64,000 nucleotides of DNA from Candidatus Binatia bacterium (GTDB lineage Bacteria; Desulfobacterota; Binatia; UBA9968). Positions 1-64,000 of this stretch are shown piece by piece. The notes beneath the pieces were generated by a model. It was not told where the DNA came from and ran no database searches. It was given only the letters and a program-made list of their open reading frames with translations. Numbering within the stretch: the stretch's first letter is position 1; each line of letters begins with the position of its first letter. The stretch spans positions 22,502 to 86,501 of the forward strand of contig JBGPGE010000003.1 in the NCBI GenBank assembly GCA_041483675.1, written 5' to 3'. Both the position numbers and the translations under genes were made by a program.

Positions 1-686
1 GCCGCATTCCGGCGGCGATCCAAGGCGGCTTTGACGACTCGCACGTAGTCGGTTCGCGCCTGGCGGCGCACAATGCCCTGGTTGGCGGCATGGAGCCTCC
101 GTCGCAGGAGGACATCGGGTAAAAGTATGCTTTTGAGCCCGGTCTGTCGGGCACGCGCATACCAGTCGATGAATTCTCCGACCTGCCACCCGACCTCGAA
201 CGGACCGACGCGCGAGAAGGCCTCGCGCGTGACGAGCATCGTCGAGCAGGAATATCCCGGCATCGCTTCCGGCGGGCAATGGATTTTCTGCTTGGCCGCT
301 TCAGGTAGGTCCGGGCTGTGAAAATGGCGCACGTGTCCCAGGGCGATGTGCAATCCGGGGTCGCGGTCGAAAGCGGCCGTCTGAAGCGCGAGTTTGTCTT
401 CCGTCCACAGGTCGTCCGCATCGAGGAATGCCAGGTAGCGGCCCCGCGCTACCTCGGTGCCGCGATTGCGCGCCGCGCCGATGCCGGCGTGGGTTTGCGA
501 GCAGTAGCGAACGGGCGGGCCGAAGCGTCGAGCCGCTGGGTCGCTGTTATCCGTCGAGCCGTCGTCAACGACGATGATATCGAGCGGCCGATAGGTCTGC
601 CGGAGCGCGCTCTCGATCGCGTCGCCCAGATAACGCTCGCAGTTGTAAACCGGGATGATGACGCTCACCAGGGAATTGTTCTTCAC
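1..686 (-). CDS. Glycosyltransferase family 2 (partial; C-terminus runs off the window start)
   Basis: Reverse complement of ~600-686 translates V-K-N-N-S-L-V-S-V-I-I-P-V-Y-N-C-E-R-Y-L-G-D-A-I-E-S-A-L, the GT2 N-terminal signature. The + strand ORF 318..794 shows the same antisense 'VVNDDD...AVVNRDDDAH' pattern seen opposite the neighbouring GT2 genes. GTG start at 686 overlaps the stop of the upstream gene. No stop occurs before the window edge. Confidence 0.55.
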   Translation of the reverse strand, partial: MKNNSLVSVIIPVYNCERYLGDAIESALRQTYRPLDIIVVDDGSTDNSDPAARRFGPPVRYCSQTHAGIGAARNRGTEVARGRYLAFLDADDLWTEDKLALQTAAFDRDPGLHIALGHVRHFHSPDLPEAAKQKIHCPPEAMPGYSCSTMLVTREAFSRVGPFEVGWQVGEFIDWYARARQTGLKSILLPDVLLRRRLHAANQGIVRRQARTDYVRVVKAALDRRRNA

Positions 687-1393
687 GATCGCCGCTTCCT
701 CGACGGGACTTCGGCCGGTCTCAGTTTGCGCAGGCGTTCGATGGATGATTTTACAGCTCGCAAAAACTCCGAAGCCATAGGCCCGGTCTCGTAAGATTGG
801 TTCGAATCATGAAGGCGCCTGTAGAGGAGAACTTCAGGGAGAACGGTTAATGGCATCCCGGCCTGTTTGGCGCGAAAAAACCAGTCCGTGTCGTTGGCGA
901 CCCGATAACTAGGATCAAAATCACCGACGACTTTGAAAGCCGACTTCCGCGCCGTCAGAGCGCCGACAATCATGGTCGCAGACTCCGTCACCAGGAGGTC
1001 TTTTCTCTTCGGCGGTCGCGTTCCCGGCTCGATAAAATTGCGCATTTTGGCGGAGACATAGGGGATGTCGGGGTGATCAAGGAGATAGCCGATCTGCGCG
1101 CTCAATTTATGAGGCGCCCACAGATCGTCTGCGTCGAGAAAGGCGATAAACTCTCCGGAAGCGGCAGCGAGCCCGGCGTTCTTAGCCTTGCCGTGGCCCT
1201 GGTTGGCTTGATAGATGTAGCGCACCTCTTGATAGGATTTGGCGATCTCGGCAGTCCCGTCGACGGAACCGTCGTCAACGACAATTACCTCCAGAGGGCG
1301 ATAGTCCTGGGCAAAGATGCTGTCGAGCGCGGCCGCCAGGAAGCGCTCGCCGTTGTAAACCGGCACAACCACGCTCACTAGAGGCCCTTTCAT
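683..1393 (-). CDS. Glycosyltransferase family 2
   Basis: N-terminus VSVVVPVYNGERFLAAALDSIFAQDYRPLEVIVVDDGSVDGT and a DADD motif are typical GT2/GT-A features. Confidence 0.85.
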   Translation of the reverse strand: MKGPLVSVVVPVYNGERFLAAALDSIFAQDYRPLEVIVVDDGSVDGTAEIAKSYQEVRYIYQANQGHGKAKNAGLAAASGEFIAFLDADDLWAPHKLSAQIGYLLDHPDIPYVSAKMRNFIEPGTRPPKRKDLLVTESATMIVGALTARKSAFKVVGDFDPSYRVANDTDWFFRAKQAGMPLTVLPEVLLYRRLHDSNQSYETGPMASEFLRAVKSSIERLRKLRPAEVPSRKRRS

Positions 1394-2176
1394 CTATTCG
1401 GTTTCCCCACCGTCTTCGACGCTGCCGGGCAGTTTCATCGCGGACCCTCTTTGGTAATAGGGCAGCCCGGGTAGGGACTCGGCTACGCCGTCATTCCGCT
1501 GCCGGCGGCGATCCAGCGACTGCTTGAACATCCTCATCATATAATGGTCGTTTAACTCTCTTCGATTCGTCAGGTTGTGTTCGTGCCGTCGGTAAAAGAG
1601 GACAACCTCCTGGTTCATCGCCATCGACACGCGCAGCTCGCGGGCGCGCATAAACCAATCCCAGTCGTCCTGGTATCGCAGCGTCTCATCAAAAAGACCG
1701 ACCTTCTCAAACACGGATTTTCTGAAGAGCGCCGCCCCCACATCGAGGCTAATGACCGGCTCCGAGGAGCTTTCATGTTTGGGTCTGCCGTCGATGACGT
1801 CGCTCGACTGTATAATCCGTTTGCGTCCCACGATGATTTCGATGGACGGCTCGTTAACCAGGCGCGCGAGCTGGCGTGCCAGCTTCGTTTCAGGCCACAG
1901 GTCGTCGGCATCCAGGAAGGCGATCACGTCTCCCTTCGCCATTTTCAAGCCGCGGTTGCGGGCCGCCGGCGGGCCGCTGTTTTCTTGGAAAACGTACCGG
2001 ATATTCCGAAAGCCGCCGGCGACTTTAGCGCTGTCGTCGGTCGAGCCGTCGTCGACGACGATGATCTCCAGCGGCTCGTAGGCCTGCCGCAGGATGCTCT
2101 CGATCGCTTCCGCCAGGAAGGCTGCGCCGTTATAGACGGGGATTATCGCGCTGACGGGAACCGGTTTCGTAGGCAT
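1394..2176 (-). CDS. Glycosyltransferase family 2
   Basis: VSAIIPVYNGAAFLAEAIESILRQAYEPLEIIVVDDGSTDDS and LDADD (DXD) motifs. Its stop abuts the previous gene's start. Confidence 0.85.
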   Translation of the reverse strand: MPTKPVPVSAIIPVYNGAAFLAEAIESILRQAYEPLEIIVVDDGSTDDSAKVAGGFRNIRYVFQENSGPPAARNRGLKMAKGDVIAFLDADDLWPETKLARQLARLVNEPSIEIIVGRKRIIQSSDVIDGRPKHESSSEPVISLDVGAALFRKSVFEKVGLFDETLRYQDDWDWFMRARELRVSMAMNQEVVLFYRRHEHNLTNRRELNDHYMMRMFKQSLDRRRQRNDGVAESLPGLPYYQRGSAMKLPGSVEDGGETE

Positions 2177-2179
2177 CGT

Positions 2180-3259
2180 CTAACTCCGAGCCAGCACCCC
2201 GAGGATGATGTCGGGCATTTTGCCCGCGTCGGTTCCGAGTTGCAAGTGATAACAAGGGACCTGTTTCACGACCGCGGCCATCGCCGCCAGCGCCGCATCG
2301 CCCGCGCCCGATAGCTGAAAGAGAGTGCTCGGAGCGAGGGCCTTGAGCGCGGCGGCGGGCGACGCCGGCTTCCAGGCGCTCTCCCGCTTATCCGTGATGC
2401 TCGGCAGGAGGATCGCGCGAACCGGAAAGCCGGACACGATGTTTTCCGGGTAAAGTTTGTGCAGAAAGAAAAGCGCTTTTTCCGAATCAAGACGTTCCGC
2501 ATTGCTAATGGTCGGCGCGAGATGCGGAAATCTCTGTATGCCGTCCGCGTCCAGCTTGGCCGAGTTATAGATGCTGAAGACGTGGGGAGAGGGATCGTGC
2601 GCCAGCAGGCAATAGTCGTCACTGACGTAGCGTAGCTTCGAGCGCAAGCATGCCAGCGCGGTGGTAGACTTTCCTGAGCCGCCTTTGCCGACGATCAGGG
2701 CGCCCCCCGCCGCCGTTCCTACCGCGGCGGCATGAATCAACTGCCGGCCGTGGTCCCGCATCCACCAATGAAAGATGGCTCGCAGCGGCGCGCCGCTTTC
2801 ATAATAGGGCAGCCGGCCGGCGTCGCGGACCCAGAAAAACGCCAGGTCGCGCTCCCGATCGAGAACACTGAGCGCATCGGCCCCGAAATGGAAAGCCGTC
2901 TGAATGCGCCGATCGCTGTAACCGCGCACGTCTCCGCGCGAGATGTAATCGGAAGTGGACCAGGGAGGGGAAGGCATTCGGGTCTGCGTTGAGGCGCTGT
3001 CCCATAGACAGACGGTCAAGACGGGGGCCGAGCTCGGCGGAATCGCCAGGTGTTCTAAGGCCGGCGTGAGGAGCGACAAGAGAGCGGGGCCAGCGAAGCG
3101 CAGACGAATGACGGAGCCGCCGATCCTGTAGAATTGCTCTATCGGCTCTCCGGTTGTCGCCTCGGCGCGCTGAAAGGTTCGGGAGACGGTTTCAAAAAAT
3201 TCCGCAGCGTCGTCCCTGGTGGTCTCGGGAGCGACGGACGGCACTACGGCGCTAGTCAT
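2180..3259 (-). CDS. HprK-related serine kinase (HPr kinase C-terminal-domain-like, P-loop)
   Basis: Walker-A-like GALIVGKGGSGKSTTALACL followed by YVSDDYCLL resembles the HPr kinase/phosphorylase C-terminal domain fold. The ATG at 3259 overlaps the upstream PqqD gene's stop. Confidence 0.7.
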   Translation of the reverse strand: MTSAVVPSVAPETTRDDAAEFFETVSRTFQRAEATTGEPIEQFYRIGGSVIRLRFAGPALLSLLTPALEHLAIPPSSAPVLTVCLWDSASTQTRMPSPPWSTSDYISRGDVRGYSDRRIQTAFHFGADALSVLDRERDLAFFWVRDAGRLPYYESGAPLRAIFHWWMRDHGRQLIHAAAVGTAAGGALIVGKGGSGKSTTALACLRSKLRYVSDDYCLLAHDPSPHVFSIYNSAKLDADGIQRFPHLAPTISNAERLDSEKALFFLHKLYPENIVSGFPVRAILLPSITDKRESAWKPASPAAALKALAPSTLFQLSGAGDAALAAMAAVVKQVPCYHLQLGTDAGKMPDIILGVLARS

Positions 3260-3719
3260 CGTCTTTGGGAGAGGGCGGTTTAGTGTTGGGCCAGCCCGTT
3301 TCGTCGACTTGGTGAATCGGATCGAGCAGGATCAGCTCCTGCATGTCGGTAAATTTCTCCAGGTGAGGTGGCTGGAAAGCGCTTTTTTCGCTTGGGGGCG
3401 CCGCATGCGCGCGCCCTTCCGGGCGGTCTCCGAGCTCCCGCTCTCCGTCGGCGACGATCAGATTTTCCAGCTCCAGCTCGGCTATCAGGCGATGGACGCC
3501 GTCCTCGATCTCCGGGCGGCTACCCTCGTAGCGGCCGGCGATGGCCTCGACAATTTCGCCGAGGGCGGCGCTTGCTCCAATGATCCCCCAGATATCGGCT
3601 CCCGCCCCGTTCAGACTGTAATAGCTGCCCGTATCGAAGTTGATGATCACCACTTCGTCGTCGAACGCTTCATCAATGACTTTAGGCCGGTTGATTCGAA
3701 AACGTTTGGCCGACAGCAT
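3252..3719 (-). CDS. PqqD-family protein (RiPP recognition element-like peptide chaperone) with C-terminal extension
   Basis: Core INRPKVIDEAFDDEVVIINFDTGSYYSLNGAGADIWGII matches the PqqD fold signature. The internal ATG at 3719 is preceded by GGAGGA 8 nt upstream. A ~60 aa acidic/proline-rich tail follows. Confidence 0.7.
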   Translation of the reverse strand: MLSAKRFRINRPKVIDEAFDDEVVIINFDTGSYYSLNGAGADIWGIIGASAALGEIVEAIAGRYEGSRPEIEDGVHRLIAELELENLIVADGERELGDRPEGRAHAAPPSEKSAFQPPHLEKFTDMQELILLDPIHQVDETGWPNTKPPSPKDDD

Positions 3720-3879
3720 GCCCCGTTCCTCCCGTCTTGGCGGAATATATATCGGGGATAGTGGCAGGGCAAGGGCGAAGAGGCGCAAGGGGGAGATTCA
3801 CCAGGAGGCGGTTTCATTGTTGTCGCGGGCGGAGGTGTGGGGAGTCGTTTGCGCAAGCGCCAGGCGCCGGGCGGGCCGG

Positions 3880-5100
3880 TCAGGACATCGCCTCAACGAA
3901 CCGGACCAGGGCGCGAACGTCGTGGTAGTTTCCTTTCCACGAGTGCGCCAGGCCCGTCGCCTTCGGCTTCCCGTCGGCTGTCACCGTGTCGAGCCAGATT
4001 CCCGTCCCGGCGTCGACCTGGTGACGCGCGACGAAGTCCAGCAATTGCCGCAGCGCCTTGATATACGCCCGGTCGCCCGGACGATTTCGCAGTCCATCGG
4101 TCAGGGCCGCGAGCATCTCCGCCTGCACCCACCAAACCTTGTCGGTGTCGCTCGCCGGCCCGTTCCCGTCCCCGCGCTTGAAGACGCCGCCGCGCTCGGA
4201 GTCGGCGCCCCAACGCAGGGTGTGTTCGAGATACGCGTGGAAGTGCGCCCACGCGGGCCGGATCCCCAGGACCTCGACGGCCCGCACCATCAGCCAGGCG
4301 AACTCGACGTTGTGCCCGTAGCTGAGGCCGGCGCTCCGCCGGTCGGTTACCGCCTGCCAGTCCGGCTGGAAATGGAACGCCGACCTGGCCGGTTCCGGCG
4401 GATAAAAGTAGGTGCGATTCAGCTCCAGCGACTCCACCAGCGCGGCGCGCACGGCGCCGTCCCGGCTCTCCGCATACAGCTCGGTGAACGCTTCCATCAA
4501 GTGCACGTGCGTGTTGGCGCTCTTGTACCCAGCGACTTCGACGGTCGCCTTCGGGTCCCGCTTCGCCAGCGGCTTCCAGTCCCGCTCGAAATGCTCGTTC
4601 CAGCCGCGGTTCCTCGCGTCGTGCGCCCGCTCCTGCACCAACCGGAACAACTCCAGCGCGTCACTCAACGCCGACCGCTCTCGGGTAGCCCGGTAATACT
4701 CGACCAACGCGTAGATCACGAAGGCCTGGCCATAGAGCAGCTTGCCCGGGTTCAAAGGCTTGCCGTCCGGCGTGACCGAGAAGAAATAACCGCCGTTGTC
4801 CGGGTCGTGCATCCGCGCGCGCAGAAATTCCACCCCATGCGCCGCAGCCTTCCGGTAATCGCGCCGGTCGTCGCCGTAGCCCTTGCGGTGCGCCAGCGAG
4901 AATCCCCAGACCAGCCGCGCCTGCGTGACCACCTGCTTCTCCACCGGCGTCGTCCGGCCCCGGACCGCGTCGTCCGACAAGGCGTACCCGCCACCAAACG
5001 GATCTACCGTGGTGTCGTGCCAGTAGGGCAGCACCCGCTCTCTCAGGTCCTGCCGGATGAACTCGGCATCCACGCCAAATGATGGCAAGTTATTTTTCAT
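3880..5100 (-). CDS. AGE-superfamily (N-acylglucosamine 2-epimerase / cellobiose 2-epimerase / YihS-like) sugar epimerase-isomerase
   Basis: Alpha6/alpha6-barrel family motifs: LPYWHD, GGGY, LYGQAFVIYALVEYYRAT, VWWVQAEMLAAL. ATG MKNNLPSF at 5100. Confidence 0.7.
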   Translation of the reverse strand: MKNNLPSFGVDAEFIRQDLRERVLPYWHDTTVDPFGGGYALSDDAVRGRTTPVEKQVVTQARLVWGFSLAHRKGYGDDRRDYRKAAAHGVEFLRARMHDPDNGGYFFSVTPDGKPLNPGKLLYGQAFVIYALVEYYRATRERSALSDALELFRLVQERAHDARNRGWNEHFERDWKPLAKRDPKATVEVAGYKSANTHVHLMEAFTELYAESRDGAVRAALVESLELNRTYFYPPEPARSAFHFQPDWQAVTDRRSAGLSYGHNVEFAWLMVRAVEVLGIRPAWAHFHAYLEHTLRWGADSERGGVFKRGDGNGPASDTDKVWWVQAEMLAALTDGLRNRPGDRAYIKALRQLLDFVARHQVDAGTGIWLDTVTADGKPKATGLAHSWKGNYHDVRALVRFVEAMS

Positions 5101-5274
5101 GTGCCGACCCCGAAGCCACAGGAATTGCGCGCGATACCACGGGCCAGCCCGGCTTCGAGCGGCGCAAGCCCTACTCGCCGGCCGGGAGTTTTGTACCACG
5201 TACTATGTTCGTAAGCCCTGTGCAAGCAGCTGGAGAAGGAGCTGCAACGCCTCTAGCATGGAAGCGGGAACAGG

Positions 5275-5303
5275 TTGACATATTCCGTGCTTATCGGATA
5301 CTT
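5275..5303 (+). promoter_or_regulatory. Candidate sigma70-like promoter (TTGACA-N17-ATACTT) upstream of Trm112/heptosyltransferase operon
   Basis: TTGACA at 5275-5280, a 17-nt spacer, then ATACTT. It lies in a 300-bp divergent intergenic region. Confidence 0.3.
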
Positions 5304-5396
5304 TTCTTGCAGTGTCTGAGGCTGGACGCTCTTTGGCGAGACGGGTGGCAGCGTCCCGGGAGCGAGCAGTCGTCGTTTACAACGGAGGCGATCCCG

Positions 5397-5567
5397 ATGC
5401 CGATCAGTCAAGAGTTGTTGGAGATTCTGGCCTGCCCGAAATGCAAGGGCGAGATCCATCTGAACGCGGCGGCGAGCGGACTTGTCTGCGACGCCTGTCG
5501 CCTGGTCTATCCCATACGGGACGAAATCCCCGTCATGCTCATCGACGAAGCGGGCAAACTGGATTGA
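5397..5567 (+). CDS. Trm112/YcaR family small protein (UPF0434)
   Basis: MPISQELLEILACPKCKGEIHLNAAASGLVCDACRLVYPIRDEIPVMLIDEA is the Trm112-like zinc-ribbon signature. GGAGG lies 7 nt upstream of the ATG. Confidence 0.75.
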   Translation: MPISQELLEILACPKCKGEIHLNAAASGLVCDACRLVYPIRDEIPVMLIDEAGKLD

Positions 5568-5650
5568 GCGGCCGCCGGCCGTCAACCATCAGCGGTCAGC
5601 CACGAGCCGAGACGCGCGATCTCGCAAGGAACGCTGGAAGCTGGACGCTT

Positions 5651-6745
5651 ATGGCCGGGACTGAAAAAATTCTTTTGGTTCAAACCAGCTTTCTCGGCGA
5701 CCTGGTCCTGACCACGCCGCTCCTCGCCGAAATTCGCCGCCGCTTCCCCCGCGCGCTGATCTCGCTCTTATGCCGCCGCGAGTTGAGCGACGTTTTGGCC
5801 GCCGATCCGGAGATTCACGAAATTATTGCCTACGACAAGCGGGGCCCTCGCGGCGGATGGACCGGTTTATGGCGCATGGCGCAAGAGCTTCGCGCGCGAG
5901 GCTTCGACCTGGCTTTGTCGGTCCATAAGTCGCTGCGCACGGCGTTGCTGTTGTTTCTCGCCGGGATTCCTCGGCGCGTCGGCTTCCGGCAGAGCGCCGG
6001 GTGGTTTCTTTATCACCTGAGGCCGAGGCGCGCCGCCGCGGGCCATGACGTGGAACGGAGCCTGTCGCTTCTGAGCGCCGTCGAGATCGCTCCGCCAACC
6101 GCGAACCCAGCGCTGCGCGTCGAAGTGAGTGCCCAAGTGCGAGCCGACGTCGAGCGGATATTTCGCGCCAGCGGGATCAGCGGCGACGGAATGATTTTCG
6201 GCGTCAATCCCGGTTCGGTCTGGGCGACCAAGCGATGGACGCCCGAGGGCTACGCGGAGCTGATCCGCCGGTTGCGCGAGAGTTACGGCGGCGAGGTCCT
6301 GCTGTTTGGCGGTCCCGACGATCGCGAGGTGGTCGATCGAATTCTCGATCTTTCGAATCACGGGGGCACGAGCCTCGTCGGAAAAATCGGTCTCCGCGAG
6401 CTTGCCGGGGCCATCGAGCGCTGCCGGGTTTTTATCACCAATGACAGCGGACCGATGCATATCGCGGTCGCGCGCGGCGTTCCCACGGCCGCGATCTTCT
6501 GCGCGACAACTCGAGAGCTGGGGTTTTATCCTTACAGCGCCAACGCCGTGGTCATCGAGAAATCGCTGTCGTGCCGCCCCTGCGCGCCTCACGGCGGGCT
6601 CAGATGCCCGCTCGGGACCGAGGACTGCATGCGTTTGATCTCCGCCGACGACGTGATGCGCGGCGTGGATCTATTGTTGAACTCCGATCGCCGCGGGGAA
6701 GCCGGGGGGGGCGATTCCCGGTTTCCCCGGATCCTCGCTGTTTAG
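5651..6745 (+). CDS. ADP-heptose:LPS heptosyltransferase (GT9)
   Basis: KILLVQTSFLGDLVLTTPLLAEIRRRFP N-terminus and C-terminal GPDD...ITNDSGPMHIAVARGVPTAAIFCAT are GT9 heptosyltransferase motifs. Confidence 0.8.
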   Translation: MAGTEKILLVQTSFLGDLVLTTPLLAEIRRRFPRALISLLCRRELSDVLAADPEIHEIIAYDKRGPRGGWTGLWRMAQELRARGFDLALSVHKSLRTALLLFLAGIPRRVGFRQSAGWFLYHLRPRRAAAGHDVERSLSLLSAVEIAPPTANPALRVEVSAQVRADVERIFRASGISGDGMIFGVNPGSVWATKRWTPEGYAELIRRLRESYGGEVLLFGGPDDREVVDRILDLSNHGGTSLVGKIGLRELAGAIERCRVFITNDSGPMHIAVARGVPTAAIFCATTRELGFYPYSANAVVIEKSLSCRPCAPHGGLRCPLGTEDCMRLISADDVMRGVDLLLNSDRRGEAGGGDSRFPRILAV

Positions 6746-6754
6746 TCGGTCGTC

Positions 6755-7519
6755 ATGTCCACCGTCGGCGTTGTTATTTTCAGCACCGCGAGCATGAAGC
6801 ATCTGGCCGAATGTCTGAAGAGCGTGGCCTGGGCGGATGAGATTGTGCTGCTTCACGCGGGCGCGACGCCGCCGGAGCTGCCAACCGCCGCGGGCCGGCC
6901 GATCGAGTTGAAGACAGCGCCCTCCCTGGCAGAAGCCGCCGCCGCGTGCGATGAGATCGGCAGCGAGTGGGTATTGAGCCTGTGGGGCGATGAGCGCGTG
7001 GAGCCGGAACTCAGGGAGGAACTGCAGGCGTTGCGCCAAGCCGAGTTTAGGGACGGTGGATCGACCTACCGGATTCCGATTCGCTCTTATCTCCTGGGGG
7101 GATGGGCGGTCGGCAGCGTCTCGGGCGCAAGTCCCGCGTTACGGCTTCGTCGAAAGAGCGGGAGCGCGGGGACCGGCTCGCGAATCGATATCGAAGAGGC
7201 AAAAGTCTTGCGGCGCGGTTGGATCGAAGACTATTCCTGCGCGGAGTTGGATCGCGCGGTCGATTACGTCCAGCTTCTCAGCGACTTTTGGGCGCGCCGG
7301 CCGGGGGTCATGAGATCGACGCCCGGCGGGATGCGGGCGGCGCTTGGTTCGCTGCGGGTTTTTTTTCGCATACTCTTCGCCAACGGGATATTTTTTCGCG
7401 GGCTGGCGGGGGTCGCGCTGGCGGCGCTGGCCGGCTATGCGGTGCTGCTGTCGGAGGCGAAATTGTGGGAAGCGAGATACGCGGCGGCGCGGGAAAGCGC
7501 GTCTAAAAGGGCGCCATGA
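6755..7519 (+). CDS. GT2-like protein, paralog of the WaaE-like LPS core glycosyltransferase with degenerate catalytic motifs
   Basis: Collinear with the GT2 at 30428..31216. VVIFSTASMKHLAECLKSVAWADEIVLL aligns to IVVCFNEEANIGRCLESLKWCDEIVVV, and the C-terminal amphipathic/TM tail RILFANGIFFRGLAG aligns to SYVLKRGFLEGFPGF. DSD/DXD are replaced by HAG and WGDE. Confidence 0.6.
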   Translation: MSTVGVVIFSTASMKHLAECLKSVAWADEIVLLHAGATPPELPTAAGRPIELKTAPSLAEAAAACDEIGSEWVLSLWGDERVEPELREELQALRQAEFRDGGSTYRIPIRSYLLGGWAVGSVSGASPALRLRRKSGSAGTGSRIDIEEAKVLRRGWIEDYSCAELDRAVDYVQLLSDFWARRPGVMRSTPGGMRAALGSLRVFFRILFANGIFFRGLAGVALAALAGYAVLLSEAKLWEARYAAARESASKRAP

Positions 7520-8295
7520 CGGCATCGGCCTGGTTCTGGGGCGAGCTGCCCGACGGGTTCAAGAGAGTTGACTCGCCTCCGGCGCGGATTGCGGTTGTGC
7601 GGCGGGATCTCGCGGCCCTTATTCCCCTAACCGCGCTGTTCGCGCAGGGGGAAACAATGCCGGAGGAAAGCCGCTTTGTCGGGAGAGCCAGGCTCGGTCT
7701 CGTGCGCCTCGCGAACGGCGAAGAGGTGTTGCTCAGGCCCTACCGTCATGGCGGGCTGCTGCGCGGTTTGACCCGTGGGATTTTCTGGACCTGGCCGCCT
7801 CGCCCGCTGAGGGAGCTCGCGGTCACGGAAGCGGCGCGCCTGAGAGGGGTGCCGACCTCCGAAATCGTGGCCGCTCTGGTGGAGCGGGTCGCCGGGCCGC
7901 TTTACCGCGGGTGGCTTGTGATTCGAGCGCTCCAAGGCGCGCGCGATCTATGGAGCGCCCTGCAAGGGCATGAGTTCGCCGGCGCCGGCGGTAAATCGGA
8001 GATGATTCGCGCCGCGGCCCAAGCGGTGCGAGAGATGCACCGAAAGGGCGTGTGTCACGGAGATCTCAACCTTAAAAATATCCTGATTCGGGCGGAGGGC
8101 GGCGGACTTAAGGCCTACGTGATCGATCTGGACAAGGCGAGTCTCTACCCGCACGAGGTGCCGGCGCGAAAAGCCCGGGCCAACCTCGCGCGGCTGCACC
8201 GTTCGGTTTGCAAGCTGGACCCGCAGCGATCGCGCCTATCGGCGGCCGACTGGGAGTCGCTCCTTCGCCGCTACCGAAGCGCTCAGCCAGCATGA
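7516..8295 (+). CDS. Lipopolysaccharide kinase (Kdo/WaaP family)
   Basis: Catalytic loop CHGDLNLKNILI and DLDKA (DFG-like) match the protein-kinase-like fold of LPS core kinases. The gene is flanked by heptosyltransferases. Confidence 0.75.
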   Translation: MTASAWFWGELPDGFKRVDSPPARIAVVRRDLAALIPLTALFAQGETMPEESRFVGRARLGLVRLANGEEVLLRPYRHGGLLRGLTRGIFWTWPPRPLRELAVTEAARLRGVPTSEIVAALVERVAGPLYRGWLVIRALQGARDLWSALQGHEFAGAGGKSEMIRAAAQAVREMHRKGVCHGDLNLKNILIRAEGGGLKAYVIDLDKASLYPHEVPARKARANLARLHRSVCKLDPQRSRLSAADWESLLRRYRSAQPA

Positions 8296-9332
8296 AGCCT
8301 AGTCCGCGAAAAATATTGATCGTGCTGCACGGCTCGATCGGAGACGTCACCCGGGCGATTCCCCTGGCGAATCTCGTGCGCAGGGGTTTTCCTCAAGCGT
8401 TTATCGCGTGGGCGATCGAGCCGGCCGCGGCGCCGCTGGTGGAGCGGCATCCGGCGATCGACGAGATAATTTTATTCGAGCGCGCCGAATGGCGCCGCAC
8501 TCTATGGGCGTTTCTTCGACGGATACGCGCGCATCGGTTCGATCTGGTCCTGGACCTCCAGCGCCATCTCAAGAGCGGCCTTATCAGCCGGTGGTCCGGG
8601 GCGGCCGCGCGGGTCGGATTCCACCGCCTCAACGCCAAGGAACTGAACTGGATGTTCAATAACCGGCACATTGCGGCGGCGGACACCGGAAGTTCAAAGC
8701 TCCGGGATTACTTGAAGTTCGCCGAGCTTCTCGGTATAGAGCCGTATCCTATCGAGTGGGACTTTCCGCTGCTGGCGGAGGAGGCGGAGCGCGTTGACGC
8801 CATCGTCGACGCGGTCGGCGGGCCGTTCGCCGCTTTCTACGTGGGAGCGCGATGGGAGAGCAAGCGCTGGTTCGCTCGCGAGACGGCAGAGGCCGGGGCT
8901 GAGATTCACCGGCGCTACGGGCTTGAGATCGTTCTCTTGGGAGGGCCGAATGACGCTCCGTTTGCGCAAGAGGTGCAGCGCCACGCCGCGATCCGATTGT
9001 TCGATTGGACCGGCCGGACGGCGCTGCGCGAGGCAATCGGGATTTTGAGCCGCGCGAAGGTTTCGATCGGGCCGGACTCCGGTCTCATGCATCTCTCGGC
9101 GGCGGTTGGGACGCCGGTCGTCTCGCTCTGGGGAGCGACCGACCCGGAGCGCACCGGGCCTTTCGGGTACGAGCGGTTGCTGCTTCAGGGAAGAGCGGCC
9201 TGCGCGCCCTGCTATCTCAGGCGCTGCCCGATCGGGCGGGTTTGCATGCGTTCCATCACGAGCGAGAGCGTCGTCGAAAAAGTCGGCGAGGCGCTCTCCC
9301 GGAAAGGGGGGGATCGTGACGCGCCCCGCTAG
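8292..9332 (+). CDS. ADP-heptose:LPS heptosyltransferase (GT9), second copy
   Basis: KILIVLHGSIGDVTRAIPLANLVRRGFP and SIGPDSGLMHLSAAVGTPVVSLWGATDP are GT9 motifs. ATGA overlap with the preceding kinase gene. Confidence 0.8.
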   Translation: MKPSPRKILIVLHGSIGDVTRAIPLANLVRRGFPQAFIAWAIEPAAAPLVERHPAIDEIILFERAEWRRTLWAFLRRIRAHRFDLVLDLQRHLKSGLISRWSGAAARVGFHRLNAKELNWMFNNRHIAAADTGSSKLRDYLKFAELLGIEPYPIEWDFPLLAEEAERVDAIVDAVGGPFAAFYVGARWESKRWFARETAEAGAEIHRRYGLEIVLLGGPNDAPFAQEVQRHAAIRLFDWTGRTALREAIGILSRAKVSIGPDSGLMHLSAAVGTPVVSLWGATDPERTGPFGYERLLLQGRAACAPCYLRRCPIGRVCMRSITSESVVEKVGEALSRKGGDRDAPR

Positions 9333-10188
9333 CTACCTGCGGCATTACGACGGCGGCTGGCGTCTCCTCGTCGTTCGGGAAGCGTGGAGCGATGCGCTGT
9401 GGGCGGCGGTGCGATCGGAGATGGAAGGCGCCGAGGCGTCGCGCCATCCGACGACCCGGCGATTGCGTTTTCCGTCGGGCGGTGGAGGCCGCGATTATTT
9501 TTTGAAGCTCTACTTTCCGTCGGCCGGTTTTGCCGGCGAAATCAAAGATATGCTTCGCGATTCAAGAGCGCTCCGCGCCCTGAAGCAGGGAGAGGCGCTC
9601 GGCCGGAACGGCTTTAACACGCCGCCGGCGATCGCCGCGGGAGAAGAGAGGATCTGCGGCCTGCTCAAACGCGCATTTTTGTTGACGGCCGAGATCGAGG
9701 CCCGGCCGATTGCGGCGCTGCTGCGCGAGCAGTTCACGCCGCCGCTCGACCGGATTCGGTTGGCGAGAAAACGCGCCTGGCTGAGAAAGCTCGCGTTCCA
9801 GGTCCGTCGGCTCCACGAGCTTGGCTTTGTTCACGGCGACCTCGTCCCGTCGAACATCTTCGCCCGGCCGGAGCAAGAAGAGGTGACGTTTTTCTACATG
9901 GACAACGACCGAACGCGACGCTATCCGAGCTGGATGCCGCAGCGGCTTTGGCGGAGAAATCTCGTACAGCTCAATCGCTTCGTGCTGCCCGGGATTTCGC
10001 TTCAGGACCGAATGAGGTTTTTGCGCGGCTACCTCGGAGAGCCGCCCTGGGCTGAAAGCGCGCGGCGCCTCATCCATTGGCTGGAGCTGAAGACCCGGCA
10101 GCGGCGCAAAGAATGCGACCAGATCGAAACCCAGGCGAGTTTTAGGGAGCTTATGAGATGGAACGGTCCTTTCGCTCAAAATTCTTAA
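9316..10188 (+). CDS. Lipopolysaccharide kinase (Kdo/WaaP family), second copy
   Basis: VHGDLVPSNIF catalytic loop and MDNDRT. GTG start is preceded by the G-rich AAAGGGGGGG. An alternative start further downstream is possible. Confidence 0.7.
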   Translation: MTRPASYLRHYDGGWRLLVVREAWSDALWAAVRSEMEGAEASRHPTTRRLRFPSGGGGRDYFLKLYFPSAGFAGEIKDMLRDSRALRALKQGEALGRNGFNTPPAIAAGEERICGLLKRAFLLTAEIEARPIAALLREQFTPPLDRIRLARKRAWLRKLAFQVRRLHELGFVHGDLVPSNIFARPEQEEVTFFYMDNDRTRRYPSWMPQRLWRRNLVQLNRFVLPGISLQDRMRFLRGYLGEPPWAESARRLIHWLELKTRQRRKECDQIETQASFRELMRWNGPFAQNS

Positions 10189-11639
10189 CACAAATATGGG
10201 ACGCGCTTGACCCGCAAGCGGGTCCGCCGCTTCAGAGCGACGGCTTGGAAGGGCAGGCGCTGGCCCGCCCGATCTTCCATGTCGGCATTCTGATCGCGCT
10301 GGCGATCGTCTATCACTTCGCCCAGATCGGCACGAAAGTGCTTGAAGGAGACGAGGCCACCTACGCGCTGTTATCCAAAACCATCGCGATGACCGGCGAT
10401 TGGGGCCGGCTCGCGCTGAATGGCGAGCCCTACGTGCGCAAGCCGCCGCTCTATTTCTGGCTCACTGCAGGGCTGTTTCAGTTCTTACCCATTTCAGGAT
10501 TCAGCGCGTCCGTCGTGTCATCTCTCTTCGGGGTGGCGGATACCCTGCTTGTTTATGTTCTCTGTCGCGCGATGTTCCCGGGCTGGGTGACCGCGTTCGC
10601 CTCTTCACTCGCCTATCTCACGACCCATGAGGTGCTTCACTGGAGCCGCGGCGTCCACCTGGAAACCCTGGTGACCTTTTGGCTGCTCTTGGGTCTTCTG
10701 GCTGTGTATTGGTCGGTGCGGCGTCCGGCGATCACAGTGATCGTGGGCGTGACGCTGGCCGGCGGTTGGCTCTCCAAAGGAGTGCAGGGGTTGTATCCGG
10801 CGGCGCTTCTCTTTCTGGTCTGGATGAAAGAGCGGATTCTCTTTCGCCGGCTGCTGTCGATCTGGGGCGTGATCATCGTTTGTCTGTTCGGGGCTGCGGT
10901 AGCGAGCTGGATTTGGCTCGGCAGCGGCGGCGCGAAACACTTTATCGAAGGCTATCTGGTAAAGCAGGTCGGCGCCAAGCTCTTCGGCAGTCTCGTTCCC
11001 GGCAATGGTTATTGGTTTTATCTTCGTCTCCTGCTCGCGACGTATTGGCCGTGGCTGCCCGCGGCCGTGATCGGCATCATACTGCTCGCGCGGAGTTGGC
11101 GGAGCTCGGCGGGGGCCAGGGTCTGGCTGCTGTTCGGCGCAATCGTGGCTGTTGCGATTTTGCTTACCAAGGAAAAGCGGACCCGCTATCTTTTTCAACT
11201 CTACCCCGTCCTCTCCGTCGCTTCCGGGATCGCCCTGGCACGCTGGACGGAACGCTTCCCGCGACTGCCGGTGTTGTTCGTCGGCCTGACCTTGGTGGGC
11301 GCGGCTTCCCTCGGTGTCTTTGGGGGCCGGCACTCCGCCCCCGCGCAGAAAACGCGGGAGACTGTTCTCATTGCGGAGCGGCTCGAATCAGAATCAATGC
11401 GGCCGGTCCTCATCACGGAGCGGACACAGCATGGGCGGCCGAGAGTGGGACGAACCCTTGGTTTCTACGCGGCCCCGCTGCTTCGCACCTGCAAAGCGCG
11501 CTGCCTGGAGGAGGCGGTTCCGGGATCGACCATCGTGGCTCGATCGGAGGAGGCCGATCGGGTGGCGTCGGAAGTCGGCGGCCAGGTGTCTTACGGCAAC
11601 GGCACCCTGGCGATCGTTGTCGTGCCGGAAAAATCCTAG
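10158..11639 (+). CDS. ArnT/PMT-like (GT39/GT83) integral-membrane glycosyltransferase with C-terminal soluble domain
   Basis: About 11 predicted TM helices. DEATYALLSKTIAMTGDW...RKPPLYFWL matches the conserved DE..Y and RKPPL loop of ArnT/PMT_2 family lipid-linked glycosyl/aminoarabinose transferases. Confidence 0.7.
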   Translation: MERSFRSKFLTQIWDALDPQAGPPLQSDGLEGQALARPIFHVGILIALAIVYHFAQIGTKVLEGDEATYALLSKTIAMTGDWGRLALNGEPYVRKPPLYFWLTAGLFQFLPISGFSASVVSSLFGVADTLLVYVLCRAMFPGWVTAFASSLAYLTTHEVLHWSRGVHLETLVTFWLLLGLLAVYWSVRRPAITVIVGVTLAGGWLSKGVQGLYPAALLFLVWMKERILFRRLLSIWGVIIVCLFGAAVASWIWLGSGGAKHFIEGYLVKQVGAKLFGSLVPGNGYWFYLRLLLATYWPWLPAAVIGIILLARSWRSSAGARVWLLFGAIVAVAILLTKEKRTRYLFQLYPVLSVASGIALARWTERFPRLPVLFVGLTLVGAASLGVFGGRHSAPAQKTRETVLIAERLESESMRPVLITERTQHGRPRVGRTLGFYAAPLLRTCKARCLEEAVPGSTIVARSEEADRVASEVGGQVSYGNGTLAIVVVPEKS

Positions 11640-11876
11640 CAGCGGTCGGTTGCGTGGGAGAGCGATCGGGTTGCGACAAAAATCAGACGCCCCTTTTGGT
11701 TGTGATCCTCCAAGGTAAGCGTCGTCGCCAACCGCAACTCCTGGGCTGCGGACGGAATCATAGGCCAGCTTGACATAAGACCGCCTTCAACGGATAATCA
11801 ACAACGCGAAAGTAAGCGAAGAAATCTACTGCAATCTTCTCCTCTAAACCTAAGTGTTCAGCGGTCGTTTCGCATA

Positions 11877-12479
11877 ATGGGCTTACAACTCGAATACATT
11901 AACTTCATCGACACGACTACCGCGCTCGGCGGATTCCAGCGGGCGACAGGGTTGAAGATGTGTGAGTTGGGTAACCAGAAGATCCGCGTAAGCGCAGCTC
12001 AAATAACGAAAGCCAAAACCGGCAAGGAGTACTTCAGCAGCCTGGGGTATGACCATACGTCGATCGATCGGAACGGATTGGATGGGGCGTTGCCGCTGGA
12101 CCTGTGCGAACCGATCGATACCCCGGAACTCATCGGACAGTTTGACGTTTTGACTAATTCGGGCACAAGCGAGCATGTCGAAGATCAATATGAGTGCTTC
12201 AAAAATATTCACTCTTTGGTGAGGCAGAACGGCATCTTTATCCACCTGAACCCCAAGACGGGCTCCTGGCGCAGGCACGGCCTTTACTATTACACGTTCG
12301 ACTTCCATCGCCGGCTAGCGAGCGGAGCCGATTATGAAATCCTCCAGGAAGCCGACATCGCCCCTAAAGAAGGAGAGTTCCACCTCGTCTGCGTGGGACT
12401 CAAAAAACGCGGGAGAAACCCGTTCATCTCTCGGATCGAATTCAAAAAAATTGCCTCAGCCACGATTTTTCGGGCGTGA
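11877..12479 (+). CDS. Class I SAM-dependent methyltransferase-like protein in a low-GC island
   Basis: DVLTNSGTSEHVED and LVRQNGIFIHL resemble Methyltransf_11/23 post-I/II motifs. The gene and its 237-bp upstream spacer are ~50% GC versus ~65% for flanking DNA. Confidence 0.5.
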   Translation: MGLQLEYINFIDTTTALGGFQRATGLKMCELGNQKIRVSAAQITKAKTGKEYFSSLGYDHTSIDRNGLDGALPLDLCEPIDTPELIGQFDVLTNSGTSEHVEDQYECFKNIHSLVRQNGIFIHLNPKTGSWRRHGLYYYTFDFHRRLASGADYEILQEADIAPKEGEFHLVCVGLKKRGRNPFISRIEFKKIASATIFRA

Positions 12480-12535
12480 GGCATGATGTCTTTTCCGAGC
12501 AGAGAGAATAGACTCACGGAAAGGACGGGCGCCGG

Positions 12536-13261
12536 ATGAAGCTGTCGAAAAGCGGGATGTGGTTCTTTTCTCCCTGCCCGGACCAAGTGGAATTGGACGG
12601 AGTCAGAGTCCCACTCAAGAATTCCCCTTTGGACCCCAAGACGCGGCGGCGGTTAATGCGCGGCTCGTACGAGCTACCCGAGTGCGACTTAGTCCGTACC
12701 TTCATCAAGCCGGGAGAGCAAGTCTTAGAATTGGGCGCATCGGTGGGCATTGTGACCTGTTTTCTCGGCCGCCAAGCCGGCTCCACCGGTCGCTTGGTGT
12801 GCGTCGAGGCGGATGCTCGTCTGAAAGCGCCGTTCGAGACGCAATTGGCCGTGAACGGCGTCCGCGCCGTCTGGGTTAACGCCCTCTGTTGCCCTCTCTG
12901 GCAGGACCAGGTGCCGGCTCATATCGCCAAAATGTCATTTCAACAATCGGAACGAACGCTCTCCGGGCGGGCTGTCGCCGGGCCCGCCGGGGGCGAGGGT
13001 GCTCCGTGGCTAACCGCTCTGGCCATCTGTCGGGAAACCAAATTGGAGCCTACCGCGCTCGTGGTCGACATCGAAGGCAGCGAAGGCGTTTGGAGCGAAT
13101 ATCCACCGAACTTGCCGGACTCGATCGGCCTCGTGATCGCCGAATTTCATCCGGGGTTGTTGGGATCGACGATCACGGGGCAAGCGGTCCAAGCGATCCT
13201 GGAACAGGGATTTGTCGTAGCGGCACTGCGCCAAAACGTCCTTGCGTTTAAACGGAGATAG
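12536..13261 (+). CDS. FkbM-family methyltransferase
   Basis: VLELGASVGIVT (SAM-binding glycine motif) and ALVVDIEGSEGVW...IAEFH are characteristic of the FkbM domain. Confidence 0.7.
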   Translation: MKLSKSGMWFFSPCPDQVELDGVRVPLKNSPLDPKTRRRLMRGSYELPECDLVRTFIKPGEQVLELGASVGIVTCFLGRQAGSTGRLVCVEADARLKAPFETQLAVNGVRAVWVNALCCPLWQDQVPAHIAKMSFQQSERTLSGRAVAGPAGGEGAPWLTALAICRETKLEPTALVVDIEGSEGVWSEYPPNLPDSIGLVIAEFHPGLLGSTITGQAVQAILEQGFVVAALRQNVLAFKRR

Positions 13262-13322
13262 CCGCCGTGCCGGGCGTTAAAGAAACAGACGCCGTCTCAC
13301 CTTCGCACGCTCCACTTGTGGT

Positions 13323-14477
13323 ATGAAGCTCGCCCTGGCCCATAAGAGACTGGATCTCGCCGGAGGCACTGAGAGGGACTTTTACCGAACCGCGCAGGCG
13401 TTGCGGGATCTCGGCCATGAGGTGCATCTGTTCTGCGCCGAGATCAGGACCGCTCCGCCCGCCGGCGTCGTGGCCCACAGAATATTCGTGCCGCCGTTGG
13501 GACGGACGGCCCGGCTGCTCGGCTTCGCTTTTCTCGGCCCAAAGATCATTCGGCGACACGGCTGCGATCTTGTGGTTGGCTTCGGGCGCATGACGTCGCA
13601 GGACGTGCTGCGCAGCGGCGGCGGCTCTCATCGGGTCTTTTTGGACAAGATGAAGGTCGGAGAGAATGTTTTGCGCCGTTTGTGGCATAACGTGAGCCTG
13701 TACCACCGGAGCGTGTTGGCCGTGGAGCGGCTCCAGTTTCAAGCGGGAAACTATAAACGGATTCTGGCCGTGTCGGCGGAAGTGAAACGCGAAATCGTTA
13801 CGACGTACGGCGTGCCCGAAGAAAAAGTCTGCGTGATCTACAACGGAGTGGACGACCGGCGATTTCACCCGCGCAACCGGGAGGCGGCGCGCGCCGCGAT
13901 CAAGCGGCAGTTGGGGATTCCGCTCGATCGGTCCCTGGCGCTGTTTGTCGGCAGCGGTTTCCAGAGAAAGGGACTGGAGAGGCTGCTGCGGGTTTGGGGA
14001 GCCGGGCGGCTCAACGACGTCTGTCTTTTGGTGGTGGGCGACGACGCGCAGATCGCCCGCTATCGCCTGCGAGCCGAGCGGGAATTCGGCGGGCGCGTCG
14101 TTTTTGCCGGACCGAGGGAAAACGTCGAGGATTACTTCGCCGCGGCCGATATTTTTCTCCTGCCGGCCTTTCAAGAGGCTTTCGGCAACGTGGTGCTGGA
14201 GGCATTGGCTTCCGGCCTTCCGGTTTTGGTTAGCCGCCAGGTCGGCGCTTCCGAAGTGCTCAGCGGCGCGATGGAAGAATGCTTTCTGGTCTCCCCCGAC
14301 GATCCGGTTGCCGTCGAATCGCAAATTCGCGCGTTGCTCGATACCGGTCGCTGGAGCGATCTGTCTCAGCGCGCTCGAACGATCGGCGAGCGATACTCGT
14401 GGAATAACCACTTTCAGGAGCTCGAGCGCCGCCTTCTGGAGGTGGCCGAACAAAAACGCCGTGCCAGCAAATCCTGA
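13323..14477 (+). CDS. Glycosyltransferase family 4 (GT-B, WaaG-like)
   Basis: C-terminal EAFGNVVLEALASGLPVLVS is the GT4 EX7E-type motif region. The N-terminus is Rossmann-like. Confidence 0.85.
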   Translation: MKLALAHKRLDLAGGTERDFYRTAQALRDLGHEVHLFCAEIRTAPPAGVVAHRIFVPPLGRTARLLGFAFLGPKIIRRHGCDLVVGFGRMTSQDVLRSGGGSHRVFLDKMKVGENVLRRLWHNVSLYHRSVLAVERLQFQAGNYKRILAVSAEVKREIVTTYGVPEEKVCVIYNGVDDRRFHPRNREAARAAIKRQLGIPLDRSLALFVGSGFQRKGLERLLRVWGAGRLNDVCLLVVGDDAQIARYRLRAEREFGGRVVFAGPRENVEDYFAAADIFLLPAFQEAFGNVVLEALASGLPVLVSRQVGASEVLSGAMEECFLVSPDDPVAVESQIRALLDTGRWSDLSQRARTIGERYSWNNHFQELERRLLEVAEQKRRASKS

Positions 14478-15327
14478 CCATCTCTGTCTGCGATTGGGCG
14501 ACTGCTCGCTGTGGATCTCGCGGGAAGCGTACGACAGCGCGGCCGCCATCGAGCTTTTGGCCGATCCGGACCGGCTCTTCTCCGAGCCCCGCGCCGAGGT
14601 CGTCAAAGATCAAAAAAAAATCAAGGTTGCTCGAATCTCGGGGGGCATAGCGGGGAGCGCCGCAAATGTTTATCTCAAGCGCTACAACGCATTTTCCTGG
14701 CGCTACCGGCTATTTTCCATACTCGGACCCTCCGCCGCGCGGCGGGCATGGCGCGGCGCTTCGATCTTGATTGAGAACGGGTTCCAGACGGGCCGCCCGG
14801 TCGCCGCCGTCGAGTGCCGCTCGTGGGGGATGCTCACGAAAAGCTTCTACGTCTCGCAGGAAATTCCTTCGGCCAAGACGGTGGACGCCTGCTGGATCGA
14901 AGAACTTTCCCGCGGCCGTGGAGCCGAAGAACGGCGCCGCAGAAGAGAGTTGCTTCAAGCCTCGGCCGCGCTCTTTCGCCGTCTTCACCAGGCGCGCATC
15001 TACCATAACGATCTTAAAGACGCGAACATTCTTGTCGGTCCCGCGGATCGCTACACAGAGCAATCCTTTTTCCTCCTCGATCTCGAAGGCATCCGGCGCG
15101 TCTCTCGGCTGGGTCTCAGGCGGCGGATAAAGAACCTCGTGCAGTTGAACCGGACCCTCGGCCGCTTCGTCAGCCGGGCCGAGAAATGGCGCTGGGCCAG
15201 GGTTTATCTCGGGCCGGAGTTCCATGATCGCGCCACAAGAAGAATCTGGCTTCAGCGGATCGTCAAGGCGACCGCGCGCGCCGACGCGCACTCGATGCGC
15301 AAGCGGAACCGTGATTTGACAAAGTAG
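14461..15327 (+). CDS. Lipopolysaccharide kinase (Kdo/WaaP family), third copy
   Basis: YHNDLKDANILV catalytic loop and LLDLEG. Proposed GTG start overlaps the GT4 stop by 17 nt, so the start is uncertain. The gene contains an A9 tract at about 14612-14620. Confidence 0.65.
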   Translation: MPANPDHLCLRLGDCSLWISREAYDSAAAIELLADPDRLFSEPRAEVVKDQKKIKVARISGGIAGSAANVYLKRYNAFSWRYRLFSILGPSAARRAWRGASILIENGFQTGRPVAAVECRSWGMLTKSFYVSQEIPSAKTVDACWIEELSRGRGAEERRRRRELLQASAALFRRLHQARIYHNDLKDANILVGPADRYTEQSFFLLDLEGIRRVSRLGLRRRIKNLVQLNRTLGRFVSRAEKWRWARVYLGPEFHDRATRRIWLQRIVKATARADAHSMRKRNRDLTK

Positions 15328-15349
15328 AGCCGGTTGTGTACGGTTTTAA

Positions 15350-17092
<1,743 letters not shown>

Positions 17093-17173
17093 AACGATCG
17101 GTCGCTTACGTTTCACCGCGCCGTCTGGCGCCGCCGGCTTTTGCTTACGGACTACCGGAAATAATCGAGACCC

Positions 17174-18205
17174 ATGACGACAAGCCACGTCAGCTGCATC
17201 GTCGGAATGCACCGCAGCGGGACTTCTATGGTCTCGCGGCTGCTCAATCTTTGCGGGCTCGACCTGGGGCGGCCTTACGAACTTACGGAGGCCAACAAAA
17301 ATAATCCGGTCGGTTATTTCGAGAACAAAGCCTTCAATAAGATCAACCGGGCGCTCCTGTCGCACCTAGGAAAGAGCTGGGCCAATCCGCCGGCGATCGG
17401 CGACGGATGGGAGACCGATCCGGCGTTGGCGGCGCTTGCCGAGGAGGGCCGGCGCGTGATCGAGAGCTTTGCCGGCAGCCCGCACTGGGGCTGGAAAGAC
17501 CCCAAGACCACGGTGGTCTTGCCCTTTTGGCAGCGCTTGCTTCCCGGGATGCGCTATGTCGTTTGCCTGCGCAACCCGGTGGAGGTGGCCGAGTCGCTGG
17601 CGAAGCGCAACGGCTTTCCGATCGAGCATGGCGCCTATCTGTGGCATCACTACACGCGCGCCGCGATCCGGTACACGGAAGGGCGCCGGAGGATATTTGC
17701 TTTTTACGAGGATTTTTTTACCGACGGCGCGGCGGAACTCGAGAGATTAGCGGTATTTTGCGGTTTGGGAGCGGCGGGCGATCGGAGCCATGCGTTGGAG
17801 ACGATCCTGCCCGATCTGCGTCACCATCGGGATCAAACCGCTCGACTCTTAGACCACGCCGAAATTGCGGCCGAGCACAAACTGTTTTACCTAGGACTCC
17901 GGGCCTTGGCCGCCGTAGAGCCGACGGATGCAGACGTTGACGGGGAGAGGGAGGCCGTTGTCTCCGAGAGAGTCGCGCGGATGGAGAGTCTCTTTGCGGC
18001 TTTCGAGGACCAGCAGCCGATCGCGCGCCTCGAATCCGAACTGGCGGAAAAGGAGCAGCGGCTGCGGGAACTCCACGCCAAACTTCGACGCGTGGAAGAG
18101 GCCGTGGCGGAGAGTCGCAGAAAATGGGGTTTCAGGTTGGCGACCGGGCTCGGCAGAATTTTTCGAATGGAAAAGTCTGCCGCGGGCGCGCGGAAACGGT
18201 CATAA
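17174..18205 (+). CDS. Sulfotransferase family protein
   Basis: 5'-PSB motif GMHRSGTS near the N-terminus and 3'-PB CLRNPVEVAESL (RNP) match PAPS-dependent sulfotransferases (Stf0/NodH-like). A coiled-coil C-terminus follows. Confidence 0.75.
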   Translation: MTTSHVSCIVGMHRSGTSMVSRLLNLCGLDLGRPYELTEANKNNPVGYFENKAFNKINRALLSHLGKSWANPPAIGDGWETDPALAALAEEGRRVIESFAGSPHWGWKDPKTTVVLPFWQRLLPGMRYVVCLRNPVEVAESLAKRNGFPIEHGAYLWHHYTRAAIRYTEGRRRIFAFYEDFFTDGAAELERLAVFCGLGAAGDRSHALETILPDLRHHRDQTARLLDHAEIAAEHKLFYLGLRALAAVEPTDADVDGEREAVVSERVARMESLFAAFEDQQPIARLESELAEKEQRLRELHAKLRRVEEAVAESRRKWGFRLATGLGRIFRMEKSAAGARKRS

Positions 18206-18239
18206 CGGTTGCGCCGTCGAAAGGAGTGACCCGCTTCCG

Positions 18240-19145
18240 ATGATCAGCGAATTGAAGTGGCGCTATCTCGACAATCTCGGTCCGCTGCTGGCTCATCGGC
18301 GGGAGCGGCAGCCACTGGCCGGCGAGGCGGCGCGTGTAGTCGCCGAGTTGAATCGGAACGGCATCGCGATGACGTCGGTGGCCGCCCTGCTGCGCGATGG
18401 GTCGTTTTTTTCCTCGCTTGAGACCGCCGTCGCCGAGTTGGAGCGGCTGGCGGCGGACGAGATCGCGGCGGCGAGACAGGCCGCCAATCGCGCCGACGGC
18501 TGGAAAACCTATCTTATTGAGTTTCTCGGAAAACATCCCGTGCTCGAGCCGCAGAGCGTTTGCGCCCGTTTTGCGTTGCAGCCGGAGATCCTCAACATCG
18601 CCAATGCGTACTTCGGGATGCGCACCCGGCTCAGGACCTATAATGTCTGGCGCAACTTCGCCACGAAAATAGCGCCGCGCAACTCCCAACTCTGGCACCG
18701 CGATCCCGAGGATCGTTACGTGCTGAAACTGTTTGTGTATCTCGACGATGTGGATCGGGGCTGCGGCCCCATCGCCTACGCGGCGGGCAGCCATCCCAAG
18801 CGGGGATTGAAGCGGGCGCCGGCTTTCACGAAGACGGCTGAGGACAAGGCGAGGCGCAGCGACGACGGCCAGATGGCCGAGGTGGCGCCGCGGGACCGCT
18901 GGATCGACGGGATCGGTCCTAAAGGGACGATGGTCTTTGCGGATACGCGGGGATATCACAAGGGCGGGCAGGCGACGGAGCGCGAGCGGCTCCTGTATAT
19001 GTGCATGTTTACCTCCAGAGCCTCGAGATATCCGGAAGGCTTTACGCGTCCTGCGGGGTTTGCCGCCCCGGAGGGAATCGACCGAGAACAGATGTTCGCC
19101 CTAAGCGCCGAGGACAGGGAGCAACGTGGTTTGGAAAGGCGTTAA
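18240..19145 (+). CDS. Phytanoyl-CoA dioxygenase (PhyH)-family Fe(II)/2-oxoglutarate oxygenase
   Basis: HRDPED (H-x-D) and a later GSH...R resemble the PhyH double-stranded beta-helix facial triad. GTG start has AAAGGAG upstream. Confidence 0.7.
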   Translation: MISELKWRYLDNLGPLLAHRRERQPLAGEAARVVAELNRNGIAMTSVAALLRDGSFFSSLETAVAELERLAADEIAAARQAANRADGWKTYLIEFLGKHPVLEPQSVCARFALQPEILNIANAYFGMRTRLRTYNVWRNFATKIAPRNSQLWHRDPEDRYVLKLFVYLDDVDRGCGPIAYAAGSHPKRGLKRAPAFTKTAEDKARRSDDGQMAEVAPRDRWIDGIGPKGTMVFADTRGYHKGGQATERERLLYMCMFTSRASRYPEGFTRPAGFAAPEGIDREQMFALSAEDREQRGLERR

Positions 19146-19162
19146 CCGCCATCGGCTTCTTC

Positions 19163-20347
19163 GTGAGACCTCTAAACATTCTGATCGCCAACAGCTGGCG
19201 CTACAACATCGGCGGGGTCGAGTTGTGGGCGGACCGATTGGCCGGTGGTTTGAGAGCGCGCGGTCACAACGTCGCTTTCGTCGTGCGCCGGGACTCCAAG
19301 CTCTATCCGAAGTTCATCGCCGACGGGGCCGAGGTTCATGCGTTTCCCATGCGCGGCGACATGGATCCGCGCACGGTGATTCCGTTAGCCCGGCTCATTC
19401 GGCGAAGGCGCGTGGACGTCATTCTCACCCTGAGAGAACGGGACTTTCGGTTGGCCGGGCTGGCGGCCAAGCTCGCCTGTCGAGGCCGTGTCGTTGCCCG
19501 GATGCGGGCGGTCTCGGGTCACGACCAGAGTCAACACAGGCGCGATTTACAGTTTTATCGGCAGCGGTGGAGGTACAATTATTTCGCCGCGAAAGTAATT
19601 ACGAATTCCACAAGAGGGAAGCGGGATTTAGTCGAGGGCGGGTGGCTTACGGCGGATCGGGTGGAGGTGCTGCGCAACGGCGTCGACCTAAACGCTTTCA
19701 ATCCGAAAAAAATCCTCGGCGGGCCGCTTAGAAAAGAGTACGGCATCCCCGCCGATGCGCCGGTCGTGTCTCTTATCGCCCGGTTAAGCGAAGGAAAAGG
19801 GCAGCTTCTGTTGGCCGAAGCTGCGTGTCGACTGCGGGAGCGCCACCCAAACGCGTTTTATTTATTGGTCGGAGGGCCGACGCGGCAAAAGTTTCTTCAG
19901 ACGCTAAGCGAGTTTATCCAGGAGACCGGCCTGCGGGAACGTTTGATTCTCACCGGTTTTCGGACCGACGTAGCGCGCATTCTCGCCGACACCGACGTGT
20001 TGGTGCTTCCCTCCGTCGCCGAGGGGCTGCCCAACGTGGTTCTGGAAGCGATGGCCATGCGCCGTCCGGTAATTGCCACGAATGTTGGCGGCACGGAAGA
20101 GGTTGTTGAGGATGGGGTGAACGGTTTTTTGCTCCCCGTTCCCGTGTCGGTCCCGCTGCTCTGCGAGAAACTTGATTTTCTCCTGGCGCATCCCGCGGAG
20201 CGGGAGCGAATGGGGAGAATGGGACGGGCCACGGTAGAGCGCGAGTTCGATCTTCGACGGAGCGTGGAGCGCTACGAAGAACTTTTCTATCGTGTCTTAG
20301 GCGAGCCTTGCGCGGGAGCGCGCCCGCCGGGCCTTTCCGATCGTTAA
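19163..20347 (+). CDS. Glycosyltransferase family 4
   Basis: GFRTDVARILADTDVLVLPSVAEGLPNVVLEAMAMRRPVIATNVGGTEEVV is the canonical GT4 C-terminal motif. Start is set at GTG and is uncertain. Confidence 0.8.
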   Translation: MRPLNILIANSWRYNIGGVELWADRLAGGLRARGHNVAFVVRRDSKLYPKFIADGAEVHAFPMRGDMDPRTVIPLARLIRRRRVDVILTLRERDFRLAGLAAKLACRGRVVARMRAVSGHDQSQHRRDLQFYRQRWRYNYFAAKVITNSTRGKRDLVEGGWLTADRVEVLRNGVDLNAFNPKKILGGPLRKEYGIPADAPVVSLIARLSEGKGQLLLAEAACRLRERHPNAFYLLVGGPTRQKFLQTLSEFIQETGLRERLILTGFRTDVARILADTDVLVLPSVAEGLPNVVLEAMAMRRPVIATNVGGTEEVVEDGVNGFLLPVPVSVPLLCEKLDFLLAHPAERERMGRMGRATVEREFDLRRSVERYEELFYRVLGEPCAGARPPGLSDR

Positions 20348-20364
20348 CTCGGAGGAGAAGATCC

Positions 20365-21102
20365 ATGGAGATTCTCGCCGTCATTCCCGCGCGAGGCGGT
20401 TCGAAGTCGGTGCCGCGGAAAAATATCCGGCCGCTTGCGGGCAGACCGCTGATCGCCTGGATCATCGGCGAAGCGAAAACATCCAAGCACATCACCCGCG
20501 CGATCGTGTCGACGGACGACCCGGAGATCGCCGCCGTGGCCAAAGCGCACGGCGCGGAAGTCCCGTTCATGCGGCCGGCGGAGCTGGCAGGGGATCTCTC
20601 GACCGACGTGGAGTTCCTGCTGCACGCGCTGGACCGGCTGAAGCGCGAAGAAAATTACGAGCCGGAGATCGTTCTCCGCCTCCCGCCGACCGCGCCTCTT
20701 TGCACGGCGGCGCGGATCGACGAGGGAATTCAGAAGCTTCTCGACACGCCGGAGGCCGACGCGGTTCGGCCGGTCGTCGAAGCCTCCAAGCATCCCTACA
20801 AAATGTGGAAGATCTCGGCCGATGGACGCTGGCTCGAGCCTTTCCTGGCGTCGGCGATCACCGGGTTCGCCGCGCCGCACGATCTGCCGCGGCAGCTCTT
20901 CCCGAAAGTCTACACGCAGACGGGGGCGATGGACGTGATCCGGCTCCGCACGCTGCGCGACTTGAAATCGACTTCGGGGAAAAAGCTCGCCTATTTTTTT
21001 ATGGAGCCTGAGGAAGCGATCAACATCGACCATGAGATGGATTTCGCGATGGCCGAATTCTTCATGCAGCGCCGTCTGCGGTCGCAGGCCGGCGGGAAAT
21101 AG
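20365..21102 (+). CDS. neuA: Acylneuraminate (nonulosonic acid) cytidylyltransferase, CMP-sugar synthetase
   Basis: ILAVIPARGGSKSVPRKNIRPLAGRPLIAW is the CMP-NeuAc synthetase/CTP-transferase-3 signature. GGAGGAG RBS. Confidence 0.8.
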   Translation: MEILAVIPARGGSKSVPRKNIRPLAGRPLIAWIIGEAKTSKHITRAIVSTDDPEIAAVAKAHGAEVPFMRPAELAGDLSTDVEFLLHALDRLKREENYEPEIVLRLPPTAPLCTAARIDEGIQKLLDTPEADAVRPVVEASKHPYKMWKISADGRWLEPFLASAITGFAAPHDLPRQLFPKVYTQTGAMDVIRLRTLRDLKSTSGKKLAYFFMEPEEAINIDHEMDFAMAEFFMQRRLRSQAGGK

Positions 21103-21193
21103 CCGTCCGGCATGGGCGCAAACCTTGCTACGGGGGCCGTTTAGGGTTAAAATCAACCAATTTTCGTCCGACAAAAGCAGCGGAGGTGCCAAG

Positions 21194-22753
21194 TTGCCGG
21201 AGGGCAAGGAATTCGATTTTAACGGCCTTTTTATCTTCGAGGTCGCGAACAATCACCAGGGAAGCGTGGCGCACGGTCACCGGATCGTCCGGGAGATCGG
21301 GCGCGTGGCGAAGGCCGCGGGGGTGCGCGGGGCCGTCAAGCTCCAACTACGCGATCTCGACACCTTTATCCATCCGGGCTACCGGGAGAGCCGCGAGAAC
21401 AAGCATATCCAGCGGTTCTTGTCGACGCGGCTTACGGAAGCTCAGTTCGGCGATCTGGTCGGCGAGATCAGGAACGAAGGGTTGATCCCGCTCTGCACGC
21501 CGTTCGATGAGCCGTCCGTGGATGTCATGATGCGGATGGGGCTCGATTTGATCAAGGTCGGCAGCTGCTCCGCGCAGGATTGGCCGCTGCTCGAGCGCGT
21601 GGCCGACGCGGGCAAACCGGTGATCTGCTCCACCGGCGGGCTGAGTGTCAAAGAGATCGACAACATCGTGAGCTTCTTCCAGCATCGCGGTATTCACTTC
21701 GCGTTGATGCATTGCGTGGCGATCTATCCTTCGCCCAACAGCAAGCTCTGCCTGTCGCAGATTCAAGTGCTGAAAAACCGCTATCCAGGCGTTCCGATCG
21801 GCTTTTCGACGCACGAAGAGCCGTCGAATCTGACCGCGGTCGGCGTCGCCTATGCGATGGGCGCGCGGCTCTTTGAGAAACACGTGGGCGTTCCCGACGC
21901 CGATGTCCAGCTAAACGCCTATTCCGCGACGCCGGAGCAGGTCGCGGCCTGGCTGGCCGCTTACGGCGAGGCCGTAGCGGCCTGCGGCGGGAACGGCGAG
22001 CGGCCGATCGAGGAGGCGGAGATCAAGGATCTGCGCTCTCTTACCCGCGGCGCCTACGCGAAGCGGCCGCTGAAAGCGGGCGTGGCGATGAAGCGCGGCG
22101 ACGTGTTTTTCGCGATGCCGCTGTTGGAAGGCCAGCTCACGAGCGGCCATTGGAATGAGGGACTGGTTGCCGATCGCGACTACGCGACGGGAGAGGCGCT
22201 CGCCGCCGCTTTGCGCTCCGGCCGCCCGGCCCGAAAAGAGCTGATCTATTCCAGCATCCACCAGCTCCGGGGGATGCTGAACGCGGCCCGTATTCCGCTC
22301 GGACACGATTTTTCGGTCGAGCTCTCTCATCACTACGGCCTGGAGCGGTTTCACGAGATCGGCTGCACGCTGATCGAGTGCATCAATCGCGACTACGCCA
22401 AGAAGCTGGTCGTCCAGACGCCGGGGCAGTGGAATCCGGTGCATTACCACAAAAAAAAGGACGAAACGTTTCAGGTGCTTCAGGGGGTGTTGGAGGTCGA
22501 GCTGGAGGGCAGAAAAAAAGTCCTCGAGCCGGGCGACGCGCTGTGGATTCCGCCCGGAGTCTGGCATGGGTTCGGCACCAAAACCGGCGTGATCTTCGAG
22601 GAGATTTCCACCCGCAGCTACAACGACGATTCGTTTTACGTCGATCGGGAGATCGCCGCGATGCCCCGGGAAGAGCGCAAGACATGGCTGCACAATTGGG
22701 GGCGGCACCAGTTTGATCCCCTGAGCGAGGAAGAAACGGAAGAGCGGAAGTAG
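21194..22753 (+). CDS. neuB: N-acetylneuraminate (nonulosonate) synthase fused to a C-terminal cupin domain
   Basis: FIFEVANNHQGS, LKVGSCS and ICSTGG are NeuB TIM-barrel motifs, followed by a SAF-like segment. The extra ~120 aa (VHYHKKKDETFQVLQGVLEVELEGRKKVLEPGDALWIPPGVWHGFG) is a cupin_2 barrel. TTG start has GGAGG 7 nt upstream. Confidence 0.8.
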   Translation: MPEGKEFDFNGLFIFEVANNHQGSVAHGHRIVREIGRVAKAAGVRGAVKLQLRDLDTFIHPGYRESRENKHIQRFLSTRLTEAQFGDLVGEIRNEGLIPLCTPFDEPSVDVMMRMGLDLIKVGSCSAQDWPLLERVADAGKPVICSTGGLSVKEIDNIVSFFQHRGIHFALMHCVAIYPSPNSKLCLSQIQVLKNRYPGVPIGFSTHEEPSNLTAVGVAYAMGARLFEKHVGVPDADVQLNAYSATPEQVAAWLAAYGEAVAACGGNGERPIEEAEIKDLRSLTRGAYAKRPLKAGVAMKRGDVFFAMPLLEGQLTSGHWNEGLVADRDYATGEALAAALRSGRPARKELIYSSIHQLRGMLNAARIPLGHDFSVELSHHYGLERFHEIGCTLIECINRDYAKKLVVQTPGQWNPVHYHKKKDETFQVLQGVLEVELEGRKKVLEPGDALWIPPGVWHGFGTKTGVIFEEISTRSYNDDSFYVDREIAAMPREERKTWLHNWGRHQFDPLSEEETEERK

Positions 22754-22776
22754 CTCCTCTCCGAAAATCCGCCTCC

Positions 22777-23427
22777 ATGATCAAAGCGGTTGTCCTCGAT
22801 TTCGACGGAGTGATCGTCGACTCCAACAAGCTCAAGCGTGAGAGCTTCTTCGCCCTATTTCCCCGGGACGAGGAAACCGCCGCCGTCGTCGGCGCGATCG
22901 TGTCGCAGAAGTGGCGGCGGTCGCGCTTTGAAATCCTGCGCGCGGCGATCGAGCGATTGAACCTGGCGGGCGAGGTAGAGATCGAGAGCCTGGTTCAGGC
23001 CTACGCTCGCCGTTACAACGAGAAGGTCCAGCGCGGCATCGCCGAGATGGGGCTGATCCCGGGCGTCGGCGAACGGCTGGCGGCGCTGTCGCAAAGGTAT
23101 CTCCTCTATGTCAATTCCGGGACCTACGAGCCGGCGCTGCGCGAGAGCGTCGAGCGGTTGAATATCTTGCAGCGGTTCCTGGCCGCGTACGGCGGTCCCG
23201 CGGGAAAAGTTGAAAATCTGCAAAAGATATTGGCTCATCGGTCGATCCGGGCGGAGGAGTCGGTCTTCGTCGGCGACGGGGCGGAGGACCGCGACGCGGC
23301 CCGCGAATGCGGCTGTCGGTTCGTCGGCGTAGCGAATGAATTCAACGGCTGGGGCGAGGAGGAGTTCCCGGTAGTCGGCGGCCTCGGCGCGGCTATCCCT
23401 ATCATCGACGGCTTTAATTCAATGTGA
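22777..23427 (+). CDS. HAD-superfamily hydrolase (subfamily IA phosphatase-like)
   Basis: Motif I VVLDFDGVIVDS. Motif IV VGDGAEDRDAA. Confidence 0.75.
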   Translation: MIKAVVLDFDGVIVDSNKLKRESFFALFPRDEETAAVVGAIVSQKWRRSRFEILRAAIERLNLAGEVEIESLVQAYARRYNEKVQRGIAEMGLIPGVGERLAALSQRYLLYVNSGTYEPALRESVERLNILQRFLAAYGGPAGKVENLQKILAHRSIRAEESVFVGDGAEDRDAARECGCRFVGVANEFNGWGEEEFPVVGGLGAAIPIIDGFNSM

Positions 23428-23430
23428 ACC

Positions 23431-23446
23431 CCGCCTCTTGAGGCGG
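23431..23446 (+). terminator. GC-rich hairpin (CCGCCT-CTTG-AGGCGG) immediately after the HAD gene stop
   Basis: Perfect 6-bp inverted repeat 4 nt after the TGA. No U-tract follows, so intrinsic-terminator function is uncertain. Confidence 0.3.
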
Positions 23447-23554
23447 GCACAAAGCCGATGGGGTTTCCAATGGGGAGAAGTGGCAGCTCTCCCCTTTGGT
23501 CGAACGCGGGGATTCAAGCCCCGTGTTCGATATAACTTGATTTGCAGAATCCTG

Positions 23555-24646
23555 GTGAAAACGATCAAAGTCAAAATAATCGGCGCAGGCTCGATCGGTA
23601 ATCATCTCGCCCACGCTTGCCGGCGGATGGATTGGGAGGTCGTGGTGGTGGACCGCGACCGCGCCGCGCTCGACCGGATGCGAAACGATCTCTACCCGGG
23701 CCGCTATGGCGGCTGGGACGAGCGCATCGAGCTTTGCGCCTCGGCGGACGAGCCGCGCGGCGGGTTCGATATCATTTGTATCGGCACTCCGCCCGACGCG
23801 CGCATGGGCTTGGCGGTCAAGGCGTTGGAAGAAATGCCGCGGATCTTACAGCTGGAAAAACCGCTCTGCTGCCCGACGTTGGAGGGGCTGGATCTCTTTT
23901 TGTCGCGCTACCGCGCGCAGCGGGAGACGATTGGGGTGGTCGGTTACGATCACGCGGTCTCGCAGGCGGTCTCCGCCGTGCTTGAGCGGCTGGATTCCGG
24001 TTGGGCCGGCGAAATGGCGACGGTTGATGTTGAATTCCGCGAGCATTGGAACGGCATTTTCAAAGCGCATCCGTGGCTTGCCGGTCCGCAGGATTCCTAT
24101 CTCGGATTTTGGTCGCGCGGCGGCGGCGCCGGCGGCGAGCACTCTCATGCGCTCCATCTCTGGCAGCTTCTCGCCCGGCGCGGCGGGCTGGGGAGTTGGC
24201 GCCAGGTCAGCGCCGTCATGGCGATGGAGCAGGCGGGAGGCGCGGATTACGATTCGTTATGCGCATTTTCATTTGTGACCGACCGGGGAAGGGTGGGACG
24301 GGTGGTCCAGGACGTCGTGACCTCGCCGCCGCGCAAATGGGCGCGGCTTCAGGGGTCGGAGGGCTTTATCGAGTGGATTTGCAACGGCGACGCCAAAGGG
24401 GATATGGTTCGCTATGGACGCGCAGGCAAGGATCCGGTCGAAGAGGTCTACCCGAAGACGCGGCCCGATGATTTTTATCGCGAGATGCAGCACCTGCGGG
24501 AGCTGCTCGAAAACCGGATTTCGCCGGAGCAGTCGCCGATCTCGCTGGAGAGCGGGGTGGCGGTGATGCGGGTCCTGGCGACGGCGCACCGGCATCGCAA
24601 CGGGACGGCGGAAATCCCATCGGCTCCGAACACTTTTCCCCGATAG
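23555..24646 (+). CDS. Gfo/Idh/MocA-family NAD(P)-dependent oxidoreductase
   Basis: IKVKIIGAGSIGNHLA Rossmann motif and EKP consensus (LQLEKPL). GTG start. The upstream in-frame region lacks an ATG. Confidence 0.7.
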   Translation: MKTIKVKIIGAGSIGNHLAHACRRMDWEVVVVDRDRAALDRMRNDLYPGRYGGWDERIELCASADEPRGGFDIICIGTPPDARMGLAVKALEEMPRILQLEKPLCCPTLEGLDLFLSRYRAQRETIGVVGYDHAVSQAVSAVLERLDSGWAGEMATVDVEFREHWNGIFKAHPWLAGPQDSYLGFWSRGGGAGGEHSHALHLWQLLARRGGLGSWRQVSAVMAMEQAGGADYDSLCAFSFVTDRGRVGRVVQDVVTSPPRKWARLQGSEGFIEWICNGDAKGDMVRYGRAGKDPVEEVYPKTRPDDFYREMQHLRELLENRISPEQSPISLESGVAVMRVLATAHRHRNGTAEIPSAPNTFPR

Positions 24647-24700
24647 ACGTTTCGATTCGTAGTTCGATTCGTGGTTTAAGGATAACGAAGGGCTCAAGAG

Positions 24701-26158
24701 ATGACGTTGTTTATCTACCTTCGGTTGGGCAATTCCCACCGTAACATCCTGCGTTCGGAGCTTTTTCCAACGCTCAGGTCCAATCGCAACTTGCGACTGG
24801 TCATTATCTCTCCGCTGGGCGATGAAGGCTATCTCAAGAGCGAGTTTCAAAGCGAGAACGTGTTCGTCGAGCGGCTGCCGAAAACCCGTCCCGACGGGCT
24901 GGAGCGCCAGCTCAAGAAGCTGAAAAACTATATCTGGTTGTCGCACAACCCGCCGGAGACGTTTCGCATCCGCCGGGAAAGGACGCGGCGGGAGGGGCTC
25001 TCCGGACGTCTACGGGTCGTTTGGGAAGAGAGCGTCGCGGCATTCATGAACGGCTTGGGGATTACCGAGAAAACCGTCGACGGATGGGAACTCGCGCTGT
25101 TTCGCCGCCGCAAGATCGCGCGCCTGTTCGACCGTTATCGGCCCGATGCGGTGTTGTTTACCAAGCTCCATTCCACCAATATCCACGTGGTGAAGGAGGC
25201 CAAGAAACGCGACATCGAAGCCGTCTGTTTCGTGGAGGGGTGGGACAATCCGACGAGCAAGGGGCCGTTTTCGGTCGAGCCGGACCATGTCCTCGTCTGG
25301 AACGAGTGCATGAAGCGGGAAATCGTCGAGCACCACCGCTTTCCGGCGGAGAAAATCGACGTCGTGGGGGTGCCGCAGTTCGATTTTTATTATGACCGCT
25401 CGAAGTTTTGCGGCCGGGAAGAGTTTTTTCGTAAACACGGATTCGATCCGACCCGGAAGCTGATCGCCTACTGCGTCGCGGGCGGCACGATCGCGCGGAG
25501 CGAGCCGCTGATCATCGACATGCTCTATCGGGCGATGATGGAGGGGCGGGTGAAATCGCCGGCGCAGCTTCTGGTCAGGCTCCATCCCACGACCCACGGA
25601 GACTATCTGAAAGAATTCGACCGGTTCAAGGGGCTGCCGCACTTGATCCTGCAGCCCGCGGGGCGGGTGGCGAAGATTCAGGACGGCTGGGATCCCTCCC
25701 AGCAGGACATGATGCGCTTGGCGGAAACCATGATCCATTCGAACGTCGTGATCAACGTCGCTTCGACGATTTCGCTCGACGCGATCGCTTTCGACACCCC
25801 GGTGGTCGGTATCGCGTTCGAAGGGGACGGGCCGCACGATTATCTGGATTCTTACCGCCGTTACTACGACTATACGCACTTCAACCCGGTGTTGCGCAAC
25901 GGCGGGCTTCGGCTCGCCGGCAGCCTGGCGGAATTGATCGACCACGTGAATCGGTATCTCGACGATCCGTCGCTGGATGCGGAGGGGAGGGCGCGGGTGA
26001 GGAAAGAACAGATGTACGCGCTGGACGGGAAGTCGGCAAGGCGAGCGGGCGAAGCGATTCTCAAGGCGCTCGGGCTCAGACCGGGCGTCGCCGAGGCTCA
26101 GCTTCGGGGGGATTTGGCGATTGCGCCAGCGAAACTTGAGTCCCCTTCGGAGGCGTAA
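24701..26158 (+). CDS. GT-B fold TagF/KpsC-like glycosyl- or glycerophospho-transferase (putative capsule/nonulosonate transferase)
   Basis: LVRLHPTTHGDY (HP motif) and VINVASTISLDAIAFDTPVVGIAFEG resemble the CDP-glycerol glycerophosphotransferase and KpsC/KpsS capsule families. The assignment is by motif only. Confidence 0.5.
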   Translation: MTLFIYLRLGNSHRNILRSELFPTLRSNRNLRLVIISPLGDEGYLKSEFQSENVFVERLPKTRPDGLERQLKKLKNYIWLSHNPPETFRIRRERTRREGLSGRLRVVWEESVAAFMNGLGITEKTVDGWELALFRRRKIARLFDRYRPDAVLFTKLHSTNIHVVKEAKKRDIEAVCFVEGWDNPTSKGPFSVEPDHVLVWNECMKREIVEHHRFPAEKIDVVGVPQFDFYYDRSKFCGREEFFRKHGFDPTRKLIAYCVAGGTIARSEPLIIDMLYRAMMEGRVKSPAQLLVRLHPTTHGDYLKEFDRFKGLPHLILQPAGRVAKIQDGWDPSQQDMMRLAETMIHSNVVINVASTISLDAIAFDTPVVGIAFEGDGPHDYLDSYRRYYDYTHFNPVLRNGGLRLAGSLAELIDHVNRYLDDPSLDAEGRARVRKEQMYALDGKSARRAGEAILKALGLRPGVAEAQLRGDLAIAPAKLESPSEA

Positions 26159-26165
26159 TATTTCT

Positions 26166-27083
26166 GTGAATGCGAGAGAATATTGTGTATCCGTGGCTAT
26201 CGCCACCAAAGGGCGCATCGAGGGGCTGGACCGGCTCTTGCGCACGCTTTCGGAGGACGAGGCCCGCGAGGAGATTCCTCATGAGATTTTAGTCGGCAAC
26301 AACGCGCCCGACGAGGCGGCCGCTCGCGCGGTCGAGGAGACGGTGCGAAAGTATTCGGGGCGGCCGAATTCCGCCCTGCGCTCGTCCCGCGAGCCGGTGC
26401 CGGGCAAATGCCTCACTTTGAATCGTCTCCTGCCGATCGCCAAAGGGGAGATCCTTGCCTACCTGGACGACGACGTTGAAGTCGCGCCGGGCTGGCTCAG
26501 GGCGACGCGCGATTTTTTCGTTCAGCATCCCTACGAGGTGATGCAGGGCCGTATTCTTTTTCCGCCGGCGATCAAGGACGATCCCGAGTTCCTGAAAGCC
26601 TGGAACCGCTATCGCACGATCATGTACGTGAATTTCGGGGACGAGGTGAAGCAAATCCGCGACCTCACGGGCGCCAATATGGCGGTCAGGCGGGAGGTTT
26701 TCGACAAGGTCGGCCTGTTCGACGAGCGCATCGGTCCGGGACAGTCCGGTACCTCGATGGATGTAGAATTCGGCCAGCGGGTCATGCGCATGGGACTCCG
26801 CATCGGCTACGCGCCGGCCTCGATCGTCTACCACGACATCGACTGGTCGCGGTTTACCGAGGAATATTTCCGTTCGCGTCACGAACAGCAGGGCCGGAGC
26901 CGTCTGATCTACAAGAACAGCTCGATGGCGGCGATTGTCGCAGATCTCACTCGTTCGCTGCTTTCGCTCGGGTGGTATTCCCTGTTTTACAACGAGCGTA
27001 AGCGATACCGATCTCTGGGAAGAACCTATCATTATCGAGCCATGCTGAAGGAAAAGATGGGACGCCTATGCGAGTCTGCCTGA
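26166..27083 (+). CDS. Glycosyltransferase family 2
   Basis: VSVAIATKGRIEGLDRLLRTL and a LDDDVEV DXD-type motif. GTG start. Confidence 0.75.
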   Translation: MNAREYCVSVAIATKGRIEGLDRLLRTLSEDEAREEIPHEILVGNNAPDEAAARAVEETVRKYSGRPNSALRSSREPVPGKCLTLNRLLPIAKGEILAYLDDDVEVAPGWLRATRDFFVQHPYEVMQGRILFPPAIKDDPEFLKAWNRYRTIMYVNFGDEVKQIRDLTGANMAVRREVFDKVGLFDERIGPGQSGTSMDVEFGQRVMRMGLRIGYAPASIVYHDIDWSRFTEEYFRSRHEQQGRSRLIYKNSSMAAIVADLTRSLLSLGWYSLFYNERKRYRSLGRTYHYRAMLKEKMGRLCESA

Positions 27084-28540
27084 TTTTCCCGAAATCCACA
27101 TTTTTAGAAGACCCGATGGTGTTTCCACCTCTGGGTCTCTGGTGGCTCTGGTCGGTGCTGGAAAAGGCCGGCCATGAAGTCGCGTTCATCGACATGTCGG
27201 AGCACAACCTCGATACGAGCGAGGTTCCGCGCGGCTTTGACGCCTATCTGGTTTCGGGGACCTCGCCCCAAGGCCGGGAGATAAGAAAGCTCGGAGTAGA
27301 GTGTCGCAACCGTGGAGTGCCGGCGATCCTGGGCGGCCCCCATGCGACCAACTATCCTCGCGACTGTCGAAAGTATTTTCCGCTGGTTGTCCGTAGGGAA
27401 GGCGAGAGCGCCGTGCTGAAGGCCCTGGAGCGCGTGCAGCGCGGCGCGGCGCTCGAGTATCTCTCGGACGAGGATCTGGTGAGAGTGCGAATGGGCGAAA
27501 AGCCCGCTTTGGAAAAATGCCAGCGCGGCGTGATCGAGGACGCCTTCATCGGCGACCTGGGCACGGTCCCGATACCGAATCGCACTTACGCCGGACACTA
27601 TCATTATTATCTTGCGGACGAGAACGGCGTCAAGCGGCGGGGAACCAGCATGTTTACCTCGCGCGGCTGTCCGAAGCGCTGCGATTTTTGCGACTCGCCC
27701 AACCTGTGGTCGCGCGTCGTTCGCAATACGCCGGTTACCAGGGTCGCCGAGGAATTCGCTCAGATCAAAGCATTGGGGCTGGACGCCATTCAGTTCTACG
27801 ACGACATCCTGCCGATCAATCCGCGCCGGGTCGCCGAGATCTGCGGCCATCTCAAGCGCTACGGGTTTATCTGGAGATGTTTCTGCCGCGTCGATATCAT
27901 CACGAAGCACGGCGGCAAGGACTACCTTAAGTTCATGTACGACCATGGGCTGCGGGAGGTCCTGATCGGCGCCGAGTCCGGCTCGCAGACGATCCTCAAC
28001 AACATTCACAAAGAGACGACGGTCGAGCAGAACGCCAATGTCCTCCAGTGGTGCGACGAGGTCGGGATACGGTGCAAGCTGTCTTTCATCGTCGGACTCC
28101 CGGGCGAAACGCGAGAGACCCTGGAGGAGACGCGAAAGTTTCTCCGTACGCACCTGATCCAGGCGTCGCGCAGGATGCCGCACAAAGTCGATCTCTGCTC
28201 GTATATCCCGATGGCGGGAACACCGATCTACAAAGCCGTGATGCGCCGGCAGGACGACAGCCTGGATGGGGGAGAGGAGTTCGACAGCTACGGCTATCAT
28301 CCGGGGGAAAACGTCTCCGATTTCGATCTGCGGTGGAATGTCGATGCCGCGCTGATGGATAATTTTTTCTACGAACCGGACAGCCTCGACGGCCATTTGG
28401 CCCCCGACGAGATTTTCTACAAAGGAAGGGCCGGCGCCGTGCGCCAGATCGTCTCCACTTCGAGTATAACCCGGGAAGAGCTGCAAAAGGCCCGCGATGA
28501 GATGGAAGCCGAGGTGCGGGCTGCGGGAATCTCATACTGA
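27068..28540 (+). CDS. B12-binding domain-containing radical SAM protein (class B radical SAM)
   Basis: N-terminal cobalamin-binding Rossmann-like region (LIFPKS...GHEVAFIDMS...LVSGTS) and a CxxxCxxC cluster SRGCPKRCDFCDS. A downstream GAESGSQTIL-type motif is also present. Confidence 0.8.
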   Translation: MRVCLIFPKSTFLEDPMVFPPLGLWWLWSVLEKAGHEVAFIDMSEHNLDTSEVPRGFDAYLVSGTSPQGREIRKLGVECRNRGVPAILGGPHATNYPRDCRKYFPLVVRREGESAVLKALERVQRGAALEYLSDEDLVRVRMGEKPALEKCQRGVIEDAFIGDLGTVPIPNRTYAGHYHYYLADENGVKRRGTSMFTSRGCPKRCDFCDSPNLWSRVVRNTPVTRVAEEFAQIKALGLDAIQFYDDILPINPRRVAEICGHLKRYGFIWRCFCRVDIITKHGGKDYLKFMYDHGLREVLIGAESGSQTILNNIHKETTVEQNANVLQWCDEVGIRCKLSFIVGLPGETRETLEETRKFLRTHLIQASRRMPHKVDLCSYIPMAGTPIYKAVMRRQDDSLDGGEEFDSYGYHPGENVSDFDLRWNVDAALMDNFFYEPDSLDGHLAPDEIFYKGRAGAVRQIVSTSSITREELQKARDEMEAEVRAAGISY

Positions 28541-28623
28541 ACCCTCTGGCGAGCGCGGTGGCGGCCACTGGGTGTCGTGCGAGGCTTGCCAAGCGGTGCT
28601 ACCCGCTCATACTTACATAACCG

Positions 28624-29523
28624 ATGAAGGAACAGAGGATCAGCGTTGTCGTCCCGACGCGAAATCGCCGCGACAGCCTCCAGAGACTGCTTTCCAGCTT
28701 ACGGCAAACGCGCGGTCTGGCAAAAATCGCGCTGGAGGTGATCGTCGTGGACAACGGCTCTACGGACGGCACGGCGGACTACCTCAAGAAAGCGAGCGCG
28801 GAATGGCCGCTGCTCCGAGGAATATTCGAAGAGAGGGCGGGCAAAAATTTCGCGCTCAATAAAGGCATCCGCGAGGCTAGGGGTGAGATCCTTTGTCTGA
28901 TGGACGACGATATCGTGCTGGATACGGGATGGCTGGAGGCGCTGGTCGAAGATTACGCGACGACCCGATACGATGCGCTGCAACCTCGAGTCCTTCCGGG
29001 CACCGATCCGGAGGGAAAGCCGGCGGACCTGAGCCGCCTTCACGAGTACAACATTCCGATCGTGGACTACGGCGACTCGATCAGGGATCGGCGGGGCCTC
29101 ACCGGCGTCATCATGTCGTTCAGGCGACGCGTCATCGAGAAAGCCGGGTCGTTTGATGAAAGGCTTCCGGCGCTGGGATATCACGGAGACACGGATCTTT
29201 CCCGACGCATTCGTGGAGCAGGCTTTTCCATCGGCTACACGCCGCACGTCGTCGCGTACCACGAGCTAAACCCGAATCGCTATGGGATCCGTTATGCCCG
29301 CCTGTTCCAATATCGAAAAGGCGTGAGCCGCAGTCTCTATGCGCGGGATTCCATCTGGTTCAACGTTATCCCGAACCTGCTGGCGAATATCCCGCGTTAT
29401 GTCTATTATCGCGCCGCGGGGAATGCGCGGAAGATCTACAAAACAGAGATGCGCATCATGAAATACTGGGGTTACCTCGCGGGAAGACTGCAGCGCGCGA
29501 TCGGCAAAGAGCCATGGAAATAG
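28624..29523 (+). CDS. Glycosyltransferase family 2
   Basis: ISVVVPTRNRRDSLQRLLSSL, VIVVDNGSTDGT, and MDDD (DXD). Confidence 0.85.
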   Translation: MKEQRISVVVPTRNRRDSLQRLLSSLRQTRGLAKIALEVIVVDNGSTDGTADYLKKASAEWPLLRGIFEERAGKNFALNKGIREARGEILCLMDDDIVLDTGWLEALVEDYATTRYDALQPRVLPGTDPEGKPADLSRLHEYNIPIVDYGDSIRDRRGLTGVIMSFRRRVIEKAGSFDERLPALGYHGDTDLSRRIRGAGFSIGYTPHVVAYHELNPNRYGIRYARLFQYRKGVSRSLYARDSIWFNVIPNLLANIPRYVYYRAAGNARKIYKTEMRIMKYWGYLAGRLQRAIGKEPWK

Positions 29524-30422
29524 CCTCGCAGAACAAAAGTCCCGCCGTTTCCGTCGTCGTCGCCACATTTAATCGAGCGCAACTTCTTCCCAAGACGATC
29601 GACAGTCTGCTCCGCCAGAGCTTCAAGGATTTCGAGCTGATCGTGGTGGACGACGGCTCGACGGACTCTACCGCCGATCTGCTTAAAGGCTACGGCGACC
29701 GCGTGCGATTTTTCCGCCAGGAAAATCGCGGGCCATCGGCCGCGCGCAATCTCGGCGTGCGCCAGGCGCGGGGGGGGTGGATCGCGTTCCAGGACTCCGA
29801 TGACGTGAGCGCGCCGGACCATCTCCAGTCGCTCTTCGACTTCGCCCAAATGCGCCTCGACCACGCGCTGATTTTCGCCAACGGCGGTTATCTCGCCGGC
29901 CCGCAGCACGACCGGGAGACGATCATTCCGGCGGCCAAGTCGCGACGGCTCGCCGCGCACGGCGTGTCGCTTAAGGACCTTTTCGACAAGAGTATTTTTC
30001 GCCTGCAGGCGTCGCTCATTCGAAAATCCACGCTGGAGGCTGTTGGGGGCTTCGACGAGAGCATTCGCGTCGGCGAGGATCTCGATCTGGCGATGAGGAT
30101 TTGGCTCAGCTACCCCGTGGCCTATTTGGATAAGGTCGTGTTTTTTTATCGCCGCCACGAAGGCAACCTCGTGGGCGACAGCGAGCTACGGCTGACGGAC
30201 AACATCCGGGTGATCGAGAAGCTGGCGCGCGAGTTCCCGCGGGCACGCGAGATCCTCGGTCCGGCCAGGATTGCGCGGCGGACCGCCTATCGCTATTATC
30301 GGCTCGCTAAGAGCTGCTGGAAACGCGGCGAGCGGGAGAAGGCGCGGCGGGCGATCCGGCAGGCGGTTTCGCTGCGGCCCCTGGCCCTGAAGTACCGCTA
30401 TTACCGGTCGGTGTGGGTCTAA
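29514..30422 (+). CDS. Glycosyltransferase family 2 (contains a G8 homopolymer)
   Basis: VSVVVATFNRAQLL, LIVVDDGSTDST, and QDSDD. A G8 tract at about 29770-29777 encodes R-G-G-W. Confidence 0.85.
   Translation: MEIASQNKSPAVSVVVATFNRAQLLPKTIDSLLRQSFKDFELIVVDDGSTDSTADLLKGYGDRVRFFRQENRGPSAARNLGVRQARGGWIAFQDSDDVSAPDHLQSLFDFAQMRLDHALIFANGGYLAGPQHDRETIIPAAKSRRLAAHGVSLKDLFDKSIFRLQASLIRKSTLEAVGGFDESIRVGEDLDLAMRIWLSYPVAYLDKVVFFYRRHEGNLVGDSELRLTDNIRVIEKLAREFPRAREILGPARIARRTAYRYYRLAKSCWKRGEREKARRAIRQAVSLRPLALKYRYYRSVWV
29770..29777 (+). repeat. Poly-G (G8) tract inside GT2 coding sequence
   Basis: Seen directly in the sequence: GCGCGGGGGGGGTGG. Confidence 0.8.
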
Positions 30423-30427
30423 TTTCC

Positions 30428-31216
30428 ATGTCCCCTGCGAAGCTGGAAATCTCCGCGATCGTCGTCTGCTTCAACGAAGAGGCAAACATCGGGCGCTGTC
30501 TCGAAAGCCTCAAATGGTGCGATGAGATCGTCGTGGTCGATTCCTTCAGCACCGACCGGACGGTCGAGATCTGCCGCCGCTACACCGACCGGGTGATTCA
30601 ACGGCCCTGGGCGGGCTATCGCGATCAGAAAGCTTTCGCTCACTCGCAGGCGTCGAAGGAATGGGTCTTTCTGGTCGATTCCGATGAGCAGGTCTCCCCT
30701 GAATTGAAGGAAGAGATTTCTTCTGCTTTGGCTCATGCCGATGGCGGTGTCGATGCGTTCGCCGCGCCCCGTCTGGTTCATTATCTCGGCCGATGGTGGT
30801 GGAACGGCGGCTGGTATCCGGACTACGATATTAGGATTTTCCGGCGCGAGCGGGCGCGCTGGGGCGGGAACGATCCGCATGAAAAAATTCTGGTCGATGG
30901 CGCGGTGCGGCGGCTGAAACATCCGTTGTTCCACTATTCGTATCGCGACGTGGCCGACCATTGGCAACGCATCAATCGCTTCACCACCATCTCGTCGGCT
31001 GAGTTGCAGGCCGCCGGAAAACGGTGGAAGTGGATCGACAATCTGCTGCGGCCTCCGTTCCGCTTCTTGCGCTCCTATGTGTTGAAACGCGGCTTTCTCG
31101 AAGGCTTTCCCGGATTTTTCGTCTGCGCCACGGCGGCGATTTACGTATTTCTCAAATATGCTAAGCTCAGGGAACTCGAGCTGAAGCCGCGGGAAAGCGG
31201 GCACAGTGGATCGTGA
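30428..31216 (+). CDS. Glycosyltransferase family 2, WaaE/KdtX-like LPS core glycosyltransferase
   Basis: ISAIVVCFNEEANIGRCLESL, VVVDSFSTD, LVDSDE, plus the C-terminal membrane-associating tail typical of the WaaE-like family. Confidence 0.8.
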   Translation: MSPAKLEISAIVVCFNEEANIGRCLESLKWCDEIVVVDSFSTDRTVEICRRYTDRVIQRPWAGYRDQKAFAHSQASKEWVFLVDSDEQVSPELKEEISSALAHADGGVDAFAAPRLVHYLGRWWWNGGWYPDYDIRIFRRERARWGGNDPHEKILVDGAVRRLKHPLFHYSYRDVADHWQRINRFTTISSAELQAAGKRWKWIDNLLRPPFRFLRSYVLKRGFLEGFPGFFVCATAAIYVFLKYAKLRELELKPRESGHSGS

Positions 31217-32312
31217 ACGGAGGCCTCTCCGAATCCTTCACATCGATCCCGAAAGGGCGTGGGGAGGCGGGGAGCGGCAGGTGATGGGGCTGTTGAGCCA
31301 CCTGTCCCGCTGGGGACATGAGAATCATCTCCTTTGCCATCCGGATTCGCCGCTTGAGCAGGCGGCGCGGCGAATCGAGGTTCGGACATCGCCGATCGGA
31401 ATCCGCAACGAGATCGACCTGCGGGCCGTCGTTCCGTTGAGGCGGCTGCTTAGGGTCGGGGGATACGACATTCTCCATTTTCATACCAAGCGGGCGCATG
31501 CTTTGTCGTTCTGGCTTGGGCGGCCGGCTGGAGGATTGCGGCGCGTGGTCACGCGCCGCATGGATTATCCGATGCGGCGCAACTGGTACGAGCGCGCTCT
31601 TTATAACCGGAAAGTGGACGGCGTGATCGCCATATCGGAGAAGATCGCGGCGCTGTTGATCGAGGGCGGCGTCGCCAGAAAAAAGATCCGCGTGATCTAC
31701 AGCGGCGTCGATATCGCTTTCTTCGACAATCGGAGCGAGTCAACGGAACGAGATAGCGCGCCGGTGGTCGGCATGGTGGCGGCGCTGGAAGAGAGAAAGG
31801 GCCATCGTTTTCTGTTCGAGGCGGCGGCGGAGCTGAAGCGGGGGGGGGATCGGTTGCATTACAAAATCGCCGGCGACGGGCCTGAGCTGGAAAAGTTGCG
31901 TGCGCTGGCGGCAGCGCTGGGCCTGCAAGCGGAGATCGAGTTCGTGGGGTTCGTTTCCGACGTGGCGGCGTTCTTAGCTTCCATCGACCTTTTTGTCCTG
32001 CCGTCGCTGTTCGAAGGGCTGGGCGTCGCGGCGCTGGAGGCGATGGCGGCGGGAAAGCCGGTCATCGCGACAGAGGTCGGCGGCTTGAGCGAGCTGGTCG
32101 AAGATCGCCGCACGGGTCTGCTGGTTCCACCGGGGGATGCTCATGCTCTGGCGCGGGCGATTCACGAGCTGGTCTCGCAGGACGACCTGATGCGCGAGCT
32201 GGGCGAGAACGGCAGGCGGCGGGTCGCCGAGCGGTTTACGATGGAGCGGATGGCGCGGCAAAACGAGGCCTATTATTACGAGTTGCTTGCGGCGCCGGGA
32301 ACGGCCCGGTGA
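31206..32312 (+). CDS. Glycosyltransferase family 4 (contains a G9 homopolymer)
   Basis: LFVLPSLFEGLGVAALEAMAAGKPVIATEVGGLSELV is the GT4 motif. A G9 tract at about 31840-31848 encodes K-R-G-G-D. Confidence 0.8.
   Translation: MDRERRPLRILHIDPERAWGGGERQVMGLLSHLSRWGHENHLLCHPDSPLEQAARRIEVRTSPIGIRNEIDLRAVVPLRRLLRVGGYDILHFHTKRAHALSFWLGRPAGGLRRVVTRRMDYPMRRNWYERALYNRKVDGVIAISEKIAALLIEGGVARKKIRVIYSGVDIAFFDNRSESTERDSAPVVGMVAALEERKGHRFLFEAAAELKRGGDRLHYKIAGDGPELEKLRALAAALGLQAEIEFVGFVSDVAAFLASIDLFVLPSLFEGLGVAALEAMAAGKPVIATEVGGLSELVEDRRTGLLVPPGDAHALARAIHELVSQDDLMRELGENGRRRVAERFTMERMARQNEAYYYELLAAPGTAR
31840..31848 (+). repeat. Poly-G (G9) tract inside GT4 coding sequence
   Basis: Seen directly: AAGCGGGGGGGGGATCGG. 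Confidence 0.8.
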
Positions 32313-32331
32313 AAACAAAGGGAGGGTGCGC

Positions 32332-33327
32332 GTGGCGGCGAGTGTGAACCGATTGTGGGCGCTGTTGGGGAGATTCTCCCGCCGTCGCCTGATGGTGGTG
32401 GGCGATTTGATGCTGGACCGCTTCATTTGGGGCGAGGTCGACCGCATCTCGCCCGAGGCGCCCGTGCCGGTGTTGCGCGTGACGTCGGAGAGCTTTCGTC
32501 TGGGCGGCGCGGCGAACGTGGCGCACAATATCAGGACGCTCGGCGGGAGCGTCAGTGTGGCAGGCATCGTGGGGCCCGATCGCATGGGACGCATGCTGCT
32601 TCAGCAGTTGCGCGATATCGGCGTTCCTACGACCGGCGTGTTCTTAGAGTCCGGCTTTCAGACGATCCAGAAGACGCGCGTGATCGCGCATCCGCGCAAT
32701 CAACAGATCGTCCGTCTGGATCGGGAAAATCACGCCGGAGCGCGGCGGCCGATGCGTGACCGGATTCGCCGCTTTGTCGGCCGGCAGCTTGCGCGCTGCG
32801 ACGGCGTCGTGATCTCCGATTACGGCAAGGGCGTGATCCACGGAGAGCTGCTGGAAATGGTCGCAGGGCTGGCGCAGGAGAAAAATCTGCTCTGTGTCGT
32901 CGATCCGAAGAAGGAGAATTTCAAGGCCTATCGCGGCGCGAGCCTGGTGACGCCCAATCTGGACGAGGCGGCGCAGGCGTCCGGGATCGAGATCACGGAC
33001 GACGCGTCGCTGCTCGCGGCGGGCCGCAGGCTGCTCGAGCTTTGGCAGACCAAAGCGGTGTTGATCACGCGGGGCTCGCGCGGGATGAGCCTGTTCCGCC
33101 CAGGAAGGGAAGTGCGGCACTTTTCCACCGAGCCGCGGGAAATTTTCGACGTGACCGGCGCCGGCGATACGGTTGTGGCCGCGATCGCTCTGGCGCTCGC
33201 GAGCGGGTCGACCTATGAAGAGGCGGCCACGATCGGCAACCTGGCGGGCGGACTCGTCGGTCGGGAGGTCGGGCCGGTCGCGGTGGCGCTCGGGGATCTC
33301 AAACTGGCGGTGCGGGGGCAAAGATGA
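32332..33327 (+). CDS. hldA: D-glycero-beta-D-manno-heptose-7-phosphate kinase (RfaE domain I, PfkB family)
   Basis: MVVGDLMLDRFIWGEVDRISPEAPVPVL aligns with the E. coli HldE N-terminus. PfkB motif DVTGAGDT near the C-terminus. GTG start has GGAGG 8 nt upstream. Confidence 0.8.
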   Translation: MAASVNRLWALLGRFSRRRLMVVGDLMLDRFIWGEVDRISPEAPVPVLRVTSESFRLGGAANVAHNIRTLGGSVSVAGIVGPDRMGRMLLQQLRDIGVPTTGVFLESGFQTIQKTRVIAHPRNQQIVRLDRENHAGARRPMRDRIRRFVGRQLARCDGVVISDYGKGVIHGELLEMVAGLAQEKNLLCVVDPKKENFKAYRGASLVTPNLDEAAQASGIEITDDASLLAAGRRLLELWQTKAVLITRGSRGMSLFRPGREVRHFSTEPREIFDVTGAGDTVVAAIALALASGSTYEEAATIGNLAGGLVGREVGPVAVALGDLKLAVRGQR

Positions 33328-34193
33328 AGAGCATGACGGGATACGGCGAAGCGGCGGCCCAGGGGCGCTGGGCCCGGGTCGTGGCGCAACTCAGAACGGT
33401 CAACCATCGGAGCCTCGACCTCCAGCCGCGCCTGCCGCGGGAGTATCTCGCGTTGGAGGAGGAGATCCGTAAACGCGTGCGGGAGCGGATTTCGCGGGGC
33501 AGGGTGGAGCTGTTCGTTACGCGCTCCCTGATTCACGGCCACAACCGCACGATCGAGCTTGACGAAGCGCTGCTCAGGCAGTATCTCCAGTCGTTCCGGC
33601 GCGCGCAGCGGAAGTTCGGCCTTAAAGGACAGGTGGATATCTCGCTCTGCGCTTCTCTGCCCGAGCTCTTCCGGGTGAAGGAGGCGGAGGCCGGCGGCGA
33701 TGACGAGGCGCCGTTGGTTTTTAAGGCGCTCAGCGGCGCGCTCGCCGATCTCGAACGCTCGCGGCGGCGCGAAGGCCGGCAGCTTCAGTTGGATATTTTG
33801 AGCCAGGTGCGCCATTTGCGCGGCGTGAGCGCGGCCTTGATCAAGGAGGCGGGTGAGATCGAAACGCGCAACAAGCAGACACTCGCCCTGCGGTCGGCGG
33901 CGCAGCCTGGGGCGACATCGACTTTCAACGGCGCGCCGGAGAACGAAAGTTGGGGCTTTAAGGGCGACATCCACGAAGAGGTGGTCAGGCTCAAAGCCCA
34001 CGTCGAAGAGTTAGGCCGGCTGGCGCGGAGCCGTGAGCCGGTCGGCAAACGGGTCGAGTTCTTGCTGCAAGAGATCCTCCGCGAGCTAAATACAGTGGGC
34101 TCCAAGGCGCCGCATATGGCGGCGGTCCAGTGGGTCGTGGCGGGGAAGGAGCGGGTGGAGCAGATCCGCGAACAGGCCCACAATATAGAATAA
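33324..34193 (+). CDS. yicC: YicC-family protein
   Basis: MKSMTGYGEA start, N-terminal YicC domain and conserved C-terminal DUF1732-like region. The conserved yicC-gmk arrangement is also present. Confidence 0.8.
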   Translation: MKSMTGYGEAAAQGRWARVVAQLRTVNHRSLDLQPRLPREYLALEEEIRKRVRERISRGRVELFVTRSLIHGHNRTIELDEALLRQYLQSFRRAQRKFGLKGQVDISLCASLPELFRVKEAEAGGDDEAPLVFKALSGALADLERSRRREGRQLQLDILSQVRHLRGVSAALIKEAGEIETRNKQTLALRSAAQPGATSTFNGAPENESWGFKGDIHEEVVRLKAHVEELGRLARSREPVGKRVEFLLQEILRELNTVGSKAPHMAAVQWVVAGKERVEQIREQAHNIE

Positions 34194-34882
34194 TGGAGCC
34201 GACTTCGATCGTTAGCCGACCCTTCGACGCGGGCCGCGGCTTTTGGCCGCGGGCCCTCGCTCAGGGTCGTCCAGAGCGAGCGAAGCGAGTCGCGGGACGC
34301 CAGGGCATAGTCTTTATCATCTCCGCTCCGTCCGGGGCCGGCAAGACCACGCTGATCAAAGGGCTGCTCAAGCGCTTTCCGGAAATGGCGCTTTCGGTTT
34401 CCTACACCACCCGCCTGCGCCGCGCTGGAGAGGCGGACGGCCGGGACTATCGGTTCGTTACGCCGGGCCGCTTTTCAACCATGCGCTCCGCCAAGGCGTT
34501 TGCCGAGTGGGCCGGTGTGCACGGATATCTCTATGGCACTCCGCGCGCGCCGCTCGAGCGCGCCATCCGCGGCGGGCGGGACATGCTCCTCGACATCGAC
34601 GTTCAGGGGGCGCGCAAAATCAAGCGCCAGTATCCCGCGGCCGTCTCGATCTTCGTCCTTCCTCCCTCCTGGCGCGAGTTGGAGAAGCGGCTGGCGCTGC
34701 GCGGCACCGACCGCAAGGAGACGATCCGCAAGCGACTCGCCAACGCTCGGCGTGAAATCCGCGCGATCCTGCGCTATGATTATTTCGTAGTCAACCGGGA
34801 GCTCAAGGTCGCGCTGGAGTCCCTGCAAGCCGTGGTTCGCGCCGAGCGCCTCCGCGTCTCCCGGCTATCAGCGTCGAAATAG
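34193..34882 (+). CDS. gmk: Guanylate kinase
   Basis: P-loop SAPSGAGKTT, SVSYTTR and YGT motifs. TAATG overlap with yicC. Confidence 0.85.
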   Translation: MEPTSIVSRPFDAGRGFWPRALAQGRPERAKRVAGRQGIVFIISAPSGAGKTTLIKGLLKRFPEMALSVSYTTRLRRAGEADGRDYRFVTPGRFSTMRSAKAFAEWAGVHGYLYGTPRAPLERAIRGGRDMLLDIDVQGARKIKRQYPAAVSIFVLPPSWRELEKRLALRGTDRKETIRKRLANARREIRAILRYDYFVVNRELKVALESLQAVVRAERLRVSRLSASK

Positions 34883-35010
34883 ACGGCCGCCCCTCAGGGT
34901 CTGTCCTGCCTTCGACCAGCTCAGGTCCTGAGTTAATCGAAGGGAGTGAAGTCGAAGAGATCAGCCTGACCGGCTGAGCGCGCGAAGGCCAAGCAGCCGA
35001 AGATAGAGCC

Positions 35011-37176
35011 ATGAGCAAAGAAATCCGCGTCAGCGATCTGGTGGAAAAAATCCAGGTCTACCATCCGACGGCCGACGTCGCGTTGATCCAACGCGCTTAC
35101 GATTTCTCCAACGAGGTCCACCAGGGACAGAAGCGGCTTTCCGGCGAGCCCTTTTTCACCCATCCGATGGCCGTGGCCGATCTGATCGCCGACTTGAAGC
35201 TCGACGTGCCGAGCGTCGTCGGCGGCCTGCTCCACGATACGGTCGAGGACACGCTGGCGACTCTGGAGCAGGTCAAAGCTATTTTCGGCCCGGAGATCGC
35301 CGGGCTGGTGGACGGGGTGACCAAGTTGAGCCAGATCAACTTCACCAGCCGCGAAGAGAAGCAGGCCGAGAATTTCCGCAAGATGATCCTGGCGATGGCC
35401 AAGGACATCCGCGTGATCCTCATCAAGCTCGCCGACCGCACGCACAATATGCGGACGCTCGATCATCTCCCCGCCGAAAAACAGCTTGCGACGGCGCAGG
35501 AGACGCTCGATATCTACGCGCCGCTGGCCCATCGGTTGGGGATCGCCTGGGTCAAGGACGAGCTGGAGGATCTGGCGCTCAAACACCTGCACCCGGAGAT
35601 CTACTACCAGCTCAAACGCAACGTCGCCAAAAAGAAGGCGGCGCGGGAAAAGTACATCAACGAGGTCATCGGGTCGATCGGCAAAATTCTCGAAGCGGAA
35701 GGGATCGACGGGGAGGTCACGGGACGGCCCAAGCATTTCTTCAGCATCTACCAGAAGATGGAGAACCAGAATCTCCTCTACGACCAGATTTACGATCTGG
35801 TCGCGTTCCGCATCATCGTCGACACGGTCAGGGAATGCTACGAGGCGCTTGGCGTGATCCACTCCCAGTGGAAGCCGGTCCCCGGTCGCTTCAAAGACTA
35901 TATCGCGCTGCCGAAGCCTAACATGTATCAATCGCTCCATACGACCGTGATCGGCCCTTATGGCGAGCGCATGGAGATCCAGATCCGCACCCAAGAGATG
36001 CACCGCGTCGCGGAAGAAGGGATCGCGGCCCACTGGCGCTATAAGAAGGAAGGCAAAGACTTTCAGTTCAACGACATCCAAAAGTTCGCCTGGCTGCGCC
36101 AGTTGCTCGAGTGGCAGCAGAACGTGGAAGACCCGCAGGAATTTCTCCATAGCATCAAAGAGGACCTGTTCGCCGACGAGGTCTATGTCTTTACGCCGAA
36201 GGGCGACCTGATCGGCTTTCCCAAAGGCGCCACGGCGGTCGATTTCGCCTATCGAATACACTCTGAAGTCGGCCATCACTGCTCAGGCGCGCGGGTGAAC
36301 GGCCAGTTGCTTCCGCTCAAATACCTGCTGCGCAGCGGCGATACGGTGGAGATTATCACCACGCATCAGCAGACCCCGAGCCGCGATTGGCTCAAGCTGG
36401 TGAAGACGCCGCGCGCCAAGTCCAAGATACGAAACTGGCTGAAATCGCAGCAGCGCGAGAGGAGCGTCGCGTTGGGGCGCGAACTGCTCGAAGGCGACCT
36501 CGGGCGCCACAAGCTCGAATACGCGACGCTCAGGCGCGAGGGGAAAATCGAATCGATCGCCAAGGAGCTGGGGCTCAAGGACGAAGAGGCGCTGCTGGCG
36601 AGCGTCGGCTACGGCAGGATCACGCCGCGCCACGTGCTCGCCAAGCTGCTGCCGCCGGAAAAGCTCGACGGCGGCAAAAAACCGGCCGAGGGGGCGCTGG
36701 AGCGGCTGTTTCGCATCGTTTCCGGCCAGAAGCGCGATCTCGGCGTCAAGGTGACGGGTGTCGGGGACGTGATGGTGCGTTTTGCGCGCTGCTGTCATCC
36801 GCTGCCCGGAGAGCCGGTCACCGGATTCATCACGCGTGGACGGGGTGTGACGGTCCACGTCTCAGCCTGCTCGACGGTGCTCGAGAGCGATCCTCATCGT
36901 CGGGTCGAAGTGACCTGGGAGGAGGGCGAGCAGACCCCGCGGCCGATCAAGATCGAGGTGAGCTGCATCGACCGGCCGGGATTGCTGGCGGCGATCAGCG
37001 CGGCGATCACCGGCGCGGACGTCAATATCGCGCGCGCTCAGGTGCGCACCTTCCCGGACCAGAAGGCGCTCAACACGTTCGAGGTGCTGATCACCCACTC
37101 CGATCAGCTCCGGCGCGTCCTCAGCAGCATCGCGAAGGTTAAAGGGGTCTACAAAGCCACGCGTGCGCGTGGCTGA
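35011..37176 (+). CDS. spoT: Bifunctional (p)ppGpp synthetase/hydrolase (RelA/SpoT homolog)
   Basis: HD domain HDTVEDT and synthetase RxKD-region motifs, with TGS and ACT C-terminal regions. 721 aa. Confidence 0.9.
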   Translation: MSKEIRVSDLVEKIQVYHPTADVALIQRAYDFSNEVHQGQKRLSGEPFFTHPMAVADLIADLKLDVPSVVGGLLHDTVEDTLATLEQVKAIFGPEIAGLVDGVTKLSQINFTSREEKQAENFRKMILAMAKDIRVILIKLADRTHNMRTLDHLPAEKQLATAQETLDIYAPLAHRLGIAWVKDELEDLALKHLHPEIYYQLKRNVAKKKAAREKYINEVIGSIGKILEAEGIDGEVTGRPKHFFSIYQKMENQNLLYDQIYDLVAFRIIVDTVRECYEALGVIHSQWKPVPGRFKDYIALPKPNMYQSLHTTVIGPYGERMEIQIRTQEMHRVAEEGIAAHWRYKKEGKDFQFNDIQKFAWLRQLLEWQQNVEDPQEFLHSIKEDLFADEVYVFTPKGDLIGFPKGATAVDFAYRIHSEVGHHCSGARVNGQLLPLKYLLRSGDTVEIITTHQQTPSRDWLKLVKTPRAKSKIRNWLKSQQRERSVALGRELLEGDLGRHKLEYATLRREGKIESIAKELGLKDEEALLASVGYGRITPRHVLAKLLPPEKLDGGKKPAEGALERLFRIVSGQKRDLGVKVTGVGDVMVRFARCCHPLPGEPVTGFITRGRGVTVHVSACSTVLESDPHRRVEVTWEEGEQTPRPIKIEVSCIDRPGLLAAISAAITGADVNIARAQVRTFPDQKALNTFEVLITHSDQLRRVLSSIAKVKGVYKATRARG

Positions 37177-37179
37177 CAA

Positions 37180-37228
37180 TTTTCGATTTTAGATTAATCG
37201 AAAATCGGCAATCGAAAATCTAAAATCG
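37180..37228. terminator. AT-rich bidirectional hairpin between convergent spoT and rpmB
   Basis: CGATTTTAGATT (37184-37195) pairs with AATCTAAAATCG (37217-37228). The 12-bp stem is in an AT-rich 75-bp convergent spacer that also holds internal TTTTCGATT/AATCGAAAA repeats. Confidence 0.5.
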
Positions 37229-37251
37229 GGAGTTGGGTGGGTGAGGTGTGG

Positions 37252-37443
37252 CTAGGCTACTTTTTCCACGCGGCCCGAGTGAATGCAGTCTGTACAGACG
37301 AGGATCCGCCGCACCTGGCCCTCCACTCGGGCCCTTACTTTTTGCAGATTCGGCCGCCAGGTTCTTTTGGTTTTATTGTTGGCGTGGCTGACGGTGTTTC
37401 CGACAGAGCGTCTTTTGCCGCAGAGGGTACAGATTCTTGCCAT
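37252..37443 (-). CDS. rpmB: 50S ribosomal protein L28
   Basis: [34 protein letters not shown] is the L28 signature. Confidence 0.9.
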
Positions 37444-37445
37444 GA

Positions 37446-37919
37446 TTATAACTTCCTCACCCTTTCGATAATATTGGTCGTCGAGTGGCCCCGGCGGAAA
37501 GGAACGACGACCACCTTGCCGCCCCTTTGCTCCACCAGCTCTCTTCCCACGACCTGATTCTCCGCCCAGTCGCCGCCTTTCACCAGCACGTCGGGGTTCA
37601 ACGCCCGGATCAAGTTCACCGGCTCGGCTTCATTGAATATCGTCACGTAGTCTACCATCTCCAGCGCGCCAATCAACTCCGCCCGCTCGGCTTGAGGCAG
37701 CACCGGACGCTCCGGGCCCTTGATCCCTCCGATCGAGCTGTCGCTGTTCAGCGCCACGATCAGCAGATGGCCGAGCTTCTTAGCCTCGCGCAGCAGGTGG
37801 AGATGGCCGACGTGCAGCAGATCGAAGCAGCCGTTGGTAAAGACGACTTTCTTACGCGCCGCTTTCGCCTTCGCCACGATCTCCTTCAGCTCTTCGACGC
37901 CCGCAAGCTTGCCTTGCAC
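37446..37919 (-). CDS. hldC: D-glycero-beta-D-manno-heptose-1-phosphate adenylyltransferase (RfaE domain II, cytidylyltransferase-like)
   Basis: [39 protein letters not shown] matches the (H/T)xGH nucleotidyltransferase motif of HldE domain II. The C-terminus matches RfaE-II. Start is placed at GTG by analogy to standalone HldC length. The ORF is open up to 38015. Confidence 0.65.
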
Positions 37920-38076
37920 ACTAGATGGGTAGCATGCCCCACGGTCGGATTCAACGAGATCGCCCCGCAGTCCATGGGGTCTACTTGAACATCCCAATTT
38001 TTCGCTTTCCGCCACGGCGAAAGTGCGCTAATATCTCCGGCAGCAACAAGGCCGTTATGGAAAGGGGGATAAACGC

Positions 38077-38331
38077 ATGAAGCTGTCGGTAAGAGGATTA
38101 ATGGTTGCGGCGGGAATTGTCTGGGCGCTCACGTTTTTCGTGGTGGCGTATGCCAATCTCCAGTGGCCTCCCTACGGGAAAGCCTTCCTCGATCTCATGA
38201 GCTCTATCTATCCCGGATACAAGACCGCGGTGGGGTTGCAGGGCGTGCTCGTGGGGACCGGCTACGCGCTGGTCGATGGCGCTCTCGCGGGCATGATCTT
38301 CGGCTGGTTCTATAACGGCGTCGCTAGGTAA
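38077..38331 (+). CDS. Small hypothetical membrane protein (two predicted TM helices, glycine-zipper C-terminus)
   Basis: 84-aa ORF with hydrophobic segments AAGIVWALTFFVVAYA and GTGYALVDGALAGMIFGWFY. GGAAAGGGGG precedes the ATG. No recognisable family. Confidence 0.4.
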   Translation: MKLSVRGLMVAAGIVWALTFFVVAYANLQWPPYGKAFLDLMSSIYPGYKTAVGLQGVLVGTGYALVDGALAGMIFGWFYNGVAR

Positions 38332-38425
38332 CCGCTCGGCGCGCCGCCGTCGTTGCAGAAAAGCGGACGGTTCTTCGGAATCGGACCGACGAGGCCGTCG
38401 GGCACACCGAGGTGCGCCCAAAGCC

Positions 38426-38454
38426 TTGACCCTACGAAAAAATTTCGCTAGGTT
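38426..38454 (+). promoter_or_regulatory. Candidate promoter TTGACC-N17-TAGGTT with internal palindrome CGAAAAAATTTCG upstream of the UbiD gene
   Basis: Seen in the 175-bp intergenic region. The spacing fits a sigma70 pattern. Confidence 0.3.
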
Positions 38455-38506
38455 TGTGGAAGTTTGAGTATTTCGGCGGCGTTTCGGTTAGGCAAGGAGG
38501 AATAGG

Positions 38507-39943
38507 ATGGAATATCGCGATTTAAGAGACTGGATTAAGGTAGCGGGAGAGGGCGAGGTCAGGACCCTCACCGGCTGCGACTGGAACCTGGAGATCGGCG
38601 CAGTCACCGAGTTGGTGGGCCATAAAGAGGACGGGCCCGCCGTTCTGTTCGACGACATCAAGGGCTTCCCCAAAGGCTACCGGATTTTGTCCAATTCGCT
38701 CAGCTCGCGCAAGCGACTGGCCCTCACGTTAAATATGTCTCCCGGCGAGAGCAAGATGGACTTTGTTCGCGCCTGGCGGGAAAGGTACAAACAGATCAAG
38801 CCGATTCCCGCCAAGGTCGTCAAAAACGCCCCCGCGCTCGAGAATATCCAGCGCGACGGCGAGGTCGATATTCTGAAATTCCCTACGCCGAAATGGCACG
38901 AGCACGACGGCGGCCGCTACATCGGCACCGGCAGCATCGACATCACGCGTGACCCGGACGAAGGCTGGGTCAATTACGGAACCTACCGGGTGATGATTCA
39001 CGACAAGGACACGGTCGGTTTCTACATCTCACCGGGAAAACACGGCCGCATCCAGCGCGAGAAATATTCCGGGACCGGGCGGCCCTGCAAGATCGCCATG
39101 TCGTTCGGCCACGATCCGCTGACCTTTTTGGCCGGCAGCATCGAAGTGCCCTACGGCGTGCAGGAGTGCGACTTTATCGGCGGCGTGCGCGGCGAGCCGT
39201 TTGAAGTCTTCGAGGGCGAATACACGGGCCTGCCGATCCCCGCGACCTCCGAGATCGCCGTCGAAGGGGACGTGATCTTCGATCAGCCGAGGACCGAAGG
39301 GCCTTTCGGCGAGTGGACGGGTTATTACGCGAGCGATGAGCGGCCCGAGCCGATCGTCAAGATCAAACGGGTTTATCACCGTAACAATCCGATCATCCTC
39401 GGCTCGCCTCCGGGGAGGCCGCCGGCGGAGTTGGGCTGGTACCGGTCCTATCTGCGGTCCGCTTTGATCTGGGACGAGATGGAAAAGGCCGGCGTGCCGG
39501 ACGTGAAAGGCGTATGGCTGACCGTTTCGGGCGGAAGCCGCCTCATGCTGGTGGTCGCCATCAAGCAGCGCTATCCGGGCCACGCCCGCCAAGCGGCTCT
39601 GGTGGCGTCGCAATGTCACGCCGGCGCCTACCTGGGACGCTACGTGATCGTGGTGGACGAGGACATAGACCCCAGCAACAACGACGATGTCATGTGGGCG
39701 ATGTCGACCCGCTCCGATCCGGTCGAGGATATCGAGATCCTCCGGCGCTGCTGGAGCGGGCCGCTCGATCCGATCATCCATCCGAGCAAGAAAGGCTTCA
39801 ATTCGCGGGCGATCATCGATGCCTGCCGGCCGTACGAGTGGATGAAAGATTTCCCCAAAGTCGCGGAGTCGAGCAAGGAAGTTCTCGACGCCACCGAGAA
39901 AAAGTGGGGCAAAATCCTGTTCAGCGGCAACGGCGCGCGTTAA
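38507..39943 (+). CDS. UbiD-family (prFMN-dependent) decarboxylase
   Basis: Collinear with the UbiD family: N-terminal MEYRDLRDWI, then DGGRYIGTG, ISPGKHG and GHDP. AAGGAGG RBS. Confidence 0.85.
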   Translation: MEYRDLRDWIKVAGEGEVRTLTGCDWNLEIGAVTELVGHKEDGPAVLFDDIKGFPKGYRILSNSLSSRKRLALTLNMSPGESKMDFVRAWRERYKQIKPIPAKVVKNAPALENIQRDGEVDILKFPTPKWHEHDGGRYIGTGSIDITRDPDEGWVNYGTYRVMIHDKDTVGFYISPGKHGRIQREKYSGTGRPCKIAMSFGHDPLTFLAGSIEVPYGVQECDFIGGVRGEPFEVFEGEYTGLPIPATSEIAVEGDVIFDQPRTEGPFGEWTGYYASDERPEPIVKIKRVYHRNNPIILGSPPGRPPAELGWYRSYLRSALIWDEMEKAGVPDVKGVWLTVSGGSRLMLVVAIKQRYPGHARQAALVASQCHAGAYLGRYVIVVDEDIDPSNNDDVMWAMSTRSDPVEDIEILRRCWSGPLDPIIHPSKKGFNSRAIIDACRPYEWMKDFPKVAESSKEVLDATEKKWGKILFSGNGAR

Positions 39944-39953
39944 CGGCTCTTCT

Positions 39954-40751
39954 CTAGGGGGACGGTGGCGCCTGGAGCGGTAGCTCCAGCGCCACCGTCT
40001 TTCCTTTTCTCAGCAGTTCGATCTTAACCGGCGAGGCTTTTGAAGCGGCTTCAAGGAACGCTTCAAGCTCCGCCGCTTTCTGAAGCGGCTTGTTGTTCGC
40101 CTTCAAGATAATATCGCCCCGTTGAACGCCGGCCTCCGCCGCCGCGCTCCCCAGTTCCACGTCGGCCACCAGCACCCCGCTTTTCGCCGCGAGGTCGAGG
40201 AGTCTCGCCAGCTCCGGTGTGAGATCCTGCCCCTGAATTCCTAGCTTTCGAAGGTGATCTTGTTTCTCTTCTGCAGGCAGGGGCTGCGCCTTGGCCAGAA
40301 CCTTGGTCGTCGCATAAATCGGCGCTTTCATCCTTAAAGCCACGGCGATCGCGTCGCTCGGTCTGGAGTCGATCTGATAGTCCTGCCCCCTCAAGCGCAA
40401 CGCGATGCTCGCGTAATAGACGTTGTCGCGCAAATCGGTGATGGTGATCCGCTGCACGGTCGCTCCGACGCCGTTTAAGATATTGCGAATGAGATCGTGC
40501 GCGTTCGGCCTCGGCGCCGCCATCTTTTCCAGCTCCAGGGCAATCGAGGTCGCCTCCTCGCCGCCGATCCAGATCGGGAGCGGCTCCTTCTTGCCGGCGC
40601 TTTCGAGGATCACGACCGGCGTCTTGCTGTAGGGGTCGAGCACCACCCGCCTGACCTTCATCTCGACCGAAGGCTCCTCTTGGGCGGCGGAGACCCAAGA
40701 GGGAAACAAGCATATCAGCAGAATGGCGATCCACGGAAATCCGGTTTTCAT
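39954..40751 (-). CDS. Secreted bifunctional-nuclease-family (DUF151) protein with C-terminal PDZ domain
   Basis: Signal peptide MKTGFPWIAILLICLFPSWVSAAQE. DUF151 core VVLDPYSKTPVVILE...PLPIWIGGEEATSIA...AHDLI. PDZ-like GVLVADVELGSAAAEAGVQRGDIILKANNK. GGAGGG RBS. Confidence 0.65.
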   Translation of the reverse strand: MKTGFPWIAILLICLFPSWVSAAQEEPSVEMKVRRVVLDPYSKTPVVILESAGKKEPLPIWIGGEEATSIALELEKMAAPRPNAHDLIRNILNGVGATVQRITITDLRDNVYYASIALRLRGQDYQIDSRPSDAIAVALRMKAPIYATTKVLAKAQPLPAEEKQDHLRKLGIQGQDLTPELARLLDLAAKSGVLVADVELGSAAAEAGVQRGDIILKANNKPLQKAAELEAFLEAASKASPVKIELLRKGKTVALELPLQAPPSP

Positions 40752-40777
40752 GTTTCCCTCCTGGAGGCTTGAAGGCC

Positions 40778-41875
40778 TCACTTGCGGAGTAGGGATGGAG
40801 CCAATGGCAGTTGCGCGATCCGGCCGGCGATCTTGCGGCCGCCGTTATCGACGGTAATCGGTGTGCCCGGCGCGAGAAAATCCCGATGGACGTAGCCGAG
40901 CGCTACCGGTCGTTCCAGCGCCGGCGAGAGGACGGAGCTGGTAATCTTGCCGATCTCGCGCCCGTCGCTTTCAACCGTGGCGCCGCGCGCGGCCGCGTCG
41001 CTTCCCTCCAACACAATGGCCGCCAGCTTTCGGTTGACGTGGCCGCGCGAGCGGATGCGCTCCACGACTTCCTGGCCCAAATAGCAGCCCTTATGAAAAC
41101 TGACGGCGTCGTCCAGGCCGATCTCCAGGAACAGCGTATTCTCGTCCATATCGACGCCGTAGCGCGGGATGCCCGCCTCGACGCGCAGCAGTTCCTGCGC
41201 TTGACACCCGACCCAACGGAGGGAGAACGGCGCTCCGGTTTTTTGGATTTGCGCGACGACGGAGGCGAGACTTTGCAGCTCGATCAATAGATCGAAGCCC
41301 TCTTCGCCGGTGTGCGTCGAGCGGATCGCGCGAACGTCACGGTCTGCAATGCGGATCGCGCGATGGCTGTGCATTTCCTGGGGAATTTCGCTCGGAGGAA
41401 CGACTGCTCCGAGCATGGATCGGGCCTTAGGCCCTTGGAGCGAGATCATGCCATATGCCGTTTCCGGCGCTGCGATCTCAACGTCATCGGCAACGAGATA
41501 GCGGTTTAGGTGAGCCGCGACCTTTTGCGCCAGCGGCTCCGAGAGCAAGAGCATGAAAGAGTTTTCCGTCGAGAGGACTCTCAAGTCCGCCAGGATTTTG
41601 CCGCTCACGTCGAGGACCGCGGCGGACATGCCGCTTCCCGGTAGCAGTTTTTTCACGTCATTGGTCACCATGCCCTGGAGAAAGGAGACGCGGTCCGGGC
41701 CGGTGAGGGTGAAGACAGTGTAGTCGCACATGTCCAGTATTCCCACGCCGGAGCGGACGGCGCGGTATTCGTCGAGCGGAGCGCCGAAATGAGCGGGCAG
41801 AATCCAGCCGTTTTCGTCGACCATTTCAGCGCCGTTGGCGCGGTGGAACTCGAGGAGAGGAGTCGGCTGAGCCAT
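40778..41875 (-). CDS. Glycine-cleavage T-protein family aminomethyltransferase (folate-binding)
   Basis: MAQPTPLLEFHRANGAEMVDENGWILPAHFGAPLDEYRAVRSGVGILDMCDYTVFTLTGPD aligns closely with the E. coli GcvT N-terminus. No gcvH or gcvP is adjacent. The upstream in-frame ORF extension to 42796 is judged non-coding. Confidence 0.75.
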   Translation of the reverse strand: MAQPTPLLEFHRANGAEMVDENGWILPAHFGAPLDEYRAVRSGVGILDMCDYTVFTLTGPDRVSFLQGMVTNDVKKLLPGSGMSAAVLDVSGKILADLRVLSTENSFMLLLSEPLAQKVAAHLNRYLVADDVEIAAPETAYGMISLQGPKARSMLGAVVPPSEIPQEMHSHRAIRIADRDVRAIRSTHTGEEGFDLLIELQSLASVVAQIQKTGAPFSLRWVGCQAQELLRVEAGIPRYGVDMDENTLFLEIGLDDAVSFHKGCYLGQEVVERIRSRGHVNRKLAAIVLEGSDAAARGATVESDGREIGKITSSVLSPALERPVALGYVHRDFLAPGTPITVDNGGRKIAGRIAQLPLAPSLLRK

Positions 41876-41944
41876 GCCAGGGGAATATAGCTCCATCGAT
41901 CGAGGTTGACAATGCGGCGGGGGATTACGTTTAATGAAGGCCCT

Positions 41945-42856
41945 ATGGTTCGGGTGAAGAAGGAGTTGGATCTCCATAAACTCGAAGTGCTCTATTGGGT
42001 CGCCGAGCTGAAGAGCTTCTCGCTCGCGGCCGAGCATCTTTCGCTCAGGCAGCCCACGATCAGCGCGCACATTCGGGTGTTGGAAGAGACACTCGGCTCC
42101 AAGGTTATCAATCGAGTCGGCGGCGAGGCGACTCCCACCGCGCTCGGGCAGATGCTGGTTGAGCGGGCGAAGGGGCTGCTCGCGCTCAAAAAAGAGATGC
42201 TCGTCGCCCTGGATCAGTTTCACGGCAAGGTGAGGGGAGAGCTGCCGGTCGGAGGGAGCAACATTCCGGGCGAGTACATCCTGCCCCCCAAGCTGGCGAG
42301 CTTTGTCGAGCAGTATCCCGACGTCAAGCCGGTGCTCCGCATCGGCGATTCCGAGAGCATCGTCCAGGCCGTCCTGGATGGAGAGGTCGAGATCGGTTTC
42401 GTCGGCTTCAAAGGAGACGACCGGCGGCTCGCGTTTCACAAGCTCTGGAAAGACGAGATGGTCCTGGCCGTGCCGAAGAACCATCCGTGGGGCCGTCTCA
42501 GGGCGATCAATCTCAAGGAGCTCAGGAACGAAGGTTTTATATCCCGCGAGGGGGGCTCCGGGACGCTGCGCTCGTTCCGGAAACTGCTGGCCGGAAGGGG
42601 CGGAAAGCCGGAGCAGCTGCTTCGCGTGGTCATGGAGCTTGGCAGCACCGAGGCGATCAAAGAGGCGCTGATCGCCGGCTTCGGCATCTCCATTCTCTCC
42701 CGCACCTCCATCCAGCGGGAGCTCCGCGACGGCTTTCTCAAGGAAGTTCCGATTCGCGGGCTCAGGCTCGAGCGCGATTTTTATCAGGTCACTCACCGGC
42801 AGCGCTCTCTCTCGCCCGTATCCCAGGCGTTCGTCGCGTTCGTTCGACGAGCCTGA
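41945..42856 (+). CDS. LysR-family transcriptional regulator
   Basis: N-terminal HTH LHKLEVLYWVAELKSFSLAAEHLSLRQPTISAHIRVLEETLG and a C-terminal substrate-binding domain. Divergent from the GcvT-family gene across a 69-bp spacer. Confidence 0.8.
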   Translation: MVRVKKELDLHKLEVLYWVAELKSFSLAAEHLSLRQPTISAHIRVLEETLGSKVINRVGGEATPTALGQMLVERAKGLLALKKEMLVALDQFHGKVRGELPVGGSNIPGEYILPPKLASFVEQYPDVKPVLRIGDSESIVQAVLDGEVEIGFVGFKGDDRRLAFHKLWKDEMVLAVPKNHPWGRLRAINLKELRNEGFISREGGSGTLRSFRKLLAGRGGKPEQLLRVVMELGSTEAIKEALIAGFGISILSRTSIQRELRDGFLKEVPIRGLRLERDFYQVTHRQRSLSPVSQAFVAFVRRA

Positions 42857-42965
42857 GCGCTTCTCGCGCCATCTATCCTTTTCCCACTTCCATAGATGCT
42901 TTCTATTTGACAGATAGAATGGAATGTAGTCTAAAGATAAGCTTCACGGAAAAGGAGGGTCTCTC

Positions 42966-43832
42966 ATGTTGAAGCGACAGCTTAGCCTTAGCAGCATCTT
43001 GATTTTCTTTGCGGCGATCGCCGGCGTTGCATTTGCCCAGCAGGCGCCGAAAGAGTTGCGCATCTCGGCGATCCCGGACGAGAACCCGCAGGAGATGCTG
43101 CGCATCTACACGCCGTTCGCGGACTATCTCACCAAGGAGATCGGCATTCCGGTCAAATTCACCCCGGTCGTAGACTACGCTGCGACGGTGGAAGGTCTCG
43201 CGGGCAATAAACTGGAAATGGTCTGGTACGGAGGGCTCACCTCGGTGCAAGCCGCGCGCCAGGCGAAGGGCGCGCGCAGGGTGATCATGCGGAAAGAGGA
43301 CGCCGAGTTCAAAAGCCATTTCATCACCCGCAAAGAGACCGGCATCAAAGAGCTGAAGGACCTCAAAGGCAAGACCTTCTCCTTCGGCAGCGTCAGCTCC
43401 ACCTCCGGCCACTTGATGCCGCGCTACTTCCTGCTCAAGGCGGGCATCAATCCGGAGAAGGATTTTTCCAAGTTCGCCTTCAGCGGCGCTCACGATGCGA
43501 CGGCCGCCTGGGTCGAAGCGGCCAGAGTCGATGCCGGCGCGCTCAACTTTTTAGTCTGGGACAAGCTGGTGGAAACGAAGAAAGTGGATACCAGCAAAGT
43601 CGTTATCTTCTGGACGACCCCTCCGTATGTCGATTATGTCTGGATGGTGAGGGCCGGGCTGGACCAGGGGACGGTCGACAAGATTTCCAAGGCATTCCTC
43701 AAGCTCAACTACAACAACCCGGAGGACAAGAAGCTCCTCGACCTGCACCGGACTAAGGGTTACATCCCCGCGAAGGACGAAGACTGGAGGGGAACGGAAG
43801 AGGCTGCGATCGCCGCGGGGCTGGTGAAGTAG
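42966..43832 (+). CDS. phnD: Phosphonate/phosphite ABC transporter substrate-binding protein
   Basis: Signal peptide, then RISAIPDENPQEM...YGGLTSVQA...FGSVSSTSGHLMPRYFLL, typical of the PhnD/PtxB family. AAAAGGAGGG RBS. Confidence 0.8.
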   Translation: MLKRQLSLSSILIFFAAIAGVAFAQQAPKELRISAIPDENPQEMLRIYTPFADYLTKEIGIPVKFTPVVDYAATVEGLAGNKLEMVWYGGLTSVQAARQAKGARRVIMRKEDAEFKSHFITRKETGIKELKDLKGKTFSFGSVSSTSGHLMPRYFLLKAGINPEKDFSKFAFSGAHDATAAWVEAARVDAGALNFLVWDKLVETKKVDTSKVVIFWTTPPYVDYVWMVRAGLDQGTVDKISKAFLKLNYNNPEDKKLLDLHRTKGYIPAKDEDWRGTEEAAIAAGLVK

Positions 43833-44109
43833 GCTGGTTTGTCGGAGGAGTATGCATTATCTCTCGCGATCACCCTTGACGATGAAAGCCGCCGCCCGCT
43901 CTCCGAGCCTGCGCAATGGGTCGCTGCTTAATCCCACCGGCAGTATCGGATGCGCAGGCCCTCCGACCGGGCGCCGGCTTTTCCTGCGAGACCGAGGGGC
44001 GCGAGGGAGAGGGCCGCGGACGTCCGATGAGACCGGTTCGACTCATGGTAGCTACTCATCGGCCGCGGCCCGAAGACTCGCGCCGTGAGGGCTCGCTTTC
44101 GGAGGAATC

Positions 44110-44913
44110 ATGGAGCAGTACCGGCTGGAAAAGGTCGCCAAGGTTTTTTCGCGGCAGCAGATCGGCCTGGCGGGGATCGATCTGAGCGTCCGGCCGGGCG
44201 AGAAGATCGCGTTCATCGGGCCGAGCGGGGCCGGCAAGACGACTCTTTTCCGGCTGCTCAACCTGACTCTGAGGCCGAGCTCCGGCAAGCTCTGGCTCGA
44301 CGGCGACGACGTCGAGAAATTGCACGGCAAGAGGTTGCGGGAGACGCGATGCAAGATCGGCACAGTGTACCAGCAACACAACCTGGTCCCGCGCCTCAAA
44401 GTCATCCATAACGTGCTCTCGGGCCGGCTGGGGCGATGGTCCACGGCCGGCTCGCTTTTCTCCCTGGTGCGGCCGTTGGACGTCGAATCGGCCCACCAGG
44501 CGCTGAAACAGGTCGGAATCGAGGAAAAGATCTTCACCCGGACCGACGAGCTCTCCGGCGGCCAGCAACAGAGAGTGGCGATCGCGCGCGTGCTCATTCA
44601 AGATCCGGAAATCATTCTGGCCGACGAGCCGGTCTCGTCGGTCGATCCCTCGCTCGCCACGGCGATCGTCAGGCTGCTGATTGAGATCAGCCGGGACATG
44701 CGTAAGACGCTGCTGGTCAACCTGCACAGCGTCGATCTGGCGCTGGAGTTTTTTCCGCGGGTTATTGGAATAAAAAACGGCGCGGCGCTGTTCGACCTCT
44801 CGCCGGACAAGGTTACAGACGGTCTCCTGGAGGATCTCTACTCGAGCCATTTCCCGCAGAACGGCCGGGACGATATCACGGATGAAGAGCCCATCGCGCC
44901 TATCCTTCAATAA
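44110..44913 (+). CDS. phnC: Phosphonate ABC transporter ATP-binding protein
   Basis: Walker A GPSGAGKTT, signature LSGGQQQRVAIAR, Walker B ILADEP. Confidence 0.85.
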   Translation: MEQYRLEKVAKVFSRQQIGLAGIDLSVRPGEKIAFIGPSGAGKTTLFRLLNLTLRPSSGKLWLDGDDVEKLHGKRLRETRCKIGTVYQQHNLVPRLKVIHNVLSGRLGRWSTAGSLFSLVRPLDVESAHQALKQVGIEEKIFTRTDELSGGQQQRVAIARVLIQDPEIILADEPVSSVDPSLATAIVRLLIEISRDMRKTLLVNLHSVDLALEFFPRVIGIKNGAALFDLSPDKVTDGLLEDLYSSHFPQNGRDDITDEEPIAPILQ

Positions 44914-45736
44914 CTCGGAAAAATCGCTCTTTCCCTACCTGTTCGCCGTTCTCTTCGTTTTGACTTTGGCGGATAGCTGGCGACGGGTCGGAGTGGACCT
45001 GCTGGTTTTCTTCGAGCGCCAGGGACGGGAGAACATCGTCAAGTTCCTGGGCGGGATGTTCCCGCCCGACCTTTCCTCGGGCTTTCTGGCGCTCATGGTC
45101 GGCCCGACGCTGGAGACGATTCAGATCTCCGTCATGGGGACGCTGATCGCAATCGCCCTCGGCTTTCCGATCGGCATTCTGGCGACGAGAAATTTCAGCG
45201 TCGGGGGCATTTTGAACGAGGCCGACACTGCGGGCGCGCCCGGGCGCTTTGTGCTGCGCTTCTCGATCTATTGCTTTGCCAGGGGCCTTTTAAGCTTCTT
45301 CCGGTCGATCCCCGAGTTCGTCTGGGCCTTCATGTTCGTCCGGGCCGTCGGTCTGGGGCCGTTTCCCGGCGTGCTGGCGATCGGCGTCGCCTACGGCGGG
45401 ATGCTGGGCAAGGTCTATTCGGAAATCTTCGAAGCGGTCAATCCGCGGCCCCTGGAGGCGCTCCAGTCTACCGGCGCGAACAAGCTGCAAATATTTTTTT
45501 ACGGCTGGCTGCCGCAGGTGTTCCCGAATTTTATCTCCTACACCCTTTACCGGTGGGAGTGCGCGGTCAGGGCATCGGCGATTTTGGGCCTGGTCGGCGC
45601 CGGCGGCCTCGGACAGCAGATCGAGATCTCCATGCGGATGTTCAATTTCAACGAGATCCTGACGCTGCTCATCATTCTTTTTCTGATGGTGGCGGGAGTG
45701 GACTACATCAGCGCGAAGGTGCGGGCGATCTTATGA
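44882..45736 (+). CDS. phnE: Phosphonate ABC transporter permease
   Basis: PhnE-family permease with the EAA-like loop RGLLSFFRSIPEFVWAFMFVRAVGLGPFPG. Overlaps the phnC 3' end. Confidence 0.8.
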   Translation: MKSPSRLSFNNSEKSLFPYLFAVLFVLTLADSWRRVGVDLLVFFERQGRENIVKFLGGMFPPDLSSGFLALMVGPTLETIQISVMGTLIAIALGFPIGILATRNFSVGGILNEADTAGAPGRFVLRFSIYCFARGLLSFFRSIPEFVWAFMFVRAVGLGPFPGVLAIGVAYGGMLGKVYSEIFEAVNPRPLEALQSTGANKLQIFFYGWLPQVFPNFISYTLYRWECAVRASAILGLVGAGGLGQQIEISMRMFNFNEILTLLIILFLMVAGVDYISAKVRAIL

Positions 45737-45779
45737 CCCGTTCGACTATACTCAGGGTCATGGTGAGGAAGATCGAACC

Positions 45780-46661
45780 ATGAGCAGCCCCTCCGAGCGA
45801 AAGCGGTTTTCGGTCCCGTGGCCGGGCCACGAGGCGGCGGTCCGGCCGAATGTCGGCAATTACCTGATCACCGCCGGGCTGATCCTGCTGGTGTTCTGGA
45901 GTTACTCCGGCTCGGAAGTGCGCCTTAGCGAGCTGTTCAGCCGGGAGGCCGGCGGGCAGATCTTGGCTTACGTCAAGAAGCTGTTCCCGCCCGATCTCTC
46001 CGCTTTCACGCTGCAAGAGGCCGTGCGTGGAACGATCGAGACCTTCGCGATCTCCTTCCTCGGCACGATTATGGCGGCGGCGATCGCGCTCTGCGTCGTT
46101 TTTTTCGCTTCCCGCAATCTTATGTACTCTGGCCTGCTCTACGAAATGGAGCCGGGGGAGGGGTGGAAGCGGGCGCTCAGTCTCTTTCCCTACCTCGTGG
46201 CCAAGTCGCTGTTGAATATGCTGCGGACGATTCCGGAGATGGTGTGGGCGTTGATTTTCGTTTTCATCGTCGGCCTCGGCCCGTTTCCCGGGATGCTGGC
46301 TCTGGGAGTTCATACGGGAGGAGTCTTGGGTAAGCTCTTCGGCGAGGTGCTGGAGGATGTGGACATGCAGCCGATCGAATCGCTTCAATCCACCGGCGCA
46401 AACCGCTTGCAGATCCTATTTTACGGGATTCTGCCCCAGGTGCTGCCCCAGTTCATCTCCTACACGCTCTACCGCTGGGAGGTAAATATCCGCGTCGCCG
46501 CCGTGCTGGGCTTCGTCGGAGCCGGCGGGTTGGGGCAAAGAATTCACATCGCCATCAGCCTCTTTTTTGAAAATCAGCTCCTTACTTTTTTGATCTTCAT
46601 CTACGTCCTAGTGACGATCGTCGATTATCTGAGCGCGTATCTAAGACGGAAGGCGATCTGA
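45780..46661 (+). CDS. phnE: Phosphonate ABC transporter permease, second copy
   Basis: Paralog of the preceding gene. LNMLRTIPEMVWALIFVFIVGLGPFPG. Confidence 0.8.
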   Translation: MSSPSERKRFSVPWPGHEAAVRPNVGNYLITAGLILLVFWSYSGSEVRLSELFSREAGGQILAYVKKLFPPDLSAFTLQEAVRGTIETFAISFLGTIMAAAIALCVVFFASRNLMYSGLLYEMEPGEGWKRALSLFPYLVAKSLLNMLRTIPEMVWALIFVFIVGLGPFPGMLALGVHTGGVLGKLFGEVLEDVDMQPIESLQSTGANRLQILFYGILPQVLPQFISYTLYRWEVNIRVAAVLGFVGAGGLGQRIHIAISLFFENQLLTFLIFIYVLVTIVDYLSAYLRRKAI

Positions 46662-46677
46662 CGCGGAGAGGCTGCGC

Positions 46678-47910
46678 TCAGTTCCCGGCTTCGCGGACGA
46701 AATCCTTGATCCGCCCCGGTGTCGTGACGATCACGCGCAGGGCGCCGTCCGCTTCCAGCGAGAGCGGCGCAACCGCCACGCCTGCCTGTGCATTCTGGTA
46801 AACCCGGTGTTCTCCGGCGCCGGGCACAAACGGCGCTCCGGACAATTTGCCTATGCTCGGATTCGCGTTGGCCACGCGCACGATCCCGGTTCCCTCCGGT
46901 TGCGAGGTATCGACTTCGAGCACTAGCAGGCCAGCGGCGGGGAGCACCGCGTCGGCTCCCGTCTTTTGGCGATTCTCGATCAACAGATAGCGGCCGGCAT
47001 CGAGCGGGATGCGCACGACCAGCGGCCCGGCGCCCGAGGCGAGCGGTTTCAGCGCGACTTCACGTGTTTCTCCGGCCTTCATCGCAATGACTTGGTCTGG
47101 GGCGATCCAGCCGAGCTGCAATCGCGTGAATGAGGAGGGCGCGGGCGGAGGCAAATTGCGCTCGATCCAATGCTGGCTCATGATATCCCACGGTCCCGCG
47201 TGGATGGCGAACGTCTCGGGCAGCATCGGCGAAGAGCCTGGATTGCTTTGTAGCTCGTAGTCATAGAGGTCGGGCACGGCGCGCTTCCCGCCGCTGGCGC
47301 CGCCGAGCGCGTGCAGCAGGTCGTGGACAACGTGCCCGACGTGGGCGTTCTCGGCGCTGACGGTCACCGCGCCCGAGAACGAGCCGCCGCCGGGAAGGTT
47401 CACCGTTTCGAGCCTTGCTTTGTCTCCGCGCACGCTGGATAACATCCCGGGGTTGGCGGCATAGCCGATCATGCCGTATCCCTTTCCCGGACCCGTGAAG
47501 ACGCCGACCACGATCCACACCAAAGGATAAATCGACAGATCGACATCGCGCCGGGCCGCAGTGAGAGACTCGCTCACTAACCGGCGCACCCGGCTGCGGT
47601 CGACCTTGAAGTTATGCGGGCTCACCTGGTATTCGCCGACCGGCGCGGGCATGTCGTACCACCCGCCCAGTTTCGGCTCAAGCCACGCTTTGCCGTACGA
47701 GACCGTTCGTAGGTAGCGATCGACGCGGCTGATCTTGTCCTTGATTTGCGCCAGCGATAACGTTGGCTCGCTGCCCGGAAACCGTACCGCCACCACGAGT
47801 AACCGCTGAGCACCGATTGCCGATACGGGCTCCGCCACGTCGGCCGTCGCCGGCCCGGTAGCTAGGGCCATGGCGAGGAGCACTATCATAGGCATCAACA
47901 AGGGCTGCAT
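46678..47910 (-). CDS. Secreted putative zinc metalloprotease (M6/immune-inhibitor-A-like) with variant HDxxH motif
   Basis: Signal peptide MQPLLMPMIVLLAMALATGPATA. Motif VGHVVHDLLHALG (H-D-x-x-H) resembles the HExxH of the M6-like domain. Only 23 nt separate it from the VWA gene on the same strand. Confidence 0.5.
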   Translation of the reverse strand: MQPLLMPMIVLLAMALATGPATADVAEPVSAIGAQRLLVVAVRFPGSEPTLSLAQIKDKISRVDRYLRTVSYGKAWLEPKLGGWYDMPAPVGEYQVSPHNFKVDRSRVRRLVSESLTAARRDVDLSIYPLVWIVVGVFTGPGKGYGMIGYAANPGMLSSVRGDKARLETVNLPGGGSFSGAVTVSAENAHVGHVVHDLLHALGGASGGKRAVPDLYDYELQSNPGSSPMLPETFAIHAGPWDIMSQHWIERNLPPPAPSSFTRLQLGWIAPDQVIAMKAGETREVALKPLASGAGPLVVRIPLDAGRYLLIENRQKTGADAVLPAAGLLVLEVDTSQPEGTGIVRVANANPSIGKLSGAPFVPGAGEHRVYQNAQAGVAVAPLSLEADGALRVIVTTPGRIKDFVREAGN

Positions 47911-47933
47911 GGCTTTTCCTAATTCAATATCAC

Positions 47934-49520
47934 TCAGAATTTCACAAATATATGTTTGGCGCCATCAACGTTTAGGCCGGTCAGCTGCTTGATGGTGGTG
48001 ATGCGGTCGCTGAATTCTTTCAGCGTGCCGAGGGAGCTGGAGCCGACGTCGATGAGAATCGAGTAGAGCGAGAAGCCCAGCCTCTCCTTTTCGTCGCGAA
48101 AGTGTTCCGCCCACTCCGCCGCTACCTGGCACTCACCGTCGGTGATGAAGACAACGTCGCCCTTTTTATATTTGGATTGCTTGAGGCATTCGAGCGCGGC
48201 GTCCAGCGGCTTTTGAAAGTCCGTCCCGCCGCCGGGGAAGTATTCGGCCAGGTCCATCACTTTTTCCATTTCGACCTGGTAGTGGGCTCGCGGATTCATG
48301 TCGAGGACCTGAAGCGGCTGGTCGCCGGAAGAGAAACAGATCGAGCGGAAGAGCCGCCGCTGGCGGCGGGCGATTTCGAGCAGCGTCAGCGTCACCGCTT
48401 TCGACCAGACCTCCTTATCGCCGGCCATCGACGAGCTGCCGTCGAGACAGACGATCATCGGCCCTTTGCCTTTCTCCTCGACGCCCCTGAGGGAATACTG
48501 CAGCAGCTCCTGGTCCAACAAGCGGCGGTAGAAATCCTTCCGCAGCAAGGGGTGGGAGAGCGTGAGCAGCTCGTGCGGCAGCAAGCGATGGAGCGCGTCG
48601 CCTCTTTCGACTTCAAGAACCTCTTCGCTCGAGCGCTCGAAAATCTTCTTGCGCAGCGCCAGGGCGTGAAACTTCATCCGCCCCAGCATCCGGCTGAGCT
48701 TTTTGAGCTTCTCGTTTCCCGCGAGCCGCTTGCCGAGTTCGATCTTTTGCCCGGCGGGCGAGCGGTAGCCGGCGCCGAGGGTGAGACCCCAGGTCTCGGC
48801 CTCCTCGGCCGCGTCTTCAAGCTTCTGAGTCGCCTTGATCGCCTCGGCCTGAAAACGGTTAGCTGCCTGGGCCTGATTCTGCTGAAACTCTTCCGCGAGT
48901 CTCCGGGACTTTTGCCGCAGCAGGGCTTCGGCGCCGCTCAGCTCTCCGTCCAACCTGTCCTTCGCCCGATCTATGGCCCGCTGCTTCTCCTTGTCGCCGG
49001 CCTGTTCGTCCGAGAGCTTTTCGGCCTCCGTAAGCTCTTGGCGCTTCTCCTCGAAGACTTCTTCCTGTTTTTTGAGATCCCAGAGATCCAGCATGTCGCG
49101 GCGTGTCAGAAGCTTCTCCGATTTAAGCAGCGAGACGAGACTCTCGGCGAGGAGCATGGTGCAAAGCCCCGCCTTCGCCTCATCCAGCAGCGTCATCTCA
49201 CGCAAGATTGGGTAGAGGTTTCCCCGGCGCAGCCCGTCGAGGAGCGTGCGGTTGAAAAGCGCGCTCTGCAAGACCTCGCCTTCTTCGAGAACAATGATGT
49301 TGTTCTTGAATAAGAGGCAAAACAGGTCCTGCAGCAACGAGGGAAAATGGGGCAGGAAGGTTACGCCGCTCTCCTCGGCGGAGCGCAGCGACGGCGACTC
49401 TTGGCGGAGATTTGCGAATGCCCTCCGATCATAGGCGTCGCTCTCGATCCAGCAGGAATTTTTCGGCAGCGGCTGGGGGATTCTTCTTGGGGCGGGAATC
49501 TTTTGTTTCTTCCGTGCCAT
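47934..49520 (-). CDS. VWA-domain protein (ViaA/CoxE-like partner of MoxR-class ATPase)
   Basis: C-terminal von Willebrand A domain with MIDAS-like DGSSSM and ITDG. A long coiled-coil/charged N-terminal region precedes it. Start set at the ATG preceded by GAGGCGG. Confidence 0.7.
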   Translation of the reverse strand: MARKKQKIPAPRRIPQPLPKNSCWIESDAYDRRAFANLRQESPSLRSAEESGVTFLPHFPSLLQDLFCLLFKNNIIVLEEGEVLQSALFNRTLLDGLRRGNLYPILREMTLLDEAKAGLCTMLLAESLVSLLKSEKLLTRRDMLDLWDLKKQEEVFEEKRQELTEAEKLSDEQAGDKEKQRAIDRAKDRLDGELSGAEALLRQKSRRLAEEFQQNQAQAANRFQAEAIKATQKLEDAAEEAETWGLTLGAGYRSPAGQKIELGKRLAGNEKLKKLSRMLGRMKFHALALRKKIFERSSEEVLEVERGDALHRLLPHELLTLSHPLLRKDFYRRLLDQELLQYSLRGVEEKGKGPMIVCLDGSSSMAGDKEVWSKAVTLTLLEIARRQRRLFRSICFSSGDQPLQVLDMNPRAHYQVEMEKVMDLAEYFPGGGTDFQKPLDAALECLKQSKYKKGDVVFITDGECQVAAEWAEHFRDEKERLGFSLYSILIDVGSSSLGTLKEFSDRITTIKQLTGLNVDGAKHIFVKF

Positions 49521-49542
49521 GTTCCGCCTCATAACTAAAAAC

Positions 49543-50661
49543 TTAAAACTGCTCGAGCATTTGCTTCTGCATCCCTTCGATCTCTTCTTTGACTGCGCCG
49601 ACGCGTTCTAGCGGGCGGCCGAGCTCTCTCGCTTTCTCCACGATCTGGTCCACTTTTGCCAGGATGTTGCGCAACTTGGTGTGGACTTCGATCAGCGCGC
49701 GGGCGCGCTCGTCGCTGGTGGGCCAGGGGCGGAGCGCGGAATCCCGAATCTCGCGCGACTCGTAGAGCAGCTCTTTGACCTCTTCTTCGTAGCCTTGGAT
49801 CAGGTCGCGGATCGTAGCGCGGACTTCGACCTGCTCGGCGGGGTCGCGCCAGAGCGCATGTTCGATAAAGAACAGATCGCTGTCCCGCACTTCCTCCTGT
49901 CCCGCGAGGTAGGCGTGGGCCTGGAGCAAACCCAGGCACTGCCGGTAGCGCCGGTCCGACGGCTCGAGAGATTTCTTTTTCAGCTCGCGCCGGATATCGG
50001 CGATGGAGCGATAGATGCCGGCGGGGATGCGAAGGCCTCCGGCCTGTTTCTGCATCTCACGCAGTTCGTCCAGGGTGATCGTGGTGCGCTCGGCCGGCGC
50101 GGCGGCTTCGAGCATGCGGAGAAAACGGAAGTCCTCCGCGATGTAGCTGACGACAAAGCGGAGCAGAAAACGGTCGTAGAGCGCGGTCAGCTCGTCGTCC
50201 TCGGGCAGCTCGTTGCTCGCGCCGAAGAGCGTGAGCAAGGGCACGGGGACGATCTCCTTGCCGTTGTGAAAGATGCGCTCGTTGATGAGCGCGAGAATGG
50301 CGTTCAAAATGGAGGAGTTCGCCTTGAAAATCTCATCGAGAAAAGCAATGTGCGCCTCGGGGAGCTTGTGGGCCGTGACCCTGCGGTAGTCGTCTTGTTC
50401 CAGCGCCTTGAGACTGACCGCGCCGAACAGCTCCTCAGGCGTCGAGAAGCGGGTGAGCAGCCATTGAAAGTAGCCGGCCCCTTCGATGCGGCGGCAGATC
50501 TCGTCGGCGAGCATCGACTTGGCCGTGCCCGGCGGGCCGATGATCAGCAGGTGTTGGGAGGAGAGCAGGGCGCAGAGCGTGCCGTCGATCAGCTCGCCCC
50601 GTTCGAGAAAGATCTGCCGGAGTTCGTCGCGAATCTTCTTGAGCTTTTCCTGAGCGCTCAT
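49543..50661 (-). CDS. MoxR-class AAA+ ATPase, RavA-like
   Basis: LLIIGPPGTAKSMLADEI (Walker A), TRFSTPEELFG, and HIAFLDEIFKANSSILNAILALINER align closely with E. coli RavA. It lacks the RavA LARA domain (372 aa). Confidence 0.75.
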   Translation of the reverse strand: MSAQEKLKKIRDELRQIFLERGELIDGTLCALLSSQHLLIIGPPGTAKSMLADEICRRIEGAGYFQWLLTRFSTPEELFGAVSLKALEQDDYRRVTAHKLPEAHIAFLDEIFKANSSILNAILALINERIFHNGKEIVPVPLLTLFGASNELPEDDELTALYDRFLLRFVVSYIAEDFRFLRMLEAAAPAERTTITLDELREMQKQAGGLRIPAGIYRSIADIRRELKKKSLEPSDRRYRQCLGLLQAHAYLAGQEEVRDSDLFFIEHALWRDPAEQVEVRATIRDLIQGYEEEVKELLYESREIRDSALRPWPTSDERARALIEVHTKLRNILAKVDQIVEKARELGRPLERVGAVKEEIEGMQKQMLEQF

Positions 50662-50724
50662 GCGTGCCTTAAACCTACCAAAGGGCATCGGGAGAAACAA
50701 TCAGGATAGGATCGAGGCTTCCTG

Positions 50725-50754
50725 TTGACATCGGCCTCCGCCAGCGGCTAACGT
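50725..50754 (+). promoter_or_regulatory. Candidate sigma70-like promoter (TTGACA-N17/18-TAACGT) upstream of the M24 peptidase gene
   Basis: Seen in the 106-bp divergent spacer between the RavA-like gene and the M24 gene. Confidence 0.3.
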
Positions 50755-50767
50755 CACCTCGCACGGT

Positions 50768-51880
50768 ATGAATCCCGAGATCGTGGAAAAGCAAAAGAAA
50801 GCGATAGCCGACGCCGGCCTGGACGCGCTCGTCGCGCTCTCGCCCGAGAACGTGACTTACGCGACCGGGATCGTCGTGCCGTCGCAGTCGCTCATGCGCT
50901 GGCGGCACGCGGCTGCCGTCGTGACCGCCGACGGTCGGGTTTCGATGCTCGTAATCGACATGGAAGAAACGACCGTCAAGAGCCATTCCAAGATCCGGCG
51001 GATCGAAGTCTACCAGGAGTTCAGCGACGACCCGATGGAGAAACTCGCCGGGCTGTTGCAGGAGCTTGGGTTGGCCAAGGCCAGGCTTGGCATTGAGATG
51101 GATTATCTTCCGGCGAAAGATTTCCAGACGCTGCAGCGGAAACTTCCGGGCGCCTCTTTCGTCGCCGGACACGCCATTTATCACCGACTCCGGCAGGTGA
51201 AGACGCGCGCCGAGATCGATCTGCTGCGCTCGCTCAGCAAAATCACCGACCGCGCCATCGGCGAGACTTTACAAAGCGCTCGTATTGGGATGACGGAGAT
51301 GGAGCTTGCGGGTGGGCTGGTGAGCCGGCTGTTCGTCGGAGGAGCGGAGAACTTCAAACTGATGATTATCGCTTCCGGCGAGCGCAGCCAATATCCGAAC
51401 GTCGGGCCTACGGAGCGCCGTCTCCAGGGAGGCGATCTCATCCGCATGGAGATCTTCGGGATGAAAAGCGGCTACCTCGCCGGCGTATGCCGCACGGCCG
51501 TGGTGCAAAAGCCGACCCCCGAGCAGGAGAGAATCTGGAAACATCTGATCGAGTGCAAGTATCTTGTCATGGATACGCTCAAGCCCGGGGCGAAGTGTAA
51601 GGAAATCTATCGAAAATTTCTCGCCCGTTTCAGCGCGCTCGGCTTCGAGCCGATCGGCTTCGTCGGCCACGGCATCGGCCTCTTTCTCCACGAGGAGCCA
51701 TATCTCGGCCGCTACGGCGACGAGACTCTGGAAGAGGGGATGGTGGTGGCGATCGAGCCTCTGGTGTACATCCCCGGACGGATGGGGTTGCAAAATAAGG
51801 ATATGCTCGTGGTGACGAGCGACGGTTGCGAGCTGCTCTCCGACTGCACGGCGACGGACGAGCTGCTCCGCGTCGGGTGA
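50768..51880 (+). CDS. M24-family metallopeptidase (Xaa-Pro aminopeptidase/creatinase-like)
   Basis: Creatinase_N-like N-terminus plus a pita-bread domain with HGIGLFLHEEP and metal ligands D, D, H, E, E in order. Confidence 0.8.
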   Translation: MNPEIVEKQKKAIADAGLDALVALSPENVTYATGIVVPSQSLMRWRHAAAVVTADGRVSMLVIDMEETTVKSHSKIRRIEVYQEFSDDPMEKLAGLLQELGLAKARLGIEMDYLPAKDFQTLQRKLPGASFVAGHAIYHRLRQVKTRAEIDLLRSLSKITDRAIGETLQSARIGMTEMELAGGLVSRLFVGGAENFKLMIIASGERSQYPNVGPTERRLQGGDLIRMEIFGMKSGYLAGVCRTAVVQKPTPEQERIWKHLIECKYLVMDTLKPGAKCKEIYRKFLARFSALGFEPIGFVGHGIGLFLHEEPYLGRYGDETLEEGMVVAIEPLVYIPGRMGLQNKDMLVVTSDGCELLSDCTATDELLRVG

Positions 51881-51886
51881 ATCGCG

Positions 51887-53041
51887 ATGAAGATCTCGAA
51901 GATCGAAACGATCCCGATCAGGCTGCCGACGCGGCGCGTTCACCAGTGGTCGAGCCTCACGACGCCGATCGGCGTCTATGTGATTCTTAAGGTAGCCACG
52001 GACGAAGGGCTGATCGGCCTCGGCGAAGCGCCGGTGCTGAAGGACTGGGGCGGCGATTACATGAGATATTACGGGGAGACGCCGCAGACGACCGTCCACG
52101 TCATCAACGATATCCTGGCGCCTGCGCTGGTCGGCCGGGACCCGCGCTCCATCGCCCTGCTTCATTCCGTCATGGACAAGGCGATCAGGGGATATCCCTA
52201 CTGCAAGGCGGCGCTCGACATGGCGCTCTACGATCTTGCCGGCAAGGCCCTCGGCGTGCCCGCGTATCGACTGCTCGGCGGCTGTTACCGTAGGCGCGTG
52301 ACCGTGGCGCACAGCATCGGCTTGATGGAGATTGAGAAGGCGGTGGAGGAAGCAGTCCAGGTAAAAAGCGAGGGAATCAAAACTATTAAACTCAAAGGCG
52401 GGCAGGCGTCGAAGCGCGATGTCGAGCTGGTCAAAGAAATACGCAACGCCGTAGGTCCGGATATCCGGCTCGCGGTCGACGCGAATCAGGGCTACCCGAC
52501 GCCGAAGATCGCGGTGCAAACGATCAGGGCGATGGAGAGCTACGGGATTCATTATATGGAGCAGCCCGTCGAAGGGATCGACGCGATGGCGCTGGTGGCG
52601 GAGAGCGTGGAAACTCCGATCATGGCGGACGAGAGCGCCTGGACGCCTCAAGATGTGCTTGAGATTATCCGCAAGAAAGCCGCGGACATCATCTCGATCT
52701 ATACGACCAAGCCCGGTGGTCTTTACAAGGCGAAGCAGGTTGCGGCCGTGGCCGAAGCCGCGGGTCTTCAGTGCAACGTGAACGGCTCGGTGGAGACGGG
52801 CGTGGGAAACGCGGCGAACGTGCATCTCGCCGCTTCCACCGCCGTCGCGTCTCTGGCCTGCGTGATCCCGGTCTCGACGCCGAAGGGAAAGGGCAGAGGC
52901 GGAATCGCCGGCGTTTACTACACCGACGACATCATCACCGAGGCGTTCGAGTACACGGACGGCGAGGTTGTGGTGTCCGACAAGCCGGGGCTGGGAGTTG
53001 AGCTGGATGAGGAGAAAGTTGAGCGCTACCGCGCGGACTGA
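51887..53041 (+). CDS. Enolase-superfamily mandelate racemase/muconate lactonizing enzyme family protein (possible dipeptide epimerase/racemase)
   Basis: KLKGG..., LAVDANQGY and IMADES motifs are the MR/MLE metal ligands and KxK. An N-terminal capping domain is present. Confidence 0.8.
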   Translation: MKISKIETIPIRLPTRRVHQWSSLTTPIGVYVILKVATDEGLIGLGEAPVLKDWGGDYMRYYGETPQTTVHVINDILAPALVGRDPRSIALLHSVMDKAIRGYPYCKAALDMALYDLAGKALGVPAYRLLGGCYRRRVTVAHSIGLMEIEKAVEEAVQVKSEGIKTIKLKGGQASKRDVELVKEIRNAVGPDIRLAVDANQGYPTPKIAVQTIRAMESYGIHYMEQPVEGIDAMALVAESVETPIMADESAWTPQDVLEIIRKKAADIISIYTTKPGGLYKAKQVAAVAEAAGLQCNVNGSVETGVGNAANVHLAASTAVASLACVIPVSTPKGKGRGGIAGVYYTDDIITEAFEYTDGEVVVSDKPGLGVELDEEKVERYRAD

Positions 53042-53043
53042 AC

Positions 53044-54174
53044 GTGAGTATTCATAGCATCGCAGTTTTAGGGGCGGGCAACGGCGGCTGCGCGGCGGCG
53101 GCGGATCTGACGCTACGGGGTTATGAGGTCCGGCTCTACTCGCGCGCCGAGAAAACGCTTGAGCCGATCCTGAAGAGAGGCGGTATCGAGTTGGTTGAGG
53201 CGGGCAAAAACAATTTTGCGAAGCCGTCGCTGATCACGAACAAGTTGTGCGAGGCGGTGGCGGGGGCCGATCTCATCATGATCGCGGCTCCCGCCGTTGC
53301 GCACGAGACGCTGGCGACAAATTTGGCAGGCTGCCTGAGCGACGGCCAGATTATTTTTCTCAATCCCGGTCACACGGGCGGCTCGCTTCACGTTGCCGCG
53401 CTGTTGCCCCGCCTCGGCGTCCCGGCGAAGGTCCAAGTATGCGAGACGGTCACGCTGACCTACATCTGCCGCTTGACCGGCCCGGCGCAAGTTGAAGTCT
53501 ATCGTCGCACGGAGAATCTCCGCTTTGCCGCGTTTCCGGGGAAGTTGACCGCGCGCCTGTTGCCGGAGATCGGCGAGGTCTATCCCAAAATCATTCCGGC
53601 TGCGAATGTGCTGGAGACCGGGCTGTCGAATATCAACGCCGTCATGCATCCGGCGGGCATGGTGGGCAACGCGGGGCGGATCGAGGCCGGCCGGGGCGAC
53701 TTCTATTTCTATCGGGACGGTATCACGCCGGCGATCGCTCACGTCATTGGCGCGGTCGATCGCGAGCGGATGGCTATCGGGCAACGCTTGGGGCTTCCGC
53801 TTCTTAGCTTCGTCGATATTTTTCATCAGGCCGGCCTCACCAGCGACGCGGCGCGGCAGAGCCAATCCATTTACCAGGCGACGCAGGAGAGCGCGGCCAA
53901 CCGGACGATCAAGGCGCCGCGGACCTTGAACCATCGCTACTTGAATGAAGACGTCGGCTTCGGCCTGGCGCCGATCTCCGAGCTCGGGCGGCTTGTGGGC
54001 GTCGAGACGCCCGTGATCGATGCGCTCATCACCCTCGCCTCTGAGCTGAATCGAATCGACTACCGGTGTGAGGGAGTGACGCTAAAGAAAATGGGGCTGG
54101 CTGGGGTAAAGCCGGAGAATCTCAAGGCACTGCTTCACGAAGGGTTCGCAGCACCGGACAGGAGCGTGTCATGA
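53044..54174 (+). CDS. NAD(P)-dependent opine (octopine/nopaline) dehydrogenase-family oxidoreductase
   Basis: N-terminal IAVLGAGNGGCAAAADL Rossmann motif and the C-terminal opine dehydrogenase helical domain. The call is by motif and architecture. Confidence 0.7.
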   Translation: MSIHSIAVLGAGNGGCAAAADLTLRGYEVRLYSRAEKTLEPILKRGGIELVEAGKNNFAKPSLITNKLCEAVAGADLIMIAAPAVAHETLATNLAGCLSDGQIIFLNPGHTGGSLHVAALLPRLGVPAKVQVCETVTLTYICRLTGPAQVEVYRRTENLRFAAFPGKLTARLLPEIGEVYPKIIPAANVLETGLSNINAVMHPAGMVGNAGRIEAGRGDFYFYRDGITPAIAHVIGAVDRERMAIGQRLGLPLLSFVDIFHQAGLTSDAARQSQSIYQATQESAANRTIKAPRTLNHRYLNEDVGFGLAPISELGRLVGVETPVIDALITLASELNRIDYRCEGVTLKKMGLAGVKPENLKALLHEGFAAPDRSVS

Positions 54175-55148
54175 GAGTCGGACTCTGCTTCGATGGTTTT
54201 TATTCGATCACCGAGATGGTGGAGCTGGCGCGGCTGGCGGACGAAGCGGGCATGCATTCGATATGGATGTCCGATCATCTGTGCTTTCGCGACTCTCTGA
54301 CTTCCGCGATGGCCTTCCTCGCCACGACGAAGAGGATCACAGTAGTCCCGGCGCCGCTAAGCCCCTACACGCGTCATCCGATGGTTTCCGCCATGGCGAT
54401 CTGCACGATGGACGAGCTCGCCCCTGGAAGAGTCTGGGCGACGGCGGGCACGGCCAACGCCGCGGCGTTGGCCGAGATCGGCGTCACGGTTACTCGGCCC
54501 CTGAAGACGATGCGGGAGTACATGACGATCCTGCGGAGCTTTTTGCGAGGGGAGACGGTGAAGTTTCAGGGTGAGATTTTTAGAATCAACGGCGCCAAGA
54601 TGGGCTTCGCCCCGGCAGCCCACATACCAATCTATATGACCGCGGTGAAAACCCGGATGCTCAGGCTTGCGGGAGAGATCGGCGACGGCGTACTGCTGTC
54701 CGCGGGTTGCGCGCCGAAGTATATCGCGCAGTGCGCCGCGGAGGTAAAGAGCGGGGCGGAGAAAGCGAGGAACGGCGTTACGCGGCGCGATGTGGCCGGC
54801 TTCATCACGACGTCGGTCTCGTCGAACGCTCGCGAGGCGATCGACGCCAGCAAGGGTTACCTGGCCTATATATTTCGCAATAAACACCACGCCGAGAATA
54901 TTGGCATGGGCGGGGGCCGGGTCGATCGGGAACGTCTCGCGGCGGCGATCGCGAATAGGGATTGGGAGGGCGCAAAAAAGTTTATAAGCGACGAGGTGGT
55001 TTACGCCCATTCCATCACGGGAACCCCAGCGGAGTGCCGCAGGCGGCTGGACGAGTTCATCGAAGGCGGGCTCGACCTTCCGGTTCTCCTGCCGATGGGG
55101 ACGCAGGAGATGAGGAAGCAAGTAGTTGAACTGGCGCGACGGCTATAA
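54171..55148 (+). CDS. LLM-class (luciferase-like) flavin-dependent oxidoreductase
   Basis: TIM-barrel LLM signatures: SIWMSDHL, PLSPYTRHPM, GIGMGGG-type. Confidence 0.8.
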   Translation: MRVGLCFDGFYSITEMVELARLADEAGMHSIWMSDHLCFRDSLTSAMAFLATTKRITVVPAPLSPYTRHPMVSAMAICTMDELAPGRVWATAGTANAAALAEIGVTVTRPLKTMREYMTILRSFLRGETVKFQGEIFRINGAKMGFAPAAHIPIYMTAVKTRMLRLAGEIGDGVLLSAGCAPKYIAQCAAEVKSGAEKARNGVTRRDVAGFITTSVSSNAREAIDASKGYLAYIFRNKHHAENIGMGGGRVDRERLAAAIANRDWEGAKKFISDEVVYAHSITGTPAECRRRLDEFIEGGLDLPVLLPMGTQEMRKQVVELARRL

Positions 55149-55208
55149 TAAACTCGGGGCTGCGTGGAGCGACATAGTGTTGGAATTCTCAGTGGAGGTG
55201 ACCTGAAG

Positions 55209-56228
55209 ATGCGTAAAACAAATGGGTTGTCGGTTGTGGGCCTGCTCGCCATCGGCACGCTTCTGTGTTCCCCGGTCGCTGCTCAGGCGCAGCCTGCGAA
55301 CGTGGATGCGGCCAAGAAGGAAGGGGAGGTCGTGGTCTATGGCTCGGTCGTGCCGCAAGCCATGGAGGGCTTGAATAAAGGATTTGAGAAGAAATACGGC
55401 ATCGAGGTCAAGTACTGGCGCGGCTCGTCGACACAGGTCTCGGAGCGCGCCCTGACGGAATGGCGCGCCGGCAAGCCGGCCTTCGACATCGCGGAGGGGA
55501 ACCGGGGCGTTCAACTGATTATGAGAGACGAGGGGCTCTTCACGAAGTACATCCCGCCTTCATCGGACAAGTTTCCGGCGCAGTTTAAAGAGAAAGACGC
55601 TCTCATCACACCCTGGCGCGTGCTCCCGATCAGCATTCTCTACAACACCGACATGGTGAAAGCCGGCGATGTCCCGAAGACGCTGGACGATCTGTTGAGT
55701 CCCAAGTGGACCGGGAAGATCAGTATGCCCGACCCCACGCGGCACACGACCACGGCGCAGTTTCTCTGGAATCTCTCGAAATTCAAGGGCGACAAGTGGC
55801 TCGATTATGTCAAGGCATTGGCGAAACAGAAGCCGCTCCTGGTGGAATCCCTGGCGCCGGTTGCGCCGGCGATCATCAAAGGCGAGGTGCTGGTCGGGAT
55901 CAGCTACATAAAATACCTGAAGCAATATAAAGGTCCCCTGGGCTATGTCCTGATGGACAAGTATCTGACCGATCCGAACTACATGAGCCTCAGCGGAAAG
56001 GCGGCGCATGGGAATGCAGCCAGGCTCTACATCGATTACGCCTGTTCGCCGGAGGGTCAGAAGGCTATCTCCGAAGACGGCGAGTTCGTCTTGTCCCCGG
56101 GAATCTTTCCGCCCATCAAAGATTCGGAGAAGGTCGCGCCGAACATGGTCTTCATGGACAATCCGTCCGAGGAAGAGTTCAAAAAGCTCATGGGCGACAC
56201 GTTCCGGCAGATCTTCTTTGCCAAGTAG
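55209..56228 (+). CDS. ABC transporter periplasmic substrate-binding protein (Fe(III)/FbpA-like family 1)
   Basis: Signal peptide MRKTNGLSVVGLLAIGTLLCSPVAAQA. GEVVVYGS. start. Typical type II PBP. GGAGGTG RBS. Confidence 0.75.
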   Translation: MRKTNGLSVVGLLAIGTLLCSPVAAQAQPANVDAAKKEGEVVVYGSVVPQAMEGLNKGFEKKYGIEVKYWRGSSTQVSERALTEWRAGKPAFDIAEGNRGVQLIMRDEGLFTKYIPPSSDKFPAQFKEKDALITPWRVLPISILYNTDMVKAGDVPKTLDDLLSPKWTGKISMPDPTRHTTTAQFLWNLSKFKGDKWLDYVKALAKQKPLLVESLAPVAPAIIKGEVLVGISYIKYLKQYKGPLGYVLMDKYLTDPNYMSLSGKAAHGNAARLYIDYACSPEGQKAISEDGEFVLSPGIFPPIKDSEKVAPNMVFMDNPSEEEFKKLMGDTFRQIFFAK

Positions 56229-56293
56229 CAGGGCGCTGAAAGGCCCGTCCGTTCCGTTGCGCTCGAACCGCCCGCTCCGACGTGCTGTTGAGT

Positions 56294-56346
56294 GGAGTAC
56301 TGGAGTGATGGAGTAATGCATTTAAAACCTAATACTCCAGTACTCC
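56294..56346. repeat. Intra-operon inverted repeat / stem-loop GGAGTACTGGAGT...ACTCCAGTACTCC
   Basis: Perfect 13-bp inverted repeat with a 27-nt loop, flanked by further partial complementarity. It lies in an unusually long 215-bp spacer between the binding-protein and permease genes. Confidence 0.6.
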
Positions 56347-56443
56347 CATCCTCCAACACTCCATGTCCGTCGGACGCCTTCGCTCGACCGTTGATCTTTA
56401 CGCATGTCGCTGCGGCTCAGGGTCGCCCTCATTGAGCTGATCC

Positions 56444-58147
56444 ATGCGACCGCTTTTCCAAAATCCCCACACCGCGGTGGTCGCCGTCGTCGCCGTGGTG
56501 ATCGGCTACCTGAGTCTCTCGCCGACGCTGATGCTCTTCTACGGCAGCTTTCTCAGCAAGCCGCTCGGCGTGCCGGGGAATTTTACCTTTGCCCACTACG
56601 TCCAGGCTTACGCCGACCCGTCGACTTACCAGCTCCTGCTCAACTCTTTTCTCTTTGCCGCCGGCTCCTCCCTGCTGGCTACAGCGCTGGCCGCCGCTCT
56701 GGCATGGATATCGGTGCGGACGAACGCTCCGTTCCGACGGCTGTTCGAGCTGACGGCGATCATTCCCAATATCTTTCCGCCGGTAATGCTGGCGGTCGCC
56801 TGGACAGTGTTGCTGAGCCCGCGGACGGGCCTGATCAACCGGCTATTTATGGAGCTGTTCGGCTTGGAAAGCGCGCCGCTCGATATCTACTCGATGTGGG
56901 GAATGGTGTTCGTCGAGGCGCTGATCACCACGCCGCTCGCGTTTTTAATTATCTCCGCGTCGCTCTATTCGATGGACCCGTCCCTGGAGGAATCCGCTAG
57001 AGTGGCGGGCTCCAGTAATCTGCAAATCGCCCGGCGCATCACCTTCCCGATCATCCGGCCCGCCATGCTCGCGGCGGCGACGCTCAATTTCGTGCGCGCG
57101 ATCGAGAGCTTCGATACGCCGGCGATCATCGCGCTGCCGGCGCGGATCGAGGTCTTCACCACCAAGATTTACCGCGAGGCCGTCGGAGCCTTTCCGCCGA
57201 ACCAGAACGTTGCCGCCGCCTATGCCGTCTCGCTGCTGCTGATCACGATGCTGTTCGTCTATTTCTACCGGCGGCTCACGATGCGCTCGGAGCGTTACGT
57301 GACCGTGACCGGGCGCGGTTATCGTCCGATGGTCATCGACTTGGGCAAGTGGCGCTATTTCGCCGCCGCGGTCGCCGCCGCGATCTTGCTGCTGATCGTC
57401 GTGCTCCCGTTCGTCGTGCTGCTGTATGCTTCCGTCGTAACCTATGTTCACGTGCCGGGAACGAAAACCTGGGATCTGCTGACGCTCGACAACTACCGCG
57501 GGAATCTGACGGATACGCGCACCTATCGCGCGCTAAAGAACAGCCTCATCCTTGCCGTCGGAGGCGCGACGCTGTGCATGCTCCTCGCGGCCGTGACAGC
57601 CTATGTAACGACGAAGACCAAGGCGGCGGGAAGAGGGTTAATCGAAGCGCTCACCTTCATCCCCTGGGCCTTTCCTGGCACGGCGCTCGCCATCGGACTG
57701 CTCTGGACCTATGTTTATATTCCGCTGCCGATCTACGGCTCGCTGTGGATTCTGTTGATCGGCTATATCACGCGCTTCATGCCTTACGGGCTTCGGACCA
57801 TGACCAGCACCGTGGTGCAAATCCACGATGATATGGAGGATGCTTCGAAAACCTGTGGCGCCGGCTTTTTTTCGACGTTCCGGCGCGTGCTACTTCCGCT
57901 GATGAGACCGGGGTTCATCGCGGGTTGGATTATTCTAGCCACGATCTATCTGCGTGAGTTCAGCACGTCGATTTTCCTCTACTCGCCGGGGGCTGAGCCG
58001 ATCGGTCCTTTGCTCTATCATTTCTACGTCGATGGGAACCTCGGGCCCATGTGCTCACTCGGCGTGATCGTGAGCGTTGTTTCTGTTTTGCTCATCATGC
58101 TTGCGCGTAGGATCGGTAAGGTTCGAGAGAATTTTGAGGGAGGATGA
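56444..58147 (+). CDS. ABC transporter permease, fused two-domain (FbpB-like iron(III) permease)
   Basis: 567 aa, ~12 TM helices, two EAA-like loops. No ATPase gene follows. Confidence 0.8.
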   Translation: MRPLFQNPHTAVVAVVAVVIGYLSLSPTLMLFYGSFLSKPLGVPGNFTFAHYVQAYADPSTYQLLLNSFLFAAGSSLLATALAAALAWISVRTNAPFRRLFELTAIIPNIFPPVMLAVAWTVLLSPRTGLINRLFMELFGLESAPLDIYSMWGMVFVEALITTPLAFLIISASLYSMDPSLEESARVAGSSNLQIARRITFPIIRPAMLAAATLNFVRAIESFDTPAIIALPARIEVFTTKIYREAVGAFPPNQNVAAAYAVSLLLITMLFVYFYRRLTMRSERYVTVTGRGYRPMVIDLGKWRYFAAAVAAAILLLIVVLPFVVLLYASVVTYVHVPGTKTWDLLTLDNYRGNLTDTRTYRALKNSLILAVGGATLCMLLAAVTAYVTTKTKAAGRGLIEALTFIPWAFPGTALAIGLLWTYVYIPLPIYGSLWILLIGYITRFMPYGLRTMTSTVVQIHDDMEDASKTCGAGFFSTFRRVLLPLMRPGFIAGWIILATIYLREFSTSIFLYSPGAEPIGPLLYHFYVDGNLGPMCSLGVIVSVVSVLLIMLARRIGKVRENFEGG

Positions 58148-58160
58148 GAAGTAAAAAGTA

Positions 58161-58181
58161 AAAATGCAAAATGCAAAATGC
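58161..58181 (+). repeat. Tandem heptamer (AAAATGC)x3 spanning the M20 gene start
   Basis: Seen directly. It creates four closely spaced ATGs, two in frame. Confidence 0.6.
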
Positions 58182-59370
58182 AATGGAAGCGCTAGAAGCT
58201 AAGAAAATAATTGAAGCAGGACTGCGATACGAGGAGGTTAAGAGGCTTCTCGTAAAGCTCGTGCAGGCGGCGAGCCCGCAGACGGAATTGCTGGAAGAGG
58301 AGCCGAAGGTTCTGGCGCTGATTCGGGATGTCATCAAGCCGGAGCTGGAGAGTGCAGGGCTGCGGCCTGCGATCGATGACCAGGGAAATCTTCTCGTCAG
58401 GCTCGCCGGCAAGGGAGGCGGCAAGCGGCTCTTGCTCGTCGCCTATGCGATGAACGCCGCCCCTAGCACGATGAAGAATCCCTATTCGGGTGAGATCGTG
58501 GACGGAACGCCCTATGTGGCTCAAGGCGAGTGCATCTGGGGCCGGGGCGCCTGCGAGCAGAAGGGGAGCCTGGCGGCGATGATGGCGGCGATCAAGCTCA
58601 TCGCCGGCAGCAAGGCTGAATTGCCGGCCGATCTTTACTTCGTCACGAGCACGGCGGGCGAAACGGGGCGGCATGATTCTCTGGCTCACGTGCTGGACTA
58701 TGGCAAGGTAGAGGCCGACTGGGGAATCATCGACGGCCCTCCCGAGATACAGCTCGGCAACAAGGGGCGCGTCGATATTCTGGTGATTGTCCGGGGCAAG
58801 CAGGCGCACAGCAGCCGCCCGTGGGACGGCATCAACGCGATCGAGGGGGCGGTAAAAGTTTTGGAGAAACTTAAGCCGCTCATGCCTTATCCCTCCGAGC
58901 GCGCGCACCCCGATCTTGGCAAGGTCTCCTTGACGCCGACTTCGATCGAGAGCTTTCCCAAAGCGACGCACACGATTCAGAACGAGTGTCGGATCGTATT
59001 CGACCGCAGATTGCTTCCGGGCGACGATCCCGCGGCCGCGATTGAGGAACTCGAAGCGGCGATCGGCAAGATCGAGCCGTTTGAGATCGAAGTTCAGAGG
59101 AGAGATTTCATGTATCCGAGCGAAGTATCGAAGGACTCCGATGTCGCCCGAGCGCTCAGCCGGGCCGTCGAGACGATGCTCGGCTGCGAGGCGAAATACA
59201 GCTATTCGACGGCGGCCAACGACACCGGCCTGCTCAATGTAAGAGGGATTGAGGCCGTAAACTACGGCTCGCGGGATATCCGCTTCCAGCACACCGACCA
59301 CGATCTCGTGTCGGTAAAGAACGTCTTCGAAGCGGCCAACGTATTTGCCTTCATGGCGCTCTGCCGGTAA
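58171..59370 (+). CDS. M20-family metallopeptidase (ArgE/DapE/carboxypeptidase-like)
   Basis: AYAMNAAPST, GRGACEQKGSLAAM (D/E-K-G) and HSSRP-type motifs. Dimerisation lid region. Start lies inside a heptamer repeat. Confidence 0.8.
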   Translation: MQNAMEALEAKKIIEAGLRYEEVKRLLVKLVQAASPQTELLEEEPKVLALIRDVIKPELESAGLRPAIDDQGNLLVRLAGKGGGKRLLLVAYAMNAAPSTMKNPYSGEIVDGTPYVAQGECIWGRGACEQKGSLAAMMAAIKLIAGSKAELPADLYFVTSTAGETGRHDSLAHVLDYGKVEADWGIIDGPPEIQLGNKGRVDILVIVRGKQAHSSRPWDGINAIEGAVKVLEKLKPLMPYPSERAHPDLGKVSLTPTSIESFPKATHTIQNECRIVFDRRLLPGDDPAAAIEELEAAIGKIEPFEIEVQRRDFMYPSEVSKDSDVARALSRAVETMLGCEAKYSYSTAANDTGLLNVRGIEAVNYGSRDIRFQHTDHDLVSVKNVFEAANVFAFMALCR

Positions 59371-59385
59371 GTCGTCGCCGAAAAA

Positions 59386-60145
59386 TTACTCAAACGATAG
59401 CATCGCGCCGTGGGTCAGGCGGGAGTCGAATAGCGGTTTCTCTTTCGCGGTCGAACGAAGAGTCGCCGCGTAAGGCGAAGAGCCGTTTTGCTCAAGCCGC
59501 CGCGCGAGCGGACTCTTGCCGGCGGGCGTGAGAAACTTGAGCTTGTGCGGGCCGATTTCAAACGCCAGCCCGTAGGCCTCGATATCAGGCCGCTTCACGG
59601 CCGTTCCATCGACTCCCAGCGCGCTTCGATACCAATGGCTGACCTGCGGGAGATCTGCGACGGCGACGGTGATCGTACCGATACCAAGCGCTCCGTTTCG
59701 GTGCACGGTCTCTCGCGGAATCCGCTCTTCTCTCGGCGTCTCGTCCTGGATCAAAAACGGGGCGACTCCTCGATGCTCGCCGCGCGCGAGAGATAAGAGC
59801 CACTTCAGTTGATAGCCGTCCGGGCGCGTCCTGCTCCACGGAACGGGATCTTCGATCTTCACGCCGGCGGCGCGGAGTCTAATTGTGTCGCCGATCAGAT
59901 CGTCCGTCTGCATGCAGAAATCGACGAAACCTTCGCCACGTTGAAGGGCGGCCCACCAGCGATGGTCGGGGTTGTCCCGATAAAATGCGATCAGCTCGAT
60001 GTAGGCGCCGTCGGCGAAGGCGACCAGGACGTTGTGCGTGCCGACGGGGTGCTTTCCACCGGGGACAACAGTAAAGCCGAGCGTCGTGTAGTCTTTTGCC
60101 GCCGCATCCAGGTCGCGGACGGCAATGACGATGTGATCGATGCCG
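59386..60145 (-). CDS. VOC-family (glyoxalase/bleomycin-resistance/extradiol-dioxygenase fold) protein, two tandem domains
   Basis: GIDHIVIAVRDLDAAAKDYTTLGF and a second GIGTITVAVADL-type beta-alpha-beta-beta-beta module. Confidence 0.7.
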
Positions 60146-60158
60146 AGGAGCATGGAGG

Positions 60159-61163
60159 CTAAGAAGTAAACGCCGGGACGACTTCGTTGAGAAAGCGCTT
60201 GAGCTGGTAATCCTGCTCCCACGAGGTCAAGCGGAGCGTGATGTGCTGCAGGCCGGCGCTAAAGTATTCCTTTAACTCTTCGATGCAATGCTTCGGACTG
60301 CCGGCGGTGGTAAACCCCTCGACGAACGCCGCGCTGAAGTTCGAGGTGTAGTACTTATCGAGAAACGCCTTGCTCTCGGCCAGGGCCGCGTTGCGATCTT
60401 CATTGATATTGATGTTGTGGTAGAGGGCGTTGCCCAGCTTGCCGGGGTCCCGGCCTTCCTCCGTGGTCATCGCCAGGATGCGCGCCCACTGGCGGCGGAA
60501 TTGCTCCGGGCTGACCTTGTTAGTCATCCAGCCGTCGGCGTAGCGCGCCACGCGGCGGAAGCTGCGCTCGATAATCGGTTCAGCGGCGCTCGCGCCGTCG
60601 CGCCACGTGAGCCCCGTGGGGTTGCTGGCGATCCAGATAGGGCAGGGCTGCTGCACGGGTCGCGGCTCCAGCGTAACATTCTCGAACTGATAGAAGCGGC
60701 CCTGGTGAGAGGCGTTTTTCTCCGCGAACAGTTTGCGCAGGATGACGATGCCTTCTCCGAGGCGAGCGGGGCGCTCTTTCGCCTCGATGCCCATCACTTT
60801 GTGTTCCAGCGCTTGCGCCGCGCTCTGTTCGTTCGGACCGCCGAGACAGACGCAGAGCCATGAGCGTCCGTTGGAGATCAGGTCGAGGCTCGCCCACTGT
60901 TGGGCGAAAAGTATCGGGTGGCGATGGACGAAGGTCGCCATGCAGCCGACGGCAAGACGCACTTTCGTCGTCACGGCGGCGAGCGCGGAAAGCAGCGCGA
61001 CGGACTCAAGCCGAGGTTTGGCCAGCAGACTGTCGCCGACCCAGACCGCGTCGAACGCGCCGGAGGATTCCGCCTGTTGAGTCATGTGGATCAGGTCGCT
61101 CGCTTTCACCGCGCCGATGATGACGCCGCGGTTGGCAAGAGTAAGGCCGAAGGATGCATTCAT
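60159..61163 (-). CDS. LLM-class flavin-dependent oxidoreductase
   Basis: Luciferase-like TIM-barrel signatures: AVWVGDSLL, NGRSWLCVCLGG. Confidence 0.8.
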   Translation of the reverse strand: MNASFGLTLANRGVIIGAVKASDLIHMTQQAESSGAFDAVWVGDSLLAKPRLESVALLSALAAVTTKVRLAVGCMATFVHRHPILFAQQWASLDLISNGRSWLCVCLGGPNEQSAAQALEHKVMGIEAKERPARLGEGIVILRKLFAEKNASHQGRFYQFENVTLEPRPVQQPCPIWIASNPTGLTWRDGASAAEPIIERSFRRVARYADGWMTNKVSPEQFRRQWARILAMTTEEGRDPGKLGNALYHNININEDRNAALAESKAFLDKYYTSNFSAAFVEGFTTAGSPKHCIEELKEYFSAGLQHITLRLTSWEQDYQLKRFLNEVVPAFTS

Positions 61164-61328
61164 GGTTCTCTGCGTACTCGAAGTGAGAACGGGTTGTCAA
61201 GGGACTAATCGGTGTAGGCAAGAGCGACCGCTCCGCTCATTCGCTCCAGCGCCCGGAACCGTCACTCCCGCCCCCGATCGGAGTCGAGGGCAGGCTCGAG
61301 CGGGAGTCCAGGATTGGGAGGGGCCTGG

Positions 61329-61348
61329 ATTCCCGTTTGCACGGGAAT
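61329..61348. promoter_or_regulatory. Perfect palindrome ATTCCCGT-TTGC-ACGGGAAT, candidate operator
   Basis: 8-bp inverted repeat with a 4-bp spacer, ~40 nt upstream of the UbiD start in the 223-bp divergent spacer. Confidence 0.4.
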
Positions 61349-61386
61349 GACTCAAGTACTAAGGTGCAAGCCTTGGGAGGATTTAT

Positions 61387-62973
61387 ATGGCGGCAAGCTT
61401 CAGAGATTATCTGCAGACTCTGCGCAAGCATGACGAGCTAATACAGATATCCAAGCCGGTCGATCTTCGCAATATCGCGGCGCTCGTGCCGCAGTCCGAC
61501 AAGGCGCTGCTTTTTTCCAACGTGCGCGGCTACTCCATGCCCGTCGTCTCCGGCTTGCTCCAGTCGAGAAATCGGTTGGCGCTGGGGATGGGCGTGGAGT
61601 ACGGCGGGATCGAAGCCAAGCTCCGTTCGGCGATGGACCATCCGATCAAGCCGAGGATTGTGAAGCAGGCGCCGGTGAAAGACGTCATCCTGACGAAGAA
61701 CAAAGTGGATCTGTACCGGCTTCCCGTGCCGATTTTCTCCGTCATGGACGGTGGACCGATGATCACCGGCGCCGTGGTCATCGCGCTGGACCCCGAGTAC
61801 GGGATGAACGCCGGGATGTATCGCCTTATGCTGAAAGAGAAAAATGTCACCGGCATCGACATCGTGACGCCGAACAATTTGCGACGCTATGCCGAGCGCG
61901 CCTTGCAGAAAAAAAAGCCGCTGCCGATCTCCATGTCGATCGGCGTCCATCCCTACGAAATGGTCGCGTCGACCTTCAAAGCCGCGCTGGGGGAGAATGA
62001 GCTGGGCTATGCCGGAGGGCTCAGGCGCAAGCCGCTTGCGCTCGCGGAAGGGGAGACGGTTCCCGTCCCCTGCATCGCCGACGCGGAAATTGTTCTTGAG
62101 GGCGAGATCATCCCGGAAGGCTGGACGCAGAGCGAAGGGCCGTCCTCGGAATTCAACCGCCTGATGGGCGGCATCCACCTCAACCCGCGGGTGCGGATTA
62201 AGGCGATCATGCACCGGCGCGATCCGATCTACTACGCGCTGCATATGCCGTGGGAAAATATCTGGATGAGCGCGCCGATCTACGAAGCGGCGGCGTTTCG
62301 CGTGTTGCGCGAGGCGGGTGTGGCGGCGACCGCGATCAACGTAACGCCGGGCGGCTGCTGCCACTGGCACATCGTCGCGGCGATCAAGAAACAGCCCGGC
62401 GACGGCAAGAACGCGATCATGGCGCTGCTTTCGATTGCCGACATCAAACACGTCGTGGTGACGGACGACGACATCGACATTTTCGATCCGGTCGATCTCG
62501 AATGGGCGCTGGCGACACGAGTCCAGGCGGATCGCGACGTGATCGTCGTCTCCAACGCGCGGTCGAAGCCGCTGGATCCGTCATTGCCTCCGACGAACGG
62601 CATCCCGACGACGGCGAAGATGGGAATCGACGCGACAATTCCGGAGAACGTCCCGCGAGAGCGCTACAGGCGGATCGTCTACGTCAACGAGGGAAAAGTT
62701 CAACTGAAGGATTATCTAGGATCGCAGGCGGACACGGGGCAGCGAAGCGTCAGAACCGCGGCGGCAGCCGACGCCGGCTCAGTCGAACAGAAGATTCTCG
62801 ACAGCCTGTCAAAGTCGCACAGGTTCTTCGCGGATATTCTTGGACTGTTCCCTAGAGAAGATTTCGGCGCTATCGCCCGCGCGATCGGCGAGCTGACGAG
62901 CGCGGGAAAAATCACCCAGGACGGCGACGGAAAGTATCAACCGGCGGTGGAAGGCTTGAGCCAGACGCGGTAG
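61387..62973 (+). CDS. UbiD-family decarboxylase, second paralog, with C-terminal extension
   Basis: Collinear UbiD domain (DGGPMITGAVV, MPWENIW...) followed by a ~70-aa tail. 528 aa. Confidence 0.8.
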   Translation: MAASFRDYLQTLRKHDELIQISKPVDLRNIAALVPQSDKALLFSNVRGYSMPVVSGLLQSRNRLALGMGVEYGGIEAKLRSAMDHPIKPRIVKQAPVKDVILTKNKVDLYRLPVPIFSVMDGGPMITGAVVIALDPEYGMNAGMYRLMLKEKNVTGIDIVTPNNLRRYAERALQKKKPLPISMSIGVHPYEMVASTFKAALGENELGYAGGLRRKPLALAEGETVPVPCIADAEIVLEGEIIPEGWTQSEGPSSEFNRLMGGIHLNPRVRIKAIMHRRDPIYYALHMPWENIWMSAPIYEAAAFRVLREAGVAATAINVTPGGCCHWHIVAAIKKQPGDGKNAIMALLSIADIKHVVVTDDDIDIFDPVDLEWALATRVQADRDVIVVSNARSKPLDPSLPPTNGIPTTAKMGIDATIPENVPRERYRRIVYVNEGKVQLKDYLGSQADTGQRSVRTAAAADAGSVEQKILDSLSKSHRFFADILGLFPREDFGAIARAIGELTSAGKITQDGDGKYQPAVEGLSQTR

Positions 62974-64000
62974 CCGTTGTTGGGATAGTTGAGCGCGTCG
63001 ATCTGGAATTGTTTCAACTCCGGCATCGCCCGGTCGGCAAAACGTTTCACAGACTTCATCACCTTGTCGTGTTCCAAGGCGCCGAAGGTAAACTCGCCTA
63101 GGAAACAGTCCGCGCCCGCCTGCGAGGCGATCTCCTTGATTTGCCGGACGACGGTATCGGGCGAGCCGCAGATGAAAGAACCCTCCTTGATGGCGTGATC
63201 GACATCGAGCAGCTCCTTTTTCCGCTCTTCGCGCGTGACGGTGGCGAGGTTCTCATTGCCGTAAGCGCCGTAGGCCCTGCCGCCGCCGACGCGGTGCCAG
63301 AAGTAAATCCAGTGCTCCTTGGCATCCTCGTAGGCCTGCTTATCCGTCTCTCCGACGTAGATTTCGCGCATCAGGGCGACGTGCGGCGCTCTGCCGTTGG
63401 GTTTGACCTTGCGGCGGACTTCACGGAAATAGTCGAAGATTTCCCGCACCACCTCCATTTTGGGCGGGCACCATTGCACGGTGCTCATGCCCTGGGTGGC
63501 CGCCGCTTCGACCGATTCGCGGCTGCGCGTCGGCATCCAGAGCGGAGGATGGGGTTTTTGTACCAGCGGGACGTTCAGCTCGGCATGCCGGACGTTGAAA
63601 AACTTGCCCTGATAGCTGTACTTGGGATTGGCCCACATGCCTTTCATGATTTCGAACGCTTCCCACATGACATCGTTTTTATTGTCCCACGGGGCGTCGT
63701 AAGCGCCGAAGGCGTACTTGCCGATGCCGCTGCCGATGCCGCATTCGAGACGGCCGCCGGTGATGTTGTCGAGCATCGCGACCTCTTCGGCGACGCGGAC
63801 CGGATGCCATAGCGGGAGGACGTAGACGAGCGGGCCGAGGCGGATTCTCTTGGTCCGTTGCGAGGCGGCGGCGATCCAGGCGCCGGGGCTGGCGCATTCG
63901 GCGAAGCCCATGTCGAAATGGTGCTCGGCGACGAAATAGTAGTCGAAGCCGGCTTCGTCGAGAAACTGCACCATGTCCAGGTGGCGGGCATAGAGGTTCT
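62937..64000 (-). CDS. LLM-class flavin-dependent oxidoreductase (partial; N-terminus beyond window end)
   Basis: FVAEHHF and the luciferase-like barrel. The reading frame stays open from the listed ATG (63974) to the window edge, and the upstream residues ...NLYARHLD match the canonical LLM N-terminus. Confidence 0.75.
   Translation of the reverse strand, partial: NLYARHLDMVQFLDEAGFDYYFVAEHHFDMGFAECASPGAWIAAASQRTKRIRLGPLVYVLPLWHPVRVAEEVAMLDNITGGRLECGIGSGIGKYAFGAYDAPWDNKNDVMWEAFEIMKGMWANPKYSYQGKFFNVRHAELNVPLVQKPHPPLWMPTRSRESVEAAATQGMSTVQWCPPKMEVVREIFDYFREVRRKVKPNGRAPHVALMREIYVGETDKQAYEDAKEHWIYFWHRVGGGRAYGAYGNENLATVTREERKKELLDVDHAIKEGSFICGSPDTVVRQIKEIASQAGADCFLGEFTFGALEHDKVMKSVKRFADRAMPELKQFQIDALNYPNNGYRVWLKPSTAG

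Follow-up and report, generated by a model that had tools for sequence, protein, structure and literature searches.

Octopine_DH-family enzymes catalyze the last step in synthesis of the Cnt metallophores, and the Cnt systems for staphylopine, pseudopaline, yersinopine, and bacillopaline combine such an enzyme with an adjoining ABC importer (PMC7438024). The same family includes CENDH, the N-(1-D-carboxyethyl)-L-norvaline dehydrogenase of Arthrobacter sp. 1C (PDB 1BG6), whose keto acid substrates include pyruvate and glyoxylate (PMC7438024). Ectoine and hydroxyectoine catabolism (eutABCDE/doeAB) brings together an M24-fold ring-opening hydrolase, a deacylase, a racemase-type enzyme, an ornithine cyclodeaminase (OCD)-family reductase, and an importer. 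Operons pairing a racemase with an M20 hydrolase, as found in Geobacillus and Bacillus, constitute an established D-to-L pathway; that of the B. cereus N-succinylamino acid racemase BC0371 (PDB 2P88) is one such operon. Opine catabolism specified by Agrobacterium occ and noc relies on the flavoprotein oxidases OoxAB and NoxAB, arginase, and polar-amino-acid-type transporters.

The locus considered here lies in a window of 64,000 nucleotides (the whole stretch of DNA analysed) and has points in common with each of these systems. It consists of seven plus-strand ORFs encoding, in order, an M24 protein, an enolase-superfamily enzyme, an opine dehydrogenase (ODH), a luciferase-like oxidoreductase (LLM), a periplasmic binding protein, a permease, and an M20 protein; all seven, with their families and boundaries, were as the earlier sequence-only reading had described them. 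The gaps are 6 nt between the M24 and enolase genes, 2 nt between the enolase and ODH genes, 15 nt from LLM to the first possible start of the binding protein, 215 nt from there to the permease, and 23 nt from the permease to M20. The tight packing reported previously is real, but stop and start overlap at one junction only, where the last 4 nt of the ODH gene are shared with LLM. The seven co-linear, closely spaced genes form a real operon. Each of its enzymes scored below the cut-off of every curated NCBIfam equivalog.

Related loci were drawn from about 80 species-level genomes. The M24 and enolase genes preceded ODH, in the same order and on the same strand, in 68 of 69 evaluable loci, and LLM followed ODH in all 70 that could be evaluated, so that the association of these genes is not due to chance. 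Co-conservation in relatives, one of the two points on which the sequence-only reading had in advance been made to depend, is thus strong. In 23 of 44 typed loci this core was followed by the binding protein, permease, and M20 genes (type A), while in 17 it was flanked instead by OCD/mu-crystallin genes (type B); the absence of the transporter and M20 from these 17 loci marks them as accessory to the core. The one type-B locus examined has two OCD/mu-crystallin genes, and an M20D amidohydrolase gene downstream.

The ODH (53044-54174, plus strand) matched Octopine_DH (PF02317) with 152 bits, where the cut-off is 30. It aligned with CENDH over its full length (residues 5-361), the single sequence giving 243 bits and the family profile 275 bits, although identity was only about 40%. 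The earlier reading had called for a check against ApbA/KPR reductases, and the enzyme falls with CENDH. Matches to KPR reached only ~19 bits and covered just the N-terminal Rossmann domain, and the NCBIfam score was 34 against 223, so that assignment as a KPR/ApbA reductase was rejected. The catalytic positions H202, R298, Y299, and D303 are invariant and correspond to the His202, Arg-Tyr, and Asp of CENDH. The sequence thus marks the protein as a clear relative of the Arthrobacter enzyme, in the CENDH branch of the family. Where CENDH has an NAD-type Asp, however, ODH has S33-R34, an NADP-type Rossmann signature. No bacterial opine dehydrogenase other than CENDH has, to our knowledge, been characterised, and we know of no work that established CENDH's physiological role or gene context; the ODH described here comes with a conserved operon. 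Similarity of the family profile to Pecten (scallop) octopine dehydrogenase (OcDH) was distant (59 bits), and no chain named as CntM, the staphylopine-type dehydrogenase, was retrieved at E<=1 from all Protein Data Bank chains, among which CntM-type structures are deposited, in line with a structural study that PMC7438024 cites.

The binding protein (55164-56228, plus strand) has a signal peptide (sequence MRKTNGLSVVGLLAIGTLLCSPVAAQAQ), and its true start is likely the ATG at 55209. It belongs to Pfam classes SBP_bac_6/8/1/11. The best solved match scored only 64 bits and was an iron-binding protein from Thermus; further matches in that list were the AfuA sugar-phosphate and P5PA pyridoxal-phosphate binders; NCBIfam scores were 60 against 393 for PhnS2 and 19 against 93 for sfuA. 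The mature protein has no adjacent Tyr-Tyr pair, and mapping of iron-ligand residues is unreliable. The description of this protein as Fe(III)-type holds as a family label only. The permease (56444-58147, plus strand) is a fusion of two BPD_transp_1 domains that resembles PhnU2 (178 bits; cut-off 593) and is 75-85% identical in relatives. The 215-nt spacer ahead of it contains an imperfect inverted repeat of GGAGT-type units (56293-56363, no strand assigned), whose arms pair over 13 nt with 100% and over 23-26 nt with 73-78% complementarity. The motif occurs 5 times, against 0.6 expected from shuffled sequence. No importer ATPase gene was found in or beside the binding protein-permease-M20 block, here or in any related locus examined. 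The window as a whole had been said to lack an ABC ATPase, which is correct for the cluster's own transporter but not for the window, whose only ABC ATPase (44110-44913) is part of a separate phosphonate-type PhnD/C/E/E transporter (42966-46661).

These data bear on the earlier suggestion of a staphylopine- or pseudopaline-like metallophore, in which the operon would synthesise an opine-type metallophore, or another opine-like product, and the ABC system would re-import the metal complex. That Octopine_DH-family enzymes complete the synthesis of Cnt metallophores (PMC7438024) is consistent with this suggestion, as are the NADP-type signature of ODH, the presence of Fe(III) binders in the class to which the binding protein belongs, and the type-B loci with no importer adjoining the core. 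But no nicotianamine synthase (NAS)/CntL domain was detected by Pfam in the about 55 window ORFs scanned, as the sequence-only reading had already noted, or in those related loci that carry Pfam annotation (L001-L004, L085, and L086); no exporter gene lies within 50768-59370 or adjoining it; and the cluster has no SBP_bac_5 (Opp/Nik-type) importer, its binding protein being of another class. Relative to the Cnt systems, the operon thus lacks CntL/CntK, a CntM-like sequence, and a CntE exporter, and the ODH profile retrieves CENDH and OcDH instead of CntM. The similarity to iron binders is weak, and the known two- or three-enzyme pathway leaves no role for three hydrolase-type genes and an epimerase. 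We accordingly find the lean toward a metallophore unsupported and consider such a function very improbable.

The enolase-superfamily enzyme (51887-53041, plus strand; Pfam MR_MLE_N and MR_MLE_C) carries the MLE-subgroup signature, with a KxK motif at the end of strand 2 (K168-x-K170), Asp/Glu/Asp metal ligands (D198/E225/D248), and a Lys at the end of strand 6 (K275), all invariant in 76 sequences. All catalytic residues of two-base racemases are kept, and the protein is probably a C-alpha epimerase or racemase, or else a dehydratase. Among solved structures it came closest to 2p88, the N-succinyl-Arg/Lys racemase of B. cereus (208 bits); other leading matches were the muconate-lactonizing enzyme 2qde and the dipeptide epimerases 3jva and 1jpm. 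Alignments to 3jva and 1jpm end at residue 318, beyond which come a 14-residue family-specific insertion and an invariant D347-D348; the DxD motif that binds the dipeptide ammonium group presumably lies after strand 8, past this point. The enolase gene always adjoins genes for hydrolase homologs, namely M24 everywhere, M20 or M20D in Binatia, and an Amidohydro_1 enzyme in Alphaproteobacteria.

The sequence-only reading had called the M24 and M20 proteins peptidases; family membership stands, but neither is a canonical metallopeptidase, as the metal sites are degenerate in all orthologs. The M24 protein (50768-51880, plus strand) matched Peptidase_M24 with 140 bits, has a Creatinase_N domain, and had a Deinococcus Xaa-Pro dipeptidase as its best solved match (132 bits). 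The sites for the canonical D-D-H-E-E metal ligands are nevertheless E228-G239-H301-E330-K344 in 72 of 72 orthologs, a pattern found also in a 54% identical Phyllobacterium ortholog, and N211 aligns with a conserved prolidase His. Assignment as an M24B Xaa-Pro dipeptidase (prolidase) was rejected on the missing ligands and a PepQ score of 125 against 630, and assignment as the ectoine hydrolase DoeA/EutD on scores of 88 against 575 and 79.5 against 613, solved DoeA itself giving only 55 bits. The M20 protein (58171-59370, plus strand; Peptidase_M20 and M20_dimer) has E129 in place of the bridging Asp of solved DapE/ArgE and a single E164 in place of the Glu-Glu pair in all three alignments, and both residues are invariant among aligned orthologs. 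This degenerate site, and a TIGR01910 score of 126 against 218, led us to reject an ArgE/DapE deacylase. Given such sites, the M24 and M20 proteins may not be hydrolases at all. On the other hand, creatinase and ectoine hydrolase are examples of non-canonical C-N hydrolysis within the M24 fold.

The enolase relatives raise the possibility that the operon salvages D-amino-acid-containing dipeptides or N-acyl-D-amino acids. The enolase-type enzyme would then epimerise dipeptides or N-acyl amino acids, and M24, M20, or M20D would cleave the L-form hydrolytically. The freed amino acid would be processed by ODH and LLM, unless these two are peripheral. Its closeness to N-succinyl-Arg/Lys racemase and dipeptide epimerases, its invariable hydrolase-type neighbors, and the BC0371 precedent all fit this scheme. 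It is nonetheless quite doubtful, since M24 and type-A M20 are without the canonical residues for metal binding or catalysis, no N-acyltransferase (and no succinyltransferase of the kind expected from the B. cereus comparison) is present, the dipeptide-epimerase alignments stop short of the DxD region, and the invariable linkage to ODH and LLM is left unexplained. The B. cereus operon differs, too, in that ODH, LLM, and M24 are invariably linked only here.

The LLM (54171-55148, plus strand; Bac_luciferase, 182 bits) is probably F420-dependent, judging from its ten best solved matches, all of which are F420 enzymes, as are its top NCBIfam matches. The first of these structures is the methylene-H4MPT reductase (Mer) 1z69 (146 bits); Mer remains the nearest solved structure, but the protein is not Mer itself, as it falls below both equivalog cut-offs (179 against 276 and 178 against 349). 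Together, S33-R34 of ODH and this probable F420 enzyme suggest reductive steps, which would be as compatible with imine reduction or biosynthesis as with oxidative opine cleavage.

The operon might instead degrade a cyclic imino acid or a cyclic amidine; an ectoine-like ring and analogues of proline, hydroxyproline, or pipecolate would be examples. In this scheme, M24 would open or release the ring compound; the enolase-type enzyme would be a dehydratase or 2-epimerase, comparable to cis-3-hydroxy-L-proline dehydratase or hydroxyproline-betaine epimerase; and ODH, LLM, and the type-B OCD proteins would be NADPH- or F420H2-dependent imine reductases yielding an L-amino acid. F420H2-dependent LLM reductases indeed reduce cyclic imines in the biosynthesis of lincomycin and pyrrolobenzodiazepines. 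The make-up of the locus parallels eutABCDE/doeAB in its M24 hydrolase, deacylase, racemase, and EutC-like OCD protein, and weak but consistent matches were obtained to DoeA (88 bits), DoeB2 (142 bits, for the type-B M20D), and EutC (about 95 bits). Also in keeping with a ring substrate are the NADP-type motif of ODH, the two OCD/mu-crystallin genes of the type-B locus examined, and, in Aminobacter and Phyllobacterium, genes for a D-amino-acid dehydrogenase, RidA, and a DpaA-like dehydrogenase adjoining ODH. The enolase-type enzyme, moreover, matched cis-3-hydroxy-L-proline dehydratase (NF043002) with 150 bits. That score is below the cut-off of 500, however, and the DoeA, DoeB2, EutC, and dehydratase matches all lie 3- to 6-fold under curated cut-offs. 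The enolase-type enzyme is also nearer to N-succinyl amino acid racemase than to 4mgg (123 bits), which we take to be a cis-3-hydroxyproline dehydratase, or to 4h2h/2pmq (91 bits), presumably proline-betaine epimerases; the database names of these structures are MR/MLE-family only. The racemase of the operon belongs to the enolase superfamily, unlike that of eutABCDE/doeAB, where ODH and LLM have no counterpart, and we know of no Octopine_DH-family member that acts as a cyclic imine reductase. A ring substrate is thus possible but rather unlikely.

The reading that we tentatively prefer, while giving it less than an even chance, is that the operon takes up and degrades (or salvages) a secondary amine derived from an amino acid. 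The compound would most likely be an opine-like N-(1-carboxyalkyl) amino acid, either as such or in the form of a masked precursor. Binding-protein-dependent ABC transporters only import, and the presence of such an importer and hydrolase homologs in one cluster points to uptake and catabolism. Relatedly, the opine-like, N-substituted amino acid metabolism proposed by the sequence-only reading, as distinct from its metallophore lean, stays reasonable because ODH groups with CENDH and the genes are co-conserved. The preferred reading also draws on the close spacing and conserved order of the genes, the catalytic residues kept in ODH and in the enolase-type enzyme, the neighbors of the core in type-A and type-B loci, the keto acid range of CENDH, and the plasmid islands described below. 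Weighing against it are the scores of all enzymes below curated cut-offs, the reductive steps suggested by ODH and LLM, the degenerate sites of M24 and M20, the accessory standing of the transporter and M20, and the failure to find an ATPase gene for the importer. In the order of steps and direction of flux that we infer, the binding protein and fused permease would import the compound with an ATPase encoded elsewhere, and the atypical M20 and M24 proteins would hydrolyse a C-N bond in a non-canonical way to strip off a substituent, be it acyl, amidino, or peptidyl. The enolase-type enzyme would next abstract the C-alpha proton beside the carboxylate and invert the stereocentre, giving the isomer accepted by ODH, which would interconvert secondary amine and imine with NADP(H) and so cleave (or form) the N-carboxyalkyl bond, releasing an amino acid and a 2-oxo acid. 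A further C-N redox step would fall to the Mer-like LLM, with F420 as the probable cofactor. Agrobacterium occ/noc follows the same logic, in that import depends on a binding protein, an oxidoreductase cleaves the opine, a hydrolase acts on guanidino or amide groups, and a gene of the ornithine cyclodeaminase family is present (here in type-B loci), but none of OoxAB/NoxAB, arginase, and the Agrobacterium transporters is homologous to the proteins of the operon.

The M24, enolase, and ODH trio recurs at 37-54% identity in plasmid islands of Shinella sp. HZN7 (pShin-03), Aminobacter aminovorans (pAA01), and Phyllobacterium zundukense Tri-48. The genes are co-directional, and identities are 50-52% for the enolase-type enzyme, 54% for M24 (with the same E-G-H-E-K site), and 37% for the CENDH-type ODH. 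The islands differ from the operon in having the enolase gene before M24, in lacking LLM and M20, and in having an NMT1-type ABC importer with its own ATPase. They also carry genes for amidohydrolases (C-N hydrolases), a DpaA-like dehydrogenase, 4-OT, isochorismatase, RidA, the D-amino-acid dehydrogenase DadA, malate synthase G, a GntR regulator, and PntAB, and more distant plasmid homologs of ODH adjoin uptake carriers and GntR regulators. The gene content of these islands is a catabolic context, and the operon is conserved among uncultured Binatia soil bacteria and, in part, in culturable Rhizobiales.

The interval 50768–59370 is occupied by seven co-directional ORFs, and Pfam and NCBIfam confirmed the family names that the sequence-only reading had given them: an M24 homolog with a creatinase/prolidase N-domain (50768–51880), an enolase-superfamily MR/MLE enzyme (MLE, 51887–53041), an Octopine_DH-family dehydrogenase (ODH, 53044–54174), a luciferase-like oxidoreductase (LLM, 54171–55148), a periplasmic binding protein (55164–56228), a fused two-domain permease (56444–58147), and an M20 homolog (58171–59370). 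The first four genes are spaced by 6 nt and 2 nt and then overlap by 4 nt. Within the 215-nt spacer between binding protein and permease there is an imperfect hairpin of GGAGT-like repeats (56293–56363), which may act as an intercistronic stabilizer or attenuator. Rfam and tRNA scans of the window returned no matches, and its promoter/terminator scan was at or below shuffle expectation.

Relatives of the ODH number in the hundreds at 60–87% identity, almost all from Candidatus Binatia or "Deltaproteobacteria" metagenome-assembled genomes; the closest, on a RIFCSPLOWO2_12_FULL_60_19 contig (L005), is syntenic over the whole region. When window proteins were searched against 84 loci by tblastn, M24 and MLE lay upstream of ODH in the same order and on the same strand at 68 of 69 evaluable loci, and LLM lay downstream of ODH at every evaluable locus (70/70). 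Among the 44 loci with sufficient flank for typing, 23 were type A, where the core is followed by binding protein(s), permease, and M20 as in the window, 17 were type B, with a divergent ornithine-cyclodeaminase (OCD)/mu-crystallin gene upstream instead, and 4 had neither flank. The conserved unit is therefore the four-gene core M24-MLE-ODH-LLM, to which the transporter and M20 are frequent accessories. At L025, the single type-B locus studied closely, there are two OCD genes plus a bona fide M20D amidohydrolase downstream.

Several loci carry further genes. In one ~5.6-Mb genome (L002/L003, 7069–9410), a DruA-domain gene and an IS66-family transposase lie between the enolase gene and ODH, and a large transposase lies between the OCD gene and M24; the operon is split there. 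Two loci have a second ODH paralog immediately upstream of M24 (L001, 6510–7637; L012, 5585–6694), which is 51% identical to the window ODH and, compared with the main copy, slightly nearer to that of the Alphaproteobacteria. In some type-A loci a gamma-glutamyltranspeptidase gene follows M20 (L086, 18086–19730; L004, 17507–18625), which hints at gamma-glutamyl compounds as related substrates.

Directly upstream of the operon, and divergent from it, is a MoxR-VWA ternary-type system (46678–50700, reverse strand) comprising a MoxR AAA+ ATPase with a bpMoxR domain, a VWA-domain protein, and a 410-aa protein without Pfam match; the MoxR gene has the same position in several relatives (L005, L006, L009, L010, L057, L069, L072). 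Downstream (59386–63974) are a Glyoxalase_3 protein, two F420-type LLMs (60159–61163 and 62937–63974), and a UbiD-family decarboxylase (61387–62973), a second paralog of which lies at 38507–39943. Synteny of the Glyoxalase_3, first downstream LLM, and UbiD genes is kept only within the type-A clade, and they are convergent or separate; we therefore rejected them as operon members. The C-terminal part of a 672-aa protein (40778–42796, reverse strand) is a GCV_T aminomethyltransferase domain, and its N-terminal half of ~300 aa is without Pfam match. The large envelope-polysaccharide region at 1–34200 contains many GT2, GT4, and GT9 glycosyltransferases, a Kdo/WaaP-type kinase, a fused ATP sulfurylase/APS kinase (15374–17092) adjoining a sulfotransferase (17174–18205), a NeuB-cupin fusion (21032–22753), and a B12-binding radical SAM protein (27068–28540), a gene content that suggests a sulfated glycan.

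The ODH family profile matched Arthrobacter N-(1-carboxyethyl)-norvaline dehydrogenase (CENDH, 1bg6) with 275 bits and scallop octopine dehydrogenase with 59 bits; all other matches were at ≤23 bits and covered the Rossmann domain only, and no chain named as a staphylopine-type dehydrogenase appeared at E ≤ 1. On these grounds the protein is placed on the CENDH branch and not on that of CntM, the dehydrogenase of Cnt opine-metallophore synthesis, and the opine-dehydrogenase assignment of the sequence-only reading survived the refuting test set there: the protein is no KPR/ApbA reductase. No variation occurs at the catalytic His, Arg-Tyr, and Asp positions. Also invariant is Ser33-Arg34, which closes the second Rossmann strand in place of the Asp of NAD-specific CENDH; under the usual Rossmann-fold rules this replacement suggests NADP(H) as cofactor. 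The earlier lean toward a staphylopine/pseudopaline-type metallophore was not borne out: of the components that define Cnt systems, the operon shares only an ODH that belongs to the Octopine_DH family, and the nicotianamine-synthase-like domain was absent from every window ORF scanned. With every other defining Cnt component missing, biosynthesis of a metallophore or other product is highly improbable.

The sequence-only reading had also reported no ABC ATPase in the window, which is correct for the cluster itself but not literally. The sole ABC ATPase (44110–44913) is part of a complete phosphonate-type transporter (42966–46661, forward strand) that has a Phosphonate-bd binding protein and two permeases and is separate from the operon's transporter. 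ATPases near some related loci were rejected as the missing one, being part of a separate, complete, opposite-strand NMT1-type transporter. At L018 (4003–7572) and L048 (2858–6389), MoxR and M24 are separated by an inserted, complete NMT1/SsuA-type transporter (ATPase, two permeases, and binding protein), and L014 (163–705) and L017 (4189–4731) have an ABC ATPase match in the equivalent upstream region. The NMT1-type transporter may be a recurring alternative importer, since the alphaproteobacterial island described below has one too. The operon's own binding protein has a signal peptide and a weak similarity to an iron-binding protein (64 bits), and binders of sugar phosphate and of pyridoxal phosphate are among its matches too; "Fe(III)-type" names a class and is not evidence of ligand.

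In 76/76 sequences the MLE has kept its KxK motif, all three metal ligands, and the second catalytic Lys. Because these residues are intact and its score lies under every curated cut-off, it is predicted to be a competent enzyme without assigned specificity; its best solved relatives are N-succinyl-Arg/Lys racemase, an uncharacterized Azoarcus protein, muconate-lactonizing enzyme, and dipeptide epimerases. In all 72 M24 orthologs the dinuclear-site ligands D-D-H-E-E are replaced by E-G-H-E-K, and an Asn is aligned with the conserved prolidase His, ruling out a canonical prolidase; creatinase, too, probably lacks most of the dinuclear ligands. In the M20 homolog Glu stands in for the bridging Asp, and of the two Glu residues that serve as catalyst and ligand one is left. 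Used as a single-sequence query against solved structures, this protein had no match at E<1e-10, and its matches were obtained via the family profile. Every one of the solved structures nearest to the LLM is an F420 enzyme, with methylene-H4MPT reductase first, and the LLM's scores were below the Mer cut-offs, so that assignment was rejected. Scores below cut-off and/or missing defining residues likewise excluded cis-3-hydroxyproline dehydratase for MLE, DoeA for M24, DapE/ArgE for M20, and PhnS2/U2 for the transporter proteins. As judged by profile scores, every operon enzyme falls outside curated equivalogs.

Protein-level searches of plasmids detected a related island in culturable Alphaproteobacteria: Shinella sp. 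HZN7 pShin-03 (L091, 10237–19659), Aminobacter aminovorans pAA01 (L092, 10196–30954), and a Phyllobacterium zundukense plasmid (L090, 10754–23607). MLE orthologs in the three genera have 50–52% identity, and the one M24 ortholog aligned, from Phyllobacterium, has 54% identity and the same aberrant metal site. In the annotated regions examined, an M24-family gene is directly beside the MLE gene, and a CENDH-type ODH (37% identity) lies 4–9 kb downstream on the same strand. The co-directional order is enolase, M24, amidohydrolase, (DadA, malate synthase G), and ODH, followed by a DpaA-like dehydrogenase, amidohydrolase, 4-OT tautomerase, isochorismatase-family hydrolase, GntR regulator, RidA, GTPase, NMT1-type ABC importer with its own ATPase, and PntAB. 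The D-amino-acid dehydrogenase and malate synthase G genes are directly upstream of ODH in Aminobacter and Phyllobacterium. This setting is a catabolic context, and the island appears to be uncharacterized. It shows that the part conserved across phyla is the M24-MLE-ODH trio, not including LLM, and it provides a genetic handle on the Binatia operon.

Most module proteins are predicted to act on the C–N bond or C-alpha of an alpha-amino or imino acid. Given an importer that depends on a binding protein, partners of hydrolase type, and the alphaproteobacterial regulator and assimilation genes, opine-like catabolism is the single most likely reading, tentative as it is. A compound would be imported, hydrolytically unmasked, epimerized, and then subjected to NADP- and F420-linked C–N redox. 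The same chemistry could act on cyclic imino acids or ectoine-like rings, a closely related alternative that we consider possible though somewhat doubtful; the cofactors, predicted to be of NADP and F420 type, the OCD genes, and weak DoeA/DoeB2/EutC similarities are in its favor. Salvage of D-peptides or N-acyl-D-amino acids accounts for the enolase-hydrolase pairing but leaves the invariant ODH and LLM unexplained, and is unlikely. More specifically, and speculatively, the trio of non-metallo M24 hydrolase, enolase-superfamily C-alpha epimerase, and CENDH-type dehydrogenase, found from Binatia to Rhizobiales plasmids, could constitute a pathway, not described before, that degrades N-(carboxyalkyl) amino acids and includes an "opine epimerase" activity without precedent in the enolase superfamily plus, in Binatia, a C–N redox step linked to F420. 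The substrates may be either opines or glycation products that occur ubiquitously, among them carboxymethyl- and carboxyethyl-lysine. If true, this would give the bacterial opine dehydrogenase, discovered in 1989, a physiological role for the first time.

We found no published descriptions of this gene combination, and opines and F420 go unmentioned in the Binatota genome paper. The operon is real, strongly conserved, and undescribed, and its enzymes belong to known families; we regard it as a variant among the catabolic clusters for amino-acid derivatives and not as a system of a new kind. A module that served only lineage-specific amino-acid salvage would make this an ordinary result. If the module degrades N-substituted amino acids, a function would be given to a gene set found in most sampled Binatia, a group that is abundant in soil and groundwater and uncultured. 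The CENDH-type opine dehydrogenases, long orphans, would then acquire a physiological context, the enolase superfamily a new reaction specificity, and the M24 fold a new metal-poor branch. Because the homologous trio occurs in culturable Shinella and Aminobacter, the question is open to direct genetics and growth assays.
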